Source: Polyangiales bacterium
GTDB lineage: Bacteria > Myxococcota_A > Polyangia > Polyangiales > Houyiibacteriaceae
DNA: 64,000 bases
Assembly: GCA_041576815.1 (NCBI GenBank)
Contig: JBFGKE010000001.1
Location: forward strand, 147,708 to 211,707
Direction: 5' to 3'
The position numbers and the translations under genes are program-made. The notes under the pieces were generated by a model. It did not search any database and had not been told where the DNA came from. It saw nothing but the letters and a program-made list of their open reading frames with translations. Of the stretch, positions 1 through 64,000 are shown piece after piece (the first letter of the stretch is position 1; every line of letters starts with the position of its first letter).

Positions 1-814
1 CAAGCCCGTCCTCGAGCTGGCCGCGCGTGGCAAAGACGTGTCCGTCGTCGACGGCTTTGCCGACCAGGTGCAGGATCGCGCCCTGCACCCGGCGAAGGTC
101 GTCTCCCGCGATCCCGAGAGCCTCCGCGATCCGGTCCGCCGTCCGAAAGCCGATGCCCCGGATCTGCTCGGCCACGATGTACGGATCGTCACGCACGATC
201 CGAGGCGCATCCGGTCCGTACTTGCGCACGATTTCTCGCGCCGTCGCCGGCCCCATCCCGAGCGCGTGCAGGAAGCTCATCGTTTCCGCCTCGATGCGAC
301 GCTGCCGGACGGCCTTGGCGATCGATTCAGCGCGCTGCTTTCCGATGCCGGAGACCTCGCGCAGGCGCGCCGACTGCGTGGCGATCACGTCGAGCGTGTC
401 GGGGCCGAAGCGCTCGACGAGGCGGGCTGCGAGCGCGGGGCCGATGCCCGGGATCAGCCCCGAGCCGAGGTAGCGCGCGATCCCCTTTTCGGTCGACGGG
501 ATGGTCGGCGTGAACGAGCTCACCCGAAAGCGAGGGCCGTACACGGCGTGCTGTGTCCATCGCCCGACGAGGCGAACGTTTTCGCCGGCGGCGATTTGGC
601 CCAGATCCCCGACCGCCGTATGCGTGGGGGAAAGCTCGTCGTCGGGGTCGACCCCGAGCCGAACCACCGCAAAGCTTCCGTCATCACTCCGGAAAAGGAC
701 GTCCTCGACGACGCCTTCCAGCACTTGGTCTGACTCCGGAGACCCCACGATCACTGGGGAATCTACCAGTCTTGGCCTGCAAACGCTCTTGGGCCGTGCT
801 TTGTCGAGAACCAT
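1..814 (-). CDS. recD2: ATP-dependent RecD2-like DNA helicase, N-terminal part (runs off the window edge; absent from the ORF track)
   Basis: Manual translation of the minus strand from ATG at 814: ...VLEGVVEDVLFRSDDGSFAVVRL...GENVRLVGRWTQHAVYGPRFRV...GIARYLGSGLIPGIGPALA...DPYIVAEQIRGIGFRTADRIA, typical of the RecD2 N-terminus and HhH region. The start may be a later GTG. Confidence 0.88.
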   Translation of the reverse strand, partial: MVLDKARPKSVCRPRLVDSPVIVGSPESDQVLEGVVEDVLFRSDDGSFAVVRLGVDPDDELSPTHTAVGDLGQIAAGENVRLVGRWTQHAVYGPRFRVSSFTPTIPSTEKGIARYLGSGLIPGIGPALAARLVERFGPDTLDVIATQSARLREVSGIGKQRAESIAKAVRQRRIEAETMSFLHALGMGPATAREIVRKYGPDAPRIVRDDPYIVAEQIRGIGFRTADRIAEALGIAGDDLRRVQGAILHLVGKAVDDGHVFATRGQLEDGL

Positions 815-854
815 CCATTAGGATTAAGAGCAGCCCGTTACACCTTGGAGGGGA

Positions 855-1058
855 ATGGCAACTCGACCACGGATGAGTGCACCGATCGGCCGGCTTCGCG
901 TCCGCCCGACCGAGACCCGGCCCAAGCGCGTCTCCGGCGGACCCTGGGAACCCGCCGACCCGCCGTCCGCGGCCGACGTGACCGAGGAAGACGAGAGCGC
1001 GCGCGACGGCGCGCCGCCGAGCTTCTATCCGTTTCCACTCAAAAGAGCAGGCGGCTAA
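855..1058 (+). CDS. Small hypothetical protein (67 aa)
   Basis: GGAGGGG Shine-Dalgarno directly before the ATG; co-directional with the downstream operon; no recognisable domain. Confidence 0.4.
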   Translation: MATRPRMSAPIGRLRVRPTETRPKRVSGGPWEPADPPSAADVTEEDESARDGAPPSFYPFPLKRAGG

Positions 1059-1112
1059 GAGGCTGGCGCCGGCTTCGTTGCGCCCAAAACGCGCAATTGG
1101 TAAGAGCGCTCG

Positions 1113-2666
1113 ATGCCCCCAACGACGATCGCGATACTCGGGGCGAAAGGGGGCGTGGGCACCTCGCTCCTCAGCGCCAACCTCGCGATCTATCTCGCGA
1201 CCGTCGGCAAGCGCGTGCTCGCGGTCGATGCCGATCCCGCGGGCGCCGACCTTCATGCGATGCTCGGGATCCGGCCCCGCGTCGCTCCGTACGTGGCGCC
1301 GACGCCCGCGTTTGGCGCGGAAGGGAGCTTTGCGCGCTTGGCCAGCGCGCTCGACCACGACGCGATCAACACGTTGCCGTCGCGCGAGCCGGTCGAGGGC
1401 CCGATCCCGGGCCTTTGGCTATGGGACGGTGGGTTGAGCGAGCCTCATCGCGGCAGCGCCCGTCGAAGCTCCATGCGGGAGCTGGAACGCCGGCTGACCA
1501 AGCAGGACGCGGATTTTGCGGTCGTCGACCTCGGATCCGCGGCAACCGATGCTTCCGTCCGGTTCTGGTGCAACGCCACCCATCGCCTGGCGCTGACGAT
1601 GCCCGAGCCCAACGCGGTGAGCGGCCTCTACAGGCTGGTTCGCAAGGCGTTTGCGACCGCGGCGCATGCCCACGTCAAGGACGAGCGTCAGCAGGCCGCG
1701 CTTCACGCCGCGTTCAACAAAGCCGGCCACCACCCTGCGCCGTCCGACATCGCGCTGCTGCTCCAGCGTGAATGGCCCGAGATCGGTCATGCGCTCGAGG
1801 ACTGCATGGAGGCGCTCGAGCTGCCGTTCATCGTGAACCAGGCGAGGCTGCGGGCAGACCTCGAGCTCGGCGATCAGATCACGGTGGCCGTGCGCCGCCG
1901 GTACGGCATTCACCCGAAGTACCTCGGCTATGTCGAGCACGACGACGGCGTGCGGGCGTGTGCGCGCCGGCGAAGGCCGCTGCTGCTCGAGAGCCCGGGC
2001 AGCCGCGCGAGCCGGAACATCGAAAAGATCGCGCGTCGGCTTTTTGCATCGGCCGGCAGTCGACGCGACCGGGCGCCGTGGCGCGAAGTGCCTCGAAGCT
2101 CGCATCACGACGTGCTCGAGGTCGAGCGCGGCGCCACGGATGAGGAGATCCGACGCGCGTACAAGCGAATGTGCGCCGTGTTCGACGAGGACAACCTCGT
2201 GACCTTCGGCCTCTTCGACGGGGAGGGGCTGCAGGCCGCGCGCGCTCGCGTCGACGAGGCCTACGACGTGCTTCTAGATCCCGCGCGTCGGCGACCGTAC
2301 GAAATCTCCGTGTTCCCCGAGGCGCCCGAGGCCGCGCCACCGGCGGAGACGGAGCGCCTGCCGGCCGCCGAGCTTCCGCCCGCGCCCAGCATCACGCCGG
2401 ACACGGAGTTCAGCGGTGCGCTTCTCCGGGCGGTGAGGGAGTCGCAGGGCACGAGCCTCGGGCAGATCAGCGACCGCACGAAGGTGGGGCTCAACCACCT
2501 TCGCTCGATCGAAGACGACGAGTTCGAGAAGCTCCCGGCCGCGGTGTACGTGCGTGGTTTCGTGACCGAGTTTGCGAAGTGTCTGCGGCTCGATCCCGAG
2601 CAGGTGAGCCAGAGCTATCTTCGGCGCTACAAAGCGCGAATGGACGGCCGAGGAGGCGGCGCGTGA
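1113..2666 (+). CDS. MinD/FlhG-like P-loop protein fused to a J-like domain and a RodZ-type HTH
   Basis: N-terminal GAKGGVGTS...VLAVDAD (MinD/ParA deviant Walker A region); central HHDVLEVERGATDEEIRRAY (DnaJ-like, no HPD); C-terminal GALLRAVRESQGTSLGQISDRTKV...LRSIEDDEFEKLPAAVYVRGFV (HTH_25/RodZ-like). Confidence 0.8.
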   Translation: MPPTTIAILGAKGGVGTSLLSANLAIYLATVGKRVLAVDADPAGADLHAMLGIRPRVAPYVAPTPAFGAEGSFARLASALDHDAINTLPSREPVEGPIPGLWLWDGGLSEPHRGSARRSSMRELERRLTKQDADFAVVDLGSAATDASVRFWCNATHRLALTMPEPNAVSGLYRLVRKAFATAAHAHVKDERQQAALHAAFNKAGHHPAPSDIALLLQREWPEIGHALEDCMEALELPFIVNQARLRADLELGDQITVAVRRRYGIHPKYLGYVEHDDGVRACARRRRPLLLESPGSRASRNIEKIARRLFASAGSRRDRAPWREVPRSSHHDVLEVERGATDEEIRRAYKRMCAVFDEDNLVTFGLFDGEGLQAARARVDEAYDVLLDPARRRPYEISVFPEAPEAAPPAETERLPAAELPPAPSITPDTEFSGALLRAVRESQGTSLGQISDRTKVGLNHLRSIEDDEFEKLPAAVYVRGFVTEFAKCLRLDPEQVSQSYLRRYKARMDGRGGGA

Positions 2667-3250
2667 GCGCGCTGATTCTCGCGTCCTCGTCGCCGCGCCG
2701 CCGCGAGATCTTGTCCGCGCTGGGGCTTGGGTTCGACGTCATGCCAAGCGACGTCGACGAGCGCGGGCTCGAAACGGGCGATCGCGACGCGCTCGTGCGG
2801 GCCGCAGCCCTTGCAAAGCTCGAGCACGCGCTCGCCGTGAGTGACCGGAAGGGTGCGCACGTGCTGGCGGCAGACACGATGGTCTTCGTCGACGATCGTC
2901 ACCTTGGAAAGCCAAGCGACGACCACGATGCCATGCGGATGCTTCGTCTGCTCGCCGGGCGCGACCACCAGGTGCGAACGGCGGCAGCGCTCGGCCGTGT
3001 CGGTCAGGGCGTGCTCGAGTGCCGGGTCGTCGAGACCCGCGTATGGTTTCGGGAGGCGTCGAACGACGAGCTCCGTCGCTACGTCGCTACGGGCGAGAGC
3101 CGAGACAAAGCGGGGGCGTACGGAATTCAGGGGCTCGGCGGAGGCTTCGTCACGCGCATCGAGGGCTCGTACACGAACGTGGTGGGGCTCCCGGCGGCCG
3201 AGGTGATCGACATGCTTCGGGAGCACGGCGCGTTGGAGAGCTGGCCGTGA
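2663..3250 (+). CDS. maf: Maf family nucleoside triphosphate pyrophosphatase
   Basis: GTG start overlapping the upstream TGA; LILASSSPRRREIL, LAADTMV, DKAGAYGIQG, YTNVVGLP. Confidence 0.93.
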   Translation: MSALILASSSPRRREILSALGLGFDVMPSDVDERGLETGDRDALVRAAALAKLEHALAVSDRKGAHVLAADTMVFVDDRHLGKPSDDHDAMRMLRLLAGRDHQVRTAAALGRVGQGVLECRVVETRVWFREASNDELRRYVATGESRDKAGAYGIQGLGGGFVTRIEGSYTNVVGLPAAEVIDMLREHGALESWP

Positions 3251-3921
3251 GACCCGCCATCGCCGACGCGATCGAGCGCCTGCGCGAGCGGATCGAGGCC
3301 GCCTGCGCGAGGGCCGGCCGGGACGCCGGCTCGGTGCAGCTGGTGGCGGTCTCCAAAGCGCATCCCGAGGACAAGATCCGGGCCGCGTATGAAGCGGGCC
3401 TGCGCGTCTTCGGAGAGAACTACGCCCAGGAGCTCGACGAGAAAGCGTCCGCACTGGCCGACCTTTCGGACATCACGTGGCGCTTCATCGGCCACCTCCA
3501 GCGAAACAAGATCAAGCTGATCGAACGGGCGCGCGCCACGGTGGACACGGTCGATTCACTGCGTCTCGCGCAGGCTCTCGCCGCCCGCGCCGAAGCCCAT
3601 CGGGCCGTGGTCGAGGTGCTGCTCCAAGTCAACGTGGGCGGCGAAGCGCAGAAGTCCGGCTGCGCACCGGACGACGTTCCCGCGCTGGTCTCCGCCGTGC
3701 GCGAGCTCCCGAGCCTCGACCTTCGAGGGCTGATGACGGTCGCACCTCACCTCGACGACCCCGAGGACACGCGCCCGTTCTTCGCAAAGCTCCGCGAGCT
3801 CGCAGAAGCGCATCGCCTACCCGAGCTGTCGATGGGCATGACCCACGACCTCGAGGCCGCGGTCGCGGAGGGCGCGACGATGCTTCGAATCGGAACCGCG
3901 ATCTTCGGACCGCGTCCCTAG
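3247..3921 (+). CDS. yggS: PLP homeostasis protein YggS/PROSC
   Basis: [62 protein letters not shown]; GTG start overlaps the maf stop. Confidence 0.94.
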
Positions 3922-4751
3922 GGCTCGTTCGACTCGGCGATCTTGCCGAGCTCGGCCGAACGCCGCGTGGCTGCCCGCACCGCACCGGCAAGGGCGTCCT
4001 CGAAGCCCGCACGCGCGAGCGCGTCGAGACCCGCGCGGGTCGTCCCGCCGGGGCTCGTCACCCGCTCCCGCAGGGCCTCGGGCGCCGCCTGCTCCTCGAG
4101 CAGCAGCTTGGCTGCGCCAAAGACGGTCTGCGACGCGAGAAGAAGCGCGGTCTCTTCCGGCAAGCCCTCGCGGACGCCCGCATCGCGGAGCGCCTCGATC
4201 ATCGCAAAGACGTATGCCGGACCGGACCCGCTCAGCCCGGTGACCGCGTCGATCGAGGCCTCGGGCACGCGCACGGAGACGCCCACGCTATCGAACAGCG
4301 TTTCGGTGAGCGCGAGGTCCTCGTCGGTCGCGTGCCGGCCGGCCGCGATGGCGGTGGCACCCGCGCCGACGAGCGCAGGCGTGTTGGGCATCGTCCGTAC
4401 GACGCGCGCACCGTCCGGAAGTGCGCGCTCGATGAACGCCGTGGAAATTCCGGCCGCGATCGAAATCAAGAGAGCGTCCGCGGGAAGGGCGCCGTCAAGT
4501 CCTGCCAGCACCTGCGGAAACACCTGCGGTTTGGTCGCTAGGACAATCACGGCGGCGCCGTCGACCGCGTTGCCGTTGTCGCCCGTGACGCGAATTCCGA
4601 GCTCCGACCGAAGCGCGGTCAGTCGTTCGCCGTCCGGGTCGGCGGCCACGATCTGCGGGGCGGTGACGGAGCCCGTTCCGATCAGCCCGCGGATGAGCGC
4701 GCCGGCCATGTTTCCCGCCCCAATGAAAGCGAACGTCTGCTGCCCTGCCAT
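3918..4751 (-). CDS. proC: Pyrroline-5-carboxylate reductase
   Basis: FIGAGNMAG Rossmann motif, VRTMPNTPALVGAG, GLSGSGPAYVF, VTSPGGTT; start trimmed from the ORF track to MAGQQ. Confidence 0.95.
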   Translation of the reverse strand: MAGQQTFAFIGAGNMAGALIRGLIGTGSVTAPQIVAADPDGERLTALRSELGIRVTGDNGNAVDGAAVIVLATKPQVFPQVLAGLDGALPADALLISIAAGISTAFIERALPDGARVVRTMPNTPALVGAGATAIAAGRHATDEDLALTETLFDSVGVSVRVPEASIDAVTGLSGSGPAYVFAMIEALRDAGVREGLPEETALLLASQTVFGAAKLLLEEQAAPEALRERVTSPGGTTRAGLDALARAGFEDALAGAVRAATRRSAELGKIAESNEP

Positions 4752-4800
4752 TCGGCGCGACATACCACACTCCGCGAACCGAAGGTACGGGCCGATGCCC

Positions 4801-6096
4801 CTACGCGCAGGCCGCCTCGACTTCGTCGATCTCTTTCGGAATGCCTTCGGTGAGCACGGTGTGGCCGTCGTCGGTGACCAGAACGTCATCTTCGATTCGG
4901 ATCCCGATGCCACGCCACTCCGGGCCGACGTCTTCGTTGTCCGCGGCAACGTAGATGCCCGGCTCGACGGTCAGCACGAAACCCGGCTCGAGTGGGCGCG
5001 GCTTGCCGTCGAGGTAGTAGCGGCCGACGTCGTGCACGTCCATGCCGAGCCAGTGCGAGGTCCGGTGCATGTAGAACGTCTCGTGCTTCTTTTCTTCGAT
5101 GAGCGCGCCGACGTCGCCCTCGAGCAGTCCGATGTCGATCAACCCCTCGACGATCGATCGGACCGCGCCGTCGTGGATCTCCTGCAGCGTGACCCCGGGC
5201 TTGACCGCATCAATGCTCGCCTTCTGCGCCCGGAGGACCACCTCGTAGACGGCTCGCTGCGGCGCGGAAAACGCACCTGACGCGGGAAAGGTCCGCGTCA
5301 CGTCGCTCGCGTAGTAGCCGTACTCGCATCCCGCATCGATCAACACCAGCTCGCCGGCGCCCACGGCACGGTTGCCCGCGCGGTAGTGGAGGATGGTGGC
5401 ATTCGGCCCCGAGCCCACGATGCTCTCGTAGGCGGGACGCTCGCTTCCGTGCTTGCGAAAGACGTGAAGCAGCTCGGCGTCGATCTCGTATTCATGGATG
5501 CCGGGCCGCGTCAGCTGCATGGCGCGGATGTGCGCTTCACGCGTGATCGCGGCGGCGAGACGCATCGTGTCGATCTCGGCATCGCTCTTGCGAAGGCGCA
5601 TCTCGTGCAGGTGGACCGAGGGGTCGACGATGACCTCGGGCGCGGCGATTCCCCGACGGCCACCGCGGCGGAGCAGGTTCAAGCAATCGAACAGCTTGGC
5701 GTCCGCGTCGTCGTCCTGGCCGAGGCGATAGTGCAGGCGCTCGACGTTGCCGAGATAGTCGGGGAGCCGTTTTTCTAGCTCGTCGATGGGGAAGGCCGCG
5801 TCGGCACCGAAGGTTTCGACCGCGCCCTCCACGCCAGCCCGCGGCCCGTCCCAGATCTCGCGCTCTCGCTTCCTCGGCCGGACGAAAAGCACGGTTTGGT
5901 GCTCTGCGTGTTGGTTCGTGAGCACGAGGACGCTTTGTGGCTCGTCGAACCCCGTCAAATAGTAGAGGTCGCTGTTTTGGCGGTAGGGATGCTCGACGTC
6001 TTGATTGCGAACCGCGAGCGGCGCCGACGGGAACACCGCGACGCCATCTCCAATCGCTTCGAGAAGCTTCGCGCGCCGCCGTGCAAACTCCGACAT
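4801..6096 (-). CDS. pepP: Xaa-Pro aminopeptidase P (M24B)
   Basis: YRQNSDLYYLTGF, LVLIDAGCEYGYYASDVTRTFP, HRTSHWLGMDVHD, TVEPGIY, GIRIEDDVLVT. Confidence 0.95.
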   Translation of the reverse strand: MSEFARRRAKLLEAIGDGVAVFPSAPLAVRNQDVEHPYRQNSDLYYLTGFDEPQSVLVLTNQHAEHQTVLFVRPRKREREIWDGPRAGVEGAVETFGADAAFPIDELEKRLPDYLGNVERLHYRLGQDDDADAKLFDCLNLLRRGGRRGIAAPEVIVDPSVHLHEMRLRKSDAEIDTMRLAAAITREAHIRAMQLTRPGIHEYEIDAELLHVFRKHGSERPAYESIVGSGPNATILHYRAGNRAVGAGELVLIDAGCEYGYYASDVTRTFPASGAFSAPQRAVYEVVLRAQKASIDAVKPGVTLQEIHDGAVRSIVEGLIDIGLLEGDVGALIEEKKHETFYMHRTSHWLGMDVHDVGRYYLDGKPRPLEPGFVLTVEPGIYVAADNEDVGPEWRGIGIRIEDDVLVTDDGHTVLTEGIPKEIDEVEAACA

Positions 6097-6114
6097 GGAT
6101 CGAGCCTAGCAGAG

Positions 6115-7662
6115 TTACCTTCGGGGCTGCATCTCGCCCGCCCTGAAGCGGCTCCAGTAGCTTTGCAGCGCGTCGCGAACCTTGCCGCTCAGCAGCACCG
6201 CACCGAGAATGTTGGGAAAGGACATGCCGAGAATCATCAGGTCCGAGAAATCGATCACGTTACCGAGCTTGAGGACCGAACCGAGCACGATGAACCCGAG
6301 GAACAAGACCTTGTAGAGGATCGAGTAGTCCGCCCCGAACAGGTACGTCCAGCATCGCTCGCCATAGTAGCTCCACGAAATCATCGTCGAGAACGCAAAC
6401 AGAAACACGGCGAGGCTCAACACCTTTGGAAACCAGGGAAGCACCGTGGCAAAGGCCTTCGAGGTCATCAACACTCCCTCTTCGCCACCGGTTTGGTACG
6501 CGCCGGTGATCACCACGACCAGACCGGTCATCGTGCACACGACGATCGTGTCGATGAAAGGCTCTAGAAGTGCGACGATCCCTTCCCGCACCGGTTCGTC
6601 GGTCGCCGCCGCCGAGTGCGCGATCGAGGCGGACCCCACGCCGGCTTCGTTCGAGAACGCCGCGCGCCGGAAACCGGTGATGAGCACGCCTACAAGCCCT
6701 CCGAGACCGGCCTTCGGCGTGATCGCCTCGCCGACGATCTTGCCGAAGGCCGGAACGACCTGATCGGTGTGGGTCAAGATGATGAAAAACCCGGCCACGA
6801 GATAGATGCCGCACATGATCGGCACGATGAACCCCGCGACTTGGCCGATGCGGCGGATGCCCCCGATGATCACGATGCCGACGAGGAACGCGAGCACGAC
6901 GCCGTAGGCGAGCGAGCCCCAGCCACCGGAAAAGAAGGGGAGCACGTCGGCGACCTGCGCGTAGCTCTGGTTCGCTTGAAACATGTTGCCGCCCCCGAAG
7001 CTTCCGCCGACGCACATCACTGCGAAGAGGATCGCGAGCACTCTCCCGAGGCGCGGGAGGCTCAGCTCCCGGAGCCCGGATTCGAGGTACCGCATCGGGC
7101 CGCCCAAGATGTGTCCGTCTTTGCCGACCTCGCGGTACATCTGACCAAGCGTGCACTCGGCGAACTTCGACGACATGCCGAGGAACCCCGCGACGATCAT
7201 CCAAAAGACGGCCCCGGGGCCCCCGACGGCCACCGCCACGGCGACGCCCGCGATGTTCCCGAGGCCCACCGTCGCCGAAAGCGCCGAAGAGAGGGCCTGA
7301 AAGTGCGTCACCTCGCCGGGATCGTCGGGGTTGTCGTAGTGCCCGGAGGTGACCGCCCAGGCGTGCTTGAACGCCCGGAGGTTGATGAAGCCGAAGCGGA
7401 GGGTGAAGAAGGTCGCGCCGGCGATCAGCCAGACCACGATGAAGGGCAGCTTGACGTCGTGGTCGGTGCCGTTGTCCCAAAAGGCCAGGTCATAGAAGAG
7501 CACCGTGGCCATGGGACCGACGACGTTGGCGCCGAATCCCTCGTCCAGGGACCTCAGGACGCCCCCGATGCCCGCTTCCGAGTGCGCGTCGGCCTGAGCC
7601 AGAGCGGACGCCGGGAACAGCCATGCCCCAAAGACCGCGAGCGCTCGCAGGCATCTCCCCAT
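6115..7662 (-). CDS. Alanine/glycine:cation symporter (AGCS family)
   Basis: FQALSSALSATVGLGNIAGVA, GGPGAVFWM, FSNEAGVGSASIAH, FAFSTMISWSYYGE; start trimmed to MGRCLR. Confidence 0.92.
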   Translation of the reverse strand: MGRCLRALAVFGAWLFPASALAQADAHSEAGIGGVLRSLDEGFGANVVGPMATVLFYDLAFWDNGTDHDVKLPFIVVWLIAGATFFTLRFGFINLRAFKHAWAVTSGHYDNPDDPGEVTHFQALSSALSATVGLGNIAGVAVAVAVGGPGAVFWMIVAGFLGMSSKFAECTLGQMYREVGKDGHILGGPMRYLESGLRELSLPRLGRVLAILFAVMCVGGSFGGGNMFQANQSYAQVADVLPFFSGGWGSLAYGVVLAFLVGIVIIGGIRRIGQVAGFIVPIMCGIYLVAGFFIILTHTDQVVPAFGKIVGEAITPKAGLGGLVGVLITGFRRAAFSNEAGVGSASIAHSAAATDEPVREGIVALLEPFIDTIVVCTMTGLVVVITGAYQTGGEEGVLMTSKAFATVLPWFPKVLSLAVFLFAFSTMISWSYYGERCWTYLFGADYSILYKVLFLGFIVLGSVLKLGNVIDFSDLMILGMSFPNILGAVLLSGKVRDALQSYWSRFRAGEMQPRR

Positions 7663-7978
7663 CCCCGTCGAGCACCATGGCACAGCGCCAGAAAGCCGAC
7701 CAGTTTGTCGGCCTGCGGGCAGCGCCAACGTCCGCTCCGTGGCCCCACCCCGCCGTCTTGAACAAACGACCAGTCCGTCCAAACTTCGACCAACGGTGAA
7801 GCTGAAATCGACCGTACGAGCGCAGGCACAGAGGAAGCAATGATTTCGGATGCTTGAGAAGCAGTGAGACAGCGTGTTCGCGGACGCTTTGGTCCATGGT
7901 GTAATTCCTCATTTACTTCCGGTAGTTGCACATCAAGCGTTGTCCTGGACAATCCGTGACCAAGGGGTATCAAAAAGG

Positions 7979-8007
7979 TTGTGAAACGACCAAGTCGTCC
8001 GTAGGCT
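7979..8007 (+). promoter_or_regulatory. Putative sigma70 promoter of the regulator-PKS operon, with a dyad in the spacer
   Basis: TTGTGA (7979-7984), 17 nt, TAGGCT (8002-8007). The spacer contains the palindrome ACGAC-CAA-GTCGT. ATG lies 8 nt after the -10 with no SD, so the transcript may be near-leaderless. Confidence 0.45.
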
Positions 8008-8015
8008 AATTCGAC

Positions 8016-8834
8016 ATGGTGGAGTTGCTGAGCACGTCGGAGGCCGCCCGCATCATCGGGGTGGGCACGACCAGCGTAAAGCGCTGGGCGGATACCGGGC
8101 TGCTCGACTGCGTGCGAACGGCGGGTGGCCATCGGCGATTCACGCGCAACGCCCTCGACCGCTTCGTGCGCCTGCAGCAGCAGCAAGAGCCCGTGGTCGA
8201 CGAGGTCGACCGGTGGTTGGATGTGCTGCTTTCGGAGATGAGCCACGAGCTTGCGCTGGTGCGCGCGTGCGCGCGGCTGGGCTCGTGGTGCGCCGTCGCC
8301 GAAGAGCTGTCGCCGGTCCTGACCGAGCTCGGCCTGCGTTGGAGCAGAGGCGAGATCAGCGTCGGCGAAGAGCACGCCACGTCGGAACGCCTGTCGCGGG
8401 CGCTCGCTCGCATCGTCGAGTCGCTTCCGCTCTTGCCCACGGCACCTCTCTGTCTTTTGGCGTGTATCGAAACCGAAGATCACGCCTTGGGCCTTTCGCT
8501 TGCCGAGCTGTGTCTTCGAGAGCTCGGGTGGGCATCGCTTTGGCTTGGTCGGCGTACGCCCACCTCGGCGATCGTCGATCAGATTTGCAACAATGATCGC
8601 ATTCGCATGGTGGGTCTTTCCGCTTCGGAAGCATGCGCCAATCCGTCCTTACTTCGACTCATCAGCTCTTCCGTGGGTTCCGTTTGCCGGGACCGAGACG
8701 TTGCCTTGATCTTGGGGGGGAGAGGCCCGTGGCCGGAGGTGCCGAGCTACGGCACTCGAATTTGGGGTTTCCACGAGATCGAGGTCGCGCAAAGACGAGT
8801 TCAGAAAAACAGCCGGAGACCGTCCGTACGGTGA
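8016..8834 (+). CDS. CarH/LitR-like cobalamin-binding transcriptional regulator (MerR/excisionase-type HTH plus B12-binding domain)
   Basis: N-terminal HTH LSTSEAARIIGVGTTSVKRWAD...RTAGGHRRF; W-x9-EH motif (RWSRGEISVGEEH); E-x-H-x2-G motif (TEDHALG); Rossmann-like C-terminus (VGLS...LILGG). Confidence 0.85.
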   Translation: MVELLSTSEAARIIGVGTTSVKRWADTGLLDCVRTAGGHRRFTRNALDRFVRLQQQQEPVVDEVDRWLDVLLSEMSHELALVRACARLGSWCAVAEELSPVLTELGLRWSRGEISVGEEHATSERLSRALARIVESLPLLPTAPLCLLACIETEDHALGLSLAELCLRELGWASLWLGRRTPTSAIVDQICNNDRIRMVGLSASEACANPSLLRLISSSVGSVCRDRDVALILGGRGPWPEVPSYGTRIWGFHEIEVAQRRVQKNSRRPSVR

Positions 8835-8858
8835 CCAACGCCTTGCTTCGATAGGGAA

Positions 8859-11800
8859 ATGCCCGTGATCGATCGAACCCTGATTCCCGACTCCGCCGTT
8901 GCCGTCATCGGCATCGGCTGCTGGTACCCAGACGCGCCGAACCCATCGCGGCTCTGGGAGAACGTGCTGGCTCGTCGACTCGCGTTTCGTCGCCTCCCTG
9001 CTCAGCGTCTTCCGCTCGAGGCATACCACGACCCCGATTTTCGAACGCCGGACAAAACGTACGGACGCAAAGCCGCCGTCATCGATGGCTTCGAGTTCGA
9101 TTGGAAGAGGAGACGCATTCCGAAAAGCACGTTCGAAGGCACGGACATCGCCCATTGGCTTGCGCTCGAGGTCGCGCTTCAGGCGCTGTGGGACTCCGGG
9201 TATGGGCGGGGGACGCTGCCAAGAGAGCGCACGGGTGTGATTGTCGGCAATACGTTGACCGGCGAGCAGAGTCGCTCCACCAATTTGCGGATGCGGTGGC
9301 CGTTCGTCGAGCGTGCGATCCGTGCCGCTGCCAATCACGAGGGCATGAGCGTGCGCGCCACCAGTGATTTGATCGATTCCACGCGTTCGTACTTCAAGTC
9401 CGTCTTTCCGGCGGTCGACGAAGACACGCTTGCCGGGTCCCTTTCCAACACCATTGCGGGCCGGATCTGCAACTTCCTCGACCTTCAAGGAGGCGGGTAC
9501 ACCGTCGACGGGGCATGTGCGTCGTCGCTGCTGGCCGTGACCAACGCGGCCAACGTGCTGAGGAACGGCGACCTCGACGTGGCGCTCGTTGGTGGTGTCG
9601 ACATCAGCCTCGACCCGTTCGAGCTCGTGGGCTTTGCCAAAGTGGGCGCGCTGAGCCCGACGCAGATGCGGGTCTACGACCGCGCCGCGAACGGTTTCGT
9701 GCCGGGGGAGGGCTGCGGCTTCGTCGTCCTCAAGCGCCTCGAGGATGCGCGTGCGGATGGGGACTACATCTATGCGACGCTCCGCGGTTGGGGTGTGTCT
9801 TCGGACGGCGCGGGCGGGATCACCGCCCCGAGCGTCGCCGGCCAGGCGCTTGCGATTCGGCGTGCGTACAAGCGCGCGGGTTACTCCCCCGAGCTCCTCG
9901 ATTTCGTCGAGGGACACGGCACCGGCACCCCGGCGGGCGACCCGGTGGAGCTCAAGGCGATCGCGAGCGCGATGGAAGCGTACGGCGTGCGGAATCCGCG
10001 TCGGTGCGGCGTCACCTCCTTCAAGTCCATCGTCGGGCACACCAAGGCGGCTGCCGGCATCGGAGGTTTCATCAAGGCCGTCATGGCGGTGAATCGCCGG
10101 GTCATCCCGCCGACCTCTGGTTGCGTCGATCCCAGCGCGACCTTCGCAGACGACGCGCGCGTGCTCTACCCCGTGAAGACCGGGCACGTCGATTCGCCGG
10201 ACGAGGTCGTTCGGGCAGGCGTTTCCGCGATGGGGTTTGGGGGCATCAATACGCACGTGACGATCGAGTCGTGCGACCCTCCTGCATCACGGCTCAGGCC
10301 CTCCCTCGACGAGGATGTGCTGCTCGCCTCTGCACAGGACACCGAGCTGTTCGTGATGTCGGCCGCCAGCGTCGATGCGCTCAAGAAGCGCGTCGAGCAA
10401 GTTGCGGCACGCGCGGACGGCACCAGCACGGGCGAGCTCGGCGATCTTGCTGCCGAGCTCTCGCGAGAAGCGGCTCCGGACGGCTTGGTTCGGACCGCGG
10501 TCATCGCTGGCGACCCGGATGAGCTCGAGGAGCGCCTTCAAGAGGTTCTCGACGTGCTGAACGCCGAGCCGCCGGGCGAGGGAACGGTCGTACGCTGTCC
10601 GCGCGCCCGGCATCGCGCTTGGCTTTCGAATGCGCCCCGGCGGCCCCGGGTGGGGTTTCTTTTCCCGGGGCAGGGCTCGCAGCAGCTCGGCATGGCGCGT
10701 CGGCTCGTGCGACGCTTCGATTGGGCCAAGCGGTTCGCAGAGCAGACCGATGTGTGGCTGGCCGAGCTCGGGTGCGAGCCCGTGACCCCGTTGGTGTTCC
10801 GGCCCGTGGAGCGCGCACACGACCAAGAGCAGGTGCGTGACTGGGCACGGACGCTCCGCCAAACCGAACACGCCCAACCCGCCATCTGTTTCGCGAGCGC
10901 GCTGTGGTTGAAGTACCTCGCGAGACTGGGGGTGACCCCTGACTTCGTGGGCGGTCACAGCTTGGGGGAGCTGAGCGCGTTTCATGCAGCCGGCGCGCTC
11001 GACGAGCGCGCACTCCTTCAACTGGCGGCGACGCGCGGCAAGATCATGGCAGGCGCGAGCGCCTCGGGAACGATGGCAAATCTCTCGTGTACGCGCCAAG
11101 AAGCCGAGGCCCTGATCGCCGAGGTCTCCGGATACGCGACGATTGCAAACCTGAATGCATCCGATCAAACCGTCGTCTCGGGCGACCGCGAGGCGGTGGA
11201 GCAGATCGTCGAGCTGGCCAAGAAGCGCGCGATGGCCGCAGCGCCGCTCGCGGTCTCCGCGGCGTTTCATTCGGCCCACTTTCACGAGGCTGCGTACGCG
11301 CTCCGGCAAGCGGACGGTGTGCCGGAGATCTCGAACCCGATGCATGTGCCTGCGATCAGCGCGATCGACGGCACCGAGATTCGCACGGGGGTTTCGATGC
11401 GAGATTACTTGGGGCGCCAGATGTGCGCCGAGGTCGACTTCGTGAGGCTGGTGCGCGCGATGGACGAACGCTGCGACCTCCTCCTCGAGGTCGGGCCCGG
11501 GCGCGCTCTGAGCGGCCTCGTCAAACGGATCATCGACGACGAGCGTTTGAGCTGCTTCCCCCTCGAATCGCGGCCCGACAAGGATGAAGACCTCCACGTC
11601 GCCATTGCGGCGCTTTTCGTCGGCGGTCGGCGTCTTCGACTCGATGCGCTCTACGAGGGCCGTCTCAGCAGGCCGTTCATCCCGGCATCTCGAAGAAAAT
11701 TCATCGAGAACCCGTGCGAGCGTCCCTTCGTCGACGAAATTGCGGCTCGAGTCACGACGAGCGCCTCCCATCAGCCAGCGCTCTCAGTTCTGCCGCAGGC

Positions 11801-14800
11801 AGGGTCCGACGAGCACGCCAGGGAGGCGGAGCCACCACATCGCAGCGTCATCGAATCCCAGATCGTCACGAAGCCCTCCGTGCACGGCGCCGTTCTCGCA
11901 TCGGTGGAGGCGCAAACGGGGTTCCCGATCGAGACTCTGACCCTCGACCTCAGGCTCGTGGATGACCTTCACCTCGATTCGATCAAGACCGTGGAGCTGG
12001 TCTCCGAGGTCGCTGACCAGCTCAAAATCGAGGTGGATTTCGACGCGGCGCAGTTTGCAGACGTGACGCTCGGAGAGTTGGTCGAGCGGATGGAGGCTCT
12101 GCAGACCGATTCCTCACCGGCGCCGGCTCTCGACTCGGTGGGCGCCGCGGGCGCGACGCGGAGCACGTCGGCGCGCGAACGGCCCTGGGTGGCGAATTTT
12201 GCGCTCGAGTGGAAGGAATCCACGTTGCCCCCAGCGCCGGAGTACAACGATCTGAAGACGGGGCGCGCTCTCTTGGTGGCGCCCGACCCTTCTGATGGTC
12301 TCGTCACGGATCTCGCAAGGGAGCTCGGCAAGCGGGGCGTCGACGTGATCGTGTCGGGGTCCAGGCTGGACTCCGACGGGGACGCGCCCGTGGATCACCT
12401 GCTGGTCGTGAGCCCGGACGCGAGCGCTTCGGACGACGTTGCGGCATTGCACGAGGTCGTCGAGCTCTACACGGGCGCCGCGCGTCTGCTGCCATCGACG
12501 GGAGCGCGCCACGGAGGCGCCTCGTGCGTGGCGTGGATTCGAGCGCGCTCATCCGAGCCGCAGGCGAACGGCCACGCCGACTGGGCGGCAGATGCGTTCG
12601 CCGCCACGGTTCACCTCGAGCGAAGGCAGCTTCGCGTTCGTTCGCTCGACTTCGCCGGCGCCGACCTTCAACCCGGTCGCATCGCGGAGGCCCTTGTCGA
12701 AGAGCTCGCGGGCGACGGGACGTTCGAAGCGGCGCGCTATGACCGCGCGGGGCGACGCTCGGTGGGAGTGCCCACGCTTCAGTCCCGAACGGCGTACAAA
12801 CGCCGAACCACGGCCATATGCGCGGACGACGTCGTGCTGGTCACGGGCGGAGCCAAGGGAATCACCGCAGAATGTGCTCTTGCGCTCGGGCGCGAGACAA
12901 GGGCCACGATGGTTCTCGTGGGCAGCTCGGCGGCGCCCGAGGACGCTGCCGAGCCCGACCCGGGGAACGAGATCGGTGCGACCTTGGCGAGGTTCCGAGC
13001 GGAGGGGCTCCGGTGCCACTATCGCCAGTGCAATCTGGCGGTGCGCGACCAGGTGAACCGCCTCGTCGCGGGCGTGCAGCGCGACTTCGGCTCGCTCGAT
13101 GCGGTCGTCCACGGCGCCGGGCTCAATCGGCCGCGTCCGGTCGAGGAGCCTGACGCCGCGGAAGTCCTCTCCGAGATCGAACCGAAGCTCGCGGGAGCGC
13201 TTCATCTCTTCGAGGCGCTCGATTCGGCGCCTCCCAAGATGTTCGTCGCCCTCACCTCGATCATCGGCGTGGTGGGAATGCCGCGCAATGCCTGGTACGG
13301 CTTTTCAAACCAAGCTCTGGACCGCAGCCTCGAGCGCTTTGCGGCTCGCCATCCGTCCGTCGAGACCCTGTCCGTGGCGTACAGCGTCTGGGACGAAGTC
13401 GGCATGGGCGCGAAGCTCGGAAGCATCGAAAGGCTCGCGAAGCTCGGCATCGACGCGATCCCGGTGGAGGAAGGGGCCGCGCGTTTTCTGGAGCTCGTGG
13501 TGCGTGACCCGGGAACGCGCGAGGTCATCGTGGCCGCACGTTTGGGCGGCCTCGATACGTGGCGTCCCGCGCTGCCGCCGCTGCCGCGGGCCCACCGCTT
13601 CATCGACCAGATCGTGAGGCTCGAGCCGGGGCGTGAGCTCGTCTGTCGGACCAAGCTCGACGTCGAGCGAGACCCATATGTCGAGGATCACGTGTATGAG
13701 GGCGCCCGTCTCTTGCCGGCGGTGTTCGGCATCGAAGCGATGGCCGAGGCCGTCGCACACGTCACCGGTCGACCCGAGCTCCCTTTCCCGCTTTGGCTCG
13801 AGGACGTCGAGCTAAGGCGGCCGCTCGTCGTTCATCCGGAACGTGGGCTGCTGATCGAGATTCGCGCGCGAGTCGACGACGGTGACTTGTTCGAGTCGGC
13901 GCCACAGCGGATTCGCGCAGAGGTCCGCTGCCAACAGACGGGGTTCGCGAGCGCTCACTTTTCAGCATGTTTCGTTCTCGGCGCCGACACGAAAACGGGC
14001 GCGCGGTTTTTCGAGATGCCGGCCGAAGCTTTGCCCATTCGACCGCGCCAGCATCTGTATGGCTCCGTTCTCTTCCAGGGCCCGCGGTTTCAGCGAATCG
14101 AGAAGGTCTTCGCGCTCGACGCGCAGAGATGTGTCTTCGCCGCGGAGCGGGACCCGACACGCGAGAGCTGGCTCCTCGGCGATCCGTATTTCCGGGACGC
14201 TCTGCTCCAGAGCCTGCAGCTTTGCGTCGTGCCGGATCAGTGCCTGCCGGTACGCGTCGATCGCTGGGAGATTCACGGCCAACCGGCAAAGAGGGAGAGG
14301 GGCCTCGCACGGGCCACGATCGACGGCCACGAAGACGACACGTACATCGGGACCGTGAATGCCGTCAGCGCAGACGGATCGCCGCTCGAGAGCCTCCTCG
14401 GCTACCGCGCACGCACGCTGTCCCAACGACAAGACTGGCCCCGCGCGGCCGAGCTCGCCTCGCGCGGTGCTGTCCCGGCCGTTCCGCTTCGCGTGATTCA
14501 CGGCGATGCCCTGGAAGACGACGTGCGCATCCAGGTGAATCGGCCCGAGCCATGGGACGGCGGGGTCTTTTATCGAGATGTGCCCGGCTACGGCCACGAA
14601 GGCCAAACGGCGTTTTTCTGTCGTTTTCCCTTGAGCGCGCAGGATTCCTCCTCGGTGAGCGGGTCACTGAACTTCACCAGCTACTTCCGGTGGGCGGGCA
14701 AGCTTCGGGAGTGGGGCGGGATGAACACCCCGGGCGTCTACGAGGGCATCCTCGAAATGCTCGGCTCGAACTCGGTGATGTCGGCGACGAACGAATGCGA

Positions 14801-15590
14801 GACTCGCATCTTCAAGGTGCCGAAGCGCAACGACTTCATCGAAGGCCGGTATTGGATGGAGTACGTCAACAAGGGCGACGCGGGAAACATCTTCGAGTGG
14901 TGGCGCATCCCTTTCCCGAGCGGCGAGCCCGAAATGATCGCGTGGACGAAGATGCGGATCTCGGCGGTCAAGTCGGTGCGCCACGGCGTCATCTCCGCCA
15001 CGGATTGGCCAGACTTCTTGTACCGGTTCTTGAAAGACATGGGAGACGATGCGCCCGAGCCCACGGTCGGCCCCGCGCTCGAGCTCGACCTCGGCGCCAC
15101 CCTGTTTGCCAAGGTGCCGGGGCCTCAGCCGGGCCCGCTCCTCGCCGAGCAAACCTACTCCACCGCAACAGAGGACTCCAACGTCGTCGGCAACATCTAC
15201 TTCGCGAACTACAGCGCGTGGCAAGGTCGACTGACGGACGGGTTCTTTCACTCCCTGGCGCCGCACCTCTTCGAAGAGCGCGGCACGCACGGAGAGCTCC
15301 ATCGTGCTCAGACCCGCATCAGCCAGCTCCGAGATGCGATGCCGTTCGACGAGGTTGGCGTTCTCATGCGTCTCGAGGAGCTTTACGAGCGCGGGGCGCG
15401 GTTGAGCTTCGAGTTTTTCCGGAAAGAGCCAGCCGGCGTCACCAAAATCGCCGCGGGGCGCAACCTCATCGCGTGGGCGACGCTCGAGCGCGGCGCAGCG
15501 CCTCGACCGTTGCCATGGCCGGAGGAGCTCCGCGACGCGCTTCTAGCAGCCACGGGACAAAGCGTGCGCATCTCGCAGGGCCATGTCTGA
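8859..15590 (+). CDS. Enediyne-type (PksE-like) iterative type I PKS: KS-AT-ACP-KR-DH-TE(hot-dog)-TE(hot-dog)
   Basis: KS: LWENVLARR, GNTLTGE, EDTLAGSLSNTIAGRICN, DGACASS, EGHGTGT, GHTKAAAG. AT: FPGQGSQ, GHSLGE, AFHS. ACP: DDLHLDSI. KR: VTGGAKGITAECA, YGFSN. DH: DHVYEGARLLP, DPYFRDA. C-terminal hot-dog motifs: TSYFRWAGKLRE and EDSNVVGNIYFANYSAWQGR. Confidence 0.9.
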   Translation: MPVIDRTLIPDSAVAVIGIGCWYPDAPNPSRLWENVLARRLAFRRLPAQRLPLEAYHDPDFRTPDKTYGRKAAVIDGFEFDWKRRRIPKSTFEGTDIAHWLALEVALQALWDSGYGRGTLPRERTGVIVGNTLTGEQSRSTNLRMRWPFVERAIRAAANHEGMSVRATSDLIDSTRSYFKSVFPAVDEDTLAGSLSNTIAGRICNFLDLQGGGYTVDGACASSLLAVTNAANVLRNGDLDVALVGGVDISLDPFELVGFAKVGALSPTQMRVYDRAANGFVPGEGCGFVVLKRLEDARADGDYIYATLRGWGVSSDGAGGITAPSVAGQALAIRRAYKRAGYSPELLDFVEGHGTGTPAGDPVELKAIASAMEAYGVRNPRRCGVTSFKSIVGHTKAAAGIGGFIKAVMAVNRRVIPPTSGCVDPSATFADDARVLYPVKTGHVDSPDEVVRAGVSAMGFGGINTHVTIESCDPPASRLRPSLDEDVLLASAQDTELFVMSAASVDALKKRVEQVAARADGTSTGELGDLAAELSREAAPDGLVRTAVIAGDPDELEERLQEVLDVLNAEPPGEGTVVRCPRARHRAWLSNAPRRPRVGFLFPGQGSQQLGMARRLVRRFDWAKRFAEQTDVWLAELGCEPVTPLVFRPVERAHDQEQVRDWARTLRQTEHAQPAICFASALWLKYLARLGVTPDFVGGHSLGELSAFHAAGALDERALLQLAATRGKIMAGASASGTMANLSCTRQEAEALIAEVSGYATIANLNASDQTVVSGDREAVEQIVELAKKRAMAAAPLAVSAAFHSAHFHEAAYALRQADGVPEISNPMHVPAISAIDGTEIRTGVSMRDYLGRQMCAEVDFVRLVRAMDERCDLLLEVGPGRALSGLVKRIIDDERLSCFPLESRPDKDEDLHVAIAALFVGGRRLRLDALYEGRLSRPFIPASRRKFIENPCERPFVDEIAARVTTSASHQPALSVLPQAGSDEHAREAEPPHRSVIESQIVTKPSVHGAVLASVEAQTGFPIETLTLDLRLVDDLHLDSIKTVELVSEVADQLKIEVDFDAAQFADVTLGELVERMEALQTDSSPAPALDSVGAAGATRSTSARERPWVANFALEWKESTLPPAPEYNDLKTGRALLVAPDPSDGLVTDLARELGKRGVDVIVSGSRLDSDGDAPVDHLLVVSPDASASDDVAALHEVVELYTGAARLLPSTGARHGGASCVAWIRARSSEPQANGHADWAADAFAATVHLERRQLRVRSLDFAGADLQPGRIAEALVEELAGDGTFEAARYDRAGRRSVGVPTLQSRTAYKRRTTAICADDVVLVTGGAKGITAECALALGRETRATMVLVGSSAAPEDAAEPDPGNEIGATLARFRAEGLRCHYRQCNLAVRDQVNRLVAGVQRDFGSLDAVVHGAGLNRPRPVEEPDAAEVLSEIEPKLAGALHLFEALDSAPPKMFVALTSIIGVVGMPRNAWYGFSNQALDRSLERFAARHPSVETLSVAYSVWDEVGMGAKLGSIERLAKLGIDAIPVEEGAARFLELVVRDPGTREVIVAARLGGLDTWRPALPPLPRAHRFIDQIVRLEPGRELVCRTKLDVERDPYVEDHVYEGARLLPAVFGIEAMAEAVAHVTGRPELPFPLWLEDVELRRPLVVHPERGLLIEIRARVDDGDLFESAPQRIRAEVRCQQTGFASAHFSACFVLGADTKTGARFFEMPAEALPIRPRQHLYGSVLFQGPRFQRIEKVFALDAQRCVFAAERDPTRESWLLGDPYFRDALLQSLQLCVVPDQCLPVRVDRWEIHGQPAKRERGLARATIDGHEDDTYIGTVNAVSADGSPLESLLGYRARTLSQRQDWPRAAELASRGAVPAVPLRVIHGDALEDDVRIQVNRPEPWDGGVFYRDVPGYGHEGQTAFFCRFPLSAQDSSSVSGSLNFTSYFRWAGKLREWGGMNTPGVYEGILEMLGSNSVMSATNECETRIFKVPKRNDFIEGRYWMEYVNKGDAGNIFEWWRIPFPSGEPEMIAWTKMRISAVKSVRHGVISATDWPDFLYRFLKDMGDDAPEPTVGPALELDLGATLFAKVPGPQPGPLLAEQTYSTATEDSNVVGNIYFANYSAWQGRLTDGFFHSLAPHLFEERGTHGELHRAQTRISQLRDAMPFDEVGVLMRLEELYERGARLSFEFFRKEPAGVTKIAAGRNLIAWATLERGAAPRPLPWPEELRDALLAATGQSVRISQGHV

Positions 15591-18279
15591 CGCAGCGAGT
15601 CGCATTTCAGGTCCAGCGACTTTCGACGAAGCGCGGCGGAAGACGAACATTCAGGGCCTGAAAGCGGCGACCCTCTCGGCGCTCGTCGTCGTGTCGTCTT
15701 TTGCGTGGGTGGAGTACTACCAGGTCCGAGAGCATTTCTGGCTTCTTCAAACGCTCCGCGGAGTTTGTCTGGCCGTGCTTGCGGTGATCGCGTTCGCGGC
15801 ATTCCGCGCGCGGCCATGGACGGTCCGTCACGTGGACGCTCTGACGATCGGTGCGTTCCTGGTCTGCGGTTGGTACAGCATCACGCTCATGCTGCTTCAC
15901 GATGGGTACAACTCCGAGTTCTTTCTCACGCTCGTCTTCATCATCGTAGGAGTAGGCGCGGTCACCCTTTGGCCGATCGAGACCGCGTTGGTCTACATGC
16001 TCCTCATCATCGTCTCCTATCTCGCGCCGCTCCTCTTCGGCCTCGCCGAGGTGAAGAAGGGGGACGTGTTCCCGATCCATCTCAGCTTCCTGCTCGGAAT
16101 GGCGATGATCAGTGTCGTCGCGCAACAGCTTCGCTACCGAATCGAGAGGCGGGAGTTTCTGACCAGCCGAAGCCTCGAGGAAACCAAGGCCTCTCTCGAG
16201 GTGGCGTACGACCGGCTCAAGGAGCTCGACCAGCTCAAAACCGACTTCTTTGCGAACGTTTCCCACGAGCTTCGAACGCCCCTTACGCTTTCGCTCGGGC
16301 CGCTGGAGTCGCTGCTGCGGGAACGACACCGGCCCGAGGTCGAAGAGCAGCTCGAAGGCCTCCGGCGAAACCAGCTCCGGCTGCTCCGCTTGATCAACCA
16401 GCTGCTCGATTTCGCGAAAGTGGAGTCCGGCAACGTCCAAGCGGAATTCGGCAAGGAGGACGTAGCCGCCTTGGCGCGCCGGCTGGTTGGCGATGTCGAA
16501 GGCGCTGCCGGAGCGAAAAGCCTCGAGATCGAGCTCGCCGTGCCGTCGGAGCCGGTGTGGCTTTACATCGATCGCGAAAAGCTCGAACAGACGCTCCTCA
16601 ACCTGCTCTCGAATGCCTTCAAGTTCACGCCAAAGGGCGGCCGCATCACCGTGAGGGTGAGGGAGCTCGATCAGGCGGTGGAGATCCGCGTGAGCGACAC
16701 AGGCATCGGGATCGACCCCGACAAGATCCACACGATTTTCGACCGGTTCGCCCAGGCGGACTCGTCCGAGACCCGCCGCTACGCGGGGACGGGGATCGGC
16801 CTTTCCCTGGTGAAGACCAACCTCGAGCTTCACGGCGGCACGGTCGACGTGCAGAGCGAGCCTGAGCGCGGCACGACGTTCATCCTCTCGATTCCTCGCG
16901 GCAAGGCGCACCTCCCCGACGCACACGTGTTCGAGCATTCGCGAACGCCGGCGGAGTCGGCCCTGAAAGCCGAGCAGCTCGTCGAGTTCGCGGCCGAGCC
17001 CCAGGAAGAGCCGGCCGACGCCCATGCGGCAGACCAAGCCCTGCGGCTCGATCAACTCGATGAAGACGAGGACGACCCCGTCTCCGTGGATTGGGTCAAC
17101 CGGCTCTTCGAAATCGACGATGACAAGCCCCGCGTGCTCGTCGTCGACGATGCCGCGGACATGCGGCGGTATCTATGCTCGATCCTCGAGCCCGATTACG
17201 AAATCAGAACTGCCAAGGATGGCGCCGAAGGCTTGCAGGAGGCCACACGCTGGGATCCCGACCTCGTCGTGTCCGACGTCATGATGCCGGTGATGTCGGG
17301 CTCCGAGCTGTGTCGGGCGATCAAGCGCGCAGGAGGGCGGCTCGCGCGCACACCGGTCATCCTCGTGACGGCGCGCGCCGAGGAGCAGTCCAAGCTGCGC
17401 GGGCTCGGATATGGGGCTGACGACTATCTCCTGAAGCCGTTTCTTCAGGACGAGCTCCTCCTTCGCGTGCGAAATCTCGTGACGAAGCGCCGTCAAGAGC
17501 GTGCGCTCTTCGACGCGCACCTCACGCTGCGCGCGCAGCACGACAACCTGCTTTCGGACCTCGAGCTCGCCCGCAACTTTCAGGAGAGCTTGCTTTCCAA
17601 GCTCGAGATGCCCGAGCCGCTCGACGCGCACGTGGAGTTCCACCCCGCGGACGTCGTGGGCGGCGATTTTTATCACCTCACGTCGCTCGGCCCGAGTCGT
17701 GTCCGGCTGTTCGTCGCGGACATGGTCGATCACGGGGTCAAGGCTGCCGTGCGGGCGGCGGCGGCGTGGCCGGAGTACACGAGCCTCGAGCATCCTGAGC
17801 TCGGCCCGGCCGACGTTCTGACGCGCCTCAACGATGTCGCCACCTCGAAGTATGCCGACCTGTCCGGGAGCTTTCTCTGTCTCGATCTGGACACCGCGGC
17901 CGGCGCACCGACCTCGGCTTGCTACGCCCAGGCCGGCGAAATGCCGTTCATCGTGATGGCCAACGGATCATTCGAGACACCCCCTCACACCGAAGGGTTC
18001 GTCGTCGGCTTGTTTCCCGGCATGAGCTACCAGTCGCGGGAGCTGAGCCTCACCCCCGGCACCCGTCTGTTTCTTTACTCCGATGGCCTGTACACTCAAC
18101 CTGACCACACGGGGCAGACCTTCCGTGAGGGGGGGTTGAAAGAGGCCTGGAGCATCGCGATGGGGCACACCGACATCCGAGCGGCAACCGAGGAGATCAT
18201 CGAATCGATGAAGCGGTTTCGCGGCATGACGGCGCAGCTCGACGACGTGACGCTGATCGGCATCGAGGTAGGGAAATAG
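15583..18279 (+). CDS. Membrane hybrid sensor: 6 TM helices - HisKA - HATPase - receiver - SpoIIE/PP2C phosphatase
   Basis: Six hydrophobic segments with short loops; H-box FFANVSHELRTPL; N-box NLLSNAFKFT; G-boxes SDTGIGI and GTGIGLSL; receiver VLVVDD...SDVMMP...LLKPF; PP2C ARNFQESLL, GGDFY, LYSDGL, DDVTLI. Overlaps the PKS stop by 8 nt. Confidence 0.9.
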   Translation: MSDAASRISGPATFDEARRKTNIQGLKAATLSALVVVSSFAWVEYYQVREHFWLLQTLRGVCLAVLAVIAFAAFRARPWTVRHVDALTIGAFLVCGWYSITLMLLHDGYNSEFFLTLVFIIVGVGAVTLWPIETALVYMLLIIVSYLAPLLFGLAEVKKGDVFPIHLSFLLGMAMISVVAQQLRYRIERREFLTSRSLEETKASLEVAYDRLKELDQLKTDFFANVSHELRTPLTLSLGPLESLLRERHRPEVEEQLEGLRRNQLRLLRLINQLLDFAKVESGNVQAEFGKEDVAALARRLVGDVEGAAGAKSLEIELAVPSEPVWLYIDREKLEQTLLNLLSNAFKFTPKGGRITVRVRELDQAVEIRVSDTGIGIDPDKIHTIFDRFAQADSSETRRYAGTGIGLSLVKTNLELHGGTVDVQSEPERGTTFILSIPRGKAHLPDAHVFEHSRTPAESALKAEQLVEFAAEPQEEPADAHAADQALRLDQLDEDEDDPVSVDWVNRLFEIDDDKPRVLVVDDAADMRRYLCSILEPDYEIRTAKDGAEGLQEATRWDPDLVVSDVMMPVMSGSELCRAIKRAGGRLARTPVILVTARAEEQSKLRGLGYGADDYLLKPFLQDELLLRVRNLVTKRRQERALFDAHLTLRAQHDNLLSDLELARNFQESLLSKLEMPEPLDAHVEFHPADVVGGDFYHLTSLGPSRVRLFVADMVDHGVKAAVRAAAAWPEYTSLEHPELGPADVLTRLNDVATSKYADLSGSFLCLDLDTAAGAPTSACYAQAGEMPFIVMANGSFETPPHTEGFVVGLFPGMSYQSRELSLTPGTRLFLYSDGLYTQPDHTGQTFREGGLKEAWSIAMGHTDIRAATEEIIESMKRFRGMTAQLDDVTLIGIEVGK

Positions 18280-18288
18280 AGCACACCG

Positions 18289-18711
18289 ATGGGACCTGCT
18301 GGAACATTCGAGTTGAAGGGCCATTCTCGACTCCAGATCGATCACCGGGTCGACGAGCATCACGAGCTCACGATCTGGTTCCAAGGAGATATGGTGGTGC
18401 GTCGGGGGACGCGTTTCGACCGATATCTCAGCCATTTGGAAGAACTGGCGGCGCTTGCCTGCGGGACCCCGGCAACCCACGTGCACTGCCACCTCGAGGA
18501 CCTCGGGGAGGCGCTTTCCCGTGCCCAGCACGCGATCTATCGAATGCTAAATGGCATGCGCGGACATGGAATCCCGATTACTATTTACGCGACGGGCGAA
18601 CGTCCAGAGCAATCGGAGCATCTGAAGATGTCCAAGCTCTTCGTGGAGGGGCTATCCAAGCAACCCGGGCCTCCGCTCGAGTTGGTGGAGATCAGGCGGC
18701 GAGCATCTTGA
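18289..18711 (+). CDS. STAS-like / SiaC- or Slr1659-like phospho-acceptor protein (putative)
   Basis: 140 aa; LTIWFQGD...VHCHLEDLGEALSRAQHAI...IPITIY aligns by eye with the STAS/SiaC topology; Ser77 sits at the anti-anti-sigma phosphorylation position. Context next to a PP2C and a kinase supports the call. Confidence 0.55.
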   Translation: MGPAGTFELKGHSRLQIDHRVDEHHELTIWFQGDMVVRRGTRFDRYLSHLEELAALACGTPATHVHCHLEDLGEALSRAQHAIYRMLNGMRGHGIPITIYATGERPEQSEHLKMSKLFVEGLSKQPGPPLELVEIRRRAS

Positions 18712-19259
18712 GCAAAGATTCCCAAGTCATGTATGACCTGCTCCTCAAGCCGCTCCGGTTCGATCCGGAGCTGACCGAGTCGGTCATCTTCGGGTTGAAG
18801 TGGACCCTGAGTTCGATGTTTGCCGACCCGTTTCCGGTCCGCGACGTGGTTGTCGCCGTTCGCGAGGTCGTCGACAACGTCTTGACGCACGCCGATTGGG
18901 ACGCGTCGCCGGCGCCTTCGCTTTACGTCCGCTACCGGCTTCACAAAGGCAAGCCCCAGCTCTGCGTGTCGACCACGAACGCGGTCAAAGACGTCGAAGA
19001 GGCGCAGCGCGCGCTGCGCTTCGTGAAGGAATACGTGGGAAGCAAGTCTCCCGCCGCGCTTCATCGCGAGCTCACGGCGCACCTCATCGAATCGGCCAGC
19101 ATTCGCAACAACGGGGGCATCGGCCTTCTACAGGTCGCCTCGTCTCCGCGCTGCAAGCTCGACATCCGCCTCGAAGGACAGGTGTTCCACGTACGGGTCG
19201 ATGTGAATGTGCCGCAGCTTCAAGCGGCCCCGGCGCTCCAAAACCGCACCGGGTCCTAA
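18708..19259 (+). CDS. HATPase_c-like Ser/Thr kinase (SiaB/Slr1658/anti-sigma-like)
   Basis: N-box AVREVVDNVLTHA, VSTTNAV, G2-like NNGGIGLLQVA; TTG start overlaps the upstream TGA (an ATG at 18729 is an alternative). Confidence 0.65.
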   Translation: MSKDSQVMYDLLLKPLRFDPELTESVIFGLKWTLSSMFADPFPVRDVVVAVREVVDNVLTHADWDASPAPSLYVRYRLHKGKPQLCVSTTNAVKDVEEAQRALRFVKEYVGSKSPAALHRELTAHLIESASIRNNGGIGLLQVASSPRCKLDIRLEGQVFHVRVDVNVPQLQAAPALQNRTGS

Positions 19260-19388
19260 CTCCCGGCCTCCGCTCGTCGCCCGCCTTTTCCCTCTGAACG
19301 CGGGGGCTGCACAGGCGAATAGCGGCGTAGTTTATTCAGCATGAACATAAGATTCGACAAATAGTAGAATTCTTGCTTTATTGTCGAC

Positions 19389-22300
19389 ATGGCCGTCGAC
19401 TTAGTCGTTTTACCCACTCAATCCGGCCAACCCGGCTATCAGCGCGCCCCCGTTGTAATTCTGCTCACGTTGGTTTCGGCGCTCGGCGTCTCGGTGGGCG
19501 TAGAAGCCCAGTGCTCGACGGCCGACGCCGACATGAACGGCGTGCCTGACGTCTGTCCGGCGGGCTCCAACTACATCGCCGGAACCGGTGGAGACGACAA
19601 GCTGCGCGGGACAAACGGGCCAGACTGCATCTTCGGGTTTGGAGGCGACGACGACATCGATGGCCGCAAGGGCGACGACTACATTTGCGGTGGGGCCGGC
19701 GACGACAAGCTCAAGGGCAAGGACGGCACCGACATCATCCACGGCGGGGACGGCGCCGACGAAATCAAGGGCGGCAACGGCAACGACGCCCTGAGCGGGG
19801 GGCCGGGGATCGACACGGTCGACGGGGGCAACGGCACCGACTCCTGTGTCGAAGAGGTGCCTGGAACCTCCCAGGGTCTGACCAGCTGCCAGCTTCTCAC
19901 CTACGCCAACGTGAGCGGCCTCGAGGTTTCGCAAGACGACACGGGCTTGCTCGTCACCTGGGAAACCACCACCGAGGTGGGCTCGGTGGCCTTCCGCCTG
20001 TGGCGGAGTGACGCCGATGGCCGCCTTCGGTGGGTTGGCGAGGTGCCCGCCGCGCCCGAAGGTGAAGTGCACGGAGCGCGCTACTTCCTCCGCGACGACG
20101 AGGCGCCGCTCGACAGCACCGTCGAATACATCATCGAGGAGCGCACGGTCTCGGGAGGGAGCGTACAGTACGGCCCGTACGTTCGAAACCCCGAGCCCGT
20201 GGACGCTCGCTTCGCGTTCGCGCGTGTCCGCTCCCGAGCTGCCGGCCGCGTCCCGCGCGAGATCGAGCTACGCCGTAGGGCGCGGCCAGTGCGCGCGCAC
20301 TCGCTCCGGTCGGCCGCGCGGAAGAGCGCCGCGGCGGTCTCTGCGGCGGTTCTGACGGTCGCCGAGCCGGGTGTCGTCGAAGTCGATGCCGGGACGCTGG
20401 CCGACGTGTTCGGGGCGAGCCGGGACGGCGCTGCAGGACTGATTCAGTCCGGCGGGCTCGATCTCCGCCTACGCGGAGAGCCCGTGGCGTGGCACCCAGT
20501 CGGCGACGGAGCTGCGCTCCGGTTCGTCGCCCCTGAAATCAATTCGCCGTTCTCTCGCGAGCACCGCTACCTCCTTTCGATCAATGACGGCCTGACGATG
20601 GAGGCGGCGGTGCTCGTCGAGGGGGCTGCGATGGCGCCTCACACGTTCGTCGCGACGAAGCGGTTCGAAGAAAACGTGTTCCCCGGACCGACGGGAGGCC
20701 CCGACCCCCGCCAAGACCTCTTCTTCTGGCATGCGCTTTCCTCCGAGGCGGAGGCGGTCATCCCGGTTTCGCTTCCCGGGCTGGTCGACGCCGGCGCGGA
20801 AGAGCTTCGGGTCTACGTCCACGGAGCGACCGAGCATCCGGAGCAGCCACACCTCGTCGAGCTTCGTTGGAACGGGCAGAGCCTCGGCACGTTCGAGCTC
20901 TTCGGGCGAAGCCGACACGCGATTCACGTGCCTCTCGACGGCGTGAGCGTCGCCGCGCTGAACGAGCTCGTCGTCGTGCAGCACGTTGCAGGGGAAGCGC
21001 CGCCCGTCCTCTACGTCGATGCCCTCGAGGTGGATTACGCGCGTTTCGCCGAGGCGGATGCGCCCTCGTTCGGTTTCGGCGCGGCCAGTGACGGCACGCA
21101 GCGCGTGACCGGTCTCACGTCTCAAACGGTTCATCTCTACGACGTCACGGACCCGAGCGCGCCGCGGCACTACGGTGAGGTGCCTGTCGACGAATCGGGG
21201 GGCCTGGGCTTTACGTCGGAGGCGCACGCCGGTCGTTTCCTCGCCGCAGCCCCAGAGAGCGTGTCGGTGCCGGTCGCGGTCGCACCGCACGACGCCGCCG
21301 ACCTCCGCTCCCCCGACCTCCGGGTCGACTACCTGGTCGTCGCGGCATCGCACCTGGTCGAGGAGGCGCAAACGCTTGCAGGCCATCGAGAGGCCGACGG
21401 CTATCGCACCCTGGTGGTCGACATCGACGATGTCTTTTGGGCGTTCGCCGACGGCGAGCCCGACCCCCTCGCGGTTCGCGACCTTCTCGCGTTTGCATCG
21501 CGCCAGTGGGCGGTCGCACCGCGATTCGCAGTGCTCGTCGGCAAGGGCAGCATGGACTACCGAGACCTGATCGGGCTCGGCGGCAACTGGCTGGCGCCGG
21601 CGCTCGCCGAGACCGACGGCGGCCTGTTCCCCTCGGATTCGATGCTCGGGGACATCGTCGGTGATGACGGCGTACCCGAGATCGCGATCGGTCGCTTGCC
21701 GGTGACGACGGCCGACGAGCTGAGCCGCGCGCTCGACGCGATTCGGTCGTTCGAAGCCAATCACGAGACGATGAAGGCGCTCTTCGCGGCCGACGACTCC
21801 GAGCGCGGCGAGTTCGTAGCCACCGCCCGCGCGCTTGCCGCGGACGTGGCACCGGGGCGCCTCGATGAGATCGACCTGAATACCGAAGCCCTAGAAGAGG
21901 CTCGACATCGACTGCGGTCCGCGTGGCAGAGCGGCGTCAGCTGGCTGACGTATGTCGGACATGGGGGCCTCGATCGGTTGTCGACCGAGGGCCTGCTCAC
22001 CACCGCAGACCTCCCCGAGCTCGCGCAGACCCCAAGCAGCCCGGTCGTGCTCGGTTGGAGCTGCAACATCGCCCGATTCGACATCCCCGGCTTCGCATCG
22101 CTCGGAGAGCAGCTGGTGGTCGACGGGGGGAGCGCGGCGGTCTTCAGCGCGACCGGCTGGTCGAATCACGTCGAGACCGATGAGCTTCGACAGGCCTTCA
22201 ACGCGGCGGTGTTTGCCTCCGATGCGGAAACCCTCGGCGACGCCATGCTCCGCGCACATGAGGCGGCCGCGAACGCTCCGGTGGCCCAGCATCGAGTGTA

Positions 22301-22547
22301 CCTGCTCCTCGGAGATCCCGCGCTTCGGCTTCGGGCCCCCAAGGCGGCCGCGGCACCAGAGCCCGCCCCTCCAGTGCCGTCCGACGACCCATCGCGCAAC
22401 CCGGTTCAAACCTCTAGTGAAGTCGAGGTTTCGACCGACGCCGGCTCCAGCTGCGCCGTTCGGGCGCCGGGCGCCGGGGAAGGGCCGAGCGGCTTGGCGC
22501 TCCTGGTGTCGGGAGCGCTCCTCGCGGCTCGCCGCAGGCGTCGCTGA
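19389..22547 (+). CDS. Secreted C25 (gingipain-like) cysteine peptidase with RTX Ca-binding repeats and a MYXO-CTERM-like tail
   Basis: GGxGxD nonapeptide repeats near the N-terminus; C25 motifs DYLVVA, DGEPDPLAVRD, PEIAIGRLP, YVGHG (His), GWSCN (Cys), YLLLGDPAL; C-terminus SSCAVRAPG...LALLVSGALLAARRRRR. Confidence 0.85.
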   Translation: MAVDLVVLPTQSGQPGYQRAPVVILLTLVSALGVSVGVEAQCSTADADMNGVPDVCPAGSNYIAGTGGDDKLRGTNGPDCIFGFGGDDDIDGRKGDDYICGGAGDDKLKGKDGTDIIHGGDGADEIKGGNGNDALSGGPGIDTVDGGNGTDSCVEEVPGTSQGLTSCQLLTYANVSGLEVSQDDTGLLVTWETTTEVGSVAFRLWRSDADGRLRWVGEVPAAPEGEVHGARYFLRDDEAPLDSTVEYIIEERTVSGGSVQYGPYVRNPEPVDARFAFARVRSRAAGRVPREIELRRRARPVRAHSLRSAARKSAAAVSAAVLTVAEPGVVEVDAGTLADVFGASRDGAAGLIQSGGLDLRLRGEPVAWHPVGDGAALRFVAPEINSPFSREHRYLLSINDGLTMEAAVLVEGAAMAPHTFVATKRFEENVFPGPTGGPDPRQDLFFWHALSSEAEAVIPVSLPGLVDAGAEELRVYVHGATEHPEQPHLVELRWNGQSLGTFELFGRSRHAIHVPLDGVSVAALNELVVVQHVAGEAPPVLYVDALEVDYARFAEADAPSFGFGAASDGTQRVTGLTSQTVHLYDVTDPSAPRHYGEVPVDESGGLGFTSEAHAGRFLAAAPESVSVPVAVAPHDAADLRSPDLRVDYLVVAASHLVEEAQTLAGHREADGYRTLVVDIDDVFWAFADGEPDPLAVRDLLAFASRQWAVAPRFAVLVGKGSMDYRDLIGLGGNWLAPALAETDGGLFPSDSMLGDIVGDDGVPEIAIGRLPVTTADELSRALDAIRSFEANHETMKALFAADDSERGEFVATARALAADVAPGRLDEIDLNTEALEEARHRLRSAWQSGVSWLTYVGHGGLDRLSTEGLLTTADLPELAQTPSSPVVLGWSCNIARFDIPGFASLGEQLVVDGGSAAVFSATGWSNHVETDELRQAFNAAVFASDAETLGDAMLRAHEAAANAPVAQHRVYLLLGDPALRLRAPKAAAAPEPAPPVPSDDPSRNPVQTSSEVEVSTDAGSSCAVRAPGAGEGPSGLALLVSGALLAARRRRR

Positions 22548-22586
22548 TCTGTTCGGTCTCCGGCTGATTTCTGCGATACTTCAGGC

Positions 22587-24941
22587 GTGCGTTGGGCGCG
22601 AATCACTTGGCTCGGGGCCTTGTTCGTGCTTTCCGCGCCGGTCGCGGCTCAGGCCCAGTCGTCGACCGCGGTGCCCAAGCGGGTCGGGTCGGCCGCCGGC
22701 GCCGTGCTCTTGGTGGAGGGGCCCGGGGTCGTGGAGGTCAGCGCGTCGTCGCTTGCCGAGGCGCTCGACAGCACGGCCGCGGATGTGTCGAGCCTCGTGC
22801 GGTCGGGATGGCTGGACCTACGGCTCGGCGGCGAGTCGATCGCCTGGCATGCGGTCGACGGCGGCGAGGCCCTTCGGTTCGTGACTCCGGATGTCCGTTC
22901 TCCATTCTCCCGCGACCACCGAGTCCGGGTGTCGATGGAGCAGGGGTCGACGATGCCGTCGCGGGGGCTCGTGCCTCTCCTCGCGGGCGCGCCCCACACC
23001 TATCTCGAGACCACGCGCCTCGAGGAAAACCTCTTTCCGGGCCCGTCGGGCGCTCCCGACCCTCGGCAGGACCTGTTCTTCTGGCATGCCCTGTCTTCGG
23101 GCGCGGAGGTGGAGATTGCGGTGCCGTTGCCGGCGCTCGGCGCGCCGTCCGCGGCGGAGCTCCGAGTCTACGTCCACGGGGCGACCGAGCATCCCGATCA
23201 GCCGTTTCGCGTGGAGCTCCACTGGAACGGGCAGAGCGTGGGCGTGTTCGACCGAATGGGCCGAGCGCGGTACACGATCGCGGCAGCTCTAAGCGGCATC
23301 GCGGCGACGCCCGACAACGAGCTCGTCGTGCAGCAGCACGTCGCTGGCGACGAAGCCCCGGTGCTCTACCTCGATGCGGTCGAAGTGGACTACGTGCGGT
23401 CCGCAGAGGCCGACTCTCCGTCATTTCGATTTTCAGGGGCCGCAGACGGCGTTCACTCGGTGATCGGGCTTTCTGCGAACGCCACGCTTCTCTACGACGT
23501 CACCGACCCCATGGCCCCAGCGCGGTATGACCGCGTCGTCCTGAACGAGCAGGGCGGCCTCCGCTTCGCAACCGAAGGGTCCGATCTGCGCTTCGTCGTC
23601 GCGACGCCGGAAAGCATCATCACCCCGGTTGAAATTCGCCAGCATTTGCCGACGGATCTGCGCGGGACCGATCGCGAGGTCGACTATCTGATCATCGCGC
23701 CCGCGCACCTGTTGGCCGCTGCGGAGGCACTGGCCGATTACCGCGCAGCCGACGGCTATCGCGTCCTCTCCGTCGACATCGAGGACGTCTACTGGGAGTT
23801 TGCCGACGGCGAGCCGGACCCTTTCGCAATCCGGGAATTCCTGGCCTTTGCCACCGAGCACTGGCGGACGGGCCCGAGGTTCGTCGTGCTGATCGGGAAC
23901 GGAAACCTCGACTATCGCGACCTGATGGGGCACGGCGAGAACTGGCTTCCGCCGGCGCTTGCGGTCACCGATGGCGGCCTCTTCCCCTCGGACTCGATGC
24001 TCGCGGACTTGGTCGGCAATGACGGAGTTCCCGAGATCGCCATGGGACGTCTTCCGATCGAGCGCGGAGAGCAGCTCGGCCCCATTCTCGCATCGATCGA
24101 ATCGTTCGAGGCGACCCACGACTCGATGGACGTGCTCTTCGCGTCGGACGACTCGCAGTACGACGAGTTCATCGCAGCGTCCCGTCTGCTTTCGGCTTGG
24201 GTGGCGCCGGACCGAGCGCTCGAGATCGATTTGACGGTCGAGACTCCGGACGAGGCCCGCAGCCGGCTTCTGTCGATGTGGAGCACGTTGGGATGGATGA
24301 CCTACGTGGGGCACAGCAGCATCGACCGCATGGCGGCCGAGGGACTGGTGACGCTCACGGATGTCGCCGCGCTCGCCGAGCGTTCGACCACGCCCGTCGT
24401 GCTCGGCTGGACGTGCAACATGGTTCGCTTCGATATCCCTGGGTTTTCCTCTCTCGGCGAGCAGCTCCTCGTCGAGGGCGCGAGCGCCGGAATTTTTAGC
24501 GCGACCGGCTGGTCGAATCACTTCGAAAGCGACCTCCTTCGCGTCGCGTTTACCGAGGCGGTCTTCGACTCCGACGCCGAGACGATTGGGGACGCCATGC
24601 TGCGGGCACACCGCGCCGCAGCGAACGCATCGCTGCCACAGCACCGGGTCTACTTGCTGCTCGGCGACCCGGCGCTTCGGATCCGCGGCAAAGCGCGATC
24701 GGATCCAGAGCCTCCGTCCAATCCCGATCCGCCATCGAATCCGGTGTCGAGCGCCGGCCCGAACGAGCCCTCCGACCCCGCAACGGCTGTCGAGGCTTCG
24801 TCTCAATCCGCGACTGGATGCGAAATTGCACGCCCCGGCACGCATCGGGGGCCTCTGGGATCGGCCGTCTGGCTGCTCGCGATCGTCTGGGGCGCCCGCG
24901 GGACGTTTACTTCGCAGCGCCGTCGACTTCGCCTTCATTGA
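22587..24941 (+). CDS. Second C25 (gingipain-like) peptidase, paralog of the upstream gene without the RTX region, MYXO-CTERM-like tail
   Basis: Signal peptide ending AQA; shared motifs PDPRQDLFFWHALSS, YVGHS, GWTCN, SATGWSNH, YLLLGDPAL; tail GCEIARPG...AVWLLAIVWG...RRRLR. Confidence 0.85.
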   Translation: MRWARITWLGALFVLSAPVAAQAQSSTAVPKRVGSAAGAVLLVEGPGVVEVSASSLAEALDSTAADVSSLVRSGWLDLRLGGESIAWHAVDGGEALRFVTPDVRSPFSRDHRVRVSMEQGSTMPSRGLVPLLAGAPHTYLETTRLEENLFPGPSGAPDPRQDLFFWHALSSGAEVEIAVPLPALGAPSAAELRVYVHGATEHPDQPFRVELHWNGQSVGVFDRMGRARYTIAAALSGIAATPDNELVVQQHVAGDEAPVLYLDAVEVDYVRSAEADSPSFRFSGAADGVHSVIGLSANATLLYDVTDPMAPARYDRVVLNEQGGLRFATEGSDLRFVVATPESIITPVEIRQHLPTDLRGTDREVDYLIIAPAHLLAAAEALADYRAADGYRVLSVDIEDVYWEFADGEPDPFAIREFLAFATEHWRTGPRFVVLIGNGNLDYRDLMGHGENWLPPALAVTDGGLFPSDSMLADLVGNDGVPEIAMGRLPIERGEQLGPILASIESFEATHDSMDVLFASDDSQYDEFIAASRLLSAWVAPDRALEIDLTVETPDEARSRLLSMWSTLGWMTYVGHSSIDRMAAEGLVTLTDVAALAERSTTPVVLGWTCNMVRFDIPGFSSLGEQLLVEGASAGIFSATGWSNHFESDLLRVAFTEAVFDSDAETIGDAMLRAHRAAANASLPQHRVYLLLGDPALRIRGKARSDPEPPSNPDPPSNPVSSAGPNEPSDPATAVEASSQSATGCEIARPGTHRGPLGSAVWLLAIVWGARGTFTSQRRRLRLH

Positions 24942-25011
24942 CACCCCCAGAGGCTGATACTAAGCACCTCACGATCGGCGCGGCTTGCTGCGTCGGGAAA
25001 GCTAGCACTCG

Positions 25012-25371
25012 ATGTTCTCCGCCTATTTGCCGGTGTTTCTGATGCTCGGTGCCGCGCTGGTGGTTGCCCTGGCCGTCTTCACCCTGACCAGCGCGCTCGG
25101 TCCGAAGAACATGACGGCCGAGAAGGCGATTCCGTACGAGTCGGGCTCGGAGACCACAGGCGCCCGCCACATTCGCCTGAGCATCAAATTCTACCTCACG
25201 GCCATCCTCTTCGTCGTGTTCGACATCGAGGCGGTGTTCCTCTACCCGTGGGCGAGCCTCTTTCGAAAGCTCGGCTGGTTCGGCTTCGTCGAAATGATGC
25301 TCTTTCTCATCGTTCTCCTCGTCACGCTGATGTACGCCTGGCGGAAAGGTGCCCTCGAATGGGAGAGCTGA
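25012..25371 (+). CDS. nuoA: NADH-quinone oxidoreductase subunit A
   Basis: PYESG, KFYLTAILFVVFDIEAVFLYPWA, YAWRKGALEW. Confidence 0.95.
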   Translation: MFSAYLPVFLMLGAALVVALAVFTLTSALGPKNMTAEKAIPYESGSETTGARHIRLSIKFYLTAILFVVFDIEAVFLYPWASLFRKLGWFGFVEMMLFLIVLLVTLMYAWRKGALEWES

Positions 25372-25901
25372 AAGTCATCGGCGGCGACGCCGACGTGGCG
25401 GTGACCACACGCCTCAGCGACTTGCTTCAATGGGCGCGCAAGTGGTCGCTCTTCCAGTACCCCTTCGTCACGGCCTGCTGCGGGATGGAGTTCATGGCCA
25501 CGGCGGCACCGCGCTACGACATCGCCCGGTTCGGTGCCGAAGCGCCGCGCTTCAGTCCCCGGCAGTCCGACGTGCTTTGGGTCGTCGGGACGATCAGCCA
25601 GCGGCAAGGTCCGGCCGTTCGCCGCATCTGGGAGCAGATGGCCGACCCCAAGTGGGTCATCGCCTTTGGCACCTGCGCCTCGTGCGGCGGCTTCTACGAC
25701 AACTACACGACGATTCCGGGCGTCGACAAAGTCATTCCCGTCGACGTCTACATTCCGGGCTGTCCGCCGAGGCCCGAAGCCGTTCTCGATGCCCTCATGC
25801 TGCTTCAAGAGAAGATTCAGGCCAACGACCGCCGGCCCATCGTCGTTCCACCGAAGCTCGTTCCCGAACAGGCGCCCGGGAAAGCGGGGGAGGGCTCGTG
25901 A
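25359..25901 (+). CDS. nuoB: NADH-quinone oxidoreductase subunit B
   Basis: TACCGMEF, FSPRQSD, GTCASCGG, VDVYIPGCPPRPEA. Confidence 0.95.
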   Translation: MGELKVIGGDADVAVTTRLSDLLQWARKWSLFQYPFVTACCGMEFMATAAPRYDIARFGAEAPRFSPRQSDVLWVVGTISQRQGPAVRRIWEQMADPKWVIAFGTCASCGGFYDNYTTIPGVDKVIPVDVYIPGCPPRPEAVLDALMLLQEKIQANDRRPIVVPPKLVPEQAPGKAGEGS

Positions 25902-26617
25902 GCCAGGCGGTCGTGGACCGGCTGACCGAGGCGCTCGGGCCGCGCGTCCTCGAGACCAGCGATGCCTTTGGCGATTACGAGGTCGTGGTTGCCGCTTCAG
26001 ACTGGGTCGAGCTCGCGAAGCTGATGCGGCACGACGACGCGCTCCAGATGGATCATTTCATCGACCTCACCGCCGTCGACTATCCGGAGCGGGCATCTGC
26101 GCGTTTCGACGTCGTTCTGATGTTGCGCTCGTCGGTCACCGGAGCGCGCATCCGGGCTCGGACCTACGTGAAGGACGGCGAGAGTCTCGAGACGGTCAGC
26201 GGGATTTGGGCCGGCGCCAACTGGGCCGAGCGAGAGGTGTGGGATATGTTCGGCATCCCGTTCGAGGGCCATCCCGACCTCCGGCGCATCCTCATGTATG
26301 ACGAGTTCGTCGGGTATCCGCTTCGCAAGGACTACCCGATCGACAAGGCACAGCCCCTCGTCCCGTATCGGGACGTGGACGACGTCGCTAAGCTTCCGCC
26401 GTTTGGCATCGAGGAAGGCCAGCCGTTCGCTCGAATCGATTGGGAATCCCGATTGGCGGGGCGCGACAACCAGGTCTCGCCCGCCATCGGCGTTCAGCAG
26501 GGTCAGCGCCGCGCCCTGAGCGACTCCGAGGCTGCACAGCGGATTCAAGCTCGCATCGCAGCGCGCATGGCCGAAGAAGGCGAGGCCGAGGATTCGGAGA
26601 AGGGCGCGGGGGACTAG
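25898..26617 (+). CDS. nuoC: NADH-quinone oxidoreductase subunit C (C-terminal extension)
   Basis: DLTAVDY, ANWAEREVWDMFGIPFEGHPDLRRILM, PLRKDYP; GTG start overlaps the nuoB stop. Confidence 0.93.
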   Translation: MSQAVVDRLTEALGPRVLETSDAFGDYEVVVAASDWVELAKLMRHDDALQMDHFIDLTAVDYPERASARFDVVLMLRSSVTGARIRARTYVKDGESLETVSGIWAGANWAEREVWDMFGIPFEGHPDLRRILMYDEFVGYPLRKDYPIDKAQPLVPYRDVDDVAKLPPFGIEEGQPFARIDWESRLAGRDNQVSPAIGVQQGQRRALSDSEAAQRIQARIAARMAEEGEAEDSEKGAGD

Positions 26618-27835
26618 ATGGAACCAGCCGACGAGCTCGCGAACGACGAGGCCGCGCTCGAGCTGTCTGCGGACCCGATGCGGTTGAACATGGGGCCATC
26701 GCATCCGGCGATGCACGGCACCATTCGAATGGTGCTCGATCTCGATGGCGAAACGGTGATGAACCTGGACGTGCAGCCGGGCTACCTTCACCGCGGCTTC
26801 GAGAAGTCGTGCGAGCGGGGGACTTGGAGTCAGGTCTTTCCGTACGCCGACCGCCTCAACTACGTCTCACCGATGCTCAACAACGTCGGATGGTCGCTCG
26901 CGGTCGAGAAGCTTCTGCAAATCGAGGTACCGGAACGCTGCCAGTACTATCGCGTCATCCTCGGGGAGCTCTCTCGCATCTCCGACCACTTCACGTGCAA
27001 CGGGGCGTCCGCGATGGAGCTCGGCGCGTTCACGCCGTTTCTATGGTTGCTCAAGGTTCGCGACTGGGTCTGGGACATCCTCGAGCGAGAGACCGGCGCC
27101 CGGATGACGCATAGCTTCGGCCGCATCGGGGGCATGGCCGAGCCGCCCACGGCCACCTTCAAAGACGACGTCCGGCACTTGATTCCCGAGGTTCACAAAG
27201 TCGTGAAAGAAACGGAAATCATGCTGCTTCGGAACCGGATCTTTCTCGACCGGATGCAAGGTGTCGGGGTGCTCACCAAGGAGCAGGCGCTCTCGTACGG
27301 GGTCACCGGTCCGGTCGCACGGTCGACGGGCCTTCCGTACGATGTCCGCAAAGACTACCCGTACATGGTCTACGACCGCTTCGACTTCGATGTGCCGGTG
27401 GGCGAGGACGGCGACAACTGGGATCGCTTCATGGTGAGGCTCGAGGAGATTCGGCAATCGGTCCGCATCATCGAGCAAGCGCTCGATCAGATGCCCGACG
27501 AGGGTCCGGTCAACGTGGACGACCCGCGCATCGTCTACCCGGACAAACAGGCGGTGTACAACACAATCGAGGCGACGATTGCACACTTCAAGCTGGTGAT
27601 GGAGGGGCTTCGGACGCCCAAAGGCGAGGTCTACAGCTTCACCGAGGGCGGCAACGGAGAGCTCGGCTTTCACATCGTCTCGGATGGAAGCGGCACGCCG
27701 TATCGGGTTCGCGTCCGCCCGCCGTGCTGGTACAACCTGGCCGCGTCGCACGAGATGCTCAGGGGCGGCATGATTGCCGACATCGTTCCGACGTTTGGCT
27801 CGGTCAACATGATCGGCGGGGAATGCGACCGATGA
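26618..27835 (+). CDS. nuoD: NADH-quinone oxidoreductase subunit D
   Basis: LNMGPSHPAMHGTIR, GYLHRGFEK, DRLNY, EGGNGELGF, GGECDR. Confidence 0.96.
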   Translation: MEPADELANDEAALELSADPMRLNMGPSHPAMHGTIRMVLDLDGETVMNLDVQPGYLHRGFEKSCERGTWSQVFPYADRLNYVSPMLNNVGWSLAVEKLLQIEVPERCQYYRVILGELSRISDHFTCNGASAMELGAFTPFLWLLKVRDWVWDILERETGARMTHSFGRIGGMAEPPTATFKDDVRHLIPEVHKVVKETEIMLLRNRIFLDRMQGVGVLTKEQALSYGVTGPVARSTGLPYDVRKDYPYMVYDRFDFDVPVGEDGDNWDRFMVRLEEIRQSVRIIEQALDQMPDEGPVNVDDPRIVYPDKQAVYNTIEATIAHFKLVMEGLRTPKGEVYSFTEGGNGELGFHIVSDGSGTPYRVRVRPPCWYNLAASHEMLRGGMIADIVPTFGSVNMIGGECDR

Positions 27836-27838
27836 TGG

Positions 27839-29422
27839 GTGGCCGAGATGCCTAGCTTCAAGCTCAATGGGAAAGAGATCGTCTTCCAGCCGGGGGAGAC
27901 CGTCATGGAGGCGGCTTGGCGCGAGGGAATCGAGATTCCCCACTACTGCTGGCACCCCGGGCTTTCGATCGCGGCCAATTGCCGGATGTGTCTCGTGCAC
28001 GTCCAGAGCGGGCGTCAGATGGAGATGCCTCAGCTCGTGCTCGACGACGCTACGGGGGAGTTCGTTCCCGCGACCAAGCCGAAGCTCCAGCCCGCCTGTC
28101 AGCTCGCCGCCGCCGAGGGCATGGAGGTGTCGTCGATCGACGACGAGGCGAAAGAGGCGCAGGCCTCCGTGCAGGAGTTCTTGCTGCTCAACCACCCCGT
28201 CGACTGTCCGATCTGCGACCAGTCCGGGGAATGCAAGCTTCAAGACTACTATTACGAGCACCAGGCAACCTTGAAGCGCAAGCTCACCGAGCCGGTGCAC
28301 AAGCCCAAGGGGGTTCGCTTCGGGCCGACCATCGTCTACGACGGCGAGCGCTGCATCATGTGCACGCGATGCATTCGTTTCTGTAGCGAGGTGGTGAAGG
28401 ACGACGTGCTGGACATGCGCGAGCGCGGCAATCGCAACGAGATCTTCGTCGCGCCGGGCCGCGAGCTCGATCACCGCTACACGTTCATGACCGAGCACGT
28501 TTGCCCGGTTGGCGCGCTCACGACCCAAGACTTTCGGTTCAAGGCCAGGGTCTGGTTCCTAAAGTCGGGGAAGGGCGTCTGCACGGGCTGCGCGACCGGC
28601 TGCAACAGCCACGTCGACTACGACCCCCGCTACGGCAAGGTCTACCGGCTTCGCCCCCGGGACAACCCCGATGTCAACGAGTTTTGGATGTGCGACGACG
28701 GCATGATGACGTACACGCGCCACGACACCGACCGCCTCGCGATGCCGACCGAGGGGCGTGGGGACGCGCGCATGCCGATCGGCGAGTCCGAGGCGCTCGA
28801 CCTCGCAGCCCAGAAGCTCGGGGGTGTCGACGGCTCCAAGCTAGGGGTGGTGCTGAGCGCGCAGCACACGACCGAGGACAACCTCGCGTTGGCCAAGCTC
28901 GCTGCGTCCCTTGGCGCGAGCCGTCTGTACCTCGCGGCGCTCGGCGGCTGGGAGGGCGACGACATCCTCCGCAGCAGCGACAACAACCCCAACCGGGCCG
29001 GCGCAACGCAGGCCGCTGGGGGCGTCGAGCTCGCGAGCATCCAGGACCTCCTGGGGGACGTGCAGAGCGGCTCGATCGAGGGCGTGATCGCGCTGGGCTG
29101 GGCCACCGCCGAGCGCCTCGAAGAGCTCGCCCCGCTGGTGTCGCTCGATGCCGTGGTTTCGCTGACCAGCCACGTCGGGGCGCTTCCCGCCGTCGCGTCG
29201 GTGGTGATTCCGGTCGCCGACATCTTCGAGATCGAAGGCAGCTTCATCAACGAAAAAGGAATGAGCCAAGGGTTTCGACCCGTCCTCGATGCGCCTGCAG
29301 GCGTCGATCCCTGCTGGCAGGCGATCGCGGCGCTTGCAAATCGGCTCGGCCACGACCTCGGCTTCAAAGACCTCGCCTCGCTCCGTGCGGGTATGACGGA
29401 CGCGGTGGAGGCGGCGCAGTGA
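27839..29422 (+). CDS. nuoG: NADH-quinone oxidoreductase subunit G (short form)
   Basis: IPHYCWHPGLSIAANCRMC, NHPVDCPICDQSGECKLQD, CIMCTRCIRFC, CPVGAL, CTGCATGC...C. Confidence 0.92.
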   Translation: MAEMPSFKLNGKEIVFQPGETVMEAAWREGIEIPHYCWHPGLSIAANCRMCLVHVQSGRQMEMPQLVLDDATGEFVPATKPKLQPACQLAAAEGMEVSSIDDEAKEAQASVQEFLLLNHPVDCPICDQSGECKLQDYYYEHQATLKRKLTEPVHKPKGVRFGPTIVYDGERCIMCTRCIRFCSEVVKDDVLDMRERGNRNEIFVAPGRELDHRYTFMTEHVCPVGALTTQDFRFKARVWFLKSGKGVCTGCATGCNSHVDYDPRYGKVYRLRPRDNPDVNEFWMCDDGMMTYTRHDTDRLAMPTEGRGDARMPIGESEALDLAAQKLGGVDGSKLGVVLSAQHTTEDNLALAKLAASLGASRLYLAALGGWEGDDILRSSDNNPNRAGATQAAGGVELASIQDLLGDVQSGSIEGVIALGWATAERLEELAPLVSLDAVVSLTSHVGALPAVASVVIPVADIFEIEGSFINEKGMSQGFRPVLDAPAGVDPCWQAIAALANRLGHDLGFKDLASLRAGMTDAVEAAQ

Positions 29423-30834
29423 CCACCACCTTTCTCGTCGTCTCTGCCTTGGTGAAGGTTGCGGTCGTCCTGCTCATCACGGTCGGCGCATTTGCGCCCG
29501 TCCTGATCTGGGCGGAGCGACGCCAAAGCGCGATGATTCAGGACAGGCTCGGACCGAGCCGCGCGGCGATCGTGCTGCCCGACGGGGCGGTGACGGTCAT
29601 CGACCGCGCGCGCGCGCCCCTCAAGGGTTTGGCCGCGATGACGGGCGTCGTTGCGCTGCTCACGCTGCTGGTTCTGTCCTACATCGCCATTCGAGGCAGC
29701 AATCCGCTTCCGATCGCCACGTCCGTGCTGGCAAAGACCCTCGCCGGGACGGGCATTGCATTCGTGCTCTTGCGAATTGGCTACGGTGTGCACACGACGA
29801 TCGTTCGAAACGGCGGGCGCATCATGCTCATCGGGCTCCTTCACCCGCTCGCCGACGCGATCAAGTTCATCTTCAAAGAGGATTTCGTCCCGCCCAAGTC
29901 TGACAAGCTCCTCTTCTCCGCCGGTCCGATCATCGCGCTGATCCCCGCCATCGCCGCGTTTGCGGTGATTCCCTTCGCGAGCACGTTGCACTGGGACCAC
30001 CTCGACCAAGTGTTGCCGAGAACGGGTGCCATCGCCGGGCCCGCCATCCCGATGCAGATCGCCAGCATCAACGTCGGGATCCTCTTCATCTTCGCCATCG
30101 CGAGCACGGGGATCATCGGCGCTGCGGTTTCCGGCTACGCCTCGGACAACAAGTACTCGCTGCTCGGCGGCATTCGCGCAGCAAGCCAAATGGTGAGCTA
30201 CGAGGTCGTGCTCGGCCTCACCCTCGTGCCGGCCTTCATGGTCTACGCCTCGCTTCGACTGGAGGACATGGCGCTCTGGCAGCACGAGCACTTCTGGGGA
30301 ATCTTCATCCCCCCTCTGACCCTCGCGGCGATCAACTTCTTCGTGGCTGCCATCGCCGAGACCAAGCGCGTGCCGTTCGATTTGCCCGAGGGGGAAAGCG
30401 AGCTCGTGGGGGGCTACCTCACGGAGTACTCGGGCATGAAGTTCGGCATGTTTTTCATGGGTGAATTCGTCGAGGTGGTGTCTTTGGCCGCCATCGCCTC
30501 GGTGCTCTTTTTCGGTGGTTGGGACGTGCCCTATCTCTATCGAGACGGGTTCGAATTCACGTTTCCTTTCGTCGCGGGCAGCTTCAGCGTGCCGCTGGTC
30601 CACTGGCTGGTCGTCGCCATCCAGTTCTTTTTCTTTCTTTTCAAGATCATCGTGCTGATCTGGCTGCAGCTCATGATCCGCTGGTCGCTTCCACGGTTCC
30701 GCTACGACCAGCTGATGTCGCTCTGCTGGAAGGGACTCTTGCCCGTTTCCTTGCTCAACATCTTCGTCGTGGGCGCGTTCATCCTGTCCGGTTGGCTCGA
30801 CCAGTGGGTGGCGTTCTTCGAGCGGATCTTCTGA
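29419..30834 (+). CDS. nuoH: NADH-quinone oxidoreductase subunit H with a large internal insertion
   Basis: WAERRQSAMIQDRLGP, GLLHPLADAIKFIFKED, ASQMVSYE, AETKRVPFDLPEGESELVGG, PRFRYDQLM; 471 aa. Confidence 0.93.
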   Translation: MTTTFLVVSALVKVAVVLLITVGAFAPVLIWAERRQSAMIQDRLGPSRAAIVLPDGAVTVIDRARAPLKGLAAMTGVVALLTLLVLSYIAIRGSNPLPIATSVLAKTLAGTGIAFVLLRIGYGVHTTIVRNGGRIMLIGLLHPLADAIKFIFKEDFVPPKSDKLLFSAGPIIALIPAIAAFAVIPFASTLHWDHLDQVLPRTGAIAGPAIPMQIASINVGILFIFAIASTGIIGAAVSGYASDNKYSLLGGIRAASQMVSYEVVLGLTLVPAFMVYASLRLEDMALWQHEHFWGIFIPPLTLAAINFFVAAIAETKRVPFDLPEGESELVGGYLTEYSGMKFGMFFMGEFVEVVSLAAIASVLFFGGWDVPYLYRDGFEFTFPFVAGSFSVPLVHWLVVAIQFFFFLFKIIVLIWLQLMIRWSLPRFRYDQLMSLCWKGLLPVSLLNIFVVGAFILSGWLDQWVAFFERIF

Positions 30835-30841
30835 GGTCGCC

Positions 30842-31435
30842 ATGGCAGTCGAAGTCAAAGTCATCAAGAAGCCCGGCCGGACGGTCGCCGAGCAGCTCTA
30901 TGTGCCGGAAATCGCGAAGGGCCTGGGCTTCGCCATGGGGCGTTTCTTCAAGAACACGTTCGGCCCGAAGTCGAAGAAAGAAATCGCGACCGTCCGATAC
31001 CCCGAAGAGAAGATCGAGTACCCGGAACGGTTCCGTGGCATTCACCGCCTCACCCAGCGGACTGACGGGTCGCCCCGCTGCGTGGCGTGCCTTTGCTGCA
31101 GCACGGCGTGCCCCGCGCAGTGCATCTACATCGAGCCCGCGGAATACGAGCCCGGCGATCCTCGCTTCGGCTACGAGCGGTACCCGTCGGTGTTCGTGAT
31201 CGACGAGCTTCGATGCATCTTCTGCGGCTACTGCGTCGAGGCGTGCCCCTGCGACGCGATCCGAATGGACACGGGGATGCACATGCCACCGTCGACCCGA
31301 CGCGAGCACTTCCTCTACGACAAAGAGACCCTGCTCTCCATCCCGGGCCGCGACGGCACCTACGAGACGGCCAACATGCGCCACGAGCCGGGCGACCCGA
31401 CGCACCCCGGCATCGATCGCGAGCGCGGACACTAG
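30842..31435 (+). CDS. nuoI: NADH-quinone oxidoreductase subunit I
   Basis: TVRYPEEK, CVACLCCSTACP, CIFCGYCVEACPCDAI. Confidence 0.95.
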   Translation: MAVEVKVIKKPGRTVAEQLYVPEIAKGLGFAMGRFFKNTFGPKSKKEIATVRYPEEKIEYPERFRGIHRLTQRTDGSPRCVACLCCSTACPAQCIYIEPAEYEPGDPRFGYERYPSVFVIDELRCIFCGYCVEACPCDAIRMDTGMHMPPSTRREHFLYDKETLLSIPGRDGTYETANMRHEPGDPTHPGIDRERGH

Positions 31436-31437
31436 GC

Positions 31438-32286
31438 GTGTCCCGGGCGCGCGCCGCGAGCCGAACGGCGATCATGGTCGCTGCGTATCGGGGGCGAGCG
31501 AGCGAGGGGCCCCATCCGATCTGCGCCGACCCCTGGGCGCTCCGCTTGGCTGGGCCCGAGGGAGAGGCGCTGTCGCGTCGTTGGGACGCGCACTCTCCAT
31601 CGATGGAGCTGTGGGTGGCCCTTCGCACCCGATACCTCGATGACTGCGTGACTCGGGCGCTCGATCGGGGCATCGCGCAGGTGGCGATCCTCGGTGCGGG
31701 CCTGGACACGCGGGCCGTGCGCCTCGGCCGCAGCGGGGTGCGGTTTTTCGAAGTCGACCAGCCGGCGAGCCAAGCCGACAAACGTGAGCGAGTTTCGAAG
31801 TTCGAGGGCTATCCCCTCGATGCGGCGACGTTCGTGCCTTGCGATTTCGAGCGGGACGACTTCGTCCAGCGCCTGGCCGACGCGGGCTTCGACCGCAGAG
31901 CGCCCGCGTGTCTCGTTTGGGAGGGCGTCGTCTACTACCTTGCCGAGGACGCCGCTCGCTCGACCCTCGGGCGCGTGGCCTCGGCGCTCGAGCCCCGCTC
32001 GCTTCTGATATTCGACTATTTGAACAGCCACATGGCCAAGTCGAGCCCCCGGCTCCGCGATGAAGACCGGGCGATGAAAGACATCATCGAGGAGCTGGGC
32101 GAGCCCATGCAGTTCGGGATCGATGATCCGACGCCGCTGATGGCGGAAGCGGGCTACCGGTTTCTTCGGACGGTCTCCTTCGACGAGCTCGCGCTCCAGT
32201 ACACCGGCACCTATGCGCGCGACCGCTTCTTTCGCTTTCAATCGATCGCGCTCGCGAGCGCCAGCGCGGAGGCGATGTCGTGGTAG
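31438..32286 (+). CDS. SAM-dependent methyltransferase (leucine carboxyl methyltransferase / TIGR00027-like)
   Basis: TAIMVAAYR, DPWA, LRTRYLDD, QVAILGAGLDTRA, FEVDQP, WEGVVYYL. Confidence 0.88.
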   Translation: MSRARAASRTAIMVAAYRGRASEGPHPICADPWALRLAGPEGEALSRRWDAHSPSMELWVALRTRYLDDCVTRALDRGIAQVAILGAGLDTRAVRLGRSGVRFFEVDQPASQADKRERVSKFEGYPLDAATFVPCDFERDDFVQRLADAGFDRRAPACLVWEGVVYYLAEDAARSTLGRVASALEPRSLLIFDYLNSHMAKSSPRLRDEDRAMKDIIEELGEPMQFGIDDPTPLMAEAGYRFLRTVSFDELALQYTGTYARDRFFRFQSIALASASAEAMSW

Positions 32287-32312
32287 GCCGCGCGGAGGTC
32301 GGCGGACGAACG

Positions 32313-33044
32313 ATGACCTTTCGACGAGTCGAAGGGAGCGGCCCGACCCTGGTTTGCGTACACGGCTCGGCGGACAACCATCACGTCTACGACCGCCTCC
32401 TCGACGCGCTGGCCGGATGCAACGCCGCCGCGATCGACATGCCCGGACGCGCGGGCACCGACGGGCCGCCGCTCACGACAGCGGCCGAGATGGAGCAGCT
32501 TCTCCGCGGTTTCGTCGAGACGCAGGTGCATGGAGATTACGTCGTCGTGGGCCACTCGCTCGGCGGCGGCGTGGCGCTCGAGCACGCGCTCGGAACGCCT
32601 GGCGAGCGGCTGAAAGGCCTCGTGCTGCTCGCCACCGGGGCTCGCCTTCGCGTGCACCCGATGATCCTCCAGCTGTTCGAGCAGATCGCAGAGTCAGGCG
32701 TGCTTCCCCCGCAGCCGCCGGGCCTTTACGAACCCGGCGTGGATCCCACGATCGTCGAAGAGGCGGCCAGGTATCGAGAGCTCACGCCGATCGCCACCGG
32801 GGGCGCGGACTGGCGCGCGGCCAACGCGTTCGATCGAATGGAAGACCTCGGCGACATCGCGGTCCCGGCGCTGATCGTTGCCGGCACCAAAGACGCTCTG
32901 ACGCCGCCGAGGTACGCCGAGTACCTCCACACGCGCATCGAAAAGAGCGAGCTCCGGGTCCTCGAGGGAGCGGGGCACATGTTCCTGATGGAAAGAGCGT
33001 TCGAAACCGCCGAAGCCATCCGAGGGTTCATGCGGAGCATGTAG
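32313..33044 (+). CDS. Alpha/beta hydrolase
   Basis: VHGS, GHSLGG nucleophile elbow, GTKDALTP, GAGHM; start could be the GTG at 32280. Confidence 0.88.
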   Translation: MTFRRVEGSGPTLVCVHGSADNHHVYDRLLDALAGCNAAAIDMPGRAGTDGPPLTTAAEMEQLLRGFVETQVHGDYVVVGHSLGGGVALEHALGTPGERLKGLVLLATGARLRVHPMILQLFEQIAESGVLPPQPPGLYEPGVDPTIVEEAARYRELTPIATGGADWRAANAFDRMEDLGDIAVPALIVAGTKDALTPPRYAEYLHTRIEKSELRVLEGAGHMFLMERAFETAEAIRGFMRSM

Positions 33045-33169
33045 ACCTGTACGGCCACTTGGCACTCGCGAGGTGCCTGACCCCTTTTCCAGCACCACAA
33101 CAACGTTGGTGTGGAATGTCCGATACCCATGGCATGCAGCCAGCGGTCGCTGTAGGGTGGCTTTCGTTC

Positions 33170-35062
33170 ATGGGGGATGTGGATTCGGTCTTGGGGGAGA
33201 GGTTTGGGCTCTCCTCCTTTTATCCATGGCAGCGCGAAGCGATCGACGAGCTGCTCGAGGGCAAGCGTAAGGTCCTGGTGATCGCGCCCACCGGGGGCGG
33301 CAAGTCGCTCTGCTATCAGCTGCCGGCGGCGGTTCTGGAGGGCACGTCCATCGTCATCTCGCCGCTCATCGCGCTGATGGAAGATCAGGTGCGCGCGTTG
33401 TCCCAGCGTGGCATGGCCGCCACCTATCTCGCATCCACCCTCGAGCCCGCCGAGCTTCGCCGCCGCGAGCAGGAGATCGCGCGCGGCCGCTATGAGCTCG
33501 TGTACGTGGCGCCCGAGCGCCTCGAGTCCCCGCGGCTGGTCCACCTGCTCGAGGGCCTTCGGCCGCCGCTCGTGGCGGTCGACGAGGCGCACTGCATCTC
33601 GCAGTGGGGGCACGATTTCCGGCCCTCTTACCTGCGCCTCGGCGAGGTGCTCGCAAGGCTTCAACCGTCTCGGCTGATCGCGTGCACCGCCACCGCCACG
33701 CCGATCGTCCGCGAAGAGATTCAGGCGCGGCTCGGCCTACCGTCAGACGAGACCGGGGTGATCCTTCGCGGCTTCTCGCGGCCTAATTTGCACCTGGCGG
33801 CGATTGAGACGGACAGCACGAGCGGCCGCCGTAGGCGCATGCTCGATGCGCTCCGGGGCGCGCTCGGCGATCCGGCAAAACCCAACGGGGGCGCGATCGT
33901 CTATGCGGCGACGCGGCGCAACACGGAAAAGGTCGCCGAGGTCGTGGCGGCGCACGGCTGGCGGGTCGCGGCCTACCACGCGGGCCTGTCCGCAGCCGTG
34001 CGCGAGGACGTCAACCGGCGGTTTGCAGCGCGTGCGCTGGATGTCGTGGTGGCTACCAACGCGTTTGGAATGGGGATCGACCGTCCGGACATACGTACGG
34101 TCGTGCACGTTCAGGCGCCGGGATCGGTCGAGGCCTACTATCAAGAGGTTGGACGCGCCGGGCGCGACGGGCAGCCCGCGCATGGTCTCCTGCTGACGAG
34201 CTCGGGCGATCTGGGGCTCCGGCGTCGTTTGATCGGCCTGAGTGGCGAGCGCGATGCAAACGCGGCGTCCGATTCGGACCACGCCCAACAGCAGTGGCGC
34301 CTGTTCCTCGACCTCATGCGCTACGTCGAAGCGGGAAGCTGCCGCCACGATTTCATCTTGCGCTATTTCGGCGACGAACAGGAAACGCTGGGCGGGTGCG
34401 GCCACTGCGACGTTTGCGAGCGGCTCGAGCGCGGAGACGAGGGCCGGGGCGGCACCTCGGAAGGGGACGCGCTGGTCGTGCGTAAAGCGCTCGCCGGGGT
34501 CGCGCGCAATCGAGGTCGGGCGGGCCTCACCGCGGTCGCCGACATGCTGCACGGTGCCGACAACGATCGCCTTCGCCGGCTCGGGCTCGACTCGCTCACG
34601 ACACACGGGCTGCTGCACGACCGGCCCAAAGCGTGGGTGCTCGTGCTCCTCAGACGCCTGATCACCGCCGGCCTCGTCGACTTGAGCACCAGCGAGTTTC
34701 CCGTTCCCCATTTGACCACCGACGGCGTGGCGACGATGAAGGGCGAGGCGCCAGTCCGGGTGTTGCTGCCGAGCCCAGACGCGGGCCGCACACGGTCGAG
34801 TCGGCCGCCTCGAGTGTCGCCCGACCTACCCACCGACGTCGACGCAACGCTCTTCGAGCGCCTTCGTGCGGCGCGCCTCGACATTGCTCGGGCCAAGGGA
34901 GTGCCCGCCTACGTGATCTGCCACGATCGTACGCTCCTCGAAATCGCAGCCTTCAAACCCACGTCCGTCGAGGCCCTTGCCGAGATCCACGGGATGGGCC
35001 CGGCGCGAATCGCGAGCTACGCGGAGCCGTTCCTCGACGCGGTGAACGCCCACGCGCCGTAG
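33170..35062 (+). CDS. recQ: ATP-dependent DNA helicase RecQ (helicase, RQC, HRDC)
   Basis: APTGGGKSLCYQLPA, VDEAHCISQWGHDFRPSY, NAFGMGIDRPD, YYQEVGRAGRDG, CGHCDVC, HRDC-like C-terminus; start trimmed from the ORF track. Confidence 0.93.
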   Translation: MGDVDSVLGERFGLSSFYPWQREAIDELLEGKRKVLVIAPTGGGKSLCYQLPAAVLEGTSIVISPLIALMEDQVRALSQRGMAATYLASTLEPAELRRREQEIARGRYELVYVAPERLESPRLVHLLEGLRPPLVAVDEAHCISQWGHDFRPSYLRLGEVLARLQPSRLIACTATATPIVREEIQARLGLPSDETGVILRGFSRPNLHLAAIETDSTSGRRRRMLDALRGALGDPAKPNGGAIVYAATRRNTEKVAEVVAAHGWRVAAYHAGLSAAVREDVNRRFAARALDVVVATNAFGMGIDRPDIRTVVHVQAPGSVEAYYQEVGRAGRDGQPAHGLLLTSSGDLGLRRRLIGLSGERDANAASDSDHAQQQWRLFLDLMRYVEAGSCRHDFILRYFGDEQETLGGCGHCDVCERLERGDEGRGGTSEGDALVVRKALAGVARNRGRAGLTAVADMLHGADNDRLRRLGLDSLTTHGLLHDRPKAWVLVLLRRLITAGLVDLSTSEFPVPHLTTDGVATMKGEAPVRVLLPSPDAGRTRSSRPPRVSPDLPTDVDATLFERLRAARLDIARAKGVPAYVICHDRTLLEIAAFKPTSVEALAEIHGMGPARIASYAEPFLDAVNAHAP

Positions 35063-35868
35063 CCGACCACCTCGCGCCGGCTGCCCGCGGTGTCTCCCGA
35101 GCTCCGCAGGTCGAGGGTCTGCGCACGAAGCGAGTGCGCCTTTGCGCTCTGCAGCAGCCCTTGCACCGCGATGCGCCCACACGCGTCCTCTTGCCCGATC
35201 GAGTCCGGGCTCAGCGTTTCGATCGCCTTTGCAGTGGCGGTGTCCATTCGCTTCGCCGTCCTGTAGTCACGATAGTGGCTGAGATCGGAGCTCACCACGA
35301 TCAACGTTTCGTCCCCGCCCCACAGCGCGTCGAGCGCTTCGGCGACGTCCGCGGGCGACGCACGGCCTACCGCGATGGGCAGGACCTCGAACGAACCGAG
35401 CACGTGCTGCAAGAACGGAAGCTGTACCTCGAGTGAATGTTCCCACTGATGTGCGTCGTCGCGGACCGTCGCAACGGAGCCCGCGAGCAGCGTGCGCCGC
35501 GCCTCCTCGTCGACGCGGACCGATCCAAGCGGAGTTTCGAACGCGTCGTGACTCGGCACCGCCAGCCCCGAAAATGGAACGTGATGGGTCGGCCCGACCA
35601 AGACGATCCGGCGTACTGCATCGCGTGACGCTTCCAGTCGCGCAAATGCATGTGCGGCGACCGGCCCCGAGTACACATAACCGGCATGCGGAACGATCAG
35701 CGCCTTGGGAGGCGGTGACTCCGGCCAACGTGCTTCACGGGCCTCTGCGAGGTGTCGTTCCACCGTATCGCGCAGGACTTGCGCGTCCGCTGGGTAAAAA
35801 GCCCCAGCCACTGCCGGCATGCGAACACTCACCAGATGGGAGTCTGCCGCTGCAACGAGAATTGTCAA
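35017..35868 (-). CDS. amrB: AmmeMemoRadiSam system protein B (MEMO1 family)
   Basis: PAVAGAFYP, IVPHAGYVYSG, EHSLEVQLPFLQ, VSSDLSHY, ACGRIAV, VVGYGA; exact start uncertain. Confidence 0.9.
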   Translation of the reverse strand: MTILVAAADSHLVSVRMPAVAGAFYPADAQVLRDTVERHLAEAREARWPESPPPKALIVPHAGYVYSGPVAAHAFARLEASRDAVRRIVLVGPTHHVPFSGLAVPSHDAFETPLGSVRVDEEARRTLLAGSVATVRDDAHQWEHSLEVQLPFLQHVLGSFEVLPIAVGRASPADVAEALDALWGGDETLIVVSSDLSHYRDYRTAKRMDTATAKAIETLSPDSIGQEDACGRIAVQGLLQSAKAHSLRAQTLDLRSSGDTAGSRREVVGYGAWAFTASRNGSA

Positions 35869-35920
35869 AGCTGCTCGGCGAGGGTTGTCACGGGTCCTTT
35901 ACGTGCGCATCGTATGTTCG

Positions 35921-37021
35921 ATGGGCGATGCAGCACCGACGACCGTACCCACCAGCTACTGGAGCCGTCTCGAGGACGGACGGGTTGTATGCGAGCTCTG
36001 TCCGAGAGCGTGCAAGCTCGCGGAGGGGCAGCGAGGGCTGTGCTTCGTCCGCGCCAACGAAAAGGGCGCCGTCGTGCTCACAACCTACGGCCGCTCGAGT
36101 GGGTTTTGCGTCGACCCAATCGAGAAGAAGCCGCTGAACCATTTTCTTCCAGGCACACCAGTGTTTTCCTTTGGCACCGCCGGCTGCAATCTCACCTGCA
36201 AATTCTGCCAAAACTGGGACATCTCGAAATCCCGCGAGACCGACACCCTGGCCCATGCCGCGAGTCCCGACGAGATCGCGAGCTCCGCGGCGCGCCTAGG
36301 CTGCAGGAGCGTGGCCTTCACCTACAACGACCCCGTGATCTTTCTCGAGTACGCTCGCGACGCGGCGGAGGCCTGTCATGCGCGCGGGATCCGGACGGTC
36401 GCGGTGACCGCGGGCTACGTGAACCCCGCTCCTCGCGCGGAGCTCTTCTCGTTCATCGACGCCGCCAACGTCGATCTCAAGGGCTTCGATGAAGACTTTT
36501 ATCGACGGGTCGCTGGAGGACGCCTCGCCCCCGTGCTCGATACGCTTCGATTCCTCCGGCGGGAAACCGACGTCTGGTTCGAGATCACGAATCTCGTGAT
36601 TCCCGGGCACAACGACGCCGACGACACGATTCAACGGATGGCGGATTGGATCCTGGAAGAGCTCGGCCCCGACGTGCCCCTTCACTTCTCGGCGTTCCAC
36701 CCGAGCTACAGGATGCGGGATGTGCCGCCGACTCCGAGGGCAACCCTTCGACGCGCCCGCGACCTCGCGCGCCGAGCCGGCCTGCATCACGTCTACACCG
36801 GCAACGTGCACGACCGCGAAGGCGATACCACTTATTGCGCTGGGTGCGGCGCGGTGCTGATCGAGCGCGACTGGTACGAGCTCTTGTCGTGGAATCTCAG
36901 GGGCGGCACCTGCGCGTCATGCGGCACGCCGTGCGCCGGGGTCTTCGAGGCCGATCCCGGGACCTGGGGATCGCGCCGACTCTCCGTGACGGTGGGCCAA
37001 AGCGGCATCTCCCTCTCGTAG
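35921..37021 (+). CDS. amrS: AmmeMemoRadiSam system radical SAM enzyme
   Basis: CELCPRAC, VDPIEKKPLNHFLPG, GCNLTCKFCQNW (CxxxCxxC), FTYNDP, HVYTGNV. Confidence 0.93.
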   Translation: MGDAAPTTVPTSYWSRLEDGRVVCELCPRACKLAEGQRGLCFVRANEKGAVVLTTYGRSSGFCVDPIEKKPLNHFLPGTPVFSFGTAGCNLTCKFCQNWDISKSRETDTLAHAASPDEIASSAARLGCRSVAFTYNDPVIFLEYARDAAEACHARGIRTVAVTAGYVNPAPRAELFSFIDAANVDLKGFDEDFYRRVAGGRLAPVLDTLRFLRRETDVWFEITNLVIPGHNDADDTIQRMADWILEELGPDVPLHFSAFHPSYRMRDVPPTPRATLRRARDLARRAGLHHVYTGNVHDREGDTTYCAGCGAVLIERDWYELLSWNLRGGTCASCGTPCAGVFEADPGTWGSRRLSVTVGQSGISLS

Positions 37022-37034
37022 AGGAAGAGCCCGA

Positions 37035-37922
37035 TCAGGCTGCGGACACCGCTTCTTGAGGCGGCGTCAAGATCTTCCCGAGAAAGTCGAGCACCGCGCG
37101 GATTCGCGCGCTGTCACGAAGGTCCTTGTGCACGGCCTGCCAGATCTGCCGCGGCTCCGGCGCACCCTCGAGCGGTATCCGCACCAAGTGCCGGTCGTGG
37201 TCGGCAACCAGGCAGGGAAGGAGCCCGATGCCGGTCCCCGCCACCGTCGCAGAGTAGATAGCAGACACACTGTCGGACCGAAGCGCGACCCGCGCGCCGT
37301 CCGCTCGCGCGTCGATCCAATCGTTCTCCCGCCGGAAGGGACGAAGCTTGGCAAACAGGATCAGCTGATGCCCGGCCAGTGAGTCCTTGGGAAGCCCGAA
37401 CCGATCGACGTAATCGACGGATGCGTATAGACCGAGGTGAATGAACGACAGCCGCTTGATGATCAGGTCTTCCTGGGTCGGTCGGGCGAGCCGAAGCGCG
37501 ATGTCGGCTTCGCGCCGTGCGAGATTCACATCCAGATTGGTGCAGTGAAGCTCCAGCTGGATCTCCGGATAGCGTTCCCGAAACCGACGCAGGTGGGGCG
37601 CGATGAAGCGCGTCGTCAGCATCTCGGTCGCCGTGAGCCGTACGACGCCCTCGAGCTTCTGGTCTTCCCCAGCGACGTCTCGCTCGACCCCGAGCGTTTC
37701 CCGTTCGATGCGCTCCGCACGCGGCAGCAGCCGGTGGCCCGCCTCGGTCAGCACGTAGCCGCTGGGCGTTCGATCGAACAGGCGTGCGCCCAGCTCCTCC
37801 TCGAGCTTGACGAGTCGGCGTCCGACGGTCGTCGGGTCCAGCGATAACGCAGCGCCGGCTGCAGCAAGCGTCCCGTGCCGCTGAAGGGTCAGGAAGTACC
37901 GCACATCGTCCCAGTTAAACAT
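37035..37922 (-). CDS. LysR family transcriptional regulator
   Basis: NWDDVRYFL...GTLAAAGAAL...TVGRRLVKLEEELGARLFDR, LARREADIALR. Confidence 0.93.
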   Translation of the reverse strand: MFNWDDVRYFLTLQRHGTLAAAGAALSLDPTTVGRRLVKLEEELGARLFDRTPSGYVLTEAGHRLLPRAERIERETLGVERDVAGEDQKLEGVVRLTATEMLTTRFIAPHLRRFRERYPEIQLELHCTNLDVNLARREADIALRLARPTQEDLIIKRLSFIHLGLYASVDYVDRFGLPKDSLAGHQLILFAKLRPFRRENDWIDARADGARVALRSDSVSAIYSATVAGTGIGLLPCLVADHDRHLVRIPLEGAPEPRQIWQAVHKDLRDSARIRAVLDFLGKILTPPQEAVSAA

Positions 37923-38017
37923 GCCTGCAGCTTCGCAGCACTTGCGCGGCCATGCAACTGCAGAAATGCCCTTGGGAGCTGCGGTGGAAAGGGCTCATGA
38001 GGCCCTAAGTCTTCCAT

Positions 38018-38230
38018 ATGACGGCTGAAAGGAGTTCGATCATGCACATGCTCAGACAAATCGATCCGGAGCTCCATCGAGAGGTCCTCCGAAACCGAGA
38101 GCGCGTTTGGATCGACCTCGCGCACTGGCTGGGAAACGCTTGGACGCAGGTCCGCGGCCGATCCTGGCGGGTGGAGGTTCCCATCCTCATCGACGAGATC
38201 CTCACGGATCTCGCCTACGGCAGGGAGTGA
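38018..38230 (+). CDS. Small hypothetical protein divergent from the LysR gene
   Basis: 70-aa ORF filling the gap between lysR and the large lipoprotein; plausible codon usage; no known motif. Confidence 0.45.
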   Translation: MTAERSSIMHMLRQIDPELHREVLRNRERVWIDLAHWLGNAWTQVRGRSWRVEVPILIDEILTDLAYGRE

Positions 38231-38276
38231 TAACGTAAAAATATGTTAGCATAGTAATTCGGGCAAAGACCGAATC

Positions 38277-41200
38277 ATGGGAACTATGCGTTGTTGGCTT
38301 GCGGCGTGCGCCGTGCTCTCGGTGTTCGCCGCGAGCTGTGGGGGTGGGACCACACCGAACGGTCGAGTGGCGCCGTCGATCGACTCGACGCCTCCGATGA
38401 CCGCGACCGAAGGCGTTCCCTACAACTACACGGTGACGGCGACGGGCATGACGCCGATCACGTTCGCGATGGTGTCGGGGCCACCGGGCTTCAGCGTGCA
38501 TCCCGCAACAGGCGTCGTGACCTGGACGCCTGCGGCCGGAGGCACGACGTCGGTCGAGGTCAGCGCGAGCAATCTCGCCGGGACCGATACGCAAGCGTTC
38601 GTCGTCGAGGTCGAGGCTCTGACCGGACCGGTCTTCACGACGGAGCCGCCGACCGAAGCCACCGTTGCGGCCGAGTACGCGTACGACGCCGCGGTCGTTG
38701 CAAACGGCACCGTGACGTGGAGCGCGCCCGTGGCACCGATCGGGCTCACCATCGATCCCGAAAGCGGCTCGGTCCGGTGGACGCCGACCACCGAACAGGC
38801 GGGCACGCAGGACATCACGATTCGTGCAACCGAAGATGGCAGCGGTCTGTTCGCCGATCAGTCGTTTGCGGTCGAGGTAGAAGATACCGGCGGGCCGGCC
38901 GTGATCACATCGACGGCGCCGGACCGCGTCTTTGCGGGAGAGACTTTCCAATACGATGCGACGGCTGCGGGCGCGCCGACGATTCGGTGGACGCTTCAGA
39001 CGCCGTCGAGCGGCGTTCCGGCGGATGGCGTCGTGATCGCAACCGATCCTCCCGAAGGCGCGGCGGTGACGGTCGAATGGGACACCGCGGATGTCGCTCC
39101 GGGCGACTATACGATCGCTCTACAGGCGCAAAACGACCTCGGCGGCCCGAGCGTGCAGGAGATGACCGTGACGGTCGACCCCCGACCGCCCGTGCCGGTG
39201 ATCGATCTCGTGACCAACCCGCCGCCCGACACGATGTTTGTCGGGACGGAGTACGCTTACGACGCTGCGCTGACGCCTGAAAGCGAGAGCCCAGGGGTGA
39301 CATGGAGCCTGATCGGCGAAACCGTCCCGGCGGATCTCGCGGTCACCATCGACGCCGACACGGGGTTGGTGCGTTTCACCGCGTCGGATTCCAACGGTGA
39401 GATCGCGTACAGCTATACTGCGCGCGCCGAAAACGTCCTCGGGGAGGGGGACGAAGCAACGATTACGGTCGACGCGGTGTTCCCGCCAGCAAGCCCGATT
39501 CTCACGGTGACGCCCGACACCGCCTTCGCGCTCGAGGTGGGACAAGCCTTCCCTGGCGCTTCGGCGACGGCGACCGGGAACCCGCCGCCGGTCCTCACGA
39601 TCGACGGCACCCTCCCGGACTTCTTGGAGTTCGACCCGCTGACGGGCTTTCTGTCCGCGTCGTCGACCAAGCCCGCTCCCGAGGTGTCGGATCTCGGCGC
39701 ATACTCCTTCGACATCGTGGCGTCCAACAGCGAGGGCGTCGATCGGGCGTCGATCGACATCACCGTCGTCGCACCACCGCCTTCCGTCGATTCGATCACG
39801 CCCGCAGCTGGCCGCCGGCAGTCGGACGTGCCAATCGTCGTCCGCGGCGGCGGCTTCGTCACCGAGGCGACGCCGTCGATTCGCCTCTCGTTGGGAAACT
39901 ATCAGGAGACCCTGGCGACCACCTTCGTCGATGACGGCACGCTCGTCGCCACCGTCCCCATCGACCTCGCACGGCCGTCCGGTGTCTACGACGTCGTCGT
40001 CGATCAGGGCTCGACGAGCACCTTGGCCAAGCGGTTCACCGTGACCGAGGGAGCAGGGACCACGCTCGGCGGCAGCGTCGGCGTCGATATCACCCTGACC
40101 GCGGTCGACAGCCCCCACGTGATCACCAGCGATCTTCGTATCGAGAACGGGGCGACGCTGACCGTGCAGCCGGGCGCGGTCGTGATGCTCGCCGGCAACA
40201 CCAATTTGAGAATCGACGTCGGCACGGGGACCGCCGGTGCCCTCGTCGCGGACGGAGGGGCGCCGGGCGTGAACGACCAAATCGTGTTTACGCGCTTTCA
40301 AGACGTCGGCGGCCCGCCTCCGAGCGGCCATTACAGAGGCGTTCGGTTCGGGGCCAACATCATCTCGGCGACGACGATCCTGCAAAACGTCGTGCTGGAG
40401 TTCGGCGGTCGCAGGGACACGGACATCGACGTAGGCGCCATCGAGGTGCTGAGCGGGTCCGCGCCCACCGTTCGAGGCTCGCTCGTTCGGGAGAGCTTCA
40501 ACTACGGCCTCTATGCGCAGAGCGGCGCCGGATCGGAAACCGTCGACTGGTTCGCCCAGAACGAGGTCACTGCCAACGCACGCTCTCCGATCAGCATCGG
40601 CGCAGACGACGTCTCCACGCTCGGCGCAGAGCTCGATCTGTCCGGCAACGGCGAGGATCGGGTCTTCGTTCGTGGGTCGATGGTCACCCGGCTCGACGCG
40701 TCTTGGGAGAACTACGGCGTTCCGTACTTCCTCGACAGTGGGCTCACGGTCGTCGGCGGCAGCACGATGACGCTTGCCGCCGGGACTGAAATGCGATTCG
40801 ACACGGGGACCCGCCTCGAGGTCGGGAATGATACCGAAGACGGAAGGCTGGTCGCCGCCGGAACGGCGTCGTCGCCGATCCGGTTCGTCCCGAACGACAC
40901 CGTGTGGGACGGCGTGCAGCTTGGCCGCCGGGTCCAGCCCGGTACGGTAGTCCGGCACGCGCGAATCGAGGGATTCAGCGGCACGGTCGACGGCGGCATC
41001 CGCGTCGATGACCCGGTCACGCCGGGTGACCGGCTCGCGATCGTCGAAAGCTGTCTCGTGCAGAGCATGGAGAGCGGTGCCGTCGGGGTCTACCTTTCCG
41101 GCAACGCCCGGGTCGCCTCGTTTGAAAACAATGCGCTCGACGTCGGGGGCGTGTCGATCAGCGCCGAGCTCGCCGGGTTCGACGACCTCCTCCAGCGCTC

Positions 41201-42413
41201 CAATACATACGAGGCGCCGCTTCGAGTCCGGGCCGGCTCGGTAGCGAACGCCGACATGGTTTGGAGCAAGCCGGTGGCTGGCGACGGCTCGCCGCAGCCC
41301 ATTCGGCCGACGGGCGATCTGGCCCTCACCGACGGATCGTTGACGATCTTGGCAGGCACTCAGCTAGAGATGCCGCTGAACGGGGAGATCGCGATGAGCC
41401 AAAGCCGGCTCGTCGTGAGCGGAACCGCCGGCCAGCCGGTGGTGTTCCGACCGGTCGCGGGGGCGGCGTATTGGAATCGGATTCGACTTCGGGGGACCGG
41501 CGGGCCCGTCTCGCGCATCGTTCACGCAGTGCTCAACGCGGCGGGGTCTGACCCTGCGCTCGGCGCGGGGGACGAGCGGGCTGCGATCGTCGTGGAGGAC
41601 CAGTCGGGGACCCCTGCCACGCCGGTGGTGCGCGACACGAGGATCGTCGGCAGCAACGGGTATGGGATGACCTTTGCCGAAGGGACTCACTGCCGCGGCG
41701 ACTGCGACGACAACACGATCGTGGGGTCGCGCTTTTCGGCGGTACGCATCTACGCCAACTTCATCGGGCGCTTCGGCACCGGGAACACGCTAGCGGGCAA
41801 CAACACCTCGGTAACACCCGGGCACGAGGGCGTTCGGACGATTGGAGGCACGGTTCACACGACCGCGTTCTGGCCCGCCAACGACGTCCCGTACGTCGTG
41901 CTGGGAGACATCGAGCTTCGTCAGCTGATTCCGGTCGACCCGATCCCGGTGGTGACGCTCGAGCCCGGCACGGAGATTCGCTTTGAAACCGACGGGCGAC
42001 TGCGGGTCGGCGAGGGCAATGACGGCGTCTTGGATGCGCAGGGCACGGTCGCTGCGCCGATTACGTTCACGACGGCGGATGTTGCGGCGCCGGCGTTCTG
42101 GCGTGGAATCGACTTCAACCAGGGATCGGATGGCTCGGTCCTGGATCACGTGACCGTCTCCTACGGGGGGCGAAGCGAAGACACGGGGAACGTGAACTTC
42201 CGGTCGGGCGCCGAGGTGACCGTGGGCGCCGTGACCTTCACACATGCCGAAGACTACGCCGCCGTGATCTACACCGGCTCTGGACCGATGTTCACCGGTC
42301 CATCGACCGAACGCGTCTACACGCGCAACGGACAGGAGTCGAATCCGGGTCCTGGAGACCCCGCGTTCGACTGCGTGCGCGACGTCTCCGCAGGCACCTG
42401 CTTGCCACTCTGA
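38277..42413 (+). CDS. Large surface lipoprotein: five Ig/cadherin-like repeats, IPT/TIG domain, repeated beta-helix modules
   Basis: Lipobox FAASC; repeats such as P..T.Y.Y...A...P.GLTIDP.SG.V.WTP; PSVDSITPAAG (IPT); four recurrences of an L.I..G.TLT(V/L).PG..(M/I)RF-type motif. Confidence 0.8.
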   Translation: MGTMRCWLAACAVLSVFAASCGGGTTPNGRVAPSIDSTPPMTATEGVPYNYTVTATGMTPITFAMVSGPPGFSVHPATGVVTWTPAAGGTTSVEVSASNLAGTDTQAFVVEVEALTGPVFTTEPPTEATVAAEYAYDAAVVANGTVTWSAPVAPIGLTIDPESGSVRWTPTTEQAGTQDITIRATEDGSGLFADQSFAVEVEDTGGPAVITSTAPDRVFAGETFQYDATAAGAPTIRWTLQTPSSGVPADGVVIATDPPEGAAVTVEWDTADVAPGDYTIALQAQNDLGGPSVQEMTVTVDPRPPVPVIDLVTNPPPDTMFVGTEYAYDAALTPESESPGVTWSLIGETVPADLAVTIDADTGLVRFTASDSNGEIAYSYTARAENVLGEGDEATITVDAVFPPASPILTVTPDTAFALEVGQAFPGASATATGNPPPVLTIDGTLPDFLEFDPLTGFLSASSTKPAPEVSDLGAYSFDIVASNSEGVDRASIDITVVAPPPSVDSITPAAGRRQSDVPIVVRGGGFVTEATPSIRLSLGNYQETLATTFVDDGTLVATVPIDLARPSGVYDVVVDQGSTSTLAKRFTVTEGAGTTLGGSVGVDITLTAVDSPHVITSDLRIENGATLTVQPGAVVMLAGNTNLRIDVGTGTAGALVADGGAPGVNDQIVFTRFQDVGGPPPSGHYRGVRFGANIISATTILQNVVLEFGGRRDTDIDVGAIEVLSGSAPTVRGSLVRESFNYGLYAQSGAGSETVDWFAQNEVTANARSPISIGADDVSTLGAELDLSGNGEDRVFVRGSMVTRLDASWENYGVPYFLDSGLTVVGGSTMTLAAGTEMRFDTGTRLEVGNDTEDGRLVAAGTASSPIRFVPNDTVWDGVQLGRRVQPGTVVRHARIEGFSGTVDGGIRVDDPVTPGDRLAIVESCLVQSMESGAVGVYLSGNARVASFENNALDVGGVSISAELAGFDDLLQRSNTYEAPLRVRAGSVANADMVWSKPVAGDGSPQPIRPTGDLALTDGSLTILAGTQLEMPLNGEIAMSQSRLVVSGTAGQPVVFRPVAGAAYWNRIRLRGTGGPVSRIVHAVLNAAGSDPALGAGDERAAIVVEDQSGTPATPVVRDTRIVGSNGYGMTFAEGTHCRGDCDDNTIVGSRFSAVRIYANFIGRFGTGNTLAGNNTSVTPGHEGVRTIGGTVHTTAFWPANDVPYVVLGDIELRQLIPVDPIPVVTLEPGTEIRFETDGRLRVGEGNDGVLDAQGTVAAPITFTTADVAAPAFWRGIDFNQGSDGSVLDHVTVSYGGRSEDTGNVNFRSGAEVTVGAVTFTHAEDYAAVIYTGSGPMFTGPSTERVYTRNGQESNPGPGDPAFDCVRDVSAGTCLPL

Positions 42414-42473
42414 ACGGACGACGGGCTCTAGGCGGAGGTTGCGCCGTCAAATCGGCTCTCCTACGCTCACCCC

Positions 42474-43664
42474 TTGGTGTCAGACGAAGACAAGATCTCG
42501 CAGAAGACGTTGGCGGTTCACGGGGGTGAGCCACGCACGTACCCGTACGACGCGCTGGTTGCGCCGATCACCCAGACCGCGACGTACTCGTTTGCCGACA
42601 CCGCCGAGCTGATCGCCTATTTCGAGGGGCGGAAGGAGCGGGAGGAATACGGCCGCTATGGAAACCCATCGGTCCGGCTGGTCGAGGAAAAGGTCGCGGC
42701 ACTCGAGCGCACCCAGGATGCCGTCGCGTTCGCAAGCGGGATGGCTGCGGTCACGTCGACGATCCTAGCGCTCGTCAAATCGGGCTCACACGTGATTCTC
42801 TTCGCCGATTGTTACCGGCGGACACGGCAGTTCGTGACCACGTTTCTCGACCGCTTCGGAGTGTCGAGCACCCTGATCCCACCTGCGGACGTCGACGCGC
42901 TGCGGGACGCGATTCGTCCAGAGACCCGTCTCGTGATTGCCGAGGCGCCGACGAACCCGTATCAGACGATCCCGGATCTCGACGAGGTGGCCGAGGTCTG
43001 CCGCGCCGCCAAGGTCAAGACCCTGATCGACAGCACCTTCGCGACGCCGGTCAACTTCAAGCCGGCGGGCCACGGCATCGATATCGTCGTTCACAGCGCA
43101 ACCAAGTACTTGGCGGGCCACAACGACGTTCTCGGCGGCGTGGTCGCGGGCAAATCCGGTCTGGTGTCGCTCGTGCGCGACCTTCGGAGCGTGTTAGGCG
43201 CCTGCCTCGATCCGCACGCGGCCTATCTGATTCACCGCGGCATCAAGACGCTCGCGATCCGGCTCGAGCAGCAAAACGCGTCTGCCCAAGCGCTTGCGGC
43301 GCGGCTCGAGAAGCACCCGCGCGTGCGGCAGGTTTGGTATCCGGGGTTGCCCTCCCACCCCAACCACGAAACCGCGAAACGACTCATGTCGGGGTTCGGT
43401 GGCGTCGTGACGTTCGAGGTCGACGCCGACCTGCACGGGACGAGCCGCTTCGTCGACGCCTGTCGGATCCCCCGCATCGCGCCGAGCCTCGGAGGCGTCG
43501 AGTCGCTGATCGAGCAGCCCGCGCTGATGAGCTATTTCGAGCTCAGCACCGAGGAGCGCGAAGCGATCGGCATCAAGAACAACCTCGTGCGCTACGCGGT
43601 CGGCATCGAGGACACCGATGAGCTCATCGCCGACGCGGTGGCCGCGCTCGACAGCACGGCTTGA
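42474..43664 (+). CDS. metB: Cystathionine gamma-synthase / Cys-Met PLP-dependent enzyme
   Basis: YGRYGNP, FASGMAAV, DSTFATP, HSATKYLAGHND (PLP lysine), PSLGGVESL. Confidence 0.85.
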   Translation: MVSDEDKISQKTLAVHGGEPRTYPYDALVAPITQTATYSFADTAELIAYFEGRKEREEYGRYGNPSVRLVEEKVAALERTQDAVAFASGMAAVTSTILALVKSGSHVILFADCYRRTRQFVTTFLDRFGVSSTLIPPADVDALRDAIRPETRLVIAEAPTNPYQTIPDLDEVAEVCRAAKVKTLIDSTFATPVNFKPAGHGIDIVVHSATKYLAGHNDVLGGVVAGKSGLVSLVRDLRSVLGACLDPHAAYLIHRGIKTLAIRLEQQNASAQALAARLEKHPRVRQVWYPGLPSHPNHETAKRLMSGFGGVVTFEVDADLHGTSRFVDACRIPRIAPSLGGVESLIEQPALMSYFELSTEEREAIGIKNNLVRYAVGIEDTDELIADAVAALDSTA

Positions 43665-43781
43665 AGTATCGCCTCCGACACTGCGATTCGCCTCACAAAA
43701 CGGCGCTGCAACTCTTCTCTCGTACTGGCGAAGGCGCCGTCACCGCCTGTTGACAAAGGGTGCAAGTGCGCGAAATCGCTA

Positions 43782-43809
43782 TTGACGCGCCTAGGCCCCT
43801 CGTTATACT
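43782..43809 (+). promoter_or_regulatory. Sigma70-type promoter of the ihfB-tyrS operon
   Basis: TTGACG (43782-43787), 16 nt, TATACT (43804-43809), followed by a GGGGAGAG SD. Confidence 0.65.
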
Positions 43810-43833
43810 CAGCCCGCAATGGGGAGAGAATCG

Positions 43834-44130
43834 ATGACGAAATCGGAGCTCATCGACGCTGTGGCCCAGCGGACGAAGATCACGAAGAGCCGAGCTGAAC
43901 AGGTTGTCAACTGCGTCTTCAACGCGATGACCTCGGCGCTCGAGCAGGGGGAGGGGATCGAGATCCGCGGCTTCGGGAGCTTCACGGTGCGCGAATACAA
44001 GTCCTACAGCGGACGGAATCCGCGGACCGGCAAACCGGTGCCCGTGCCGGAAAAACGTCTCCCTTTTTTCAAGGTGGGCAAAGAGCTCAAAGAGCTCGTC
44101 AACGGCGGCAGCGCCGGGCCCGGCGAATAG
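43834..44130 (+). CDS. ihfB: Integration host factor beta / HU family DNA-binding protein
   Basis: MTKSELI, IEIRGFGSF, GRNPRTG, PFFKVGKELK. Confidence 0.88.
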   Translation: MTKSELIDAVAQRTKITKSRAEQVVNCVFNAMTSALEQGEGIEIRGFGSFTVREYKSYSGRNPRTGKPVPVPEKRLPFFKVGKELKELVNGGSAGPGE

Positions 44131-44139
44131 GGGCCCCGG

Positions 44140-45363
44140 ATGGAGCCGGAAGCGCAGCTCGCCGAGCTCAAGCGCGGGGTCGTCGACCTGCACGTCGAAT
44201 CGGAGCTGTTGGAGCGGTTGAGCACCGGCCGGCCGCTCAAGATCAAGGCTGGGTTCGACCCGACGCGGCCGGACCTGCACCTCGGGCACACCGTGCTGCT
44301 CAACAAGATGCGGCAGTTTCAGGAGCTCGGCCACGACATCGTCTTCATCGTGGGGGATTTCACCGCGCAGATCGGCGACCCGTCTGGACGAAGCAGCACG
44401 CGACCCGTGCCGACGCGGGAAGAAATCCTCGAAGGCGCCCGCACGTACGCCGAGCAGGCCTTCAAGATCCTCGATCGGGGGCGCACGCAGATCGTTTACA
44501 ACGGCGAGTGGCTCGGGAAGATGGCGTTCGACGACGTGATCCGGCTGGCGGGCAAGTACACGCTGGCGCGGATGATGGAACGAGACGATTTCAAGCGGCG
44601 CTGGGCGGAGCATCAAAGCATCTCGATTCACGAGCTCCTCTACCCGCTGGCGCAGGCCTATGATTCGGTCGTGCTCGAGTGCGACGTAGAGCTCGGCGGC
44701 ACCGACCAGCTCTTCAACCTGTTGGTCGGCCGGGAGATCATGCGGGAGATGGGGCAGCGCCCGCAGATCGTGATGACGACGCCGATTCTCGAGGGGATCA
44801 ACGCGCGCACGGAAAACGGAAAGATCGTCGGCGCCAAGATGAGCAAGTCGCTCGACAACTACGTCGGCGTCGCCGAGCCTCCGATCGAGCAGCTCGGCAA
44901 GCTGATGAGCATTTCGGATGACCTGATGTGGCGGTACTACGCCCTATTGTCGGCCGCGCCGGAGTCCGAGATCGAGCGAAAGAAGAACGCCTGCGCGTCC
45001 GGCGAGATGAACCCGCGTGATGCGAAGCTCCAGCTCGGCAAGGAGATCGTGACTCGCTATCACGATCGCGCGGCTGCCGACGCGGCAGAAGGGGCGTGGC
45101 TCGCCCAGTTCTCGAAGCGCCAGGTTCCCGACGAGATGCCCGAGCACGAGGTGGTCCTCGACGAGGACGAGGTCTGGGTACCGAAGCTCCTGTGCGACAT
45201 CGGCCTCGTGAAAAGCTCGAGCGACGGCCGCCGGCGCATCGAGCAGGGCGGCGTCGAGGTCGACGGCGAGCGAGTCACGGACCCCCAAGCCAAGCTCGAA
45301 AAAGGCCACCGATACGTCATCAAGGCCGGAAAACGCGCCTGGGCCACCGTCACCCTGAAGTAG
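44140..45363 (+). CDS. tyrS: Tyrosine--tRNA ligase
   Basis: GFDPTRPDLHLGH, ELGGTDQLFN, KMSKS, C-terminal S4 domain. Confidence 0.96.
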   Translation: MEPEAQLAELKRGVVDLHVESELLERLSTGRPLKIKAGFDPTRPDLHLGHTVLLNKMRQFQELGHDIVFIVGDFTAQIGDPSGRSSTRPVPTREEILEGARTYAEQAFKILDRGRTQIVYNGEWLGKMAFDDVIRLAGKYTLARMMERDDFKRRWAEHQSISIHELLYPLAQAYDSVVLECDVELGGTDQLFNLLVGREIMREMGQRPQIVMTTPILEGINARTENGKIVGAKMSKSLDNYVGVAEPPIEQLGKLMSISDDLMWRYYALLSAAPESEIERKKNACASGEMNPRDAKLQLGKEIVTRYHDRAAADAAEGAWLAQFSKRQVPDEMPEHEVVLDEDEVWVPKLLCDIGLVKSSSDGRRRIEQGGVEVDGERVTDPQAKLEKGHRYVIKAGKRAWATVTLK

Positions 45364-45376
45364 GCTAAGGTCCGGC

Positions 45377-47026
45377 ATGCGCATTGGGACGTCCTACAAG
45401 CAGCATCCTGGGCTCGCGGAGACGTGGGATGCGATCGTCATCGGATCGGGGATCGGCGGGCTCTCGGTGGCGGCCACGCTATCGAAGCTTGCGGGTCAGC
45501 GCGTGCTCGTTCTCGAGCGGCACTACACCGCCGGCGGGTTCACGCACACGTTCCGGCGACCGGGGTACGAGTGGGATGTCGGGATTCACTACATTGGAGA
45601 CGTGTCGCACCCGAAAGCCGTGGGGCGGCGGCTGTTCGATTTCCTCACCGACGGAGAGCTCGAGTGGGCTGACATGGGCGAGGTCTACGATCGCATCATC
45701 CTCGGCGACAACGCATACGACTTCGTGAAGGGTCGCGAGAATTTCCGCGCGAAGATGCACGAGTACTTTCCAGACGACAAAGCCGCAATCGACGAATACC
45801 TCGACAAGGTCCTGGCGACGGCCAAGAAGGCGAGCCTGTTCTTTGCCGAAAAGGCCGTCCCACCGATCGTGTCCACGCTCTTCGGCGGTGCGATGCGTAG
45901 GCCCGGACTGAGGGAGGCCAACCGAACGACCCGCGAGGTCCTCGAAGAGATCACGCAGAACCAGGAGCTCATCGGCGTCCTCACCGGTCAGTTCGGCGAC
46001 TACGGCTTGGTGCCCGCGGAAAGCAGCTTTTTCATGCATGCGATGCTCGTCTCGCACTATTTGCGGGGCGCGGGCTATCCGGTAGGCGGGGCCTCGCGCA
46101 TCGCCGCCACGATCCTTCCCGTGATCGAGCGAGCGGGGGGCGAGGTCGTCACGAACGCCGAAGTCCGCGAGATCGTGATCGAAAAGGGCAAGGCCGTTGG
46201 CGTCCGGCTCGAAGACGGCCGCGAGCTGAGGGCGCCGACGGTGATCAGCAACGCAGGCGTCCTCAACACGTTCGAGCACCTCCTGCCCTCCGACGTCGCG
46301 TCCGAGGCGGGTTTTTCGAGCAGGGCGCGCGAGGTAGGCAACTCGATCGCGCACCTCTCGCTCTACATTGGACTGAAGGGCACCACCGAGGAGCTTCAGC
46401 TCGAGAAGACCAACCTGTGGATCTACCGGGACCACGACCACGAGAAGAACTTCGCGGAGTTCCGGCGCGACATCAACGCGCCGCTCCCAGTCGTCTACCT
46501 CTCGTTCCCTTCCGCCAAAGACCCGGACTTCCAACGTCGCTTTCCGGGCCGCTCGACGATCGAAGCGATCACGCTCGGCCCCTACGAGCCGTTTCGACGC
46601 TGGGCCGACACGAGCTGGAAAAAGCGAGGCAGCGAGTACGAGGAGCTCAAGCAGAGCCTTTCGGACCGCCTGCTCGAAACGCTCTACGCGCACGTGCCGA
46701 CGGCGCGCGGAAGGATCGAAATCGCCGAGCTCTCGACGCCCTTGACGACAAGCAACTTCGCCGCGCATCCGGACGGCGCGATCTACGGTCTTGCGCACTC
46801 GCCGACGCGCTTTCAGGCCCGCTGGCTGCGTCCGCGTACGCCGATCAAGGGCCTGTATCTGACAGGCGCAGACGTCGTGAGCGCGGGCCTCATGGGGGCG
46901 TTGATGGGAGGCATGAGCTGCAGCTCCGCCGTGCTCAAAGGCAACGTGCTCGGCCAGGTGCTCAAGCACCAGGCGCAAAGCTTGCGCGCCAAAGCGCCCA
47001 TACCGCCTTCGACTGCCGAAGCCTGA
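45377..47026 (+). CDS. Phytoene dehydrogenase-like / all-trans-retinol 13,14-reductase-like FAD oxidoreductase
   Basis: IVIGSGIGGL, LERHYTAGGFTHTF, YEWDVGIHY, YPVGGASRIA, STPLT, GLYLTGAD. Confidence 0.85.
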   Translation: MRIGTSYKQHPGLAETWDAIVIGSGIGGLSVAATLSKLAGQRVLVLERHYTAGGFTHTFRRPGYEWDVGIHYIGDVSHPKAVGRRLFDFLTDGELEWADMGEVYDRIILGDNAYDFVKGRENFRAKMHEYFPDDKAAIDEYLDKVLATAKKASLFFAEKAVPPIVSTLFGGAMRRPGLREANRTTREVLEEITQNQELIGVLTGQFGDYGLVPAESSFFMHAMLVSHYLRGAGYPVGGASRIAATILPVIERAGGEVVTNAEVREIVIEKGKAVGVRLEDGRELRAPTVISNAGVLNTFEHLLPSDVASEAGFSSRAREVGNSIAHLSLYIGLKGTTEELQLEKTNLWIYRDHDHEKNFAEFRRDINAPLPVVYLSFPSAKDPDFQRRFPGRSTIEAITLGPYEPFRRWADTSWKKRGSEYEELKQSLSDRLLETLYAHVPTARGRIEIAELSTPLTTSNFAAHPDGAIYGLAHSPTRFQARWLRPRTPIKGLYLTGADVVSAGLMGALMGGMSCSSAVLKGNVLGQVLKHQAQSLRAKAPIPPSTAEA

Positions 47027-47074
47027 CCGCATTCGCCTCGCCGGCCGGTCGTGATTCGGTATTCTAGATGAATC

Positions 47075-47659
47075 ATGACTCCACTCGACCTCGAGCATCC
47101 GGTTTGGGAGCAGGTTTACATGGTGGCACCGCTCACCATCGTCGGAACCCGCGAGCCCGATGGCACGTACGACCTCGCGCCGAAGCATCTCGCGATCCCC
47201 ATGAGCTGGGAGGACCACTTCGGTTTCGTTTGCACGCCGTCCCATGCGACCTTCGTCAACGCGCGTAGGGAGGGCTGCTTCACGGTCAGCTTCCCGAGGC
47301 CCGATCAGATCGTGCTCACCAGTTTGGCTGCTGCGCCGCGCTGTGACGACGACCACAAGCACACGCTCGAAGCGATTCCCACCGTACCGGCGCGAAAAGT
47401 CGAGGGCGTCCTGCTCGAAAACGCCTACCTGCACTTCGAGTGCGAGCTCGACCGCATCGTCGACGGCCTCGGGCAGAACAGCCTCATCATCGGCCGGATC
47501 GTGGCGGCGTCGGTGGCAGAGGAGAGCCGGAGATACAGGGACCGCGACGCCCAAGAGATGATCGCCCACTCTCCGATGCTGGCCTATCTGCACCCGGGTC
47601 GATTCGCCGAGATTGTGCAGACCCAGGCGTTCCCGTACCACGTCGGCTTCAAACGCTGA
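47075..47659 (+). CDS. Flavin reductase-like (FMN-binding split barrel) protein
   Basis: PLTIVGT...DLAP, HATFVNARREGCFTVSFP, LHFECEL. Confidence 0.8.
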   Translation: MTPLDLEHPVWEQVYMVAPLTIVGTREPDGTYDLAPKHLAIPMSWEDHFGFVCTPSHATFVNARREGCFTVSFPRPDQIVLTSLAAAPRCDDDHKHTLEAIPTVPARKVEGVLLENAYLHFECELDRIVDGLGQNSLIIGRIVAASVAEESRRYRDRDAQEMIAHSPMLAYLHPGRFAEIVQTQAFPYHVGFKR

Positions 47660-47666
47660 GCGTTCG

Positions 47667-48851
47667 ATGCCCCCTGATCTTCCAACGCGAATTCTCGACT
47701 ACCTCGATGGGCAGCGCGCCGAGATGACGACGCTTCTCGAGCGACTCGTCCTGTGCGAATCACCCTCGGGAGACCCGGCGTCGCTCGGTCACATGCTCGA
47801 GCTGCTGTCGGCGGCGTTCGCCGAACGAAGCTTTAGGCCGCGCATTCTGTCGGGCAAGGAGAGCGGCGGGATGCTGCTTGCCATGCCCGTCGACCGGGCC
47901 CGCCACCGTCCGCACCAGCTCGTGCTCGGGCACTGCGACACGGTGTGGCCAACCGGAACTCTGCAAACCATGCCTGTGCGGATCGAGAACGGCGTGTTTT
48001 GGGGGCCGGGCTCCTACGACATGAAGGCAGGATTGGTCCAGGGGCTCTTTGCGCTTCAATCGCTCGCCGCGGCCGGCGCCAACGCGCTGCCGGTGACGCC
48101 GGTGTTTTTCATCAACTCCGACGAGGAGGTCGGGAGCCACGACTCGACCCGGGTGATCACGCGTCTGGCGAGAGGCGCAGACCGATGTTTCGTGCTCGAG
48201 CCGTCACTCGGCGCCGAGGGCGAGCTCAAAACCGCTCGAAAAGGGGTCGGGCGCTTCACCATCACGGTTCGCGGCAAAGCCGCCCATGCCGGTCTCGATC
48301 CAGGCAAAGGCGCCAGCGCCATCCTCGAGCTCTCCCACATCATCCAAAAGCTGTTCGCGCTCAACGATCCCGAACGAGGCGTCACGGTCAACGTCGGCAC
48401 CATCGATGGCGGCCTCAGCCCGAACGTGATCGCGCCCGAGAGCAAAGCCACGGTAGATGTCCGAGTGCCGACCCGGGAAGACGCCGAGCGCATCGAGGCG
48501 ACGATTCATGGCATCACCGCCGAGACGCCAGGAACCGAGGTCGTGATCGAGGGCGCGGTTCGGCGTCCCCCCATGGAGCGGACGCCCCGCAACCAGCGCC
48601 TTTGGCGCCTCGCGGAGCGAGCCGCCGAAGAGCTCGGAATCCGCATCCAGCAGGCGACGGCCGGCGGCGGCTCGGACGGCAACACGACGAGCCAGTATGC
48701 ACCCACGCTCGATGGCCTTGGCGCAGTTGGGGCCGGCGCCCACGCGAGCCACGAGCACCTCGTCCTCGACAGAATGGTGGAGCGCGCCGCGCTCTTGGCA
48801 CGGTTGCTCGCGTTTCCGCCGCTCGACGACGCCTCTCCGCGGGACGCCTAG
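47667..48851 (+). CDS. M20 family metallopeptidase (glutamate carboxypeptidase-like)
   Basis: LGHCDTVW, GPGSYDMKAG, SDEEVGS, GKAAHAG, GGGSDGN, DGLGAVG.GAHA.HE. Confidence 0.9.
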   Translation: MPPDLPTRILDYLDGQRAEMTTLLERLVLCESPSGDPASLGHMLELLSAAFAERSFRPRILSGKESGGMLLAMPVDRARHRPHQLVLGHCDTVWPTGTLQTMPVRIENGVFWGPGSYDMKAGLVQGLFALQSLAAAGANALPVTPVFFINSDEEVGSHDSTRVITRLARGADRCFVLEPSLGAEGELKTARKGVGRFTITVRGKAAHAGLDPGKGASAILELSHIIQKLFALNDPERGVTVNVGTIDGGLSPNVIAPESKATVDVRVPTREDAERIEATIHGITAETPGTEVVIEGAVRRPPMERTPRNQRLWRLAERAAEELGIRIQQATAGGGSDGNTTSQYAPTLDGLGAVGAGAHASHEHLVLDRMVERAALLARLLAFPPLDDASPRDA

Positions 48852-50239
48852 ACCTTTGCCGCACCGATCACGGCGTCGCGCGAAGGCAGGTCATCCGGCA
48901 CGTCAGCCAGCAAGACATCTGCCGGGCATCGCGCGCCCTCGAGCAGCGCGCGAAGAGGGCGCAGGAGCACCGTCTCGTCTTCACCGGCGTGGTTGCGGTC
49001 GCCGATGCGCCGAAGGCCCGCCTCCGCGAGCTCGAGCACCTCGCCCGCCAAGTCCGCTGCGTCGCGGTTCATGAACTTCGCGTGAAGACCGTGTCGGGCG
49101 AGGGAATCGCGTTGGCGCTCGACATCCGGATATGCCCAAGGATCAACGAGCCCCTCGAGCGCTCTGAAGCTCTCATCATCGTAGAGCAGACCTTTCCATA
49201 GCGCGGGGACGGCAAAGGAGAGCTCTGGACGCTGCGCATCGGCGCCGCGATACTCGAGCGTGCTCTTCAGTCGCACTTCGGGGAAGAGTGTGCTCAGGTG
49301 CATCACCCAGTCTTTGTAGCGCGCTCGCACGTCCTCGAACCCCTGCTCCATGAACGCGCGGAACGTCTGCCCCGTGTTGTAGTACGCCTTGCGGTTACGC
49401 TTCACGAGAAACATCGGCGCATCGAGCGCCCACTCGACGTAGTCCCGATAGCGAGGCTGGTCTTTCCAAGCAAACGGCAAGAGCCCGGAGCGATCTGGGT
49501 CCATGTGGAGCCACGTGAGCGCCCGATAGGACCGATAGTCACTGCGTTTGCCGCTTTCCCAAGGGCTGTTCGCGAACATCGCAGTCACCAGCGGCTGTGC
49601 GCGAAGGCCCACCCGGAGCTTCCGCATGGCGTCTTCCTCGGACGCGTAGTCGAGGTTCGCCTGCACGGTGCAGGTCTTGGTCATCATCTCGGCCGCCATC
49701 GTGCCGCGCGTCGGCAGGTAGCGGCGCATCACGTCGTAGCGCATCTTGGGGACCCAGCCGAGCTCCTCGACCGACGCAAAGGGGTGATAGCCGAGCGAAA
49801 GCCACACGAGCCCCAGCTCCTCGATGACCGGCTGAAGCGCGGCCCAGTGCGCATCCGATTCTGCTTTGCCTTCGTGCACCGTCGTGAACGGCGAGCCCGA
49901 GAGCTCGATTTGGGATCCGGGCTCGAGTGTGATCGACCCGTCCTTGCGGCGGAGTGCGACGATCGGCCCTGCGGCGGTCTCCCGCTCGGGCTCCCAGCCC
50001 TGGTTTCGAATCAGCTGGTCGAAGATCGCGACGACACTGACCTGGCCGTCGTAGGGAAGGTGCTCGCCTCCGCTGGCCCGCACCGCGAACCGCTCCGCCT
50101 CGGTGCCGATTCGCCACTCTGCCCGTGGCGTCTCCGAGTCGTAAAACAGTGCAAGCAGGTCATCGATCCCGCGAAGCGGCGCATCGGGTGTTGGCAACGT
50201 GTCCTCTAGGTCCGCCCGTCGGGCGCCGGACCCTACCAC
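48848..50239 (-). CDS. gshA: Glutamate--cysteine ligase (plant/alphaproteobacterial type)
   Basis: IGTEAERF, TLEPGSQIELSG, PKMRYDVMRRY, MMTKTCTVQANLD, AMFANSP, TLFPEVRLK..LEYRGAD; start uncertain (GTG at 50239 assumed). Confidence 0.88.
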   Translation of the reverse strand: MVGSGARRADLEDTLPTPDAPLRGIDDLLALFYDSETPRAEWRIGTEAERFAVRASGGEHLPYDGQVSVVAIFDQLIRNQGWEPERETAAGPIVALRRKDGSITLEPGSQIELSGSPFTTVHEGKAESDAHWAALQPVIEELGLVWLSLGYHPFASVEELGWVPKMRYDVMRRYLPTRGTMAAEMMTKTCTVQANLDYASEEDAMRKLRVGLRAQPLVTAMFANSPWESGKRSDYRSYRALTWLHMDPDRSGLLPFAWKDQPRYRDYVEWALDAPMFLVKRNRKAYYNTGQTFRAFMEQGFEDVRARYKDWVMHLSTLFPEVRLKSTLEYRGADAQRPELSFAVPALWKGLLYDDESFRALEGLVDPWAYPDVERQRDSLARHGLHAKFMNRDAADLAGEVLELAEAGLRRIGDRNHAGEDETVLLRPLRALLEGARCPADVLLADVPDDLPSRDAVIGAAKV

Positions 50240-50318
50240 GAAGGTCGCACGCGTGCCCCCCCGGGCCCCGGTTCGAAACGAGGTTGCGCCGGCCGGCCGG
50301 ACGTGGTGGAACACCCCC

Positions 50319-50867
50319 GTGGATCGTTTGCTCGAGCTTCTTCGGGAACGTGGTTTCCGGCGTGGCCATTTCGTGTTGAGCTCCGGACGCGAGAGCGACT
50401 TCTTCATCGACTGCAAGCCGGCGGTCTTGTCGGCAGAAGGGCATGCGCTGGTCGGGAAGGCGCTCCTCCAGAGAATTCGCGAGGCCTTCGGCCCGGTGAA
50501 CGCCGTGGCGGGCGTCGAGCTCGGCGGATGTCCGCTCGCGTCGGCGGTGGCTCAGGCGTCTTGGTCGAACGGACCGCCGCTCGATGCGGTTTACGTCCGC
50601 AAAGCGAGCAAACGGCACGGCACACGGAAGCTCCTGGAGGGCGCCGGTCATCTGGCACCGGGTGCAAAGCTCGCGGTCGTCGAGGATACGGTCACGACGG
50701 GCGGCTCCACGCGTCGCGCCATTCAGGCCATCCGCGAGGCGGGCTTCGACGTGGAGGGCGTCGTCACCGTGGTCGACCGCCTCGAAGGTGGCGCCACGGC
50801 CATTCGAGACGAGGGCGTGCGATTCAGCGCGCTCTACGATCGCAGCGACTTCATGGAGGATCCATGA
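50319..50867 (+). CDS. pyrE: Orotate phosphoribosyltransferase
   Basis: GHFVLSSGRESDFFIDCK, VAGVELGG, VRKASKRHG, VVEDTVTTGGS, VVDRLEG. Confidence 0.93.
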   Translation: MDRLLELLRERGFRRGHFVLSSGRESDFFIDCKPAVLSAEGHALVGKALLQRIREAFGPVNAVAGVELGGCPLASAVAQASWSNGPPLDAVYVRKASKRHGTRKLLEGAGHLAPGAKLAVVEDTVTTGGSTRRAIQAIREAGFDVEGVVTVVDRLEGGATAIRDEGVRFSALYDRSDFMEDP

Positions 50868-51508
50868 GACGGGCCGGGCTGTTGATCATCGCCGCTTCTC
50901 TCTGCGTCGCCGGCTGCAAGCCCCAGAAGATCTCGATGGACCCGGGCGCACGCACCTTCACGCCCGATTCCTACAGGCGGGTGTGGGACGCCTGGACTCG
51001 GGAAAAGGAGTCCTTCGCGTGGAAAGAGCTCTCCCACGAGATCTTCGTCTCGGCGACCTTCGAATCGTGGGAGTTTCGATGGGCGTACGTGGTTCGGTAC
51101 GCGCACGACTACAGCCTGACCCCTGAAGCGCGAGACGAGATGCTCCAAGCCAGTCTCTCGAGCTCGCGGCAGGAGCATCGGTTCTTCGTGACGCTTTCCG
51201 GGATGGACTTTCGCGAGTCGAACCTCGCCGGCAAGACATCGGCATGGCGCGTGCTGCTCGTCGACCCGTCGGGGAACCAGACCGTGCCGGTGCTGATGGA
51301 GCGGGTGAGGCGGCCGACCGCCGTCGACCGGGTCTACTTCCCGCAGGTCAATGCCTTCCGTCAGACGTTCCGGGTCACATTTCCCGCCGTGGAGGCCGAC
51401 GGCCGCCAAACCATCCCCGAAGACGCCGAATTCGTCATTCTTCGCTTCACAGGCGCCCGGGGCAGGGCCGACCTCCGATGGCAGCTGCGGCCGTCTCAGG
51501 GCGGCTGA
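50864..51508 (+). CDS. Hypothetical lipoprotein
   Basis: ATG overlaps the pyrE stop; signal peptide with lipobox VAGC; no known domain recognised. Confidence 0.75.
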   Translation: MRRAGLLIIAASLCVAGCKPQKISMDPGARTFTPDSYRRVWDAWTREKESFAWKELSHEIFVSATFESWEFRWAYVVRYAHDYSLTPEARDEMLQASLSSSRQEHRFFVTLSGMDFRESNLAGKTSAWRVLLVDPSGNQTVPVLMERVRRPTAVDRVYFPQVNAFRQTFRVTFPAVEADGRQTIPEDAEFVILRFTGARGRADLRWQLRPSQGG

Positions 51509-51514
51509 AGAAGT

Positions 51515-51544
51515 TTGACAGCGTCGATCCCGGGTCGCTATGAT
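51515..51544 (+). promoter_or_regulatory. Sigma70-type promoter
   Basis: TTGACA (51515-51520), 18 nt, TATGAT (51539-51544), upstream of the HEAT-repeat gene. Confidence 0.7.
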
Positions 51545-51604
51545 TCTGTTGTCGCGTAAGCCTTCGTAACAAATGGGGAAACGGGTTCACGCGGGGAGGT
51601 CCGA

Positions 51605-53293
51605 ATGATTGTGCGCCACAGGGGGTGGGCGGTTGCAGTTCTCGTTGCAGCGCTCGGGTTGGGTTGTCACGCCGCCGAAGACGATCCGGAAGGTCAGGCC
51701 AGTGAGCTGTCGGATCCGGTTCGGCGCGAAAACGCCATCTTCAACTTGAAGAAGATCTACACCGAGACGCTCGCGGCCAACGGCGGCGACCGTTCGAGCG
51801 CCGGCGTGCAGGAGGTGGCGGACGACATCGTCGGTCCGCTGACGCAGGCCTATCTCGACTACCCGGAGGATCGGATCAACGGGCTCGGCATTCTCGACCT
51901 GCTGTACGAAATGCAGGATCCGCGAAGCCTTCCTGCGCTGACCGAAGCGCTCAACTGGCGCAACGAGGTGTCCGAGGACCATGCGATTCGCGCTGCGCAG
52001 ACGATCCAAGGAATGGACGTGCCAGCCGCGGAGCGGCCCGACGTCATTCAAACGCTTTCGAGCTCGCTCGAGCGCATCACGGATTCGCGCACGGTCGACA
52101 ACAAGATGCGCGTCGCGATGATTCGCGCGCTCGGCTCGCTCGAGGACCGCGGAGCGACGCAGATCCTCACGAAGATTGCGACCAAGCAGGACGAGAAGCA
52201 GAACTTCCTGATCAACCGTCTGGCCGCGCAGCAGCTCGGCGAGCTCAAGGATCCCGCGGCGATTCCAGCGCTGATTCAATGCCTGTTCTTGTTTGCGCCC
52301 AACCGGCCCGAGCTGCGCATGAACGACGTCGCGGCCGAGGCGCTGATCCTGATCGGCCGCCCCTCTCTCAAACCGCTGCTCGGAGTCCTCGCGGGCAAGG
52401 ATGCTACGGCAAACGCGATCGCAGAGCAGTACATCGGCGCGATCAAGGCCAGACGGCCGGACCTCGCCAACCAGATGACCGTTCGGCAGGTCACCGGTGG
52501 CGAAGCGAGCTTTGCGCTCGGCGCGCTCGGTTTCTCGGAGGCCCTCGACCCGCTCCTGAACGAGGCCACCTCTTCGGACACGGCCCGCAAGCTCAACGCG
52601 GCGATCGCGCTCGTTCGTATCAACGCACCGGCCGCGGAGAGGGACCGCGTCCGGTCGACCTTGAAGAAGGTCTACGGGGAGCTGCCCAAGGGCCTTGAGG
52701 GGGTCCGCATGAGGGGTCAGCTCCTCGCGGCAATTGCCCACACCTACGACGCCGAGATGATGCCGTTCATCCTCGAACAGGTCACGGACACGAAGGCCAA
52801 CCCAGAGGTCCGGCTGATCGCGGTTCAGAACTACGCGCTGCTCGCCAACGAAGCGGAGGCTGCCAAGCTGGCGGCGGCCATCGCGGCTGAAAAACCATCC
52901 GAGGCGGGCGGGTATCGGGAAAAGTTCGAGGAGCGAAAGCCGTTGCTCGATCTCGCGAAGGAGTGCGACACGAGCGTCGATTGCTGGATCTCCAAGGCGG
53001 GCAGCGCCGACGCGAACAAGGCGCGTAAGGGCGCTTACATGTTGGGCCGATACGGAAGCGGGAACGACCAGGCCATCGACGCCTTGGTGGGTCAGCTCGG
53101 AAGCGACGACCTCGGTGTTCGTCTCTCGGCCCTGATGGCGACCGATCGAATCGCAAGCAAGGGCAGCACAGCCGCCGTCGCCAAGATCGACGAGCTTCGG
53201 ACGCGGGAAGAGGGACAGTCCGTGTGGGCGCGCTTCCGGGGTGAAGCGCTTCCGATCCAGGCGCGCCTCCGAAGCCGTGCGCACAACGGTTGA
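51605..53293 (+). CDS. HEAT-repeat lipoprotein
   Basis: Lipobox LGLGC; recurrent helical repeats (IRALGSL, AAQQLGEL, ASFALGALG, AAIALVRI, GAYMLGRY). Confidence 0.75.
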   Translation: MIVRHRGWAVAVLVAALGLGCHAAEDDPEGQASELSDPVRRENAIFNLKKIYTETLAANGGDRSSAGVQEVADDIVGPLTQAYLDYPEDRINGLGILDLLYEMQDPRSLPALTEALNWRNEVSEDHAIRAAQTIQGMDVPAAERPDVIQTLSSSLERITDSRTVDNKMRVAMIRALGSLEDRGATQILTKIATKQDEKQNFLINRLAAQQLGELKDPAAIPALIQCLFLFAPNRPELRMNDVAAEALILIGRPSLKPLLGVLAGKDATANAIAEQYIGAIKARRPDLANQMTVRQVTGGEASFALGALGFSEALDPLLNEATSSDTARKLNAAIALVRINAPAAERDRVRSTLKKVYGELPKGLEGVRMRGQLLAAIAHTYDAEMMPFILEQVTDTKANPEVRLIAVQNYALLANEAEAAKLAAAIAAEKPSEAGGYREKFEERKPLLDLAKECDTSVDCWISKAGSADANKARKGAYMLGRYGSGNDQAIDALVGQLGSDDLGVRLSALMATDRIASKGSTAAVAKIDELRTREEGQSVWARFRGEALPIQARLRSRAHNG

Positions 53294-53312
53294 GGACCCG
53301 CGCGAGTGAGCC

Positions 53313-54206
53313 GTGGTGCGGACCGTCGCCATCATCGTCGCGTTCGGCGCCATCGTGCTCGCGGGCTGCGCTCCGAGAAAACCGGACTCGGAGACGACGA
53401 CGGCCCCGCAGCAGGCCGTCGAGAACGTGGTTGCCCGGGTTGGAGACCGTGCGATCGGAGCCTCCGACGTTCGTGCGAGGATGGCCGCCGAAGGCCTCGA
53501 CGCCGAGGGCGCCCTCCAGCAGCTCGTCGACGAGGAGCTTCTCTTGTCCGAGGCGAGACGTCTCGGCTTCTCAGAGGACCGGCAGACCAAGCGCGCGCTC
53601 GAGCGGCAAATGGTCCGCGCGATGCTTCGAGACCTCGAAGCGCAAAACACGCCCGCTTCGATCACGGTCGAGGAGCTGCGCGAGGACTTCGCGCTGCACC
53701 GAGAAAAGCTCCAAGTGCCGGAGCGTCGCCGTTCGTGGCACATCCTCGTCCGCGAGCCCGGTGATGCAGGTCGTTTGCAGGCCGAGTCCATCCTCCGCGA
53801 CCTGCGCACGGCGAAAGAGCCGCGCTCCGTCTTCGACCGATATGCGGCCGACGGCTCGGCGGAGCTCAAAGCGGAGGAACTTCCGCCGATTACCCGCAAA
53901 GCCTCGATTGAAAAGCCATACCTCGACGCGGTCTTCGAAGCCGAGTCCGAGGGCCTGATCGATCGGGTCGTGAAGACTTCGTATGGGTGGCACGCGATTT
54001 TCGTGGCGGAGATCCAGCCCGCGGAACGCAGGACGCTGGCTGACGTCGAGGAGGAAAGCCGCGAGCGGCTCAGTCAGAAGAAGCGCTTCGAGCGGCTGAA
54101 CGCGATCATCCAGGGTCTCGAAGCAGATGGGCTCGTCGAGCTCGAGGAAGAGATGGTGGAGCGGCTCGTTTCAGCAAAGGGCCTTCCGCAGCCCGCCCCC
54201 AAGTGA
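53313..54206 (+). CDS. Parvulin/PpiC-type peptidyl-prolyl isomerase lipoprotein (PrsA/SurA-like)
   Basis: Lipobox LAGC; VARVGDRAI, LQQLVDEELLL.EARRLG, HILV, VKTSYGWHAI. Confidence 0.8.
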   Translation: MVRTVAIIVAFGAIVLAGCAPRKPDSETTTAPQQAVENVVARVGDRAIGASDVRARMAAEGLDAEGALQQLVDEELLLSEARRLGFSEDRQTKRALERQMVRAMLRDLEAQNTPASITVEELREDFALHREKLQVPERRRSWHILVREPGDAGRLQAESILRDLRTAKEPRSVFDRYAADGSAELKAEELPPITRKASIEKPYLDAVFEAESEGLIDRVVKTSYGWHAIFVAEIQPAERRTLADVEEESRERLSQKKRFERLNAIIQGLEADGLVELEEEMVERLVSAKGLPQPAPK

Positions 54207-54216
54207 TCGCGACGCC

Positions 54217-56046
54217 TCAATCGGCGGACTGAAGGCGCGAGCCGCGCACCTCGTACACCCGCGGAGGCCGCGCCGGTGTGCGTTCGATCGACAGGGAGTC
54301 CACGGAGGTCACCGGGTCCACACCCGAGCCGGCTTTCAGTGCATCGGCCAGCGCCTCGCGAGTCTGGTTCCCGCGCCTCAGCGTCGACGCGATGATGCGA
54401 TACGCATCGTAGCCATATGCCGCGAATACGTGCGGCGGCCGGCCGTATCGCGTTTCATAGGCCGCTCGGAACTCCTCGTTGAGGGCGGTTTCGGAGGCCG
54501 AATAGAAGGGCAGGGAGACGAGGGCGCCCTGCAGATATCGCTGTGCTTGCCCGAGGAGCTCGGGCGACCAACTCGGGCTCGGCAGGAGAAAGGTCACCTG
54601 GCGTTCCGCGTGCTCGGGCAGGGTTCGGCCGGCAAGGCTCCACGCGCCTTCGGCGGCAAAGGTGGGCGCAATCAGGGCGACCTGCTCGGAGACGTCCGCG
54701 AAGAGGACGACGTCGCAGCTGGTTTCGAGCACGGTTCGCACGTAGTCGACGAACGATTTGGTTCCCGGCGGGTAGGCGATGCCTTCGCAGTAGACACCGC
54801 CCGCGGCCGCGACCTCCTGATCGAAGAGGCGCTCCATCGTGCGCCCGTAGCCGTGATCGGGATAAAGGATCACGAAGCGCGATCGCCCACGCGCGCGCGC
54901 TTTTCCGACCAACGCCGTCAGCTCGTCACGCGGGCTGTACGAGAAGCGGAAGACGCGATCGCCGGACAGCGTGACGTCCTCGGACGCCGAAAAGCTCAGC
55001 AGCGGTACGCCCGCGCGGCTGGTGGATTCCGCGACGGCTGCCGTCTCTTTGGCTCCTACGGGCCCGAGAACCGCTACCACGCGTCGATTGCCAATGAGAG
55101 ACCCGACGGCGGCGGACGCCGTCGATGCGCTGCCGGCCGTATCTTCGACGACGAGCTCCGGGCCGCCCTCTTCGAGCGCTGCGAGCTGCATCCCCTGAAG
55201 CAGATGGCGGCCCACCTCGCGACCGCGCCCGCTCAATGGCAGCAACGCACCCACGACGTACGGATTGCCGTGAAGAAACTCGTCGGCGCGTGCGATCAGC
55301 ATGGCGACTTCCGGTTCCGCCGCCGCCTCGCTCCTGCGCAGCGCGTCGGAGGTGCGAACGACGAGATCGGCATCCGAGTCGTCGAGCCCGTGCTCCAGGA
55401 GTCGCACCGCGACCGACGTGTGGGGGGCGGCCCCGTCGCGAAGCTCGTCGAAAAGGGCCACGGCCTCTTCGAGGGTGAGCTTGCGCGCGAGGAGGTCGAC
55501 CGCTGCGCGGGTGCGCTGTGGGTCTGGTGGTGGCCCGCCCCGCTCGAAGAGCCGGTCTACGATTCGCAGCCCGGTGGAGCCCGTCGTCGTCTGCTCGGCG
55601 GCAATGACCGCCGTGTCCCAAAGGAGCGCTTGCTCCTCCGCGGAAAATCGCTCGCCTGCCAGAGGCTCGATCGATTGGAGCGCGCTTTCGGGGTCGTTTT
55701 CACGAAGCTGACATACGGCGAGATGGAGCGATGCACGCAGCGCAATCGCCCGATCGACGCTGTCCCGGGCTTGGTCGAAGTACGAAATCGCTCGCGAGCA
55801 CCGATCGAGGTCCGACGCGAGAATGCCGAGCTCGAGACGGGCGAGGTCGGCTTCCGGCGTCCCGGGATGCTCGATGATGAAGGTTTCGTACGCGTTTTGG
55901 GCACCGCCGATGTCGCCGTCTTCCGCGAGCGCGCGCGCCCGCGCGATCTCCGCGGGCGGCGCTTTTTCCAGAGGGCTTTCGACTTTCTTTGGCGCGCAGC
56001 CGACGAAGAGCGCCAGCGCCGCGCATGCGAGCACGCGTCTGACCAT
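54217..56046 (-). CDS. Penicillin-binding protein activator LpoA-like lipoprotein (TPR plus periplasmic binding protein fold)
   Basis: Lipobox FVGC; N-terminal TPR-like helices; VGALLPLSGR, AVLGPV, ILYPDHGYG, AAYGYDA. Confidence 0.8.
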   Translation of the reverse strand: MVRRVLACAALALFVGCAPKKVESPLEKAPPAEIARARALAEDGDIGGAQNAYETFIIEHPGTPEADLARLELGILASDLDRCSRAISYFDQARDSVDRAIALRASLHLAVCQLRENDPESALQSIEPLAGERFSAEEQALLWDTAVIAAEQTTTGSTGLRIVDRLFERGGPPPDPQRTRAAVDLLARKLTLEEAVALFDELRDGAAPHTSVAVRLLEHGLDDSDADLVVRTSDALRRSEAAAEPEVAMLIARADEFLHGNPYVVGALLPLSGRGREVGRHLLQGMQLAALEEGGPELVVEDTAGSASTASAAVGSLIGNRRVVAVLGPVGAKETAAVAESTSRAGVPLLSFSASEDVTLSGDRVFRFSYSPRDELTALVGKARARGRSRFVILYPDHGYGRTMERLFDQEVAAAGGVYCEGIAYPPGTKSFVDYVRTVLETSCDVVLFADVSEQVALIAPTFAAEGAWSLAGRTLPEHAERQVTFLLPSPSWSPELLGQAQRYLQGALVSLPFYSASETALNEEFRAAYETRYGRPPHVFAAYGYDAYRIIASTLRRGNQTREALADALKAGSGVDPVTSVDSLSIERTPARPPRVYEVRGSRLQSAD

Positions 56047-56093
56047 GCGGGCGCACGATACTCGCCCGACCTCCGGCCCGCCACGTTGGGCCG

Positions 56094-56936
56094 CTAACCC
56101 GCCGCGTCCCAGTGCTCTGCCAGCGCCGCGAACTCCTCGATCGAGAGTGTTTCTCCCCGTCTCGCCGGGTCGATCTTCGCGCTTTTCAGCGCGCGTTCAC
56201 TCCGCCCGGGGTCGCCTAGGCCGCGGAGGGCGTTCTTGAGGGTCTTTCGGCGCATTTGAAAGGACGCACGAACCACCCTGCGAAACGACTCGGTCTCCTC
56301 GACGATCGGTGTCGGGCGCGGCCGTAGACGAACGACCGCGCTGTCCACCCGGGGAGCCGGGTAGAACGCCCCGGGGCGAAGCCGGAAAAGCGTCTCGACG
56401 TCGAACGCGGCGCGGACGAATACGGTCAGCGCGCCGTATTCCTTGGTCGACGCGGAGGCGACGAGGCGGTCTCGAACCTCTCGTTGGACCATCAAGACGG
56501 CCCCGGAGAGTGCGCTTCGATGCTCGACGACGCGACGCAGAATTGCCCCGGTCGCCTGGTAGGGAAGGTTTCCGGTCACGACCAGGTTAGCGTCCGAAAC
56601 GCCGGACTCGGCAACCCAATCGAGTCTCGCCGCATCACCTTCGACGATTCGAAGCGCCGGCCTCTCCCCGAGCTCCGACCGAAGCACCCGCACCATGTCC
56701 CGATCGAGCTCGACCGCCAGGACCTCGCAGCCCTGCGCGAGCAGCTCGACGGTGAGGGCGCCCAGGCCCGGCCCTAGCTCGACCACCTGCCTGCCGAGAT
56801 CCACCACGGCCGTGGCGATTCGCTGCGCCGCGCCGGGCTGAATCAGAAAATTTTGTGAAAAAGACCGCTTCGGCTGCAGGTCGTATTTCCTCAAGAGATC
56901 CCGGGGATCTCGCGGTTGCGCACGATCGGCTGTCAC
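56094..56936 (-). CDS. rsmA: 16S rRNA (adenine1518/1519-N6)-dimethyltransferase
   Basis: SQNFL, VELGPGLGALT, GNLPYQ, MVQREV, FYPAPRVDSAVV, RRKTLKNAL, RGETLS. Confidence 0.95.
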   Translation of the reverse strand: MTADRAQPRDPRDLLRKYDLQPKRSFSQNFLIQPGAAQRIATAVVDLGRQVVELGPGLGALTVELLAQGCEVLAVELDRDMVRVLRSELGERPALRIVEGDAARLDWVAESGVSDANLVVTGNLPYQATGAILRRVVEHRSALSGAVLMVQREVRDRLVASASTKEYGALTVFVRAAFDVETLFRLRPGAFYPAPRVDSAVVRLRPRPTPIVEETESFRRVVRASFQMRRKTLKNALRGLGDPGRSERALKSAKIDPARRGETLSIEEFAALAEHWDAAG

Positions 56937-57078
56937 GTGCCCAACTCCGCAAGATCACGTGTTTTTCTGGATGGCATCAGCCGAATGTCTCCCCCTCGTC
57001 ACGTGCGTTGTCAGCCTGGACGGCGTTATTATATTGGTCGAGTGCTTAGATTGACCTAGGTTAAAGACAGAGGATCCA

Positions 57079-57252
57079 ATGCTCCCAGGCTTCATCATCG
57101 ACCAAATCCGCCAGCGCGAGGAAGAGGAGCGGGGGAAGCGCCGACACCACCAGGTCGAGCTTCCGCTGCCGGCCCGCGAGGGGTCTCGTGCGCCGGAGGG
57201 CGACGAGGAGTCGGACCGGGGCGTCGTCATCATCGATCTTCTCCCTGACTGA
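57079..57252 (+). CDS. Small hypothetical protein (57 aa), missed by the ORF track
   Basis: AGAGGA SD then ATG; MLPGFIIDQIRQREEEERGKRRHHQVELPLPAREGSRAPEGDEESDRGVVIIDLLPD*. Confidence 0.7.
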   Translation: MLPGFIIDQIRQREEEERGKRRHHQVELPLPAREGSRAPEGDEESDRGVVIIDLLPD

Positions 57253-57272
57253 CGATCCGCTACACTGCGGGT

Positions 57273-59660
57273 GTGCCAGACCGTGCCTTAGTGGGCCTCG
57301 AGGGTGTCATCGAGGCGCTTCACGCCGCGCTCGAGGCGCCGGCCTGCGGAGAGCGCGCGGCTCTGGAAGCCGAGCTGGCCTGGTGCCACGCTGAGCGGGG
57401 CGAGCTCGGAGAAGCGTTTCGGCGCCTCTGGGAGGCCGATCGGGGCGCCGGCGAGAGCGACTCGCTCCGACTGCGAACCCGCGCGGAGCTCCAGGCGTTT
57501 TGTGGAAACGAGGACGCCGCCCTAGCGTTGATCGCCGGGCTCGACGACGAGCCGGGATCGAACCTCGTACGCGCCCGCGTCGCCGCTTCACGAGGGGACT
57601 GGGAGCTGGCCTCCGAGCATGCGAGCGCGGCGGTCCGCTCCAGCGATTCCGTGCAGGCGCGCCTGCTCTTCGCGCGAGTCCGGTTCGAGCTCGGACGCCC
57701 CGAAGAGGCGCGCGAGATACTCGACCCAATCGAGCCTGCAACGCCGGTCGACGCCATGCGAATCGACGCGATGCGGGCGCGTCTCGTTGCCGACGACCCG
57801 CGGACGGCCCTTCGAGAGATCAATGCCCGAGCCAGAAAGGCCGGTGCGCTGCGGACGCAGGCCGAGACCTGGGGTTGGCTCGCCGAGTGCTGCCGATCCG
57901 ACGGTGACGGCGAAGAGATGCGAAAGGCATCGATGCGAGCGGTCGAGCTTTGGGACGAGATGGCCACGTCGCTGCCTCCTCCGCTTCGTGCAGGCTTTTG
58001 GACCGACGCACAGCGAAGGGCGGTTCGCAACGCCTCGAAGCGTACGAAGGACGAAACCGCGGGGCCCGGCATCGCTGCGCTTGCGCCGCTCCTCGCGAAC
58101 CTTCGCCGTCTCGCGAGCGAGCGTGACCTCGCGGTGCTGCTGAAGGTCATCACCGACGGTGCCGTCTCTTTGAGCGGTGCAGAGCGCGGTTTCGTGCTCT
58201 TGGTCGATGACCGCGGCGCATTGGAAGCCAAGACGGTGCGCAGCGCCGAAAGCGAGCTCGGCGAGCCGACCGCCGCCTTCAGCCGTTCGATCGCAGAAAC
58301 GGTGCTCATCGACGGGGACCCGGTGGTGACCGTCGATGCGACGCACGACGCACGGGTGCAGGACTACATGTCGGTTCACCAGCTCATGCTGAAGTCGGTG
58401 GCCTGTCTGCCGATCGAGTCTCGCGGCCGGGTATGGGGCGTGCTCTACCTCGAGCACCGGAGCGCGAGCGGGCGCTTCTCCGGCACGGATTTGTCGTTGC
58501 TGCGAGCCTACGCAGATCAGGCCGCCATCGCGATCGAGACTTCCCACCTGTTCGACCAAATCGAGTCGCAGAACGAAGCGGTCGAGCGTGCCAACGTCGC
58601 ACTGCGCGAAGCCAACGAGCAACTCGAGCAGCGCCTGCTCGGGCAGACGGAAGCGCTTCACCGATCGCGACGTGAAATCGCCACGCTGCAGGGCTCGGCG
58701 GTGACCGGCGAGCGTTGGGGGCTGGTGGGCGGCAGCGAGGGGATGCGAACCGTGTACGACGTGCTCGACCGCGTCGCGACCAACGAGGTGCCGGTGGTGA
58801 TCACCGGTGAAAGTGGTACGGGCAAAGAGCTCGTCGCGCGGGCAATCCATCGTGGCAGCACCCGCGCGGACGGGCCATTCGTGTCGCTCAACTGCGGGGC
58901 GATCCCCGAAGGCCTTCTGGAGAGCGAGCTCTTCGGTCACGTAGCAGGCGCGTTTACCGGCGCCACACACGCACGCGAGGGTGTTTTTCAGCAGGCTCAC
59001 GGGGGAACGCTGTTCATGGATGAAATCGCGGACATGCCGCCTCGAATGCAGCTCGACCTGCTGCGCGTGCTTCAAGAGCGGCGCGTGAGGCCGGTCGGAA
59101 GCGCGGACGAGAGGCCCGTCGACGTGCGATTGCTCACGGCGAGCAAGCAGCCTTTGCGCCAGCTGATCGAGAACGGGACGCTTCGCGAAGACCTGTACTA
59201 CCGGCTGGCAGTCGTCGAGCTTCCGCTGCCTCCGCTTCGGGAGCGGCGGTCCGACGTTCCACTGCTCGCCGATCATTTCCTGACCCGCATCGCCGAGGAG
59301 CGCGGGGAGCCCAAGAAGCGCTTGAGCCGAGCCGCGATCGACCGCCTTTGCGCGCACGACTTTCCCGGCAACGTGCGCGAGCTCGAGCATCTCCTCATCA
59401 ACGCGACCGTCTTTGCATCCGGCGATACCATCGAGGCCGACGAGTTGGCGATCGAAGTCGTGGCGGCCACGACCCCCACGACCGGCGAGGCGGGCAACTA
59501 CCGAGATTTCAAACACGCGGAGCGCGATCGAATTCTCGCAATGCTCAACGCACATGGTTGGAATCGCGCCAAAGCCGCCCGGGCGCTCGGCATGGCCCGA
59601 AGGACGTTCTATCGCCGCCTAAAGGAACATGGGATCGAGCTCCCGAAAGGCGGCACGTAG
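57273..59660 (+). CDS. Sigma54-dependent enhancer-binding protein (TPR-like - GAF - AAA+ - Fis HTH)
   Basis: GAF region (LSGAERGF...FSRSI...GVLYLEHR...QAAIAI), GESGTGKE, ESELFGHVAGAFTGA, LFMDEI, FPGNVREL, ARALGMARRTFYRRL. Confidence 0.92.
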   Translation: MPDRALVGLEGVIEALHAALEAPACGERAALEAELAWCHAERGELGEAFRRLWEADRGAGESDSLRLRTRAELQAFCGNEDAALALIAGLDDEPGSNLVRARVAASRGDWELASEHASAAVRSSDSVQARLLFARVRFELGRPEEAREILDPIEPATPVDAMRIDAMRARLVADDPRTALREINARARKAGALRTQAETWGWLAECCRSDGDGEEMRKASMRAVELWDEMATSLPPPLRAGFWTDAQRRAVRNASKRTKDETAGPGIAALAPLLANLRRLASERDLAVLLKVITDGAVSLSGAERGFVLLVDDRGALEAKTVRSAESELGEPTAAFSRSIAETVLIDGDPVVTVDATHDARVQDYMSVHQLMLKSVACLPIESRGRVWGVLYLEHRSASGRFSGTDLSLLRAYADQAAIAIETSHLFDQIESQNEAVERANVALREANEQLEQRLLGQTEALHRSRREIATLQGSAVTGERWGLVGGSEGMRTVYDVLDRVATNEVPVVITGESGTGKELVARAIHRGSTRADGPFVSLNCGAIPEGLLESELFGHVAGAFTGATHAREGVFQQAHGGTLFMDEIADMPPRMQLDLLRVLQERRVRPVGSADERPVDVRLLTASKQPLRQLIENGTLREDLYYRLAVVELPLPPLRERRSDVPLLADHFLTRIAEERGEPKKRLSRAAIDRLCAHDFPGNVRELEHLLINATVFASGDTIEADELAIEVVAATTPTTGEAGNYRDFKHAERDRILAMLNAHGWNRAKAARALGMARRTFYRRLKEHGIELPKGGT

Positions 59661-59668
59661 AGGCTCGT

Positions 59669-60796
59669 TCAGAGGCTTGCGGGCGGGACCGCGCTGGCGG
59701 CGCCCGCGTCGTATTTCTCCGGCGTTTCACCGGGCGGAAGATACAGGGGCGGTTGGCCGGGCCTCGACCAATCGACCCAGTAGACACCTTTCTTCCGAAT
59801 GTCGATGTGTACGAAGCTACTGCGTGGGTAGTATCCGACCCCAACCTTCGTCAGCGTCAAACAGTAGTCGCGAAGCACCTCGTTCGGCACGCCCTCGACA
59901 CGGATGTCGATGGCCTCGCCGGTTGCGTGCCTACTCGCGCCGTTGTTGCCTTCTTGCTCCGAGCGATACGCGCTGACGACGATGATCGTTCGGCCGTTGA
60001 AGTGGTCCGCGAGGTACGACAGCACCCGCATCAAACGGGTGTGCGGCCGCTTCGTCGCGTCGTTCTCGCGGTCTCTGAGGAAACGAGCAAGCCGCTCGCG
60101 CGCTTTGGGATCTGGTTTGCCGTTCTTGTTGAAGAGCCGCACCCGGAGGCTTTCCTGGCTGGCGGGGCGTTCGAGGCTCACCAAGCCGTACAGCACCGCA
60201 TTGCGTGCCTTGGTCGCTTTGGCGCTGGCGCTGTAGCCCGGGAGCTCGAGGCGCTGTCCGATGCGGAGCGTCGTCCCGGGCTTGAGGCCGTTGGCCCGCG
60301 CGAGGGCATTGACGCTGACCTTGTTGAGCTGGGCGATTCCGGTGAGGGTTTGGCCTGGGTAGACGTAGACCACGCCTTTGGGCGGGACTCGGAGCACTTG
60401 GCCGACACGGAGATTGGAGGTCTTCTTCAACCGGTTGGCCGCTGCGAGGTTGGTGACCGACACCCGGTACCGCTTGGCGATCACCCCGAGGGTCTGGCCC
60501 GCCTGAACCGTGTGCCTCCGCTGAGCCTGGGCCGATGTGGTCAACAGAAGGCAGAGGGAAACCACGGCGACGACGCGCCACACCGTGCTGGAGCTCGACG
60601 ACACGACCTCGCGAGTATTGATGAGTCGCCGCGCAGGGCAACTAAGCGGCGCGTGCTCGGTTTTTTTGCCTTCGGCTTCGAGCATTGCCACCATGATTTT
60701 CGACACGTTCGTTCGTTGATAATCGGTGGGTTCGCGCGTCGAGCACAAGCAGTGCCCGACGATCGCGGATGTCTGTGTTCCGCGGGTAAGGTTCAC
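59669..60796 (-). CDS. LysM + DUF882 (YcbK/MepK-like M15 peptidase) cell-wall endopeptidase
   Basis: LysM HTVQAGQTLGVIAKRY and VYPGQTLTGIAQ; M15 SAYRS...SRHATGEAIDI...FVHIDIR. The real start is probably near 60604. Confidence 0.85.
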   Translation of the reverse strand: MNLTRGTQTSAIVGHCLCSTREPTDYQRTNVSKIMVAMLEAEGKKTEHAPLSCPARRLINTREVVSSSSSTVWRVVAVVSLCLLLTTSAQAQRRHTVQAGQTLGVIAKRYRVSVTNLAAANRLKKTSNLRVGQVLRVPPKGVVYVYPGQTLTGIAQLNKVSVNALARANGLKPGTTLRIGQRLELPGYSASAKATKARNAVLYGLVSLERPASQESLRVRLFNKNGKPDPKARERLARFLRDRENDATKRPHTRLMRVLSYLADHFNGRTIIVVSAYRSEQEGNNGASRHATGEAIDIRVEGVPNEVLRDYCLTLTKVGVGYYPRSSFVHIDIRKKGVYWVDWSRPGQPPLYLPPGETPEKYDAGAASAVPPASL

Positions 60797-60838
60797 ATAA
60801 TTTATACATAATTAGCGCCTAATTCAGCACTAATTTTT
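60795..60838. repeat. Four tandem 11-bp imperfect direct repeats with a TAATT core
   Basis: TAATT at 60798, 60809, 60820 and 60831 (exact 11-bp period). Confidence 0.8.
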
Positions 60839-60848
60839 TCTAAGTTGC

Positions 60849-60877
60849 TTGACCCTAGGGCGGTTCGGTCATAGCCT
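60849..60877 (+). promoter_or_regulatory. Putative sigma70 promoter of the HTH-pilMNOP operon
   Basis: TTGACC (60849-60854), 17 nt, TAGCCT (60872-60877). Confidence 0.5.
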
Positions 60878-60924
60878 TGTTGAGGAACGGCGAAGTGCGC
60901 GTTCCTCTTCGATCGAGCCAAGCC

Positions 60925-61248
60925 ATGACCTACGACCCTGAGGCGAACGAAGCGATGCAAAAGCCCGGTGCGCTGGGTACATCCGCCTCGGATGCGAGCG
61001 GCGAGGAAGGGTCTCCGAAGCCGCGAGCGAGCAAGAAAAGTGGCAACAAGCCCAATAATGTTCGCAAGATTCGCATCGAACGCATGATGTCCAAGGCAGA
61101 GTTGGCTCGACGCGCGAACCTATCGGTGTTGACGATTGATCGTGTCGAGAAGGGTTTTGGATGTCGAATGGACACAAAACGAAAGATTCTCGAAGCTTTG
61201 GGTCTGAGACTCGCCGACCGGGTACGGGTGTTTGGCGAGGAGGAGTAG
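60925..61248 (+). CDS. XRE/Cro-type helix-turn-helix protein
   Basis: NNVRKIRIERMMSKAELARRANLSVLTIDRVEKG...KILEALG. Confidence 0.85.
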   Translation: MTYDPEANEAMQKPGALGTSASDASGEEGSPKPRASKKSGNKPNNVRKIRIERMMSKAELARRANLSVLTIDRVEKGFGCRMDTKRKILEALGLRLADRVRVFGEEE

Positions 61249-61257
61249 CGTGCCTAC

Positions 61258-62307
61258 ATGGCGGCAGAGGGGAAGAACTTAATCGGCGTCGACATCGGCT
61301 CGAGCTCGATTAAGGTTTGTGAAATCAAAGAGGGGCGCCGGGGGGCACGGACCATCACCAGGTTCGGGTATCACCCTCTACCTGCCGAAACCATCGTCGA
61401 TGGGCACATCATCAACTCGGGTGCCGTCGTCGAAGGGCTCGAAAAGCTATTCGCGCGCACCAAGCGGCGCAACGTGGCACTTCGTGCAAGCGGCCACAGC
61501 GTGATCATCAAGAAAATCGCGATGCCGCTGATGACGGCCGCCGAGCTCCACGAGCAGATCAACTGGGAGGCCGAGCAGCACATCCCGTTCGATTTGGAGG
61601 AGGTTCACGTCGATTACGAGGTGCTTCACGAACGCGCCGACCACGGGCAAATGGACGTGCTTCTCGTCGCTGCCAAGAAGGAAGAGATCACCGATCTCAC
61701 CAACCTCGCGATGGAAGCTCGACTTCGTCCCATCGTCGTCGACCTCGACGCGTTTACCGTGCAGAACGTGTTCGAGGCCGGGTATGGCGCTGCATCGCCC
61801 GACGAGACCACGGTCCTCGTCCACTGCGGCGCCTCGACCACCACGGTGAACATCCTCGCAGACGGGACGACCGCGTTTACGCGCGACATCGCCAACGGGG
61901 GCAACGCGATCACGGAAGAGATCCAGCGCCAGCTAGGCATCGGCCGCGACGAGGCGGAGTCGTACAAGTGCGGAGGCGAGGGAAGGGGCATCGTTCCTCG
62001 TGAGGTTCCCGAAATCGTCAATCAGGCGGTCGAGCAGCTTGCCGGTGAGATTCAACGCTCGCTGGATTTCTACCTGGCAACGAGCGGGGACCGGGACCTG
62101 ACCCGAATCTGTCTGTCTGGCGGCACGGCCAACATTCAGGCGCTTCTCGAAATTCTCCAGTCCCGCGCCCAGGTGCCGGTGGAGCCCCTCGACCCGACGC
62201 GCGTCGCGGACGTCGATGAGCGCGCCCTCGCGGACCTCCAAGGTCGTGCCGCACAGGCCGTGGTGAGCATCGGGTTGGCGCTGCGGAAAGAAAGGGAGCG
62301 GAACTGA
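61258..62307 (+). CDS. pilM: Type IV pilus assembly protein PilM
   Basis: IGVDIGSSSIKV, SVIIKKI, EAEQHIPF, VLLVAAKK, EIQRSLDFY, LSGGTA. Confidence 0.95.
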   Translation: MAAEGKNLIGVDIGSSSIKVCEIKEGRRGARTITRFGYHPLPAETIVDGHIINSGAVVEGLEKLFARTKRRNVALRASGHSVIIKKIAMPLMTAAELHEQINWEAEQHIPFDLEEVHVDYEVLHERADHGQMDVLLVAAKKEEITDLTNLAMEARLRPIVVDLDAFTVQNVFEAGYGAASPDETTVLVHCGASTTTVNILADGTTAFTRDIANGGNAITEEIQRQLGIGRDEAESYKCGGEGRGIVPREVPEIVNQAVEQLAGEIQRSLDFYLATSGDRDLTRICLSGGTANIQALLEILQSRAQVPVEPLDPTRVADVDERALADLQGRAAQAVVSIGLALRKERERN

Positions 62308-62978
62308 TGATTCGCATCAATCTGCTGCCTTCCGACAGGAAGAAGCGTGCGCGGCGCATCGCCCCGTCGCCGATGCCGACGGGTGACCTGAGCCTCGGCA
62401 CGTGGGGTATCGTCTACGCCGGCGCGATTGCCGTATGGCTCGCCGTTCTCGGAGTCCTCTATTTCGTGCAGAGCGGCGAGGTCGACAAGATCGCGCAAGA
62501 GAACAAGACCCTCGAGGCGCGGCGTGACGAGCTCAAGGCCAAGACCAAGGGTTTGGCGGACGTCGAGGAGCGGCTCGAGAGGAGCCGGCGACTCGAGAAG
62601 GTCGTTCAGGAGCTCGAGCGTGCCCGTAGGGGGCCCACGCGCGCGGTCATGGAGCTTTCGAAGGTGCTGAGCAGCCCTGGAGGCCCGACGATCAATTCCA
62701 AGGAACTCGAGCGCATGCGGGAGGAGAACCCGCTGGCGGGATACAACGAGTCTTGGGACGTTCGACGCTTGTGGATCTCGCGTTTCGAGGAAATCGAGCG
62801 CGAGTGCAAGATCACGGGGATGGGGCGCTCCAACGAGGATGTCGCCGAATTCTTGCGCAGACTCACGCTCAGCGAGATCTACGACGACGTGACGCTTCAG
62901 CGAACGCGCGCGGCGAGCGACCCTGAAACGGGCCTTCAGATGGTCGGCTTCGACATTACCTGCAAGGTGAAATACTGA
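62307..62978 (+). CDS. pilN: Type IV pilus assembly protein PilN
   Basis: MIRINLLP N-terminal motif, single TM, coiled coil, ferredoxin-like C-terminus. Confidence 0.93.
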   Translation: MIRINLLPSDRKKRARRIAPSPMPTGDLSLGTWGIVYAGAIAVWLAVLGVLYFVQSGEVDKIAQENKTLEARRDELKAKTKGLADVEERLERSRRLEKVVQELERARRGPTRAVMELSKVLSSPGGPTINSKELERMREENPLAGYNESWDVRRLWISRFEEIERECKITGMGRSNEDVAEFLRRLTLSEIYDDVTLQRTRAASDPETGLQMVGFDITCKVKY

Positions 62979-63559
62979 TGGCCAGTCTCGAAGATACGTT
63001 CATTGGGCTGCCCGGCTGGGGCAAGGGGCTCGCGCTCGTGGGCGTCTTGGCGCTGCTCGGAGGCGCCTACTACGCTCTCGTTCACAACAACGTTTCGACG
63101 AGCCTCGAAGCCGCGAAAAACAAGAGCAAGCAGCTGCAGGATCAGATTCGCGAGGCGGAGCGCCGAGAAAAGCAGTATCTCGAGCTCACGCAAGAGCTCG
63201 CCAACCGCGAGGTCGCCGATCGGCAGAATCGCCGAATCCTTCCGGAGGATGCCGAGATTGCGGCGTTCCTTCAGGACCTCAACCGTGTTGCCGAGCTCAG
63301 CGGTCTGACGATTCGGCTGGTCGAGCCGCGACCGGAGCAACGACAAGAGCTTTACTCGAAGATTCCGGTCGTCCTCGCGCTGACGGGGCGGTTCCATCAA
63401 ATGGGGAAGTTCTTTTACAACGTCAGCAAGCTCGACCGCGCGATCAGCATGGAGAACATCCGAATGACGAACCCGCAGCTGCTGCCGTCGGGCGAAGTGG
63501 TCATCAAGGTGGACGTCCGTGCGACGACCTATCGACGTCCACCGAGCGAGGGGAAGTAA
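62978..63559 (+). CDS. pilO: Type IV pilus assembly protein PilO
   Basis: Single TM, coiled coil, LPEDAEI..FL, LTGRFHQMGKFF. Confidence 0.92.
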   Translation: MASLEDTFIGLPGWGKGLALVGVLALLGGAYYALVHNNVSTSLEAAKNKSKQLQDQIREAERREKQYLELTQELANREVADRQNRRILPEDAEIAAFLQDLNRVAELSGLTIRLVEPRPEQRQELYSKIPVVLALTGRFHQMGKFFYNVSKLDRAISMENIRMTNPQLLPSGEVVIKVDVRATTYRRPPSEGK

Positions 63560-63565
63560 CGCGCC

Positions 63566-64000
63566 ATGGGCTTCAAGCTTCGCATTTTCGCTGGAGTGCT
63601 CCTGATCGTTCTGTCGGGCATCGTCGGATGCGGCGACGAAGAGGAAGTTGCGGGCTCCATGAGCCTCGGGACCGGCAGCAGCAGCGACAGCAAGAAGAAG
63701 GCCGGCGAGGGTGAGACTGAGGCCGGCGGCACGGTCGCGGACTCCGGTCCAATCATCTACACCGACGAGGATTTCTCGGAGCTCGACATCCAGAACCGCG
63801 ACCCGTTCCGCTCCTTCGCGAAAGCGTTCAAGGCGCAGGCGGCCGCACCGGCGCAGCGTCGCGTACTTCTGCCGAGCACGAGCCTCGATGAAATGAAGCT
63901 CATCGCCATCGTGACCGGCATCGCGACACCACGCGCGATGCTCACCGATACGGCAAGCGTCGGCCATGTCATTCGGCGCGGGGACTACATCGGACGTCCA
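63566..64000 (+). CDS. pilP: Type IV pilus assembly lipoprotein PilP (partial, runs off the window)
   Basis: Manual translation: lipobox IVGC, NRDPFRSF, LDEMKLIAIVTG..PRAML, IRRGDYIG. Confidence 0.88.
   Translation, partial: MGFKLRIFAGVLLIVLSGIVGCGDEEEVAGSMSLGTGSSSDSKKKAGEGETEAGGTVADSGPIIYTDEDFSELDIQNRDPFRSFAKAFKAQAAAPAQRRVLLPSTSLDEMKLIAIVTGIATPRAMLTDTASVGHVIRRGDYIGRP

Follow-up and report, generated by a model that had tools for sequence, protein, structure and literature searches.

A polyketide synthase gene and an adjoining six-helix membrane kinase gene as a candidate synthase-receptor pair in uncultured marine myxobacteria

Described signal-receptor pairs and related enzymes

Synthase/receptor pairs with jointly diversifying specificity are a textbook subject of social evolution, and the known examples, agr and comQXP, employ peptide signals and belong to the Firmicutes. 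Myxobacteria are known for their social behaviour, while their chemical signals are poorly defined. In the staphylococcal agrBDCA system a hypervariable block covers the signal-production genes and the membrane sensor half of AgrC, whereas the cytoplasmic half of AgrC is conserved, and the variants fall into discrete specificity groups (PMC10482373). In the comQXP system the modifying enzyme, the signal and the receptor are strikingly polymorphic, and the resulting communication groups occur side by side within a species (PMC4408185).

Lipophilic signals are represented by the pairs CqsA/CqsS (CAI-1) and RpfF/RpfC (DSF), in which a hybrid kinase with a nearly loop-less multi-helix sensor is encoded beside the synthase. 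To our knowledge, neither pair has a pherotype-like hypervariable block. The bundle of six transmembrane helices (6TM) of the adenylyl cyclases is built on the same plan as that of the lipid-sensing CqsS, which can stand in for it functionally (PMC4821796); the TM domains of membrane adenylyl cyclases have been called a long-standing "blind spot" (PMC12414865). Another 6TM domain, that of the diguanylate cyclase ImcA (6TM-GGDEF) of Pseudomonas aeruginosa, plays a role in activity and in the interaction with the membrane partner IsmP, and has no known ligand (PMC10904736). As to polyene synthases, in enediyne systems the synthase PKSE and a hot-dog thioesterase release a conjugated heptaene, and PKSE-bound polyenes have been described (PMC9682884).

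Here we describe an agr/comQXP-like genetic architecture around an enediyne-like, putative polyene synthase (PKS) and an undescribed 6TM sensor. It was found in a window of 64,000 nucleotides of a Polyangiales genome (contig JBFGKE010000001.1, positions 147,708 to 211,707) and in related marine myxobacteria, all of the genomes examined being uncultured MAGs. On balance, the 6TM bundle would appear to be the sole sensory input of a 6TM-HisKA-HATPase-REC-PP2C kinase and to be functionally matched to the PKS encoded upstream. The observations on which this reading is based are the domain anatomy, the adjacency of the genes, a hypervariable block, covariation, receptor-only deletions and purifying selection. 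A literature search retrieved no description of a PKS/6TM-kinase pair or of a polyene autoinducer in the Myxococcota.

The PKS, the hybrid kinase and the partner-switch genes

The PKS gene (8859..15590; this and all features below lie on the + strand) encodes a single-module iterative type I PKS of 2243 aa with the order KS-AT-ACP-KR-DH and a C-terminal double hot-dog domain (Pfam: ketoacyl-synt, Acyl_transf_1, PP-binding, KR and PKS_DH_N/PS-DH, with 4HBT_2 weak), and it lacks an ER domain. Within the double hot-dog domain (14499..15587), hereafter TE2, the second hot-dog (15147..15545) is a homologue of the enediyne ACP-polyene thioesterases (phmmer against PDB sequences: SgcE10 4i4j, E 1.4e-13; CalE7 2w3x, E 2.4e-13; DynE7 2xfl, E 2.8e-12). 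In domain order and thioesterase the protein thus resembles PKSE combined with SgcE10/CalE7/DynE7. In contrast to those systems, the thioesterase is fused to the PKS, is duplicated and occupies the position of the PPTase of PKSE; a PPTase was not found at the C-terminus by Pfam. A flanking enediyne cassette (E3/E4/E5) is likewise absent, the neighbours being a regulator, the kinase and a partner switch. The KS-AT region is closest to other type I PKS entries, with no enediyne PKS among the best 60 matches in the PDB sequence search. Judged from the homologies, the PKS most likely yields a linear conjugated polyene, lipophilic and partitioning into the membrane.

The kinase gene directly downstream (15583-18279) encodes a hybrid kinase of 898 aa. 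Its ATG, which the preliminary description had placed inside the last codons of the PKS, indeed overlaps the PKS stop by 8 nt (ATGTCTGA, 15583..15590): the sequence reads ...CAG GGC C-ATG-TC-TGA, with the ATG at 15583 and the PKS stop at 15588-15590. The start at 15583 is supported by the motif F14..R18..N22 near the N-terminus, which is kept in all homologues.

The first 205 residues of the kinase (15583..16197) form the 6TM sensor domain. By Kyte-Doolittle hydropathy, the stretch from residue 26 to residue 183 contains six hydrophobic segments, and AlphaFold2, run for residues 1-205 with an alignment of 23 sequences (pLDDT 90, pTM 0.83), places helices at 14-47, 49-75, 84-106, 114-127, 132-151 and 162-204. 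The domain can thereby be divided into a cytoplasmic N-helix (aa 14-25), TM1 (26-47), TM2 (49-75), TM3 (84-106), TM4 (114-127), TM5 (132-151) and TM6 (162-185), followed by a signalling helix; TM6 is a single helix that continues into the linker before HisKA (residues 219-283). Since the outward-facing loops measure only about 1, 7 and 10 residues, there is no periplasmic domain, in agreement with the earlier account of six TM segments with short loops. The Lys/Arg counts are consistent with an N-in/C-in topology. Neither a HAMP nor a PAS domain is present in the kinase, nor any further sensor domain between TM6 and HisKA (Pfam, AlphaFold2 model), which leaves the 6TM bundle and the receiver domain as its only inputs.

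The sensor was compared with known families and folds. None of the 23 TM domains has a meaningful match in Pfam or NCBIfam (at E<=1, chance-level hits only). A precomputed 'weak' label for MASE8 (PF20968) on proteins P0004 and P0014 was not reproduced, hmmscan of both proteins and of all 23 TM domains being negative at E cut-offs of 5 and 1. The top PDB fold match of the model in Foldseek is ImcA (8wcn; TMq 0.76, rmsd 2.9 Å over 194 columns, 20% identity, prob 1.00, E 4.9e-3); with an E-value of only 5e-3 this indicates a similar fold and does not establish homology. The two also share fusions to GGDEF, which recur in the 6TM superfamily studied here, whereas ImcA has no PKS neighbour. The adenylyl cyclases AC9 and AC5 match at TMq 0.6-0.66, and Rv1625c scores 0.35; the 6TM anchors of adenylyl cyclases are interchangeable with the CqsS design (PMC4821796). 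In sequence, the 23 TM domains are related neither to CqsS and RpfC, the examples named in the preliminary description, nor to any Pfam or NCBIfam sensor family, and curated models of the CqsS-like or RpfC-like kind gave no match. What is shared with CqsA/CqsS and RpfF/RpfC is the design, a hybrid kinase with an almost loop-less multi-helix sensor beside the synthase of a (here putative) lipophilic signal. The synthase differs, being a PKS rather than a PLP-dependent acyltransferase or a crotonase, and the output differs as well, since it consists of PP2C partner switching and not of an Hpt relay.

The sensor is followed by the kinase core (16237..16899) with HisKA (H228 in SHELRTPL) and HATPase_c, by a receiver domain (17134..17469; Pfam Response_reg, D565 in VVSDVMMP) and by a PP2C/SpoIIE phosphatase output domain (17695..18270; Pfam SpoIIE, E 3e-28). 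Immediately downstream lies the gene of a 140-aa protein (18289..18711) without any Pfam match or significant hit in the PDB sequence search; its STAS/SpoIIAA fold was detected by fold search only (AlphaFold2 pLDDT 90; Foldseek matches to TM1442, SpoIIAA, RsbV and SiaC at TMq 0.55-0.61), and it has an invariant S77-R78. It probably serves as the substrate of the PP2C domain. In every case it is followed by the gene of a 183-aa GHKL-like protein (18708..19259), which showed nothing significant in the PDB sequence search and has weak Pfam matches to HATPase_c_2 (E 0.014) and DUF6272 (E 0.009); both proteins stay below all Pfam thresholds. The invariant residues E53..D56-N57..H61 and G136-G137-x-G139-L140 suggest that the GHKL-like protein is likely the partner-switch kinase. 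With the PP2C domain, the STAS-fold protein and the GHKL-like kinase side by side, a partner-switching arrangement is present that resembles RsbU/RsbV/RsbW and SiaA/SiaB/SiaC, except that here a complete hybrid kinase precedes the PP2C domain in the same polypeptide. A sigma factor or diguanylate cyclase target is not encoded adjacent to the STAS-fold/GHKL pair.

The following mechanism can be envisaged. The iterative PKS and its fused SgcE10/CalE7/DynE7-type thioesterase would release a lipophilic conjugated polyene into the membrane, where the loop-less 6TM domain would sense the product in the bilayer, or else the product-loaded release domain. The signal could then travel along TM6 and its unbroken signalling helix into the kinase core. 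By phosphotransfer, the receiver domain would gate the PP2C phosphatase, and the latter would act on the STAS-fold protein and GHKL kinase pair. Such a signal might act between cells or on the producer only, which would sense it in its own membrane.

Co-occurrence, covarying types and competing readings

Among 101 related genomes, 23 PKS tails were found; for 21 of them the gene directly behind, on the same strand, encodes a 6TM kinase, an arrangement that spans two kinase output architectures. Of the other two, one lies at a contig end and one (G062) has no 6TM gene behind it. The arrangement is also present on five metagenome contigs (L004-L006, L088 and L089), while genome G125 has its PKS on one contig and its best 6TM kinase on another; the ORF behind the G125 PKS (L072:11214-12668) seemed to be coupled to it, but its Arg/Gly-rich translation identifies it as a spurious antisense frame.

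The idea of a synthase-receptor pair, put forward in the preliminary description, thus holds as a conserved genetic pair of PKS and 6TM kinase, in which sensor and release domain covary (see below). It does not hold for the 6TM superfamily as a whole, which is not PKS-specific: the 6TM profile matches 60 of the 401 genomes of the class and a full PKS tail occurs in 7, so that at this level the domain is widespread without a synthase. Elsewhere in the class it is found in Pkinase-6TM-GGDEF, X-6TM-GGDEF and 6TM-HK architectures, with no KS within 5-10 kb of these genes.

TE2 and the 6TM domain form the left and right halves of a hypervariable block. TE2 sequences fall into discrete types, with 64-91% identity within and 30-49% between types; TM domains of different types are 26-46% identical. 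In groups with only 28-35% identity between TM domains, by contrast, the kinase cores are 85-92% identical, and in four independent pairs the TM/DHp junction is the exact point at which nucleotide identity climbs from about 40-50% to 85-95%. The left edge is seen between G027 and G024, where the dip in identity is restricted to TE2 plus TM and starts at the DH/TE2 junction. Within types the dN/dS of the TM domain is 0.07-0.3, similar to that of the kinase core (purifying selection), so that the TM variation represents discrete functional alleles; relaxed selection or decay as its source is ruled out by these values. Assembly chimeras are ruled out as the origin of the mosaics, each type being found in several genomes on contigs of 226-635 kb.

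Six matched types were distinguished (TE2/TM pairings A-A, B-B, C-C, D-D, E-E and F-F). In partial Mantel tests the TM distances correlate with TE2 when controlled for the kinase core (r=0.61) or for DH (r=0.64), and not with DH when controlled for TE2 (r=-0.02); in class II cassettes alone (see below) the correlation with the own kinase core is 0.22 (not significant) and that with TE2, given the kinase core, is 0.72 (p=1e-4). The TM type therefore goes with the type of the PKS tail rather than with the core of the same kinase (partial Mantel r 0.61-0.72, p 1e-4). It should be kept in mind that TE2 and TM are contiguous, so that one recombination tract can carry both without a functional link; the DH and kinase-core controls lessen this confounding and do not abolish it.

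A hypervariable block of TE2 and TM next to a conserved core is, by analogy, the genetic signature of a signal-maker/receptor pair. As in agrBDC and comQXP, synthesis and sensor genes are adjacent on the same strand, the block extends over the determinant of synthesis and the sensing half of the kinase and ends sharply at the TM/DHp junction, and the types covary, with G004 and G020 as exception. The PKS release domain and the 6TM sensor would then constitute a specificity module that diversifies and recombines as a unit, while the kinase core remains constant. The systems differ in their components. The agr signal is a ribosomal thiolactone peptide and not a polyketide, and AgrC is an HPK10 kinase working with the LytTR regulator AgrA; in Bacillus comQXPA an isoprenylated peptide serves as the signal, and the multi-TM sensor of ComP is of another kind. 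The 6TM sensor showed no homology to the sensors of AgrC or ComP (Pfam/NCBIfam). Cross-inhibition between groups has been shown for agr.

The first competing reading is that PKS and kinase are merely co-regulated neighbours without ligand matching. The 6TM kinase would then sense a general membrane cue or a light/oxidative-stress cue, the operon would be a light-controlled one for a photoprotective pigment (conjugated polyenes are pigments), and the covariation of TE2 and TM would reflect recombination tracts. We regard this as unlikely, although several observations speak for it. The cassette is headed by a CarH-like regulator gene (8016..8834; MerR-HTH plus B12-binding, Pfam HTH_17/MerR_1, B12-binding_2 and B12-binding), whose translation contains, by eye, the motifs WSRGEISVGEEH (Wx9EH) and EDHALG (ExHxxG). 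Such a gene occurs in all class I cassettes (HK-REC-PP2C, STAS-fold protein and GHKL kinase), with 56-70% identity. The 6TM superfamily is a generic module of many signalling proteins that lack a PKS, and receptor-only genomes have intact kinases under purifying selection. In addition, the PKS tails of G004 and G020 belong to type A (72-82% identity to it), but the TM domains behind them are C-like and share about 33% identity with type A, which means that strict TE2/TM matching has been broken at least once. On the other hand, the class II cassettes (HK-REC-HK and REC-HATPase; gene calls from ORF lists plus Pfam, the GC3 filter being uninformative) retain the PKS-6TM pair without CarH. Co-regulation also leaves it unexplained that the breakpoints lie repeatedly and exactly at the TM/DHp boundary, and that TM follows TE2 rather than the contiguous kinase core or the DH domain. 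Finally, a generic stress sensor needs neither discrete types of about 30% identity nor two to three types per genome.

A second alternative, to which we give somewhat less credence, is protein docking: the double hot-dog tail of the PKS would bind the cytoplasmic face of a 6TM dimer, a membrane landing pad for off-loading, the two domains would co-evolve as an interface, and the kinase would report the occupancy or activity of the PKS instead of free product. The 6TM region of ImcA, the closest solved fold, mediates a partner interaction (PMC10904736). Docking would also fit the tight covariation of TE2 and TM across the gene boundary and the translational coupling in types A and E, in which the two genes overlap (in the other types they are 8-170 nt apart). 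Within the 6TM domain, where R18, F52, Q56, S111 and W130 are invariant, conservation is highest in the cytoplasmic N-helix and the W130-P131 turn. Yet the types diverge to an even extent along all six helices, without a focus on the cytoplasmic faces, and receptor-only loci are kept under purifying selection in genomes without any PKS.

That the PKS product is bound as a chromophore within the 6TM bundle, so that the kinase would work as a light sensor in the membrane, functionally analogous to histidine-kinase rhodopsins, is very improbable: the class I operon has a light-sensor-type regulator, the 6TM sensor has no exposed ligand site, and a heptaene-like product, as expected from the thioesterase homology, would absorb near-UV/blue light, but the homologues share no conserved Lys in the 6TM helices, rhodopsins are poor fold matches (TMq at most 0.26), CarH is missing from class II and receptor-only genomes would be devoid of chromophore.

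Multi-type genomes and receptor-only loci

If PKS and 6TM kinase are indeed functionally matched, a more far-reaching interpretation can be offered tentatively. Marine myxobacteria of the class Polyangia may possess a polyketide-based cell-cell communication with pherotypes, in which orthogonal polyene-synthase/6TM-kinase types are exchanged as one cassette, with up to three per genome and with receptor-only 'eavesdroppers' that have lost the synthase by deletion. This would be the first case of pherotype-structured quorum sensing with a polyketide signal and, for the Myxococcota, the first dedicated signal/receptor pair of this kind. It would also assign a role to PKSE-like synthases outside enediyne clusters. 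For the orphan 6TM sensor fold, it would yield a class of ligands together with a natural set of receptor variants, both matched and mismatched. Such a system would be directly testable, as natural TM/TE2 swaps, receptor-only deletions and multi-type genomes have been supplied by evolution.

Two to three PKS/6TM pairs of differing types were found in each of four genomes (G034, G036, G023 and G051). As for the receptor-only loci, one (G023b) carries a clean in-frame deletion of the PKS of 6,465 bp, and in three genomes (G039, L002 and L003) a PKS tail was not found anywhere. The kinases of the receptor-only loci are intact, with a dN/dS of 0.17-0.19 for the TM domain. Such preserved receptors speak for the proposed matching, but also against it, as they show that in these genomes the kinase retains a function without an adjoining PKS gene.

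The sensor kinase and the genes of its cassette

The stretch 15583-16200 is the 5' end of a forward-strand ORF (15583-18279) encoding an 898-aa kinase, in which Pfam finds HisKA (residues 219-283), HATPase_c (330-439), receiver (518-629) and SpoIIE/PP2C phosphatase (705-896) domains and gives no match to residues 1-205. The six transmembrane (TM) segments with short loops, ascribed to this N-terminus in the preliminary description, were recovered both by hydropathy (six hydrophobic segments within residues 26-183) and in an AlphaFold2 model built from 23 homologues (pLDDT 90, pTM 0.83; helices 14-47, 49-75, 84-106, 114-127, 132-151 and 162-204), with outward loops of about 1, 7 and 10 residues. 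The charge distribution is consistent with an N-in/C-in topology, and a single helix runs from TM6 into the HisKA domain. Since no HAMP or PAS domain is found in the kinase, the 6TM bundle is the sole candidate sensor besides the receiver domain. As also described, the ATG lies inside the last codons of the upstream polyketide synthase (PKS, 2243 aa), overlapping its stop by 8 nt (ATGTCTGA).

In the PDB, the 6TM model is best matched by ImcA, a P. aeruginosa diguanylate cyclase, through the 6TM domain of that enzyme (8wcn; TMq 0.76, rmsd 2.9 Å, Foldseek E 4.9e-3), followed by the 6TM anchors of the membrane adenylyl cyclases AC9, AC5 and Rv1625c. The ImcA domain is required for activity and for in-membrane interaction with the partner IsmP (PMC10904736). 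The adenylyl cyclase anchor has its 6TM design in common with the CAI-1 receptor CqsS, which can be swapped in for it to yield a ligand-regulated enzyme (PMC4821796). As an analogy of design, the likeness to CqsS proposed earlier is therefore justified; that the domain belongs to the CqsS family is unsupported. It has no match among Pfam or NCBIfam models, and a precomputed label "MASE8 (weak)" was not reproduced on re-search.

The genes of the cassette (8016-19259) are all co-directional on the forward strand. The PKS (8859-15590) has the order KS-AT-ACP-KR-DH, lacks an ER domain and ends in a double hot-dog domain of ~360 aa (TE2). Of its two hot-dog domains, the second shows homology to SgcE10, CalE7 and DynE7, which are ACP-polyene thioesterases of enediyne systems (E 1e-13 to 3e-12), and because that family releases conjugated polyenes, such a polyene is most likely the PKS product. 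Upstream lies a regulator with a MerR-HTH and a B12-binding domain (8016-8834), in which the motifs Wx9EH (WSRGEISVGEEH) and ExHxxG (EDHALG), typical of light-sensing CarH proteins, were read by eye. Downstream, a 140-aa protein (18289-18711) has no match at sequence level; its AF2 model (pLDDT 90) has a STAS fold resembling RsbV, SpoIIAA, TM1442 and SiaC. The adjoining 183-aa protein (18708-19259) shows weak HATPase_c_2 and DUF6272 matches and GHKL-like motifs. With the SpoIIE/PP2C kinase, these two proteins point to a partner switch as the output, which the receiver domain would gate.

Two tandem Peptidase_C25 (gingipain-family) paralogues (19389-24941), the first with RTX calcium-binding repeats, separate the cassette from the nuo operon; relatives have a single copy (L002). 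The source assembly is 3.7 Mb and 99.6% complete.

Pairing of synthase and sensor among relatives

The 6TM domain and the PKS tail were searched independently in the same 101 related genomes, and all cassette domains were mapped onto 35 fetched regions or contigs. The homologous proteins come from MAGs named as Polyangiales, Myxococcales or Deltaproteobacteria. A gene starting with the 6TM domain lies immediately downstream, on the same strand, of 21 of the 23 PKS tails found; one further tail is truncated by a contig end (G013), and the distant PKS of G062 has no such neighbour. The arrangement recurs in metagenome contigs from four other samples; one cassette-bearing contig is from a Tara metagenome. 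G125 has its PKS on one contig and its best 6TM kinase on another. Gene overlap is limited to the A and E sequence types, the other types having gaps of 8-170 nt.

Two classes of cassette were found. Class I has the order CarH, PKS, 6TM-HK-REC-PP2C, STAS, GHKL; class II consists of PKS, 6TM-HK-REC-HK and REC-HATPase, without CarH. The pairing is thus kept despite a complete switch of signalling output, so that the constant partners are the PKS and the 6TM domain, not the PKS and a particular pathway. The class II cassette of G012 (L040, 1775-12546) encodes PKS, 6TM-HisKA-HATPase-REC with a second HisKA/HATPase, REC-HATPase (394 aa) and a 156-aa unknown protein, with no CarH-like regulator upstream. 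On the metagenome contig L090, a 6TM HK-REC-PP2C (1191-2744; profile E 1.6e-30) is preceded, in the expected place of the PKS, by a 517-aa ORF without Pfam match.

Some loci have a receptor only. Compared with G024, the cassette G023b carries a clean in-frame deletion of 6,465 bp, from about PKS codon 11 to the last ~55 TE2 codons, and its type B kinase is intact. At this locus (L058, 3200-5100) ~11 KS codons are joined to ~55 TE2 codons before the kinase, the flanks being 85-89% identical in nucleotides to L041 of G024. G039, like the identically arranged L002 and L003, shares the synteny of the window without the PKS; no PKS tail occurs anywhere in the 100%-complete genome of G039, and its type A kinase is intact (TM dN/dS 0.17). 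The receptor is therefore useful without an adjacent synthase, as would be expected if it perceived a signal from outside ("eavesdropper") or responded to a PKS-independent stimulus.

A hypervariable block spanning TE2 and the TM domain

Groups of kinase cores, TM domains and TE2 were taken from all-against-all identities. Kinase cores are 85-91% identical in a class I subgroup (G036a, G039, G024, G005, G023b), 87-92% in class IIa (G004, G020, G017, G023a, G036c) and 88-90% in class IIb (G007, G012, G044). Within each group, discrete TM types share only 28-35% identity. In sliding windows the nucleotide identity jumps from ~40-50% to 85-95% exactly at the junction of TM domain and DHp, the start of the kinase core, in four pairs (G039-G023b, G017-G036c, G017-G004, G007-G012). 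Between G027 and G024 the dip is limited to TE2 and TM, its left edge being the DH/TE2 junction.

TE2 likewise falls into discrete types, corresponding to those of the TM domain: A (window, JGI, G027, Tara, G034a), B (G024, G005, G036b), C (G012, G044, G051a, G051b, G036c), D (G017, G023a, G007), E (G080, G093) and F (G034b, G085). Since G004 and G020 have a C-like sensor behind a type A tail, the matching is not absolute. In partial Mantel tests TM follows TE2 when controlling for HKcore, the HisKA and HATPase_c part (r 0.61, p 1e-4), or for DH (r 0.64, p 1e-4), and does not follow DH when controlling for TE2 (r -0.02, p 0.60). In class II only, the correlation of TM with its own HKcore is r 0.22 (p 0.11) and that with TE2, controlling for HKcore, r 0.72 (p 1e-4). 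The sensor therefore tracks the tail of the neighbouring gene more closely than the rest of its own protein, which argues against mere physical linkage as the only explanation.

Within types, TM dN/dS is 0.07-0.3, many dS values being saturated, which indicates purifying selection similar to that on the kinase core. Between types the differences are distributed over all six helices, and a scaffold (R18, F52, Q56, S111, W130-P131, G172, R184) is kept. Where a genome has two or three cassettes (G034, G036, G023, G051), these are of different types. Purifying selection, kept scaffold and different types per genome are what a series of separate functional alleles would show.

The type B loci of G024 and G005 (L041 and L042) share only 65% TM identity, against 91% in TE2 and 87% in PP2C. 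Both dN and dS are raised in the TM domain, which may have been replaced once more on its own within type B. DH, TE2 and TM are 100% identical between L059 (G044:C325) and L060 (G051:C224), from different species-representative genomes, reflecting either one population binned twice or a very recent cassette transfer.

Proposed product sensing, other readings and the wider 6TM superfamily

Every functional statement here derives from genome comparisons among uncultured MAGs. The reading that we favour, with modest confidence, is that the PKS makes a lipophilic polyene, that within the membrane the 6TM bundle would sense this polyene or the release domain loaded with it, and that the signal would reach the kinase core along the TM6 helix. 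The receiver domain would then gate PP2C, which would reset the STAS/GHKL partner switch, TE2 and the 6TM domain forming the specificity module. Our confidence is the sum of that in two versions: tentatively, an intercellular, pherotype-like signal and, more doubtfully, cell-autonomous product sensing.

It is unlikely that the genes are only co-regulated neighbours, with a generic membrane-stress sensor in a light-controlled operon. A CarH-like regulator stands at the head of every class I cassette, PKS-deleted ones included. Less likely again is that TE2 docks on the 6TM dimer, the covariation then reflecting a co-evolving protein-protein interface. That the polyene is the chromophore of a new light-sensing kinase, in a cassette headed by a CarH-like regulator, is very improbable.

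Synthase/receptor pairs in which a hypervariable block co-varies are already known in kind: the agr hypervariable region (PMC10482373) and the comQXP polymorphism (PMC4408185) have the architecture proposed here, which would be transposed to a polyketide. What is new is the chemistry and the sensor domain, together with the phylum and an output by PP2C partner switching; our literature search found no PKS/6TM-kinase pair or polyene autoinducer described in Myxococcota.

The co-occurrence of PKS and TM domain proposed as a check holds for the PKS tails, but the 6TM superfamily also occurs without PKS. A profile of 23 TM domains matches 60 of 401 genomes of the class (29 of 162 genera), only 7 of which have a complete PKS tail. 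Of 1.84 billion representative proteins, 631 match it at E<=1e-3, and for 27 the match reaches E<=1e-30; though small, the superfamily clearly extends beyond the PKS-linked clade. Being widespread without any synthase neighbour, which the preliminary description named as refuting its receptor reading, the domain is, as a superfamily, a generic 6TM signalling module. PKS linkage is confined to the clade that matches the window's domain at E<=1e-20. Of the 20 loci in this clade whose upstream sequence is available, 18 have the PKS and two are PKS deletions. Distant members have the architectures Pkinase-6TM-GGDEF, X-6TM-GGDEF and 6TM-HK-REC-HK, with no KS within 5-10 kb. Finally, in nine loci of one family of the class (f34; L073-L078, L081, L082, L086), none with a PKS nearby, the domain lies between an N-terminal Ser/Thr protein kinase and a C-terminal GGDEF, or in X-6TM-GGDEF, and is there an undescribed modular membrane sensor domain.
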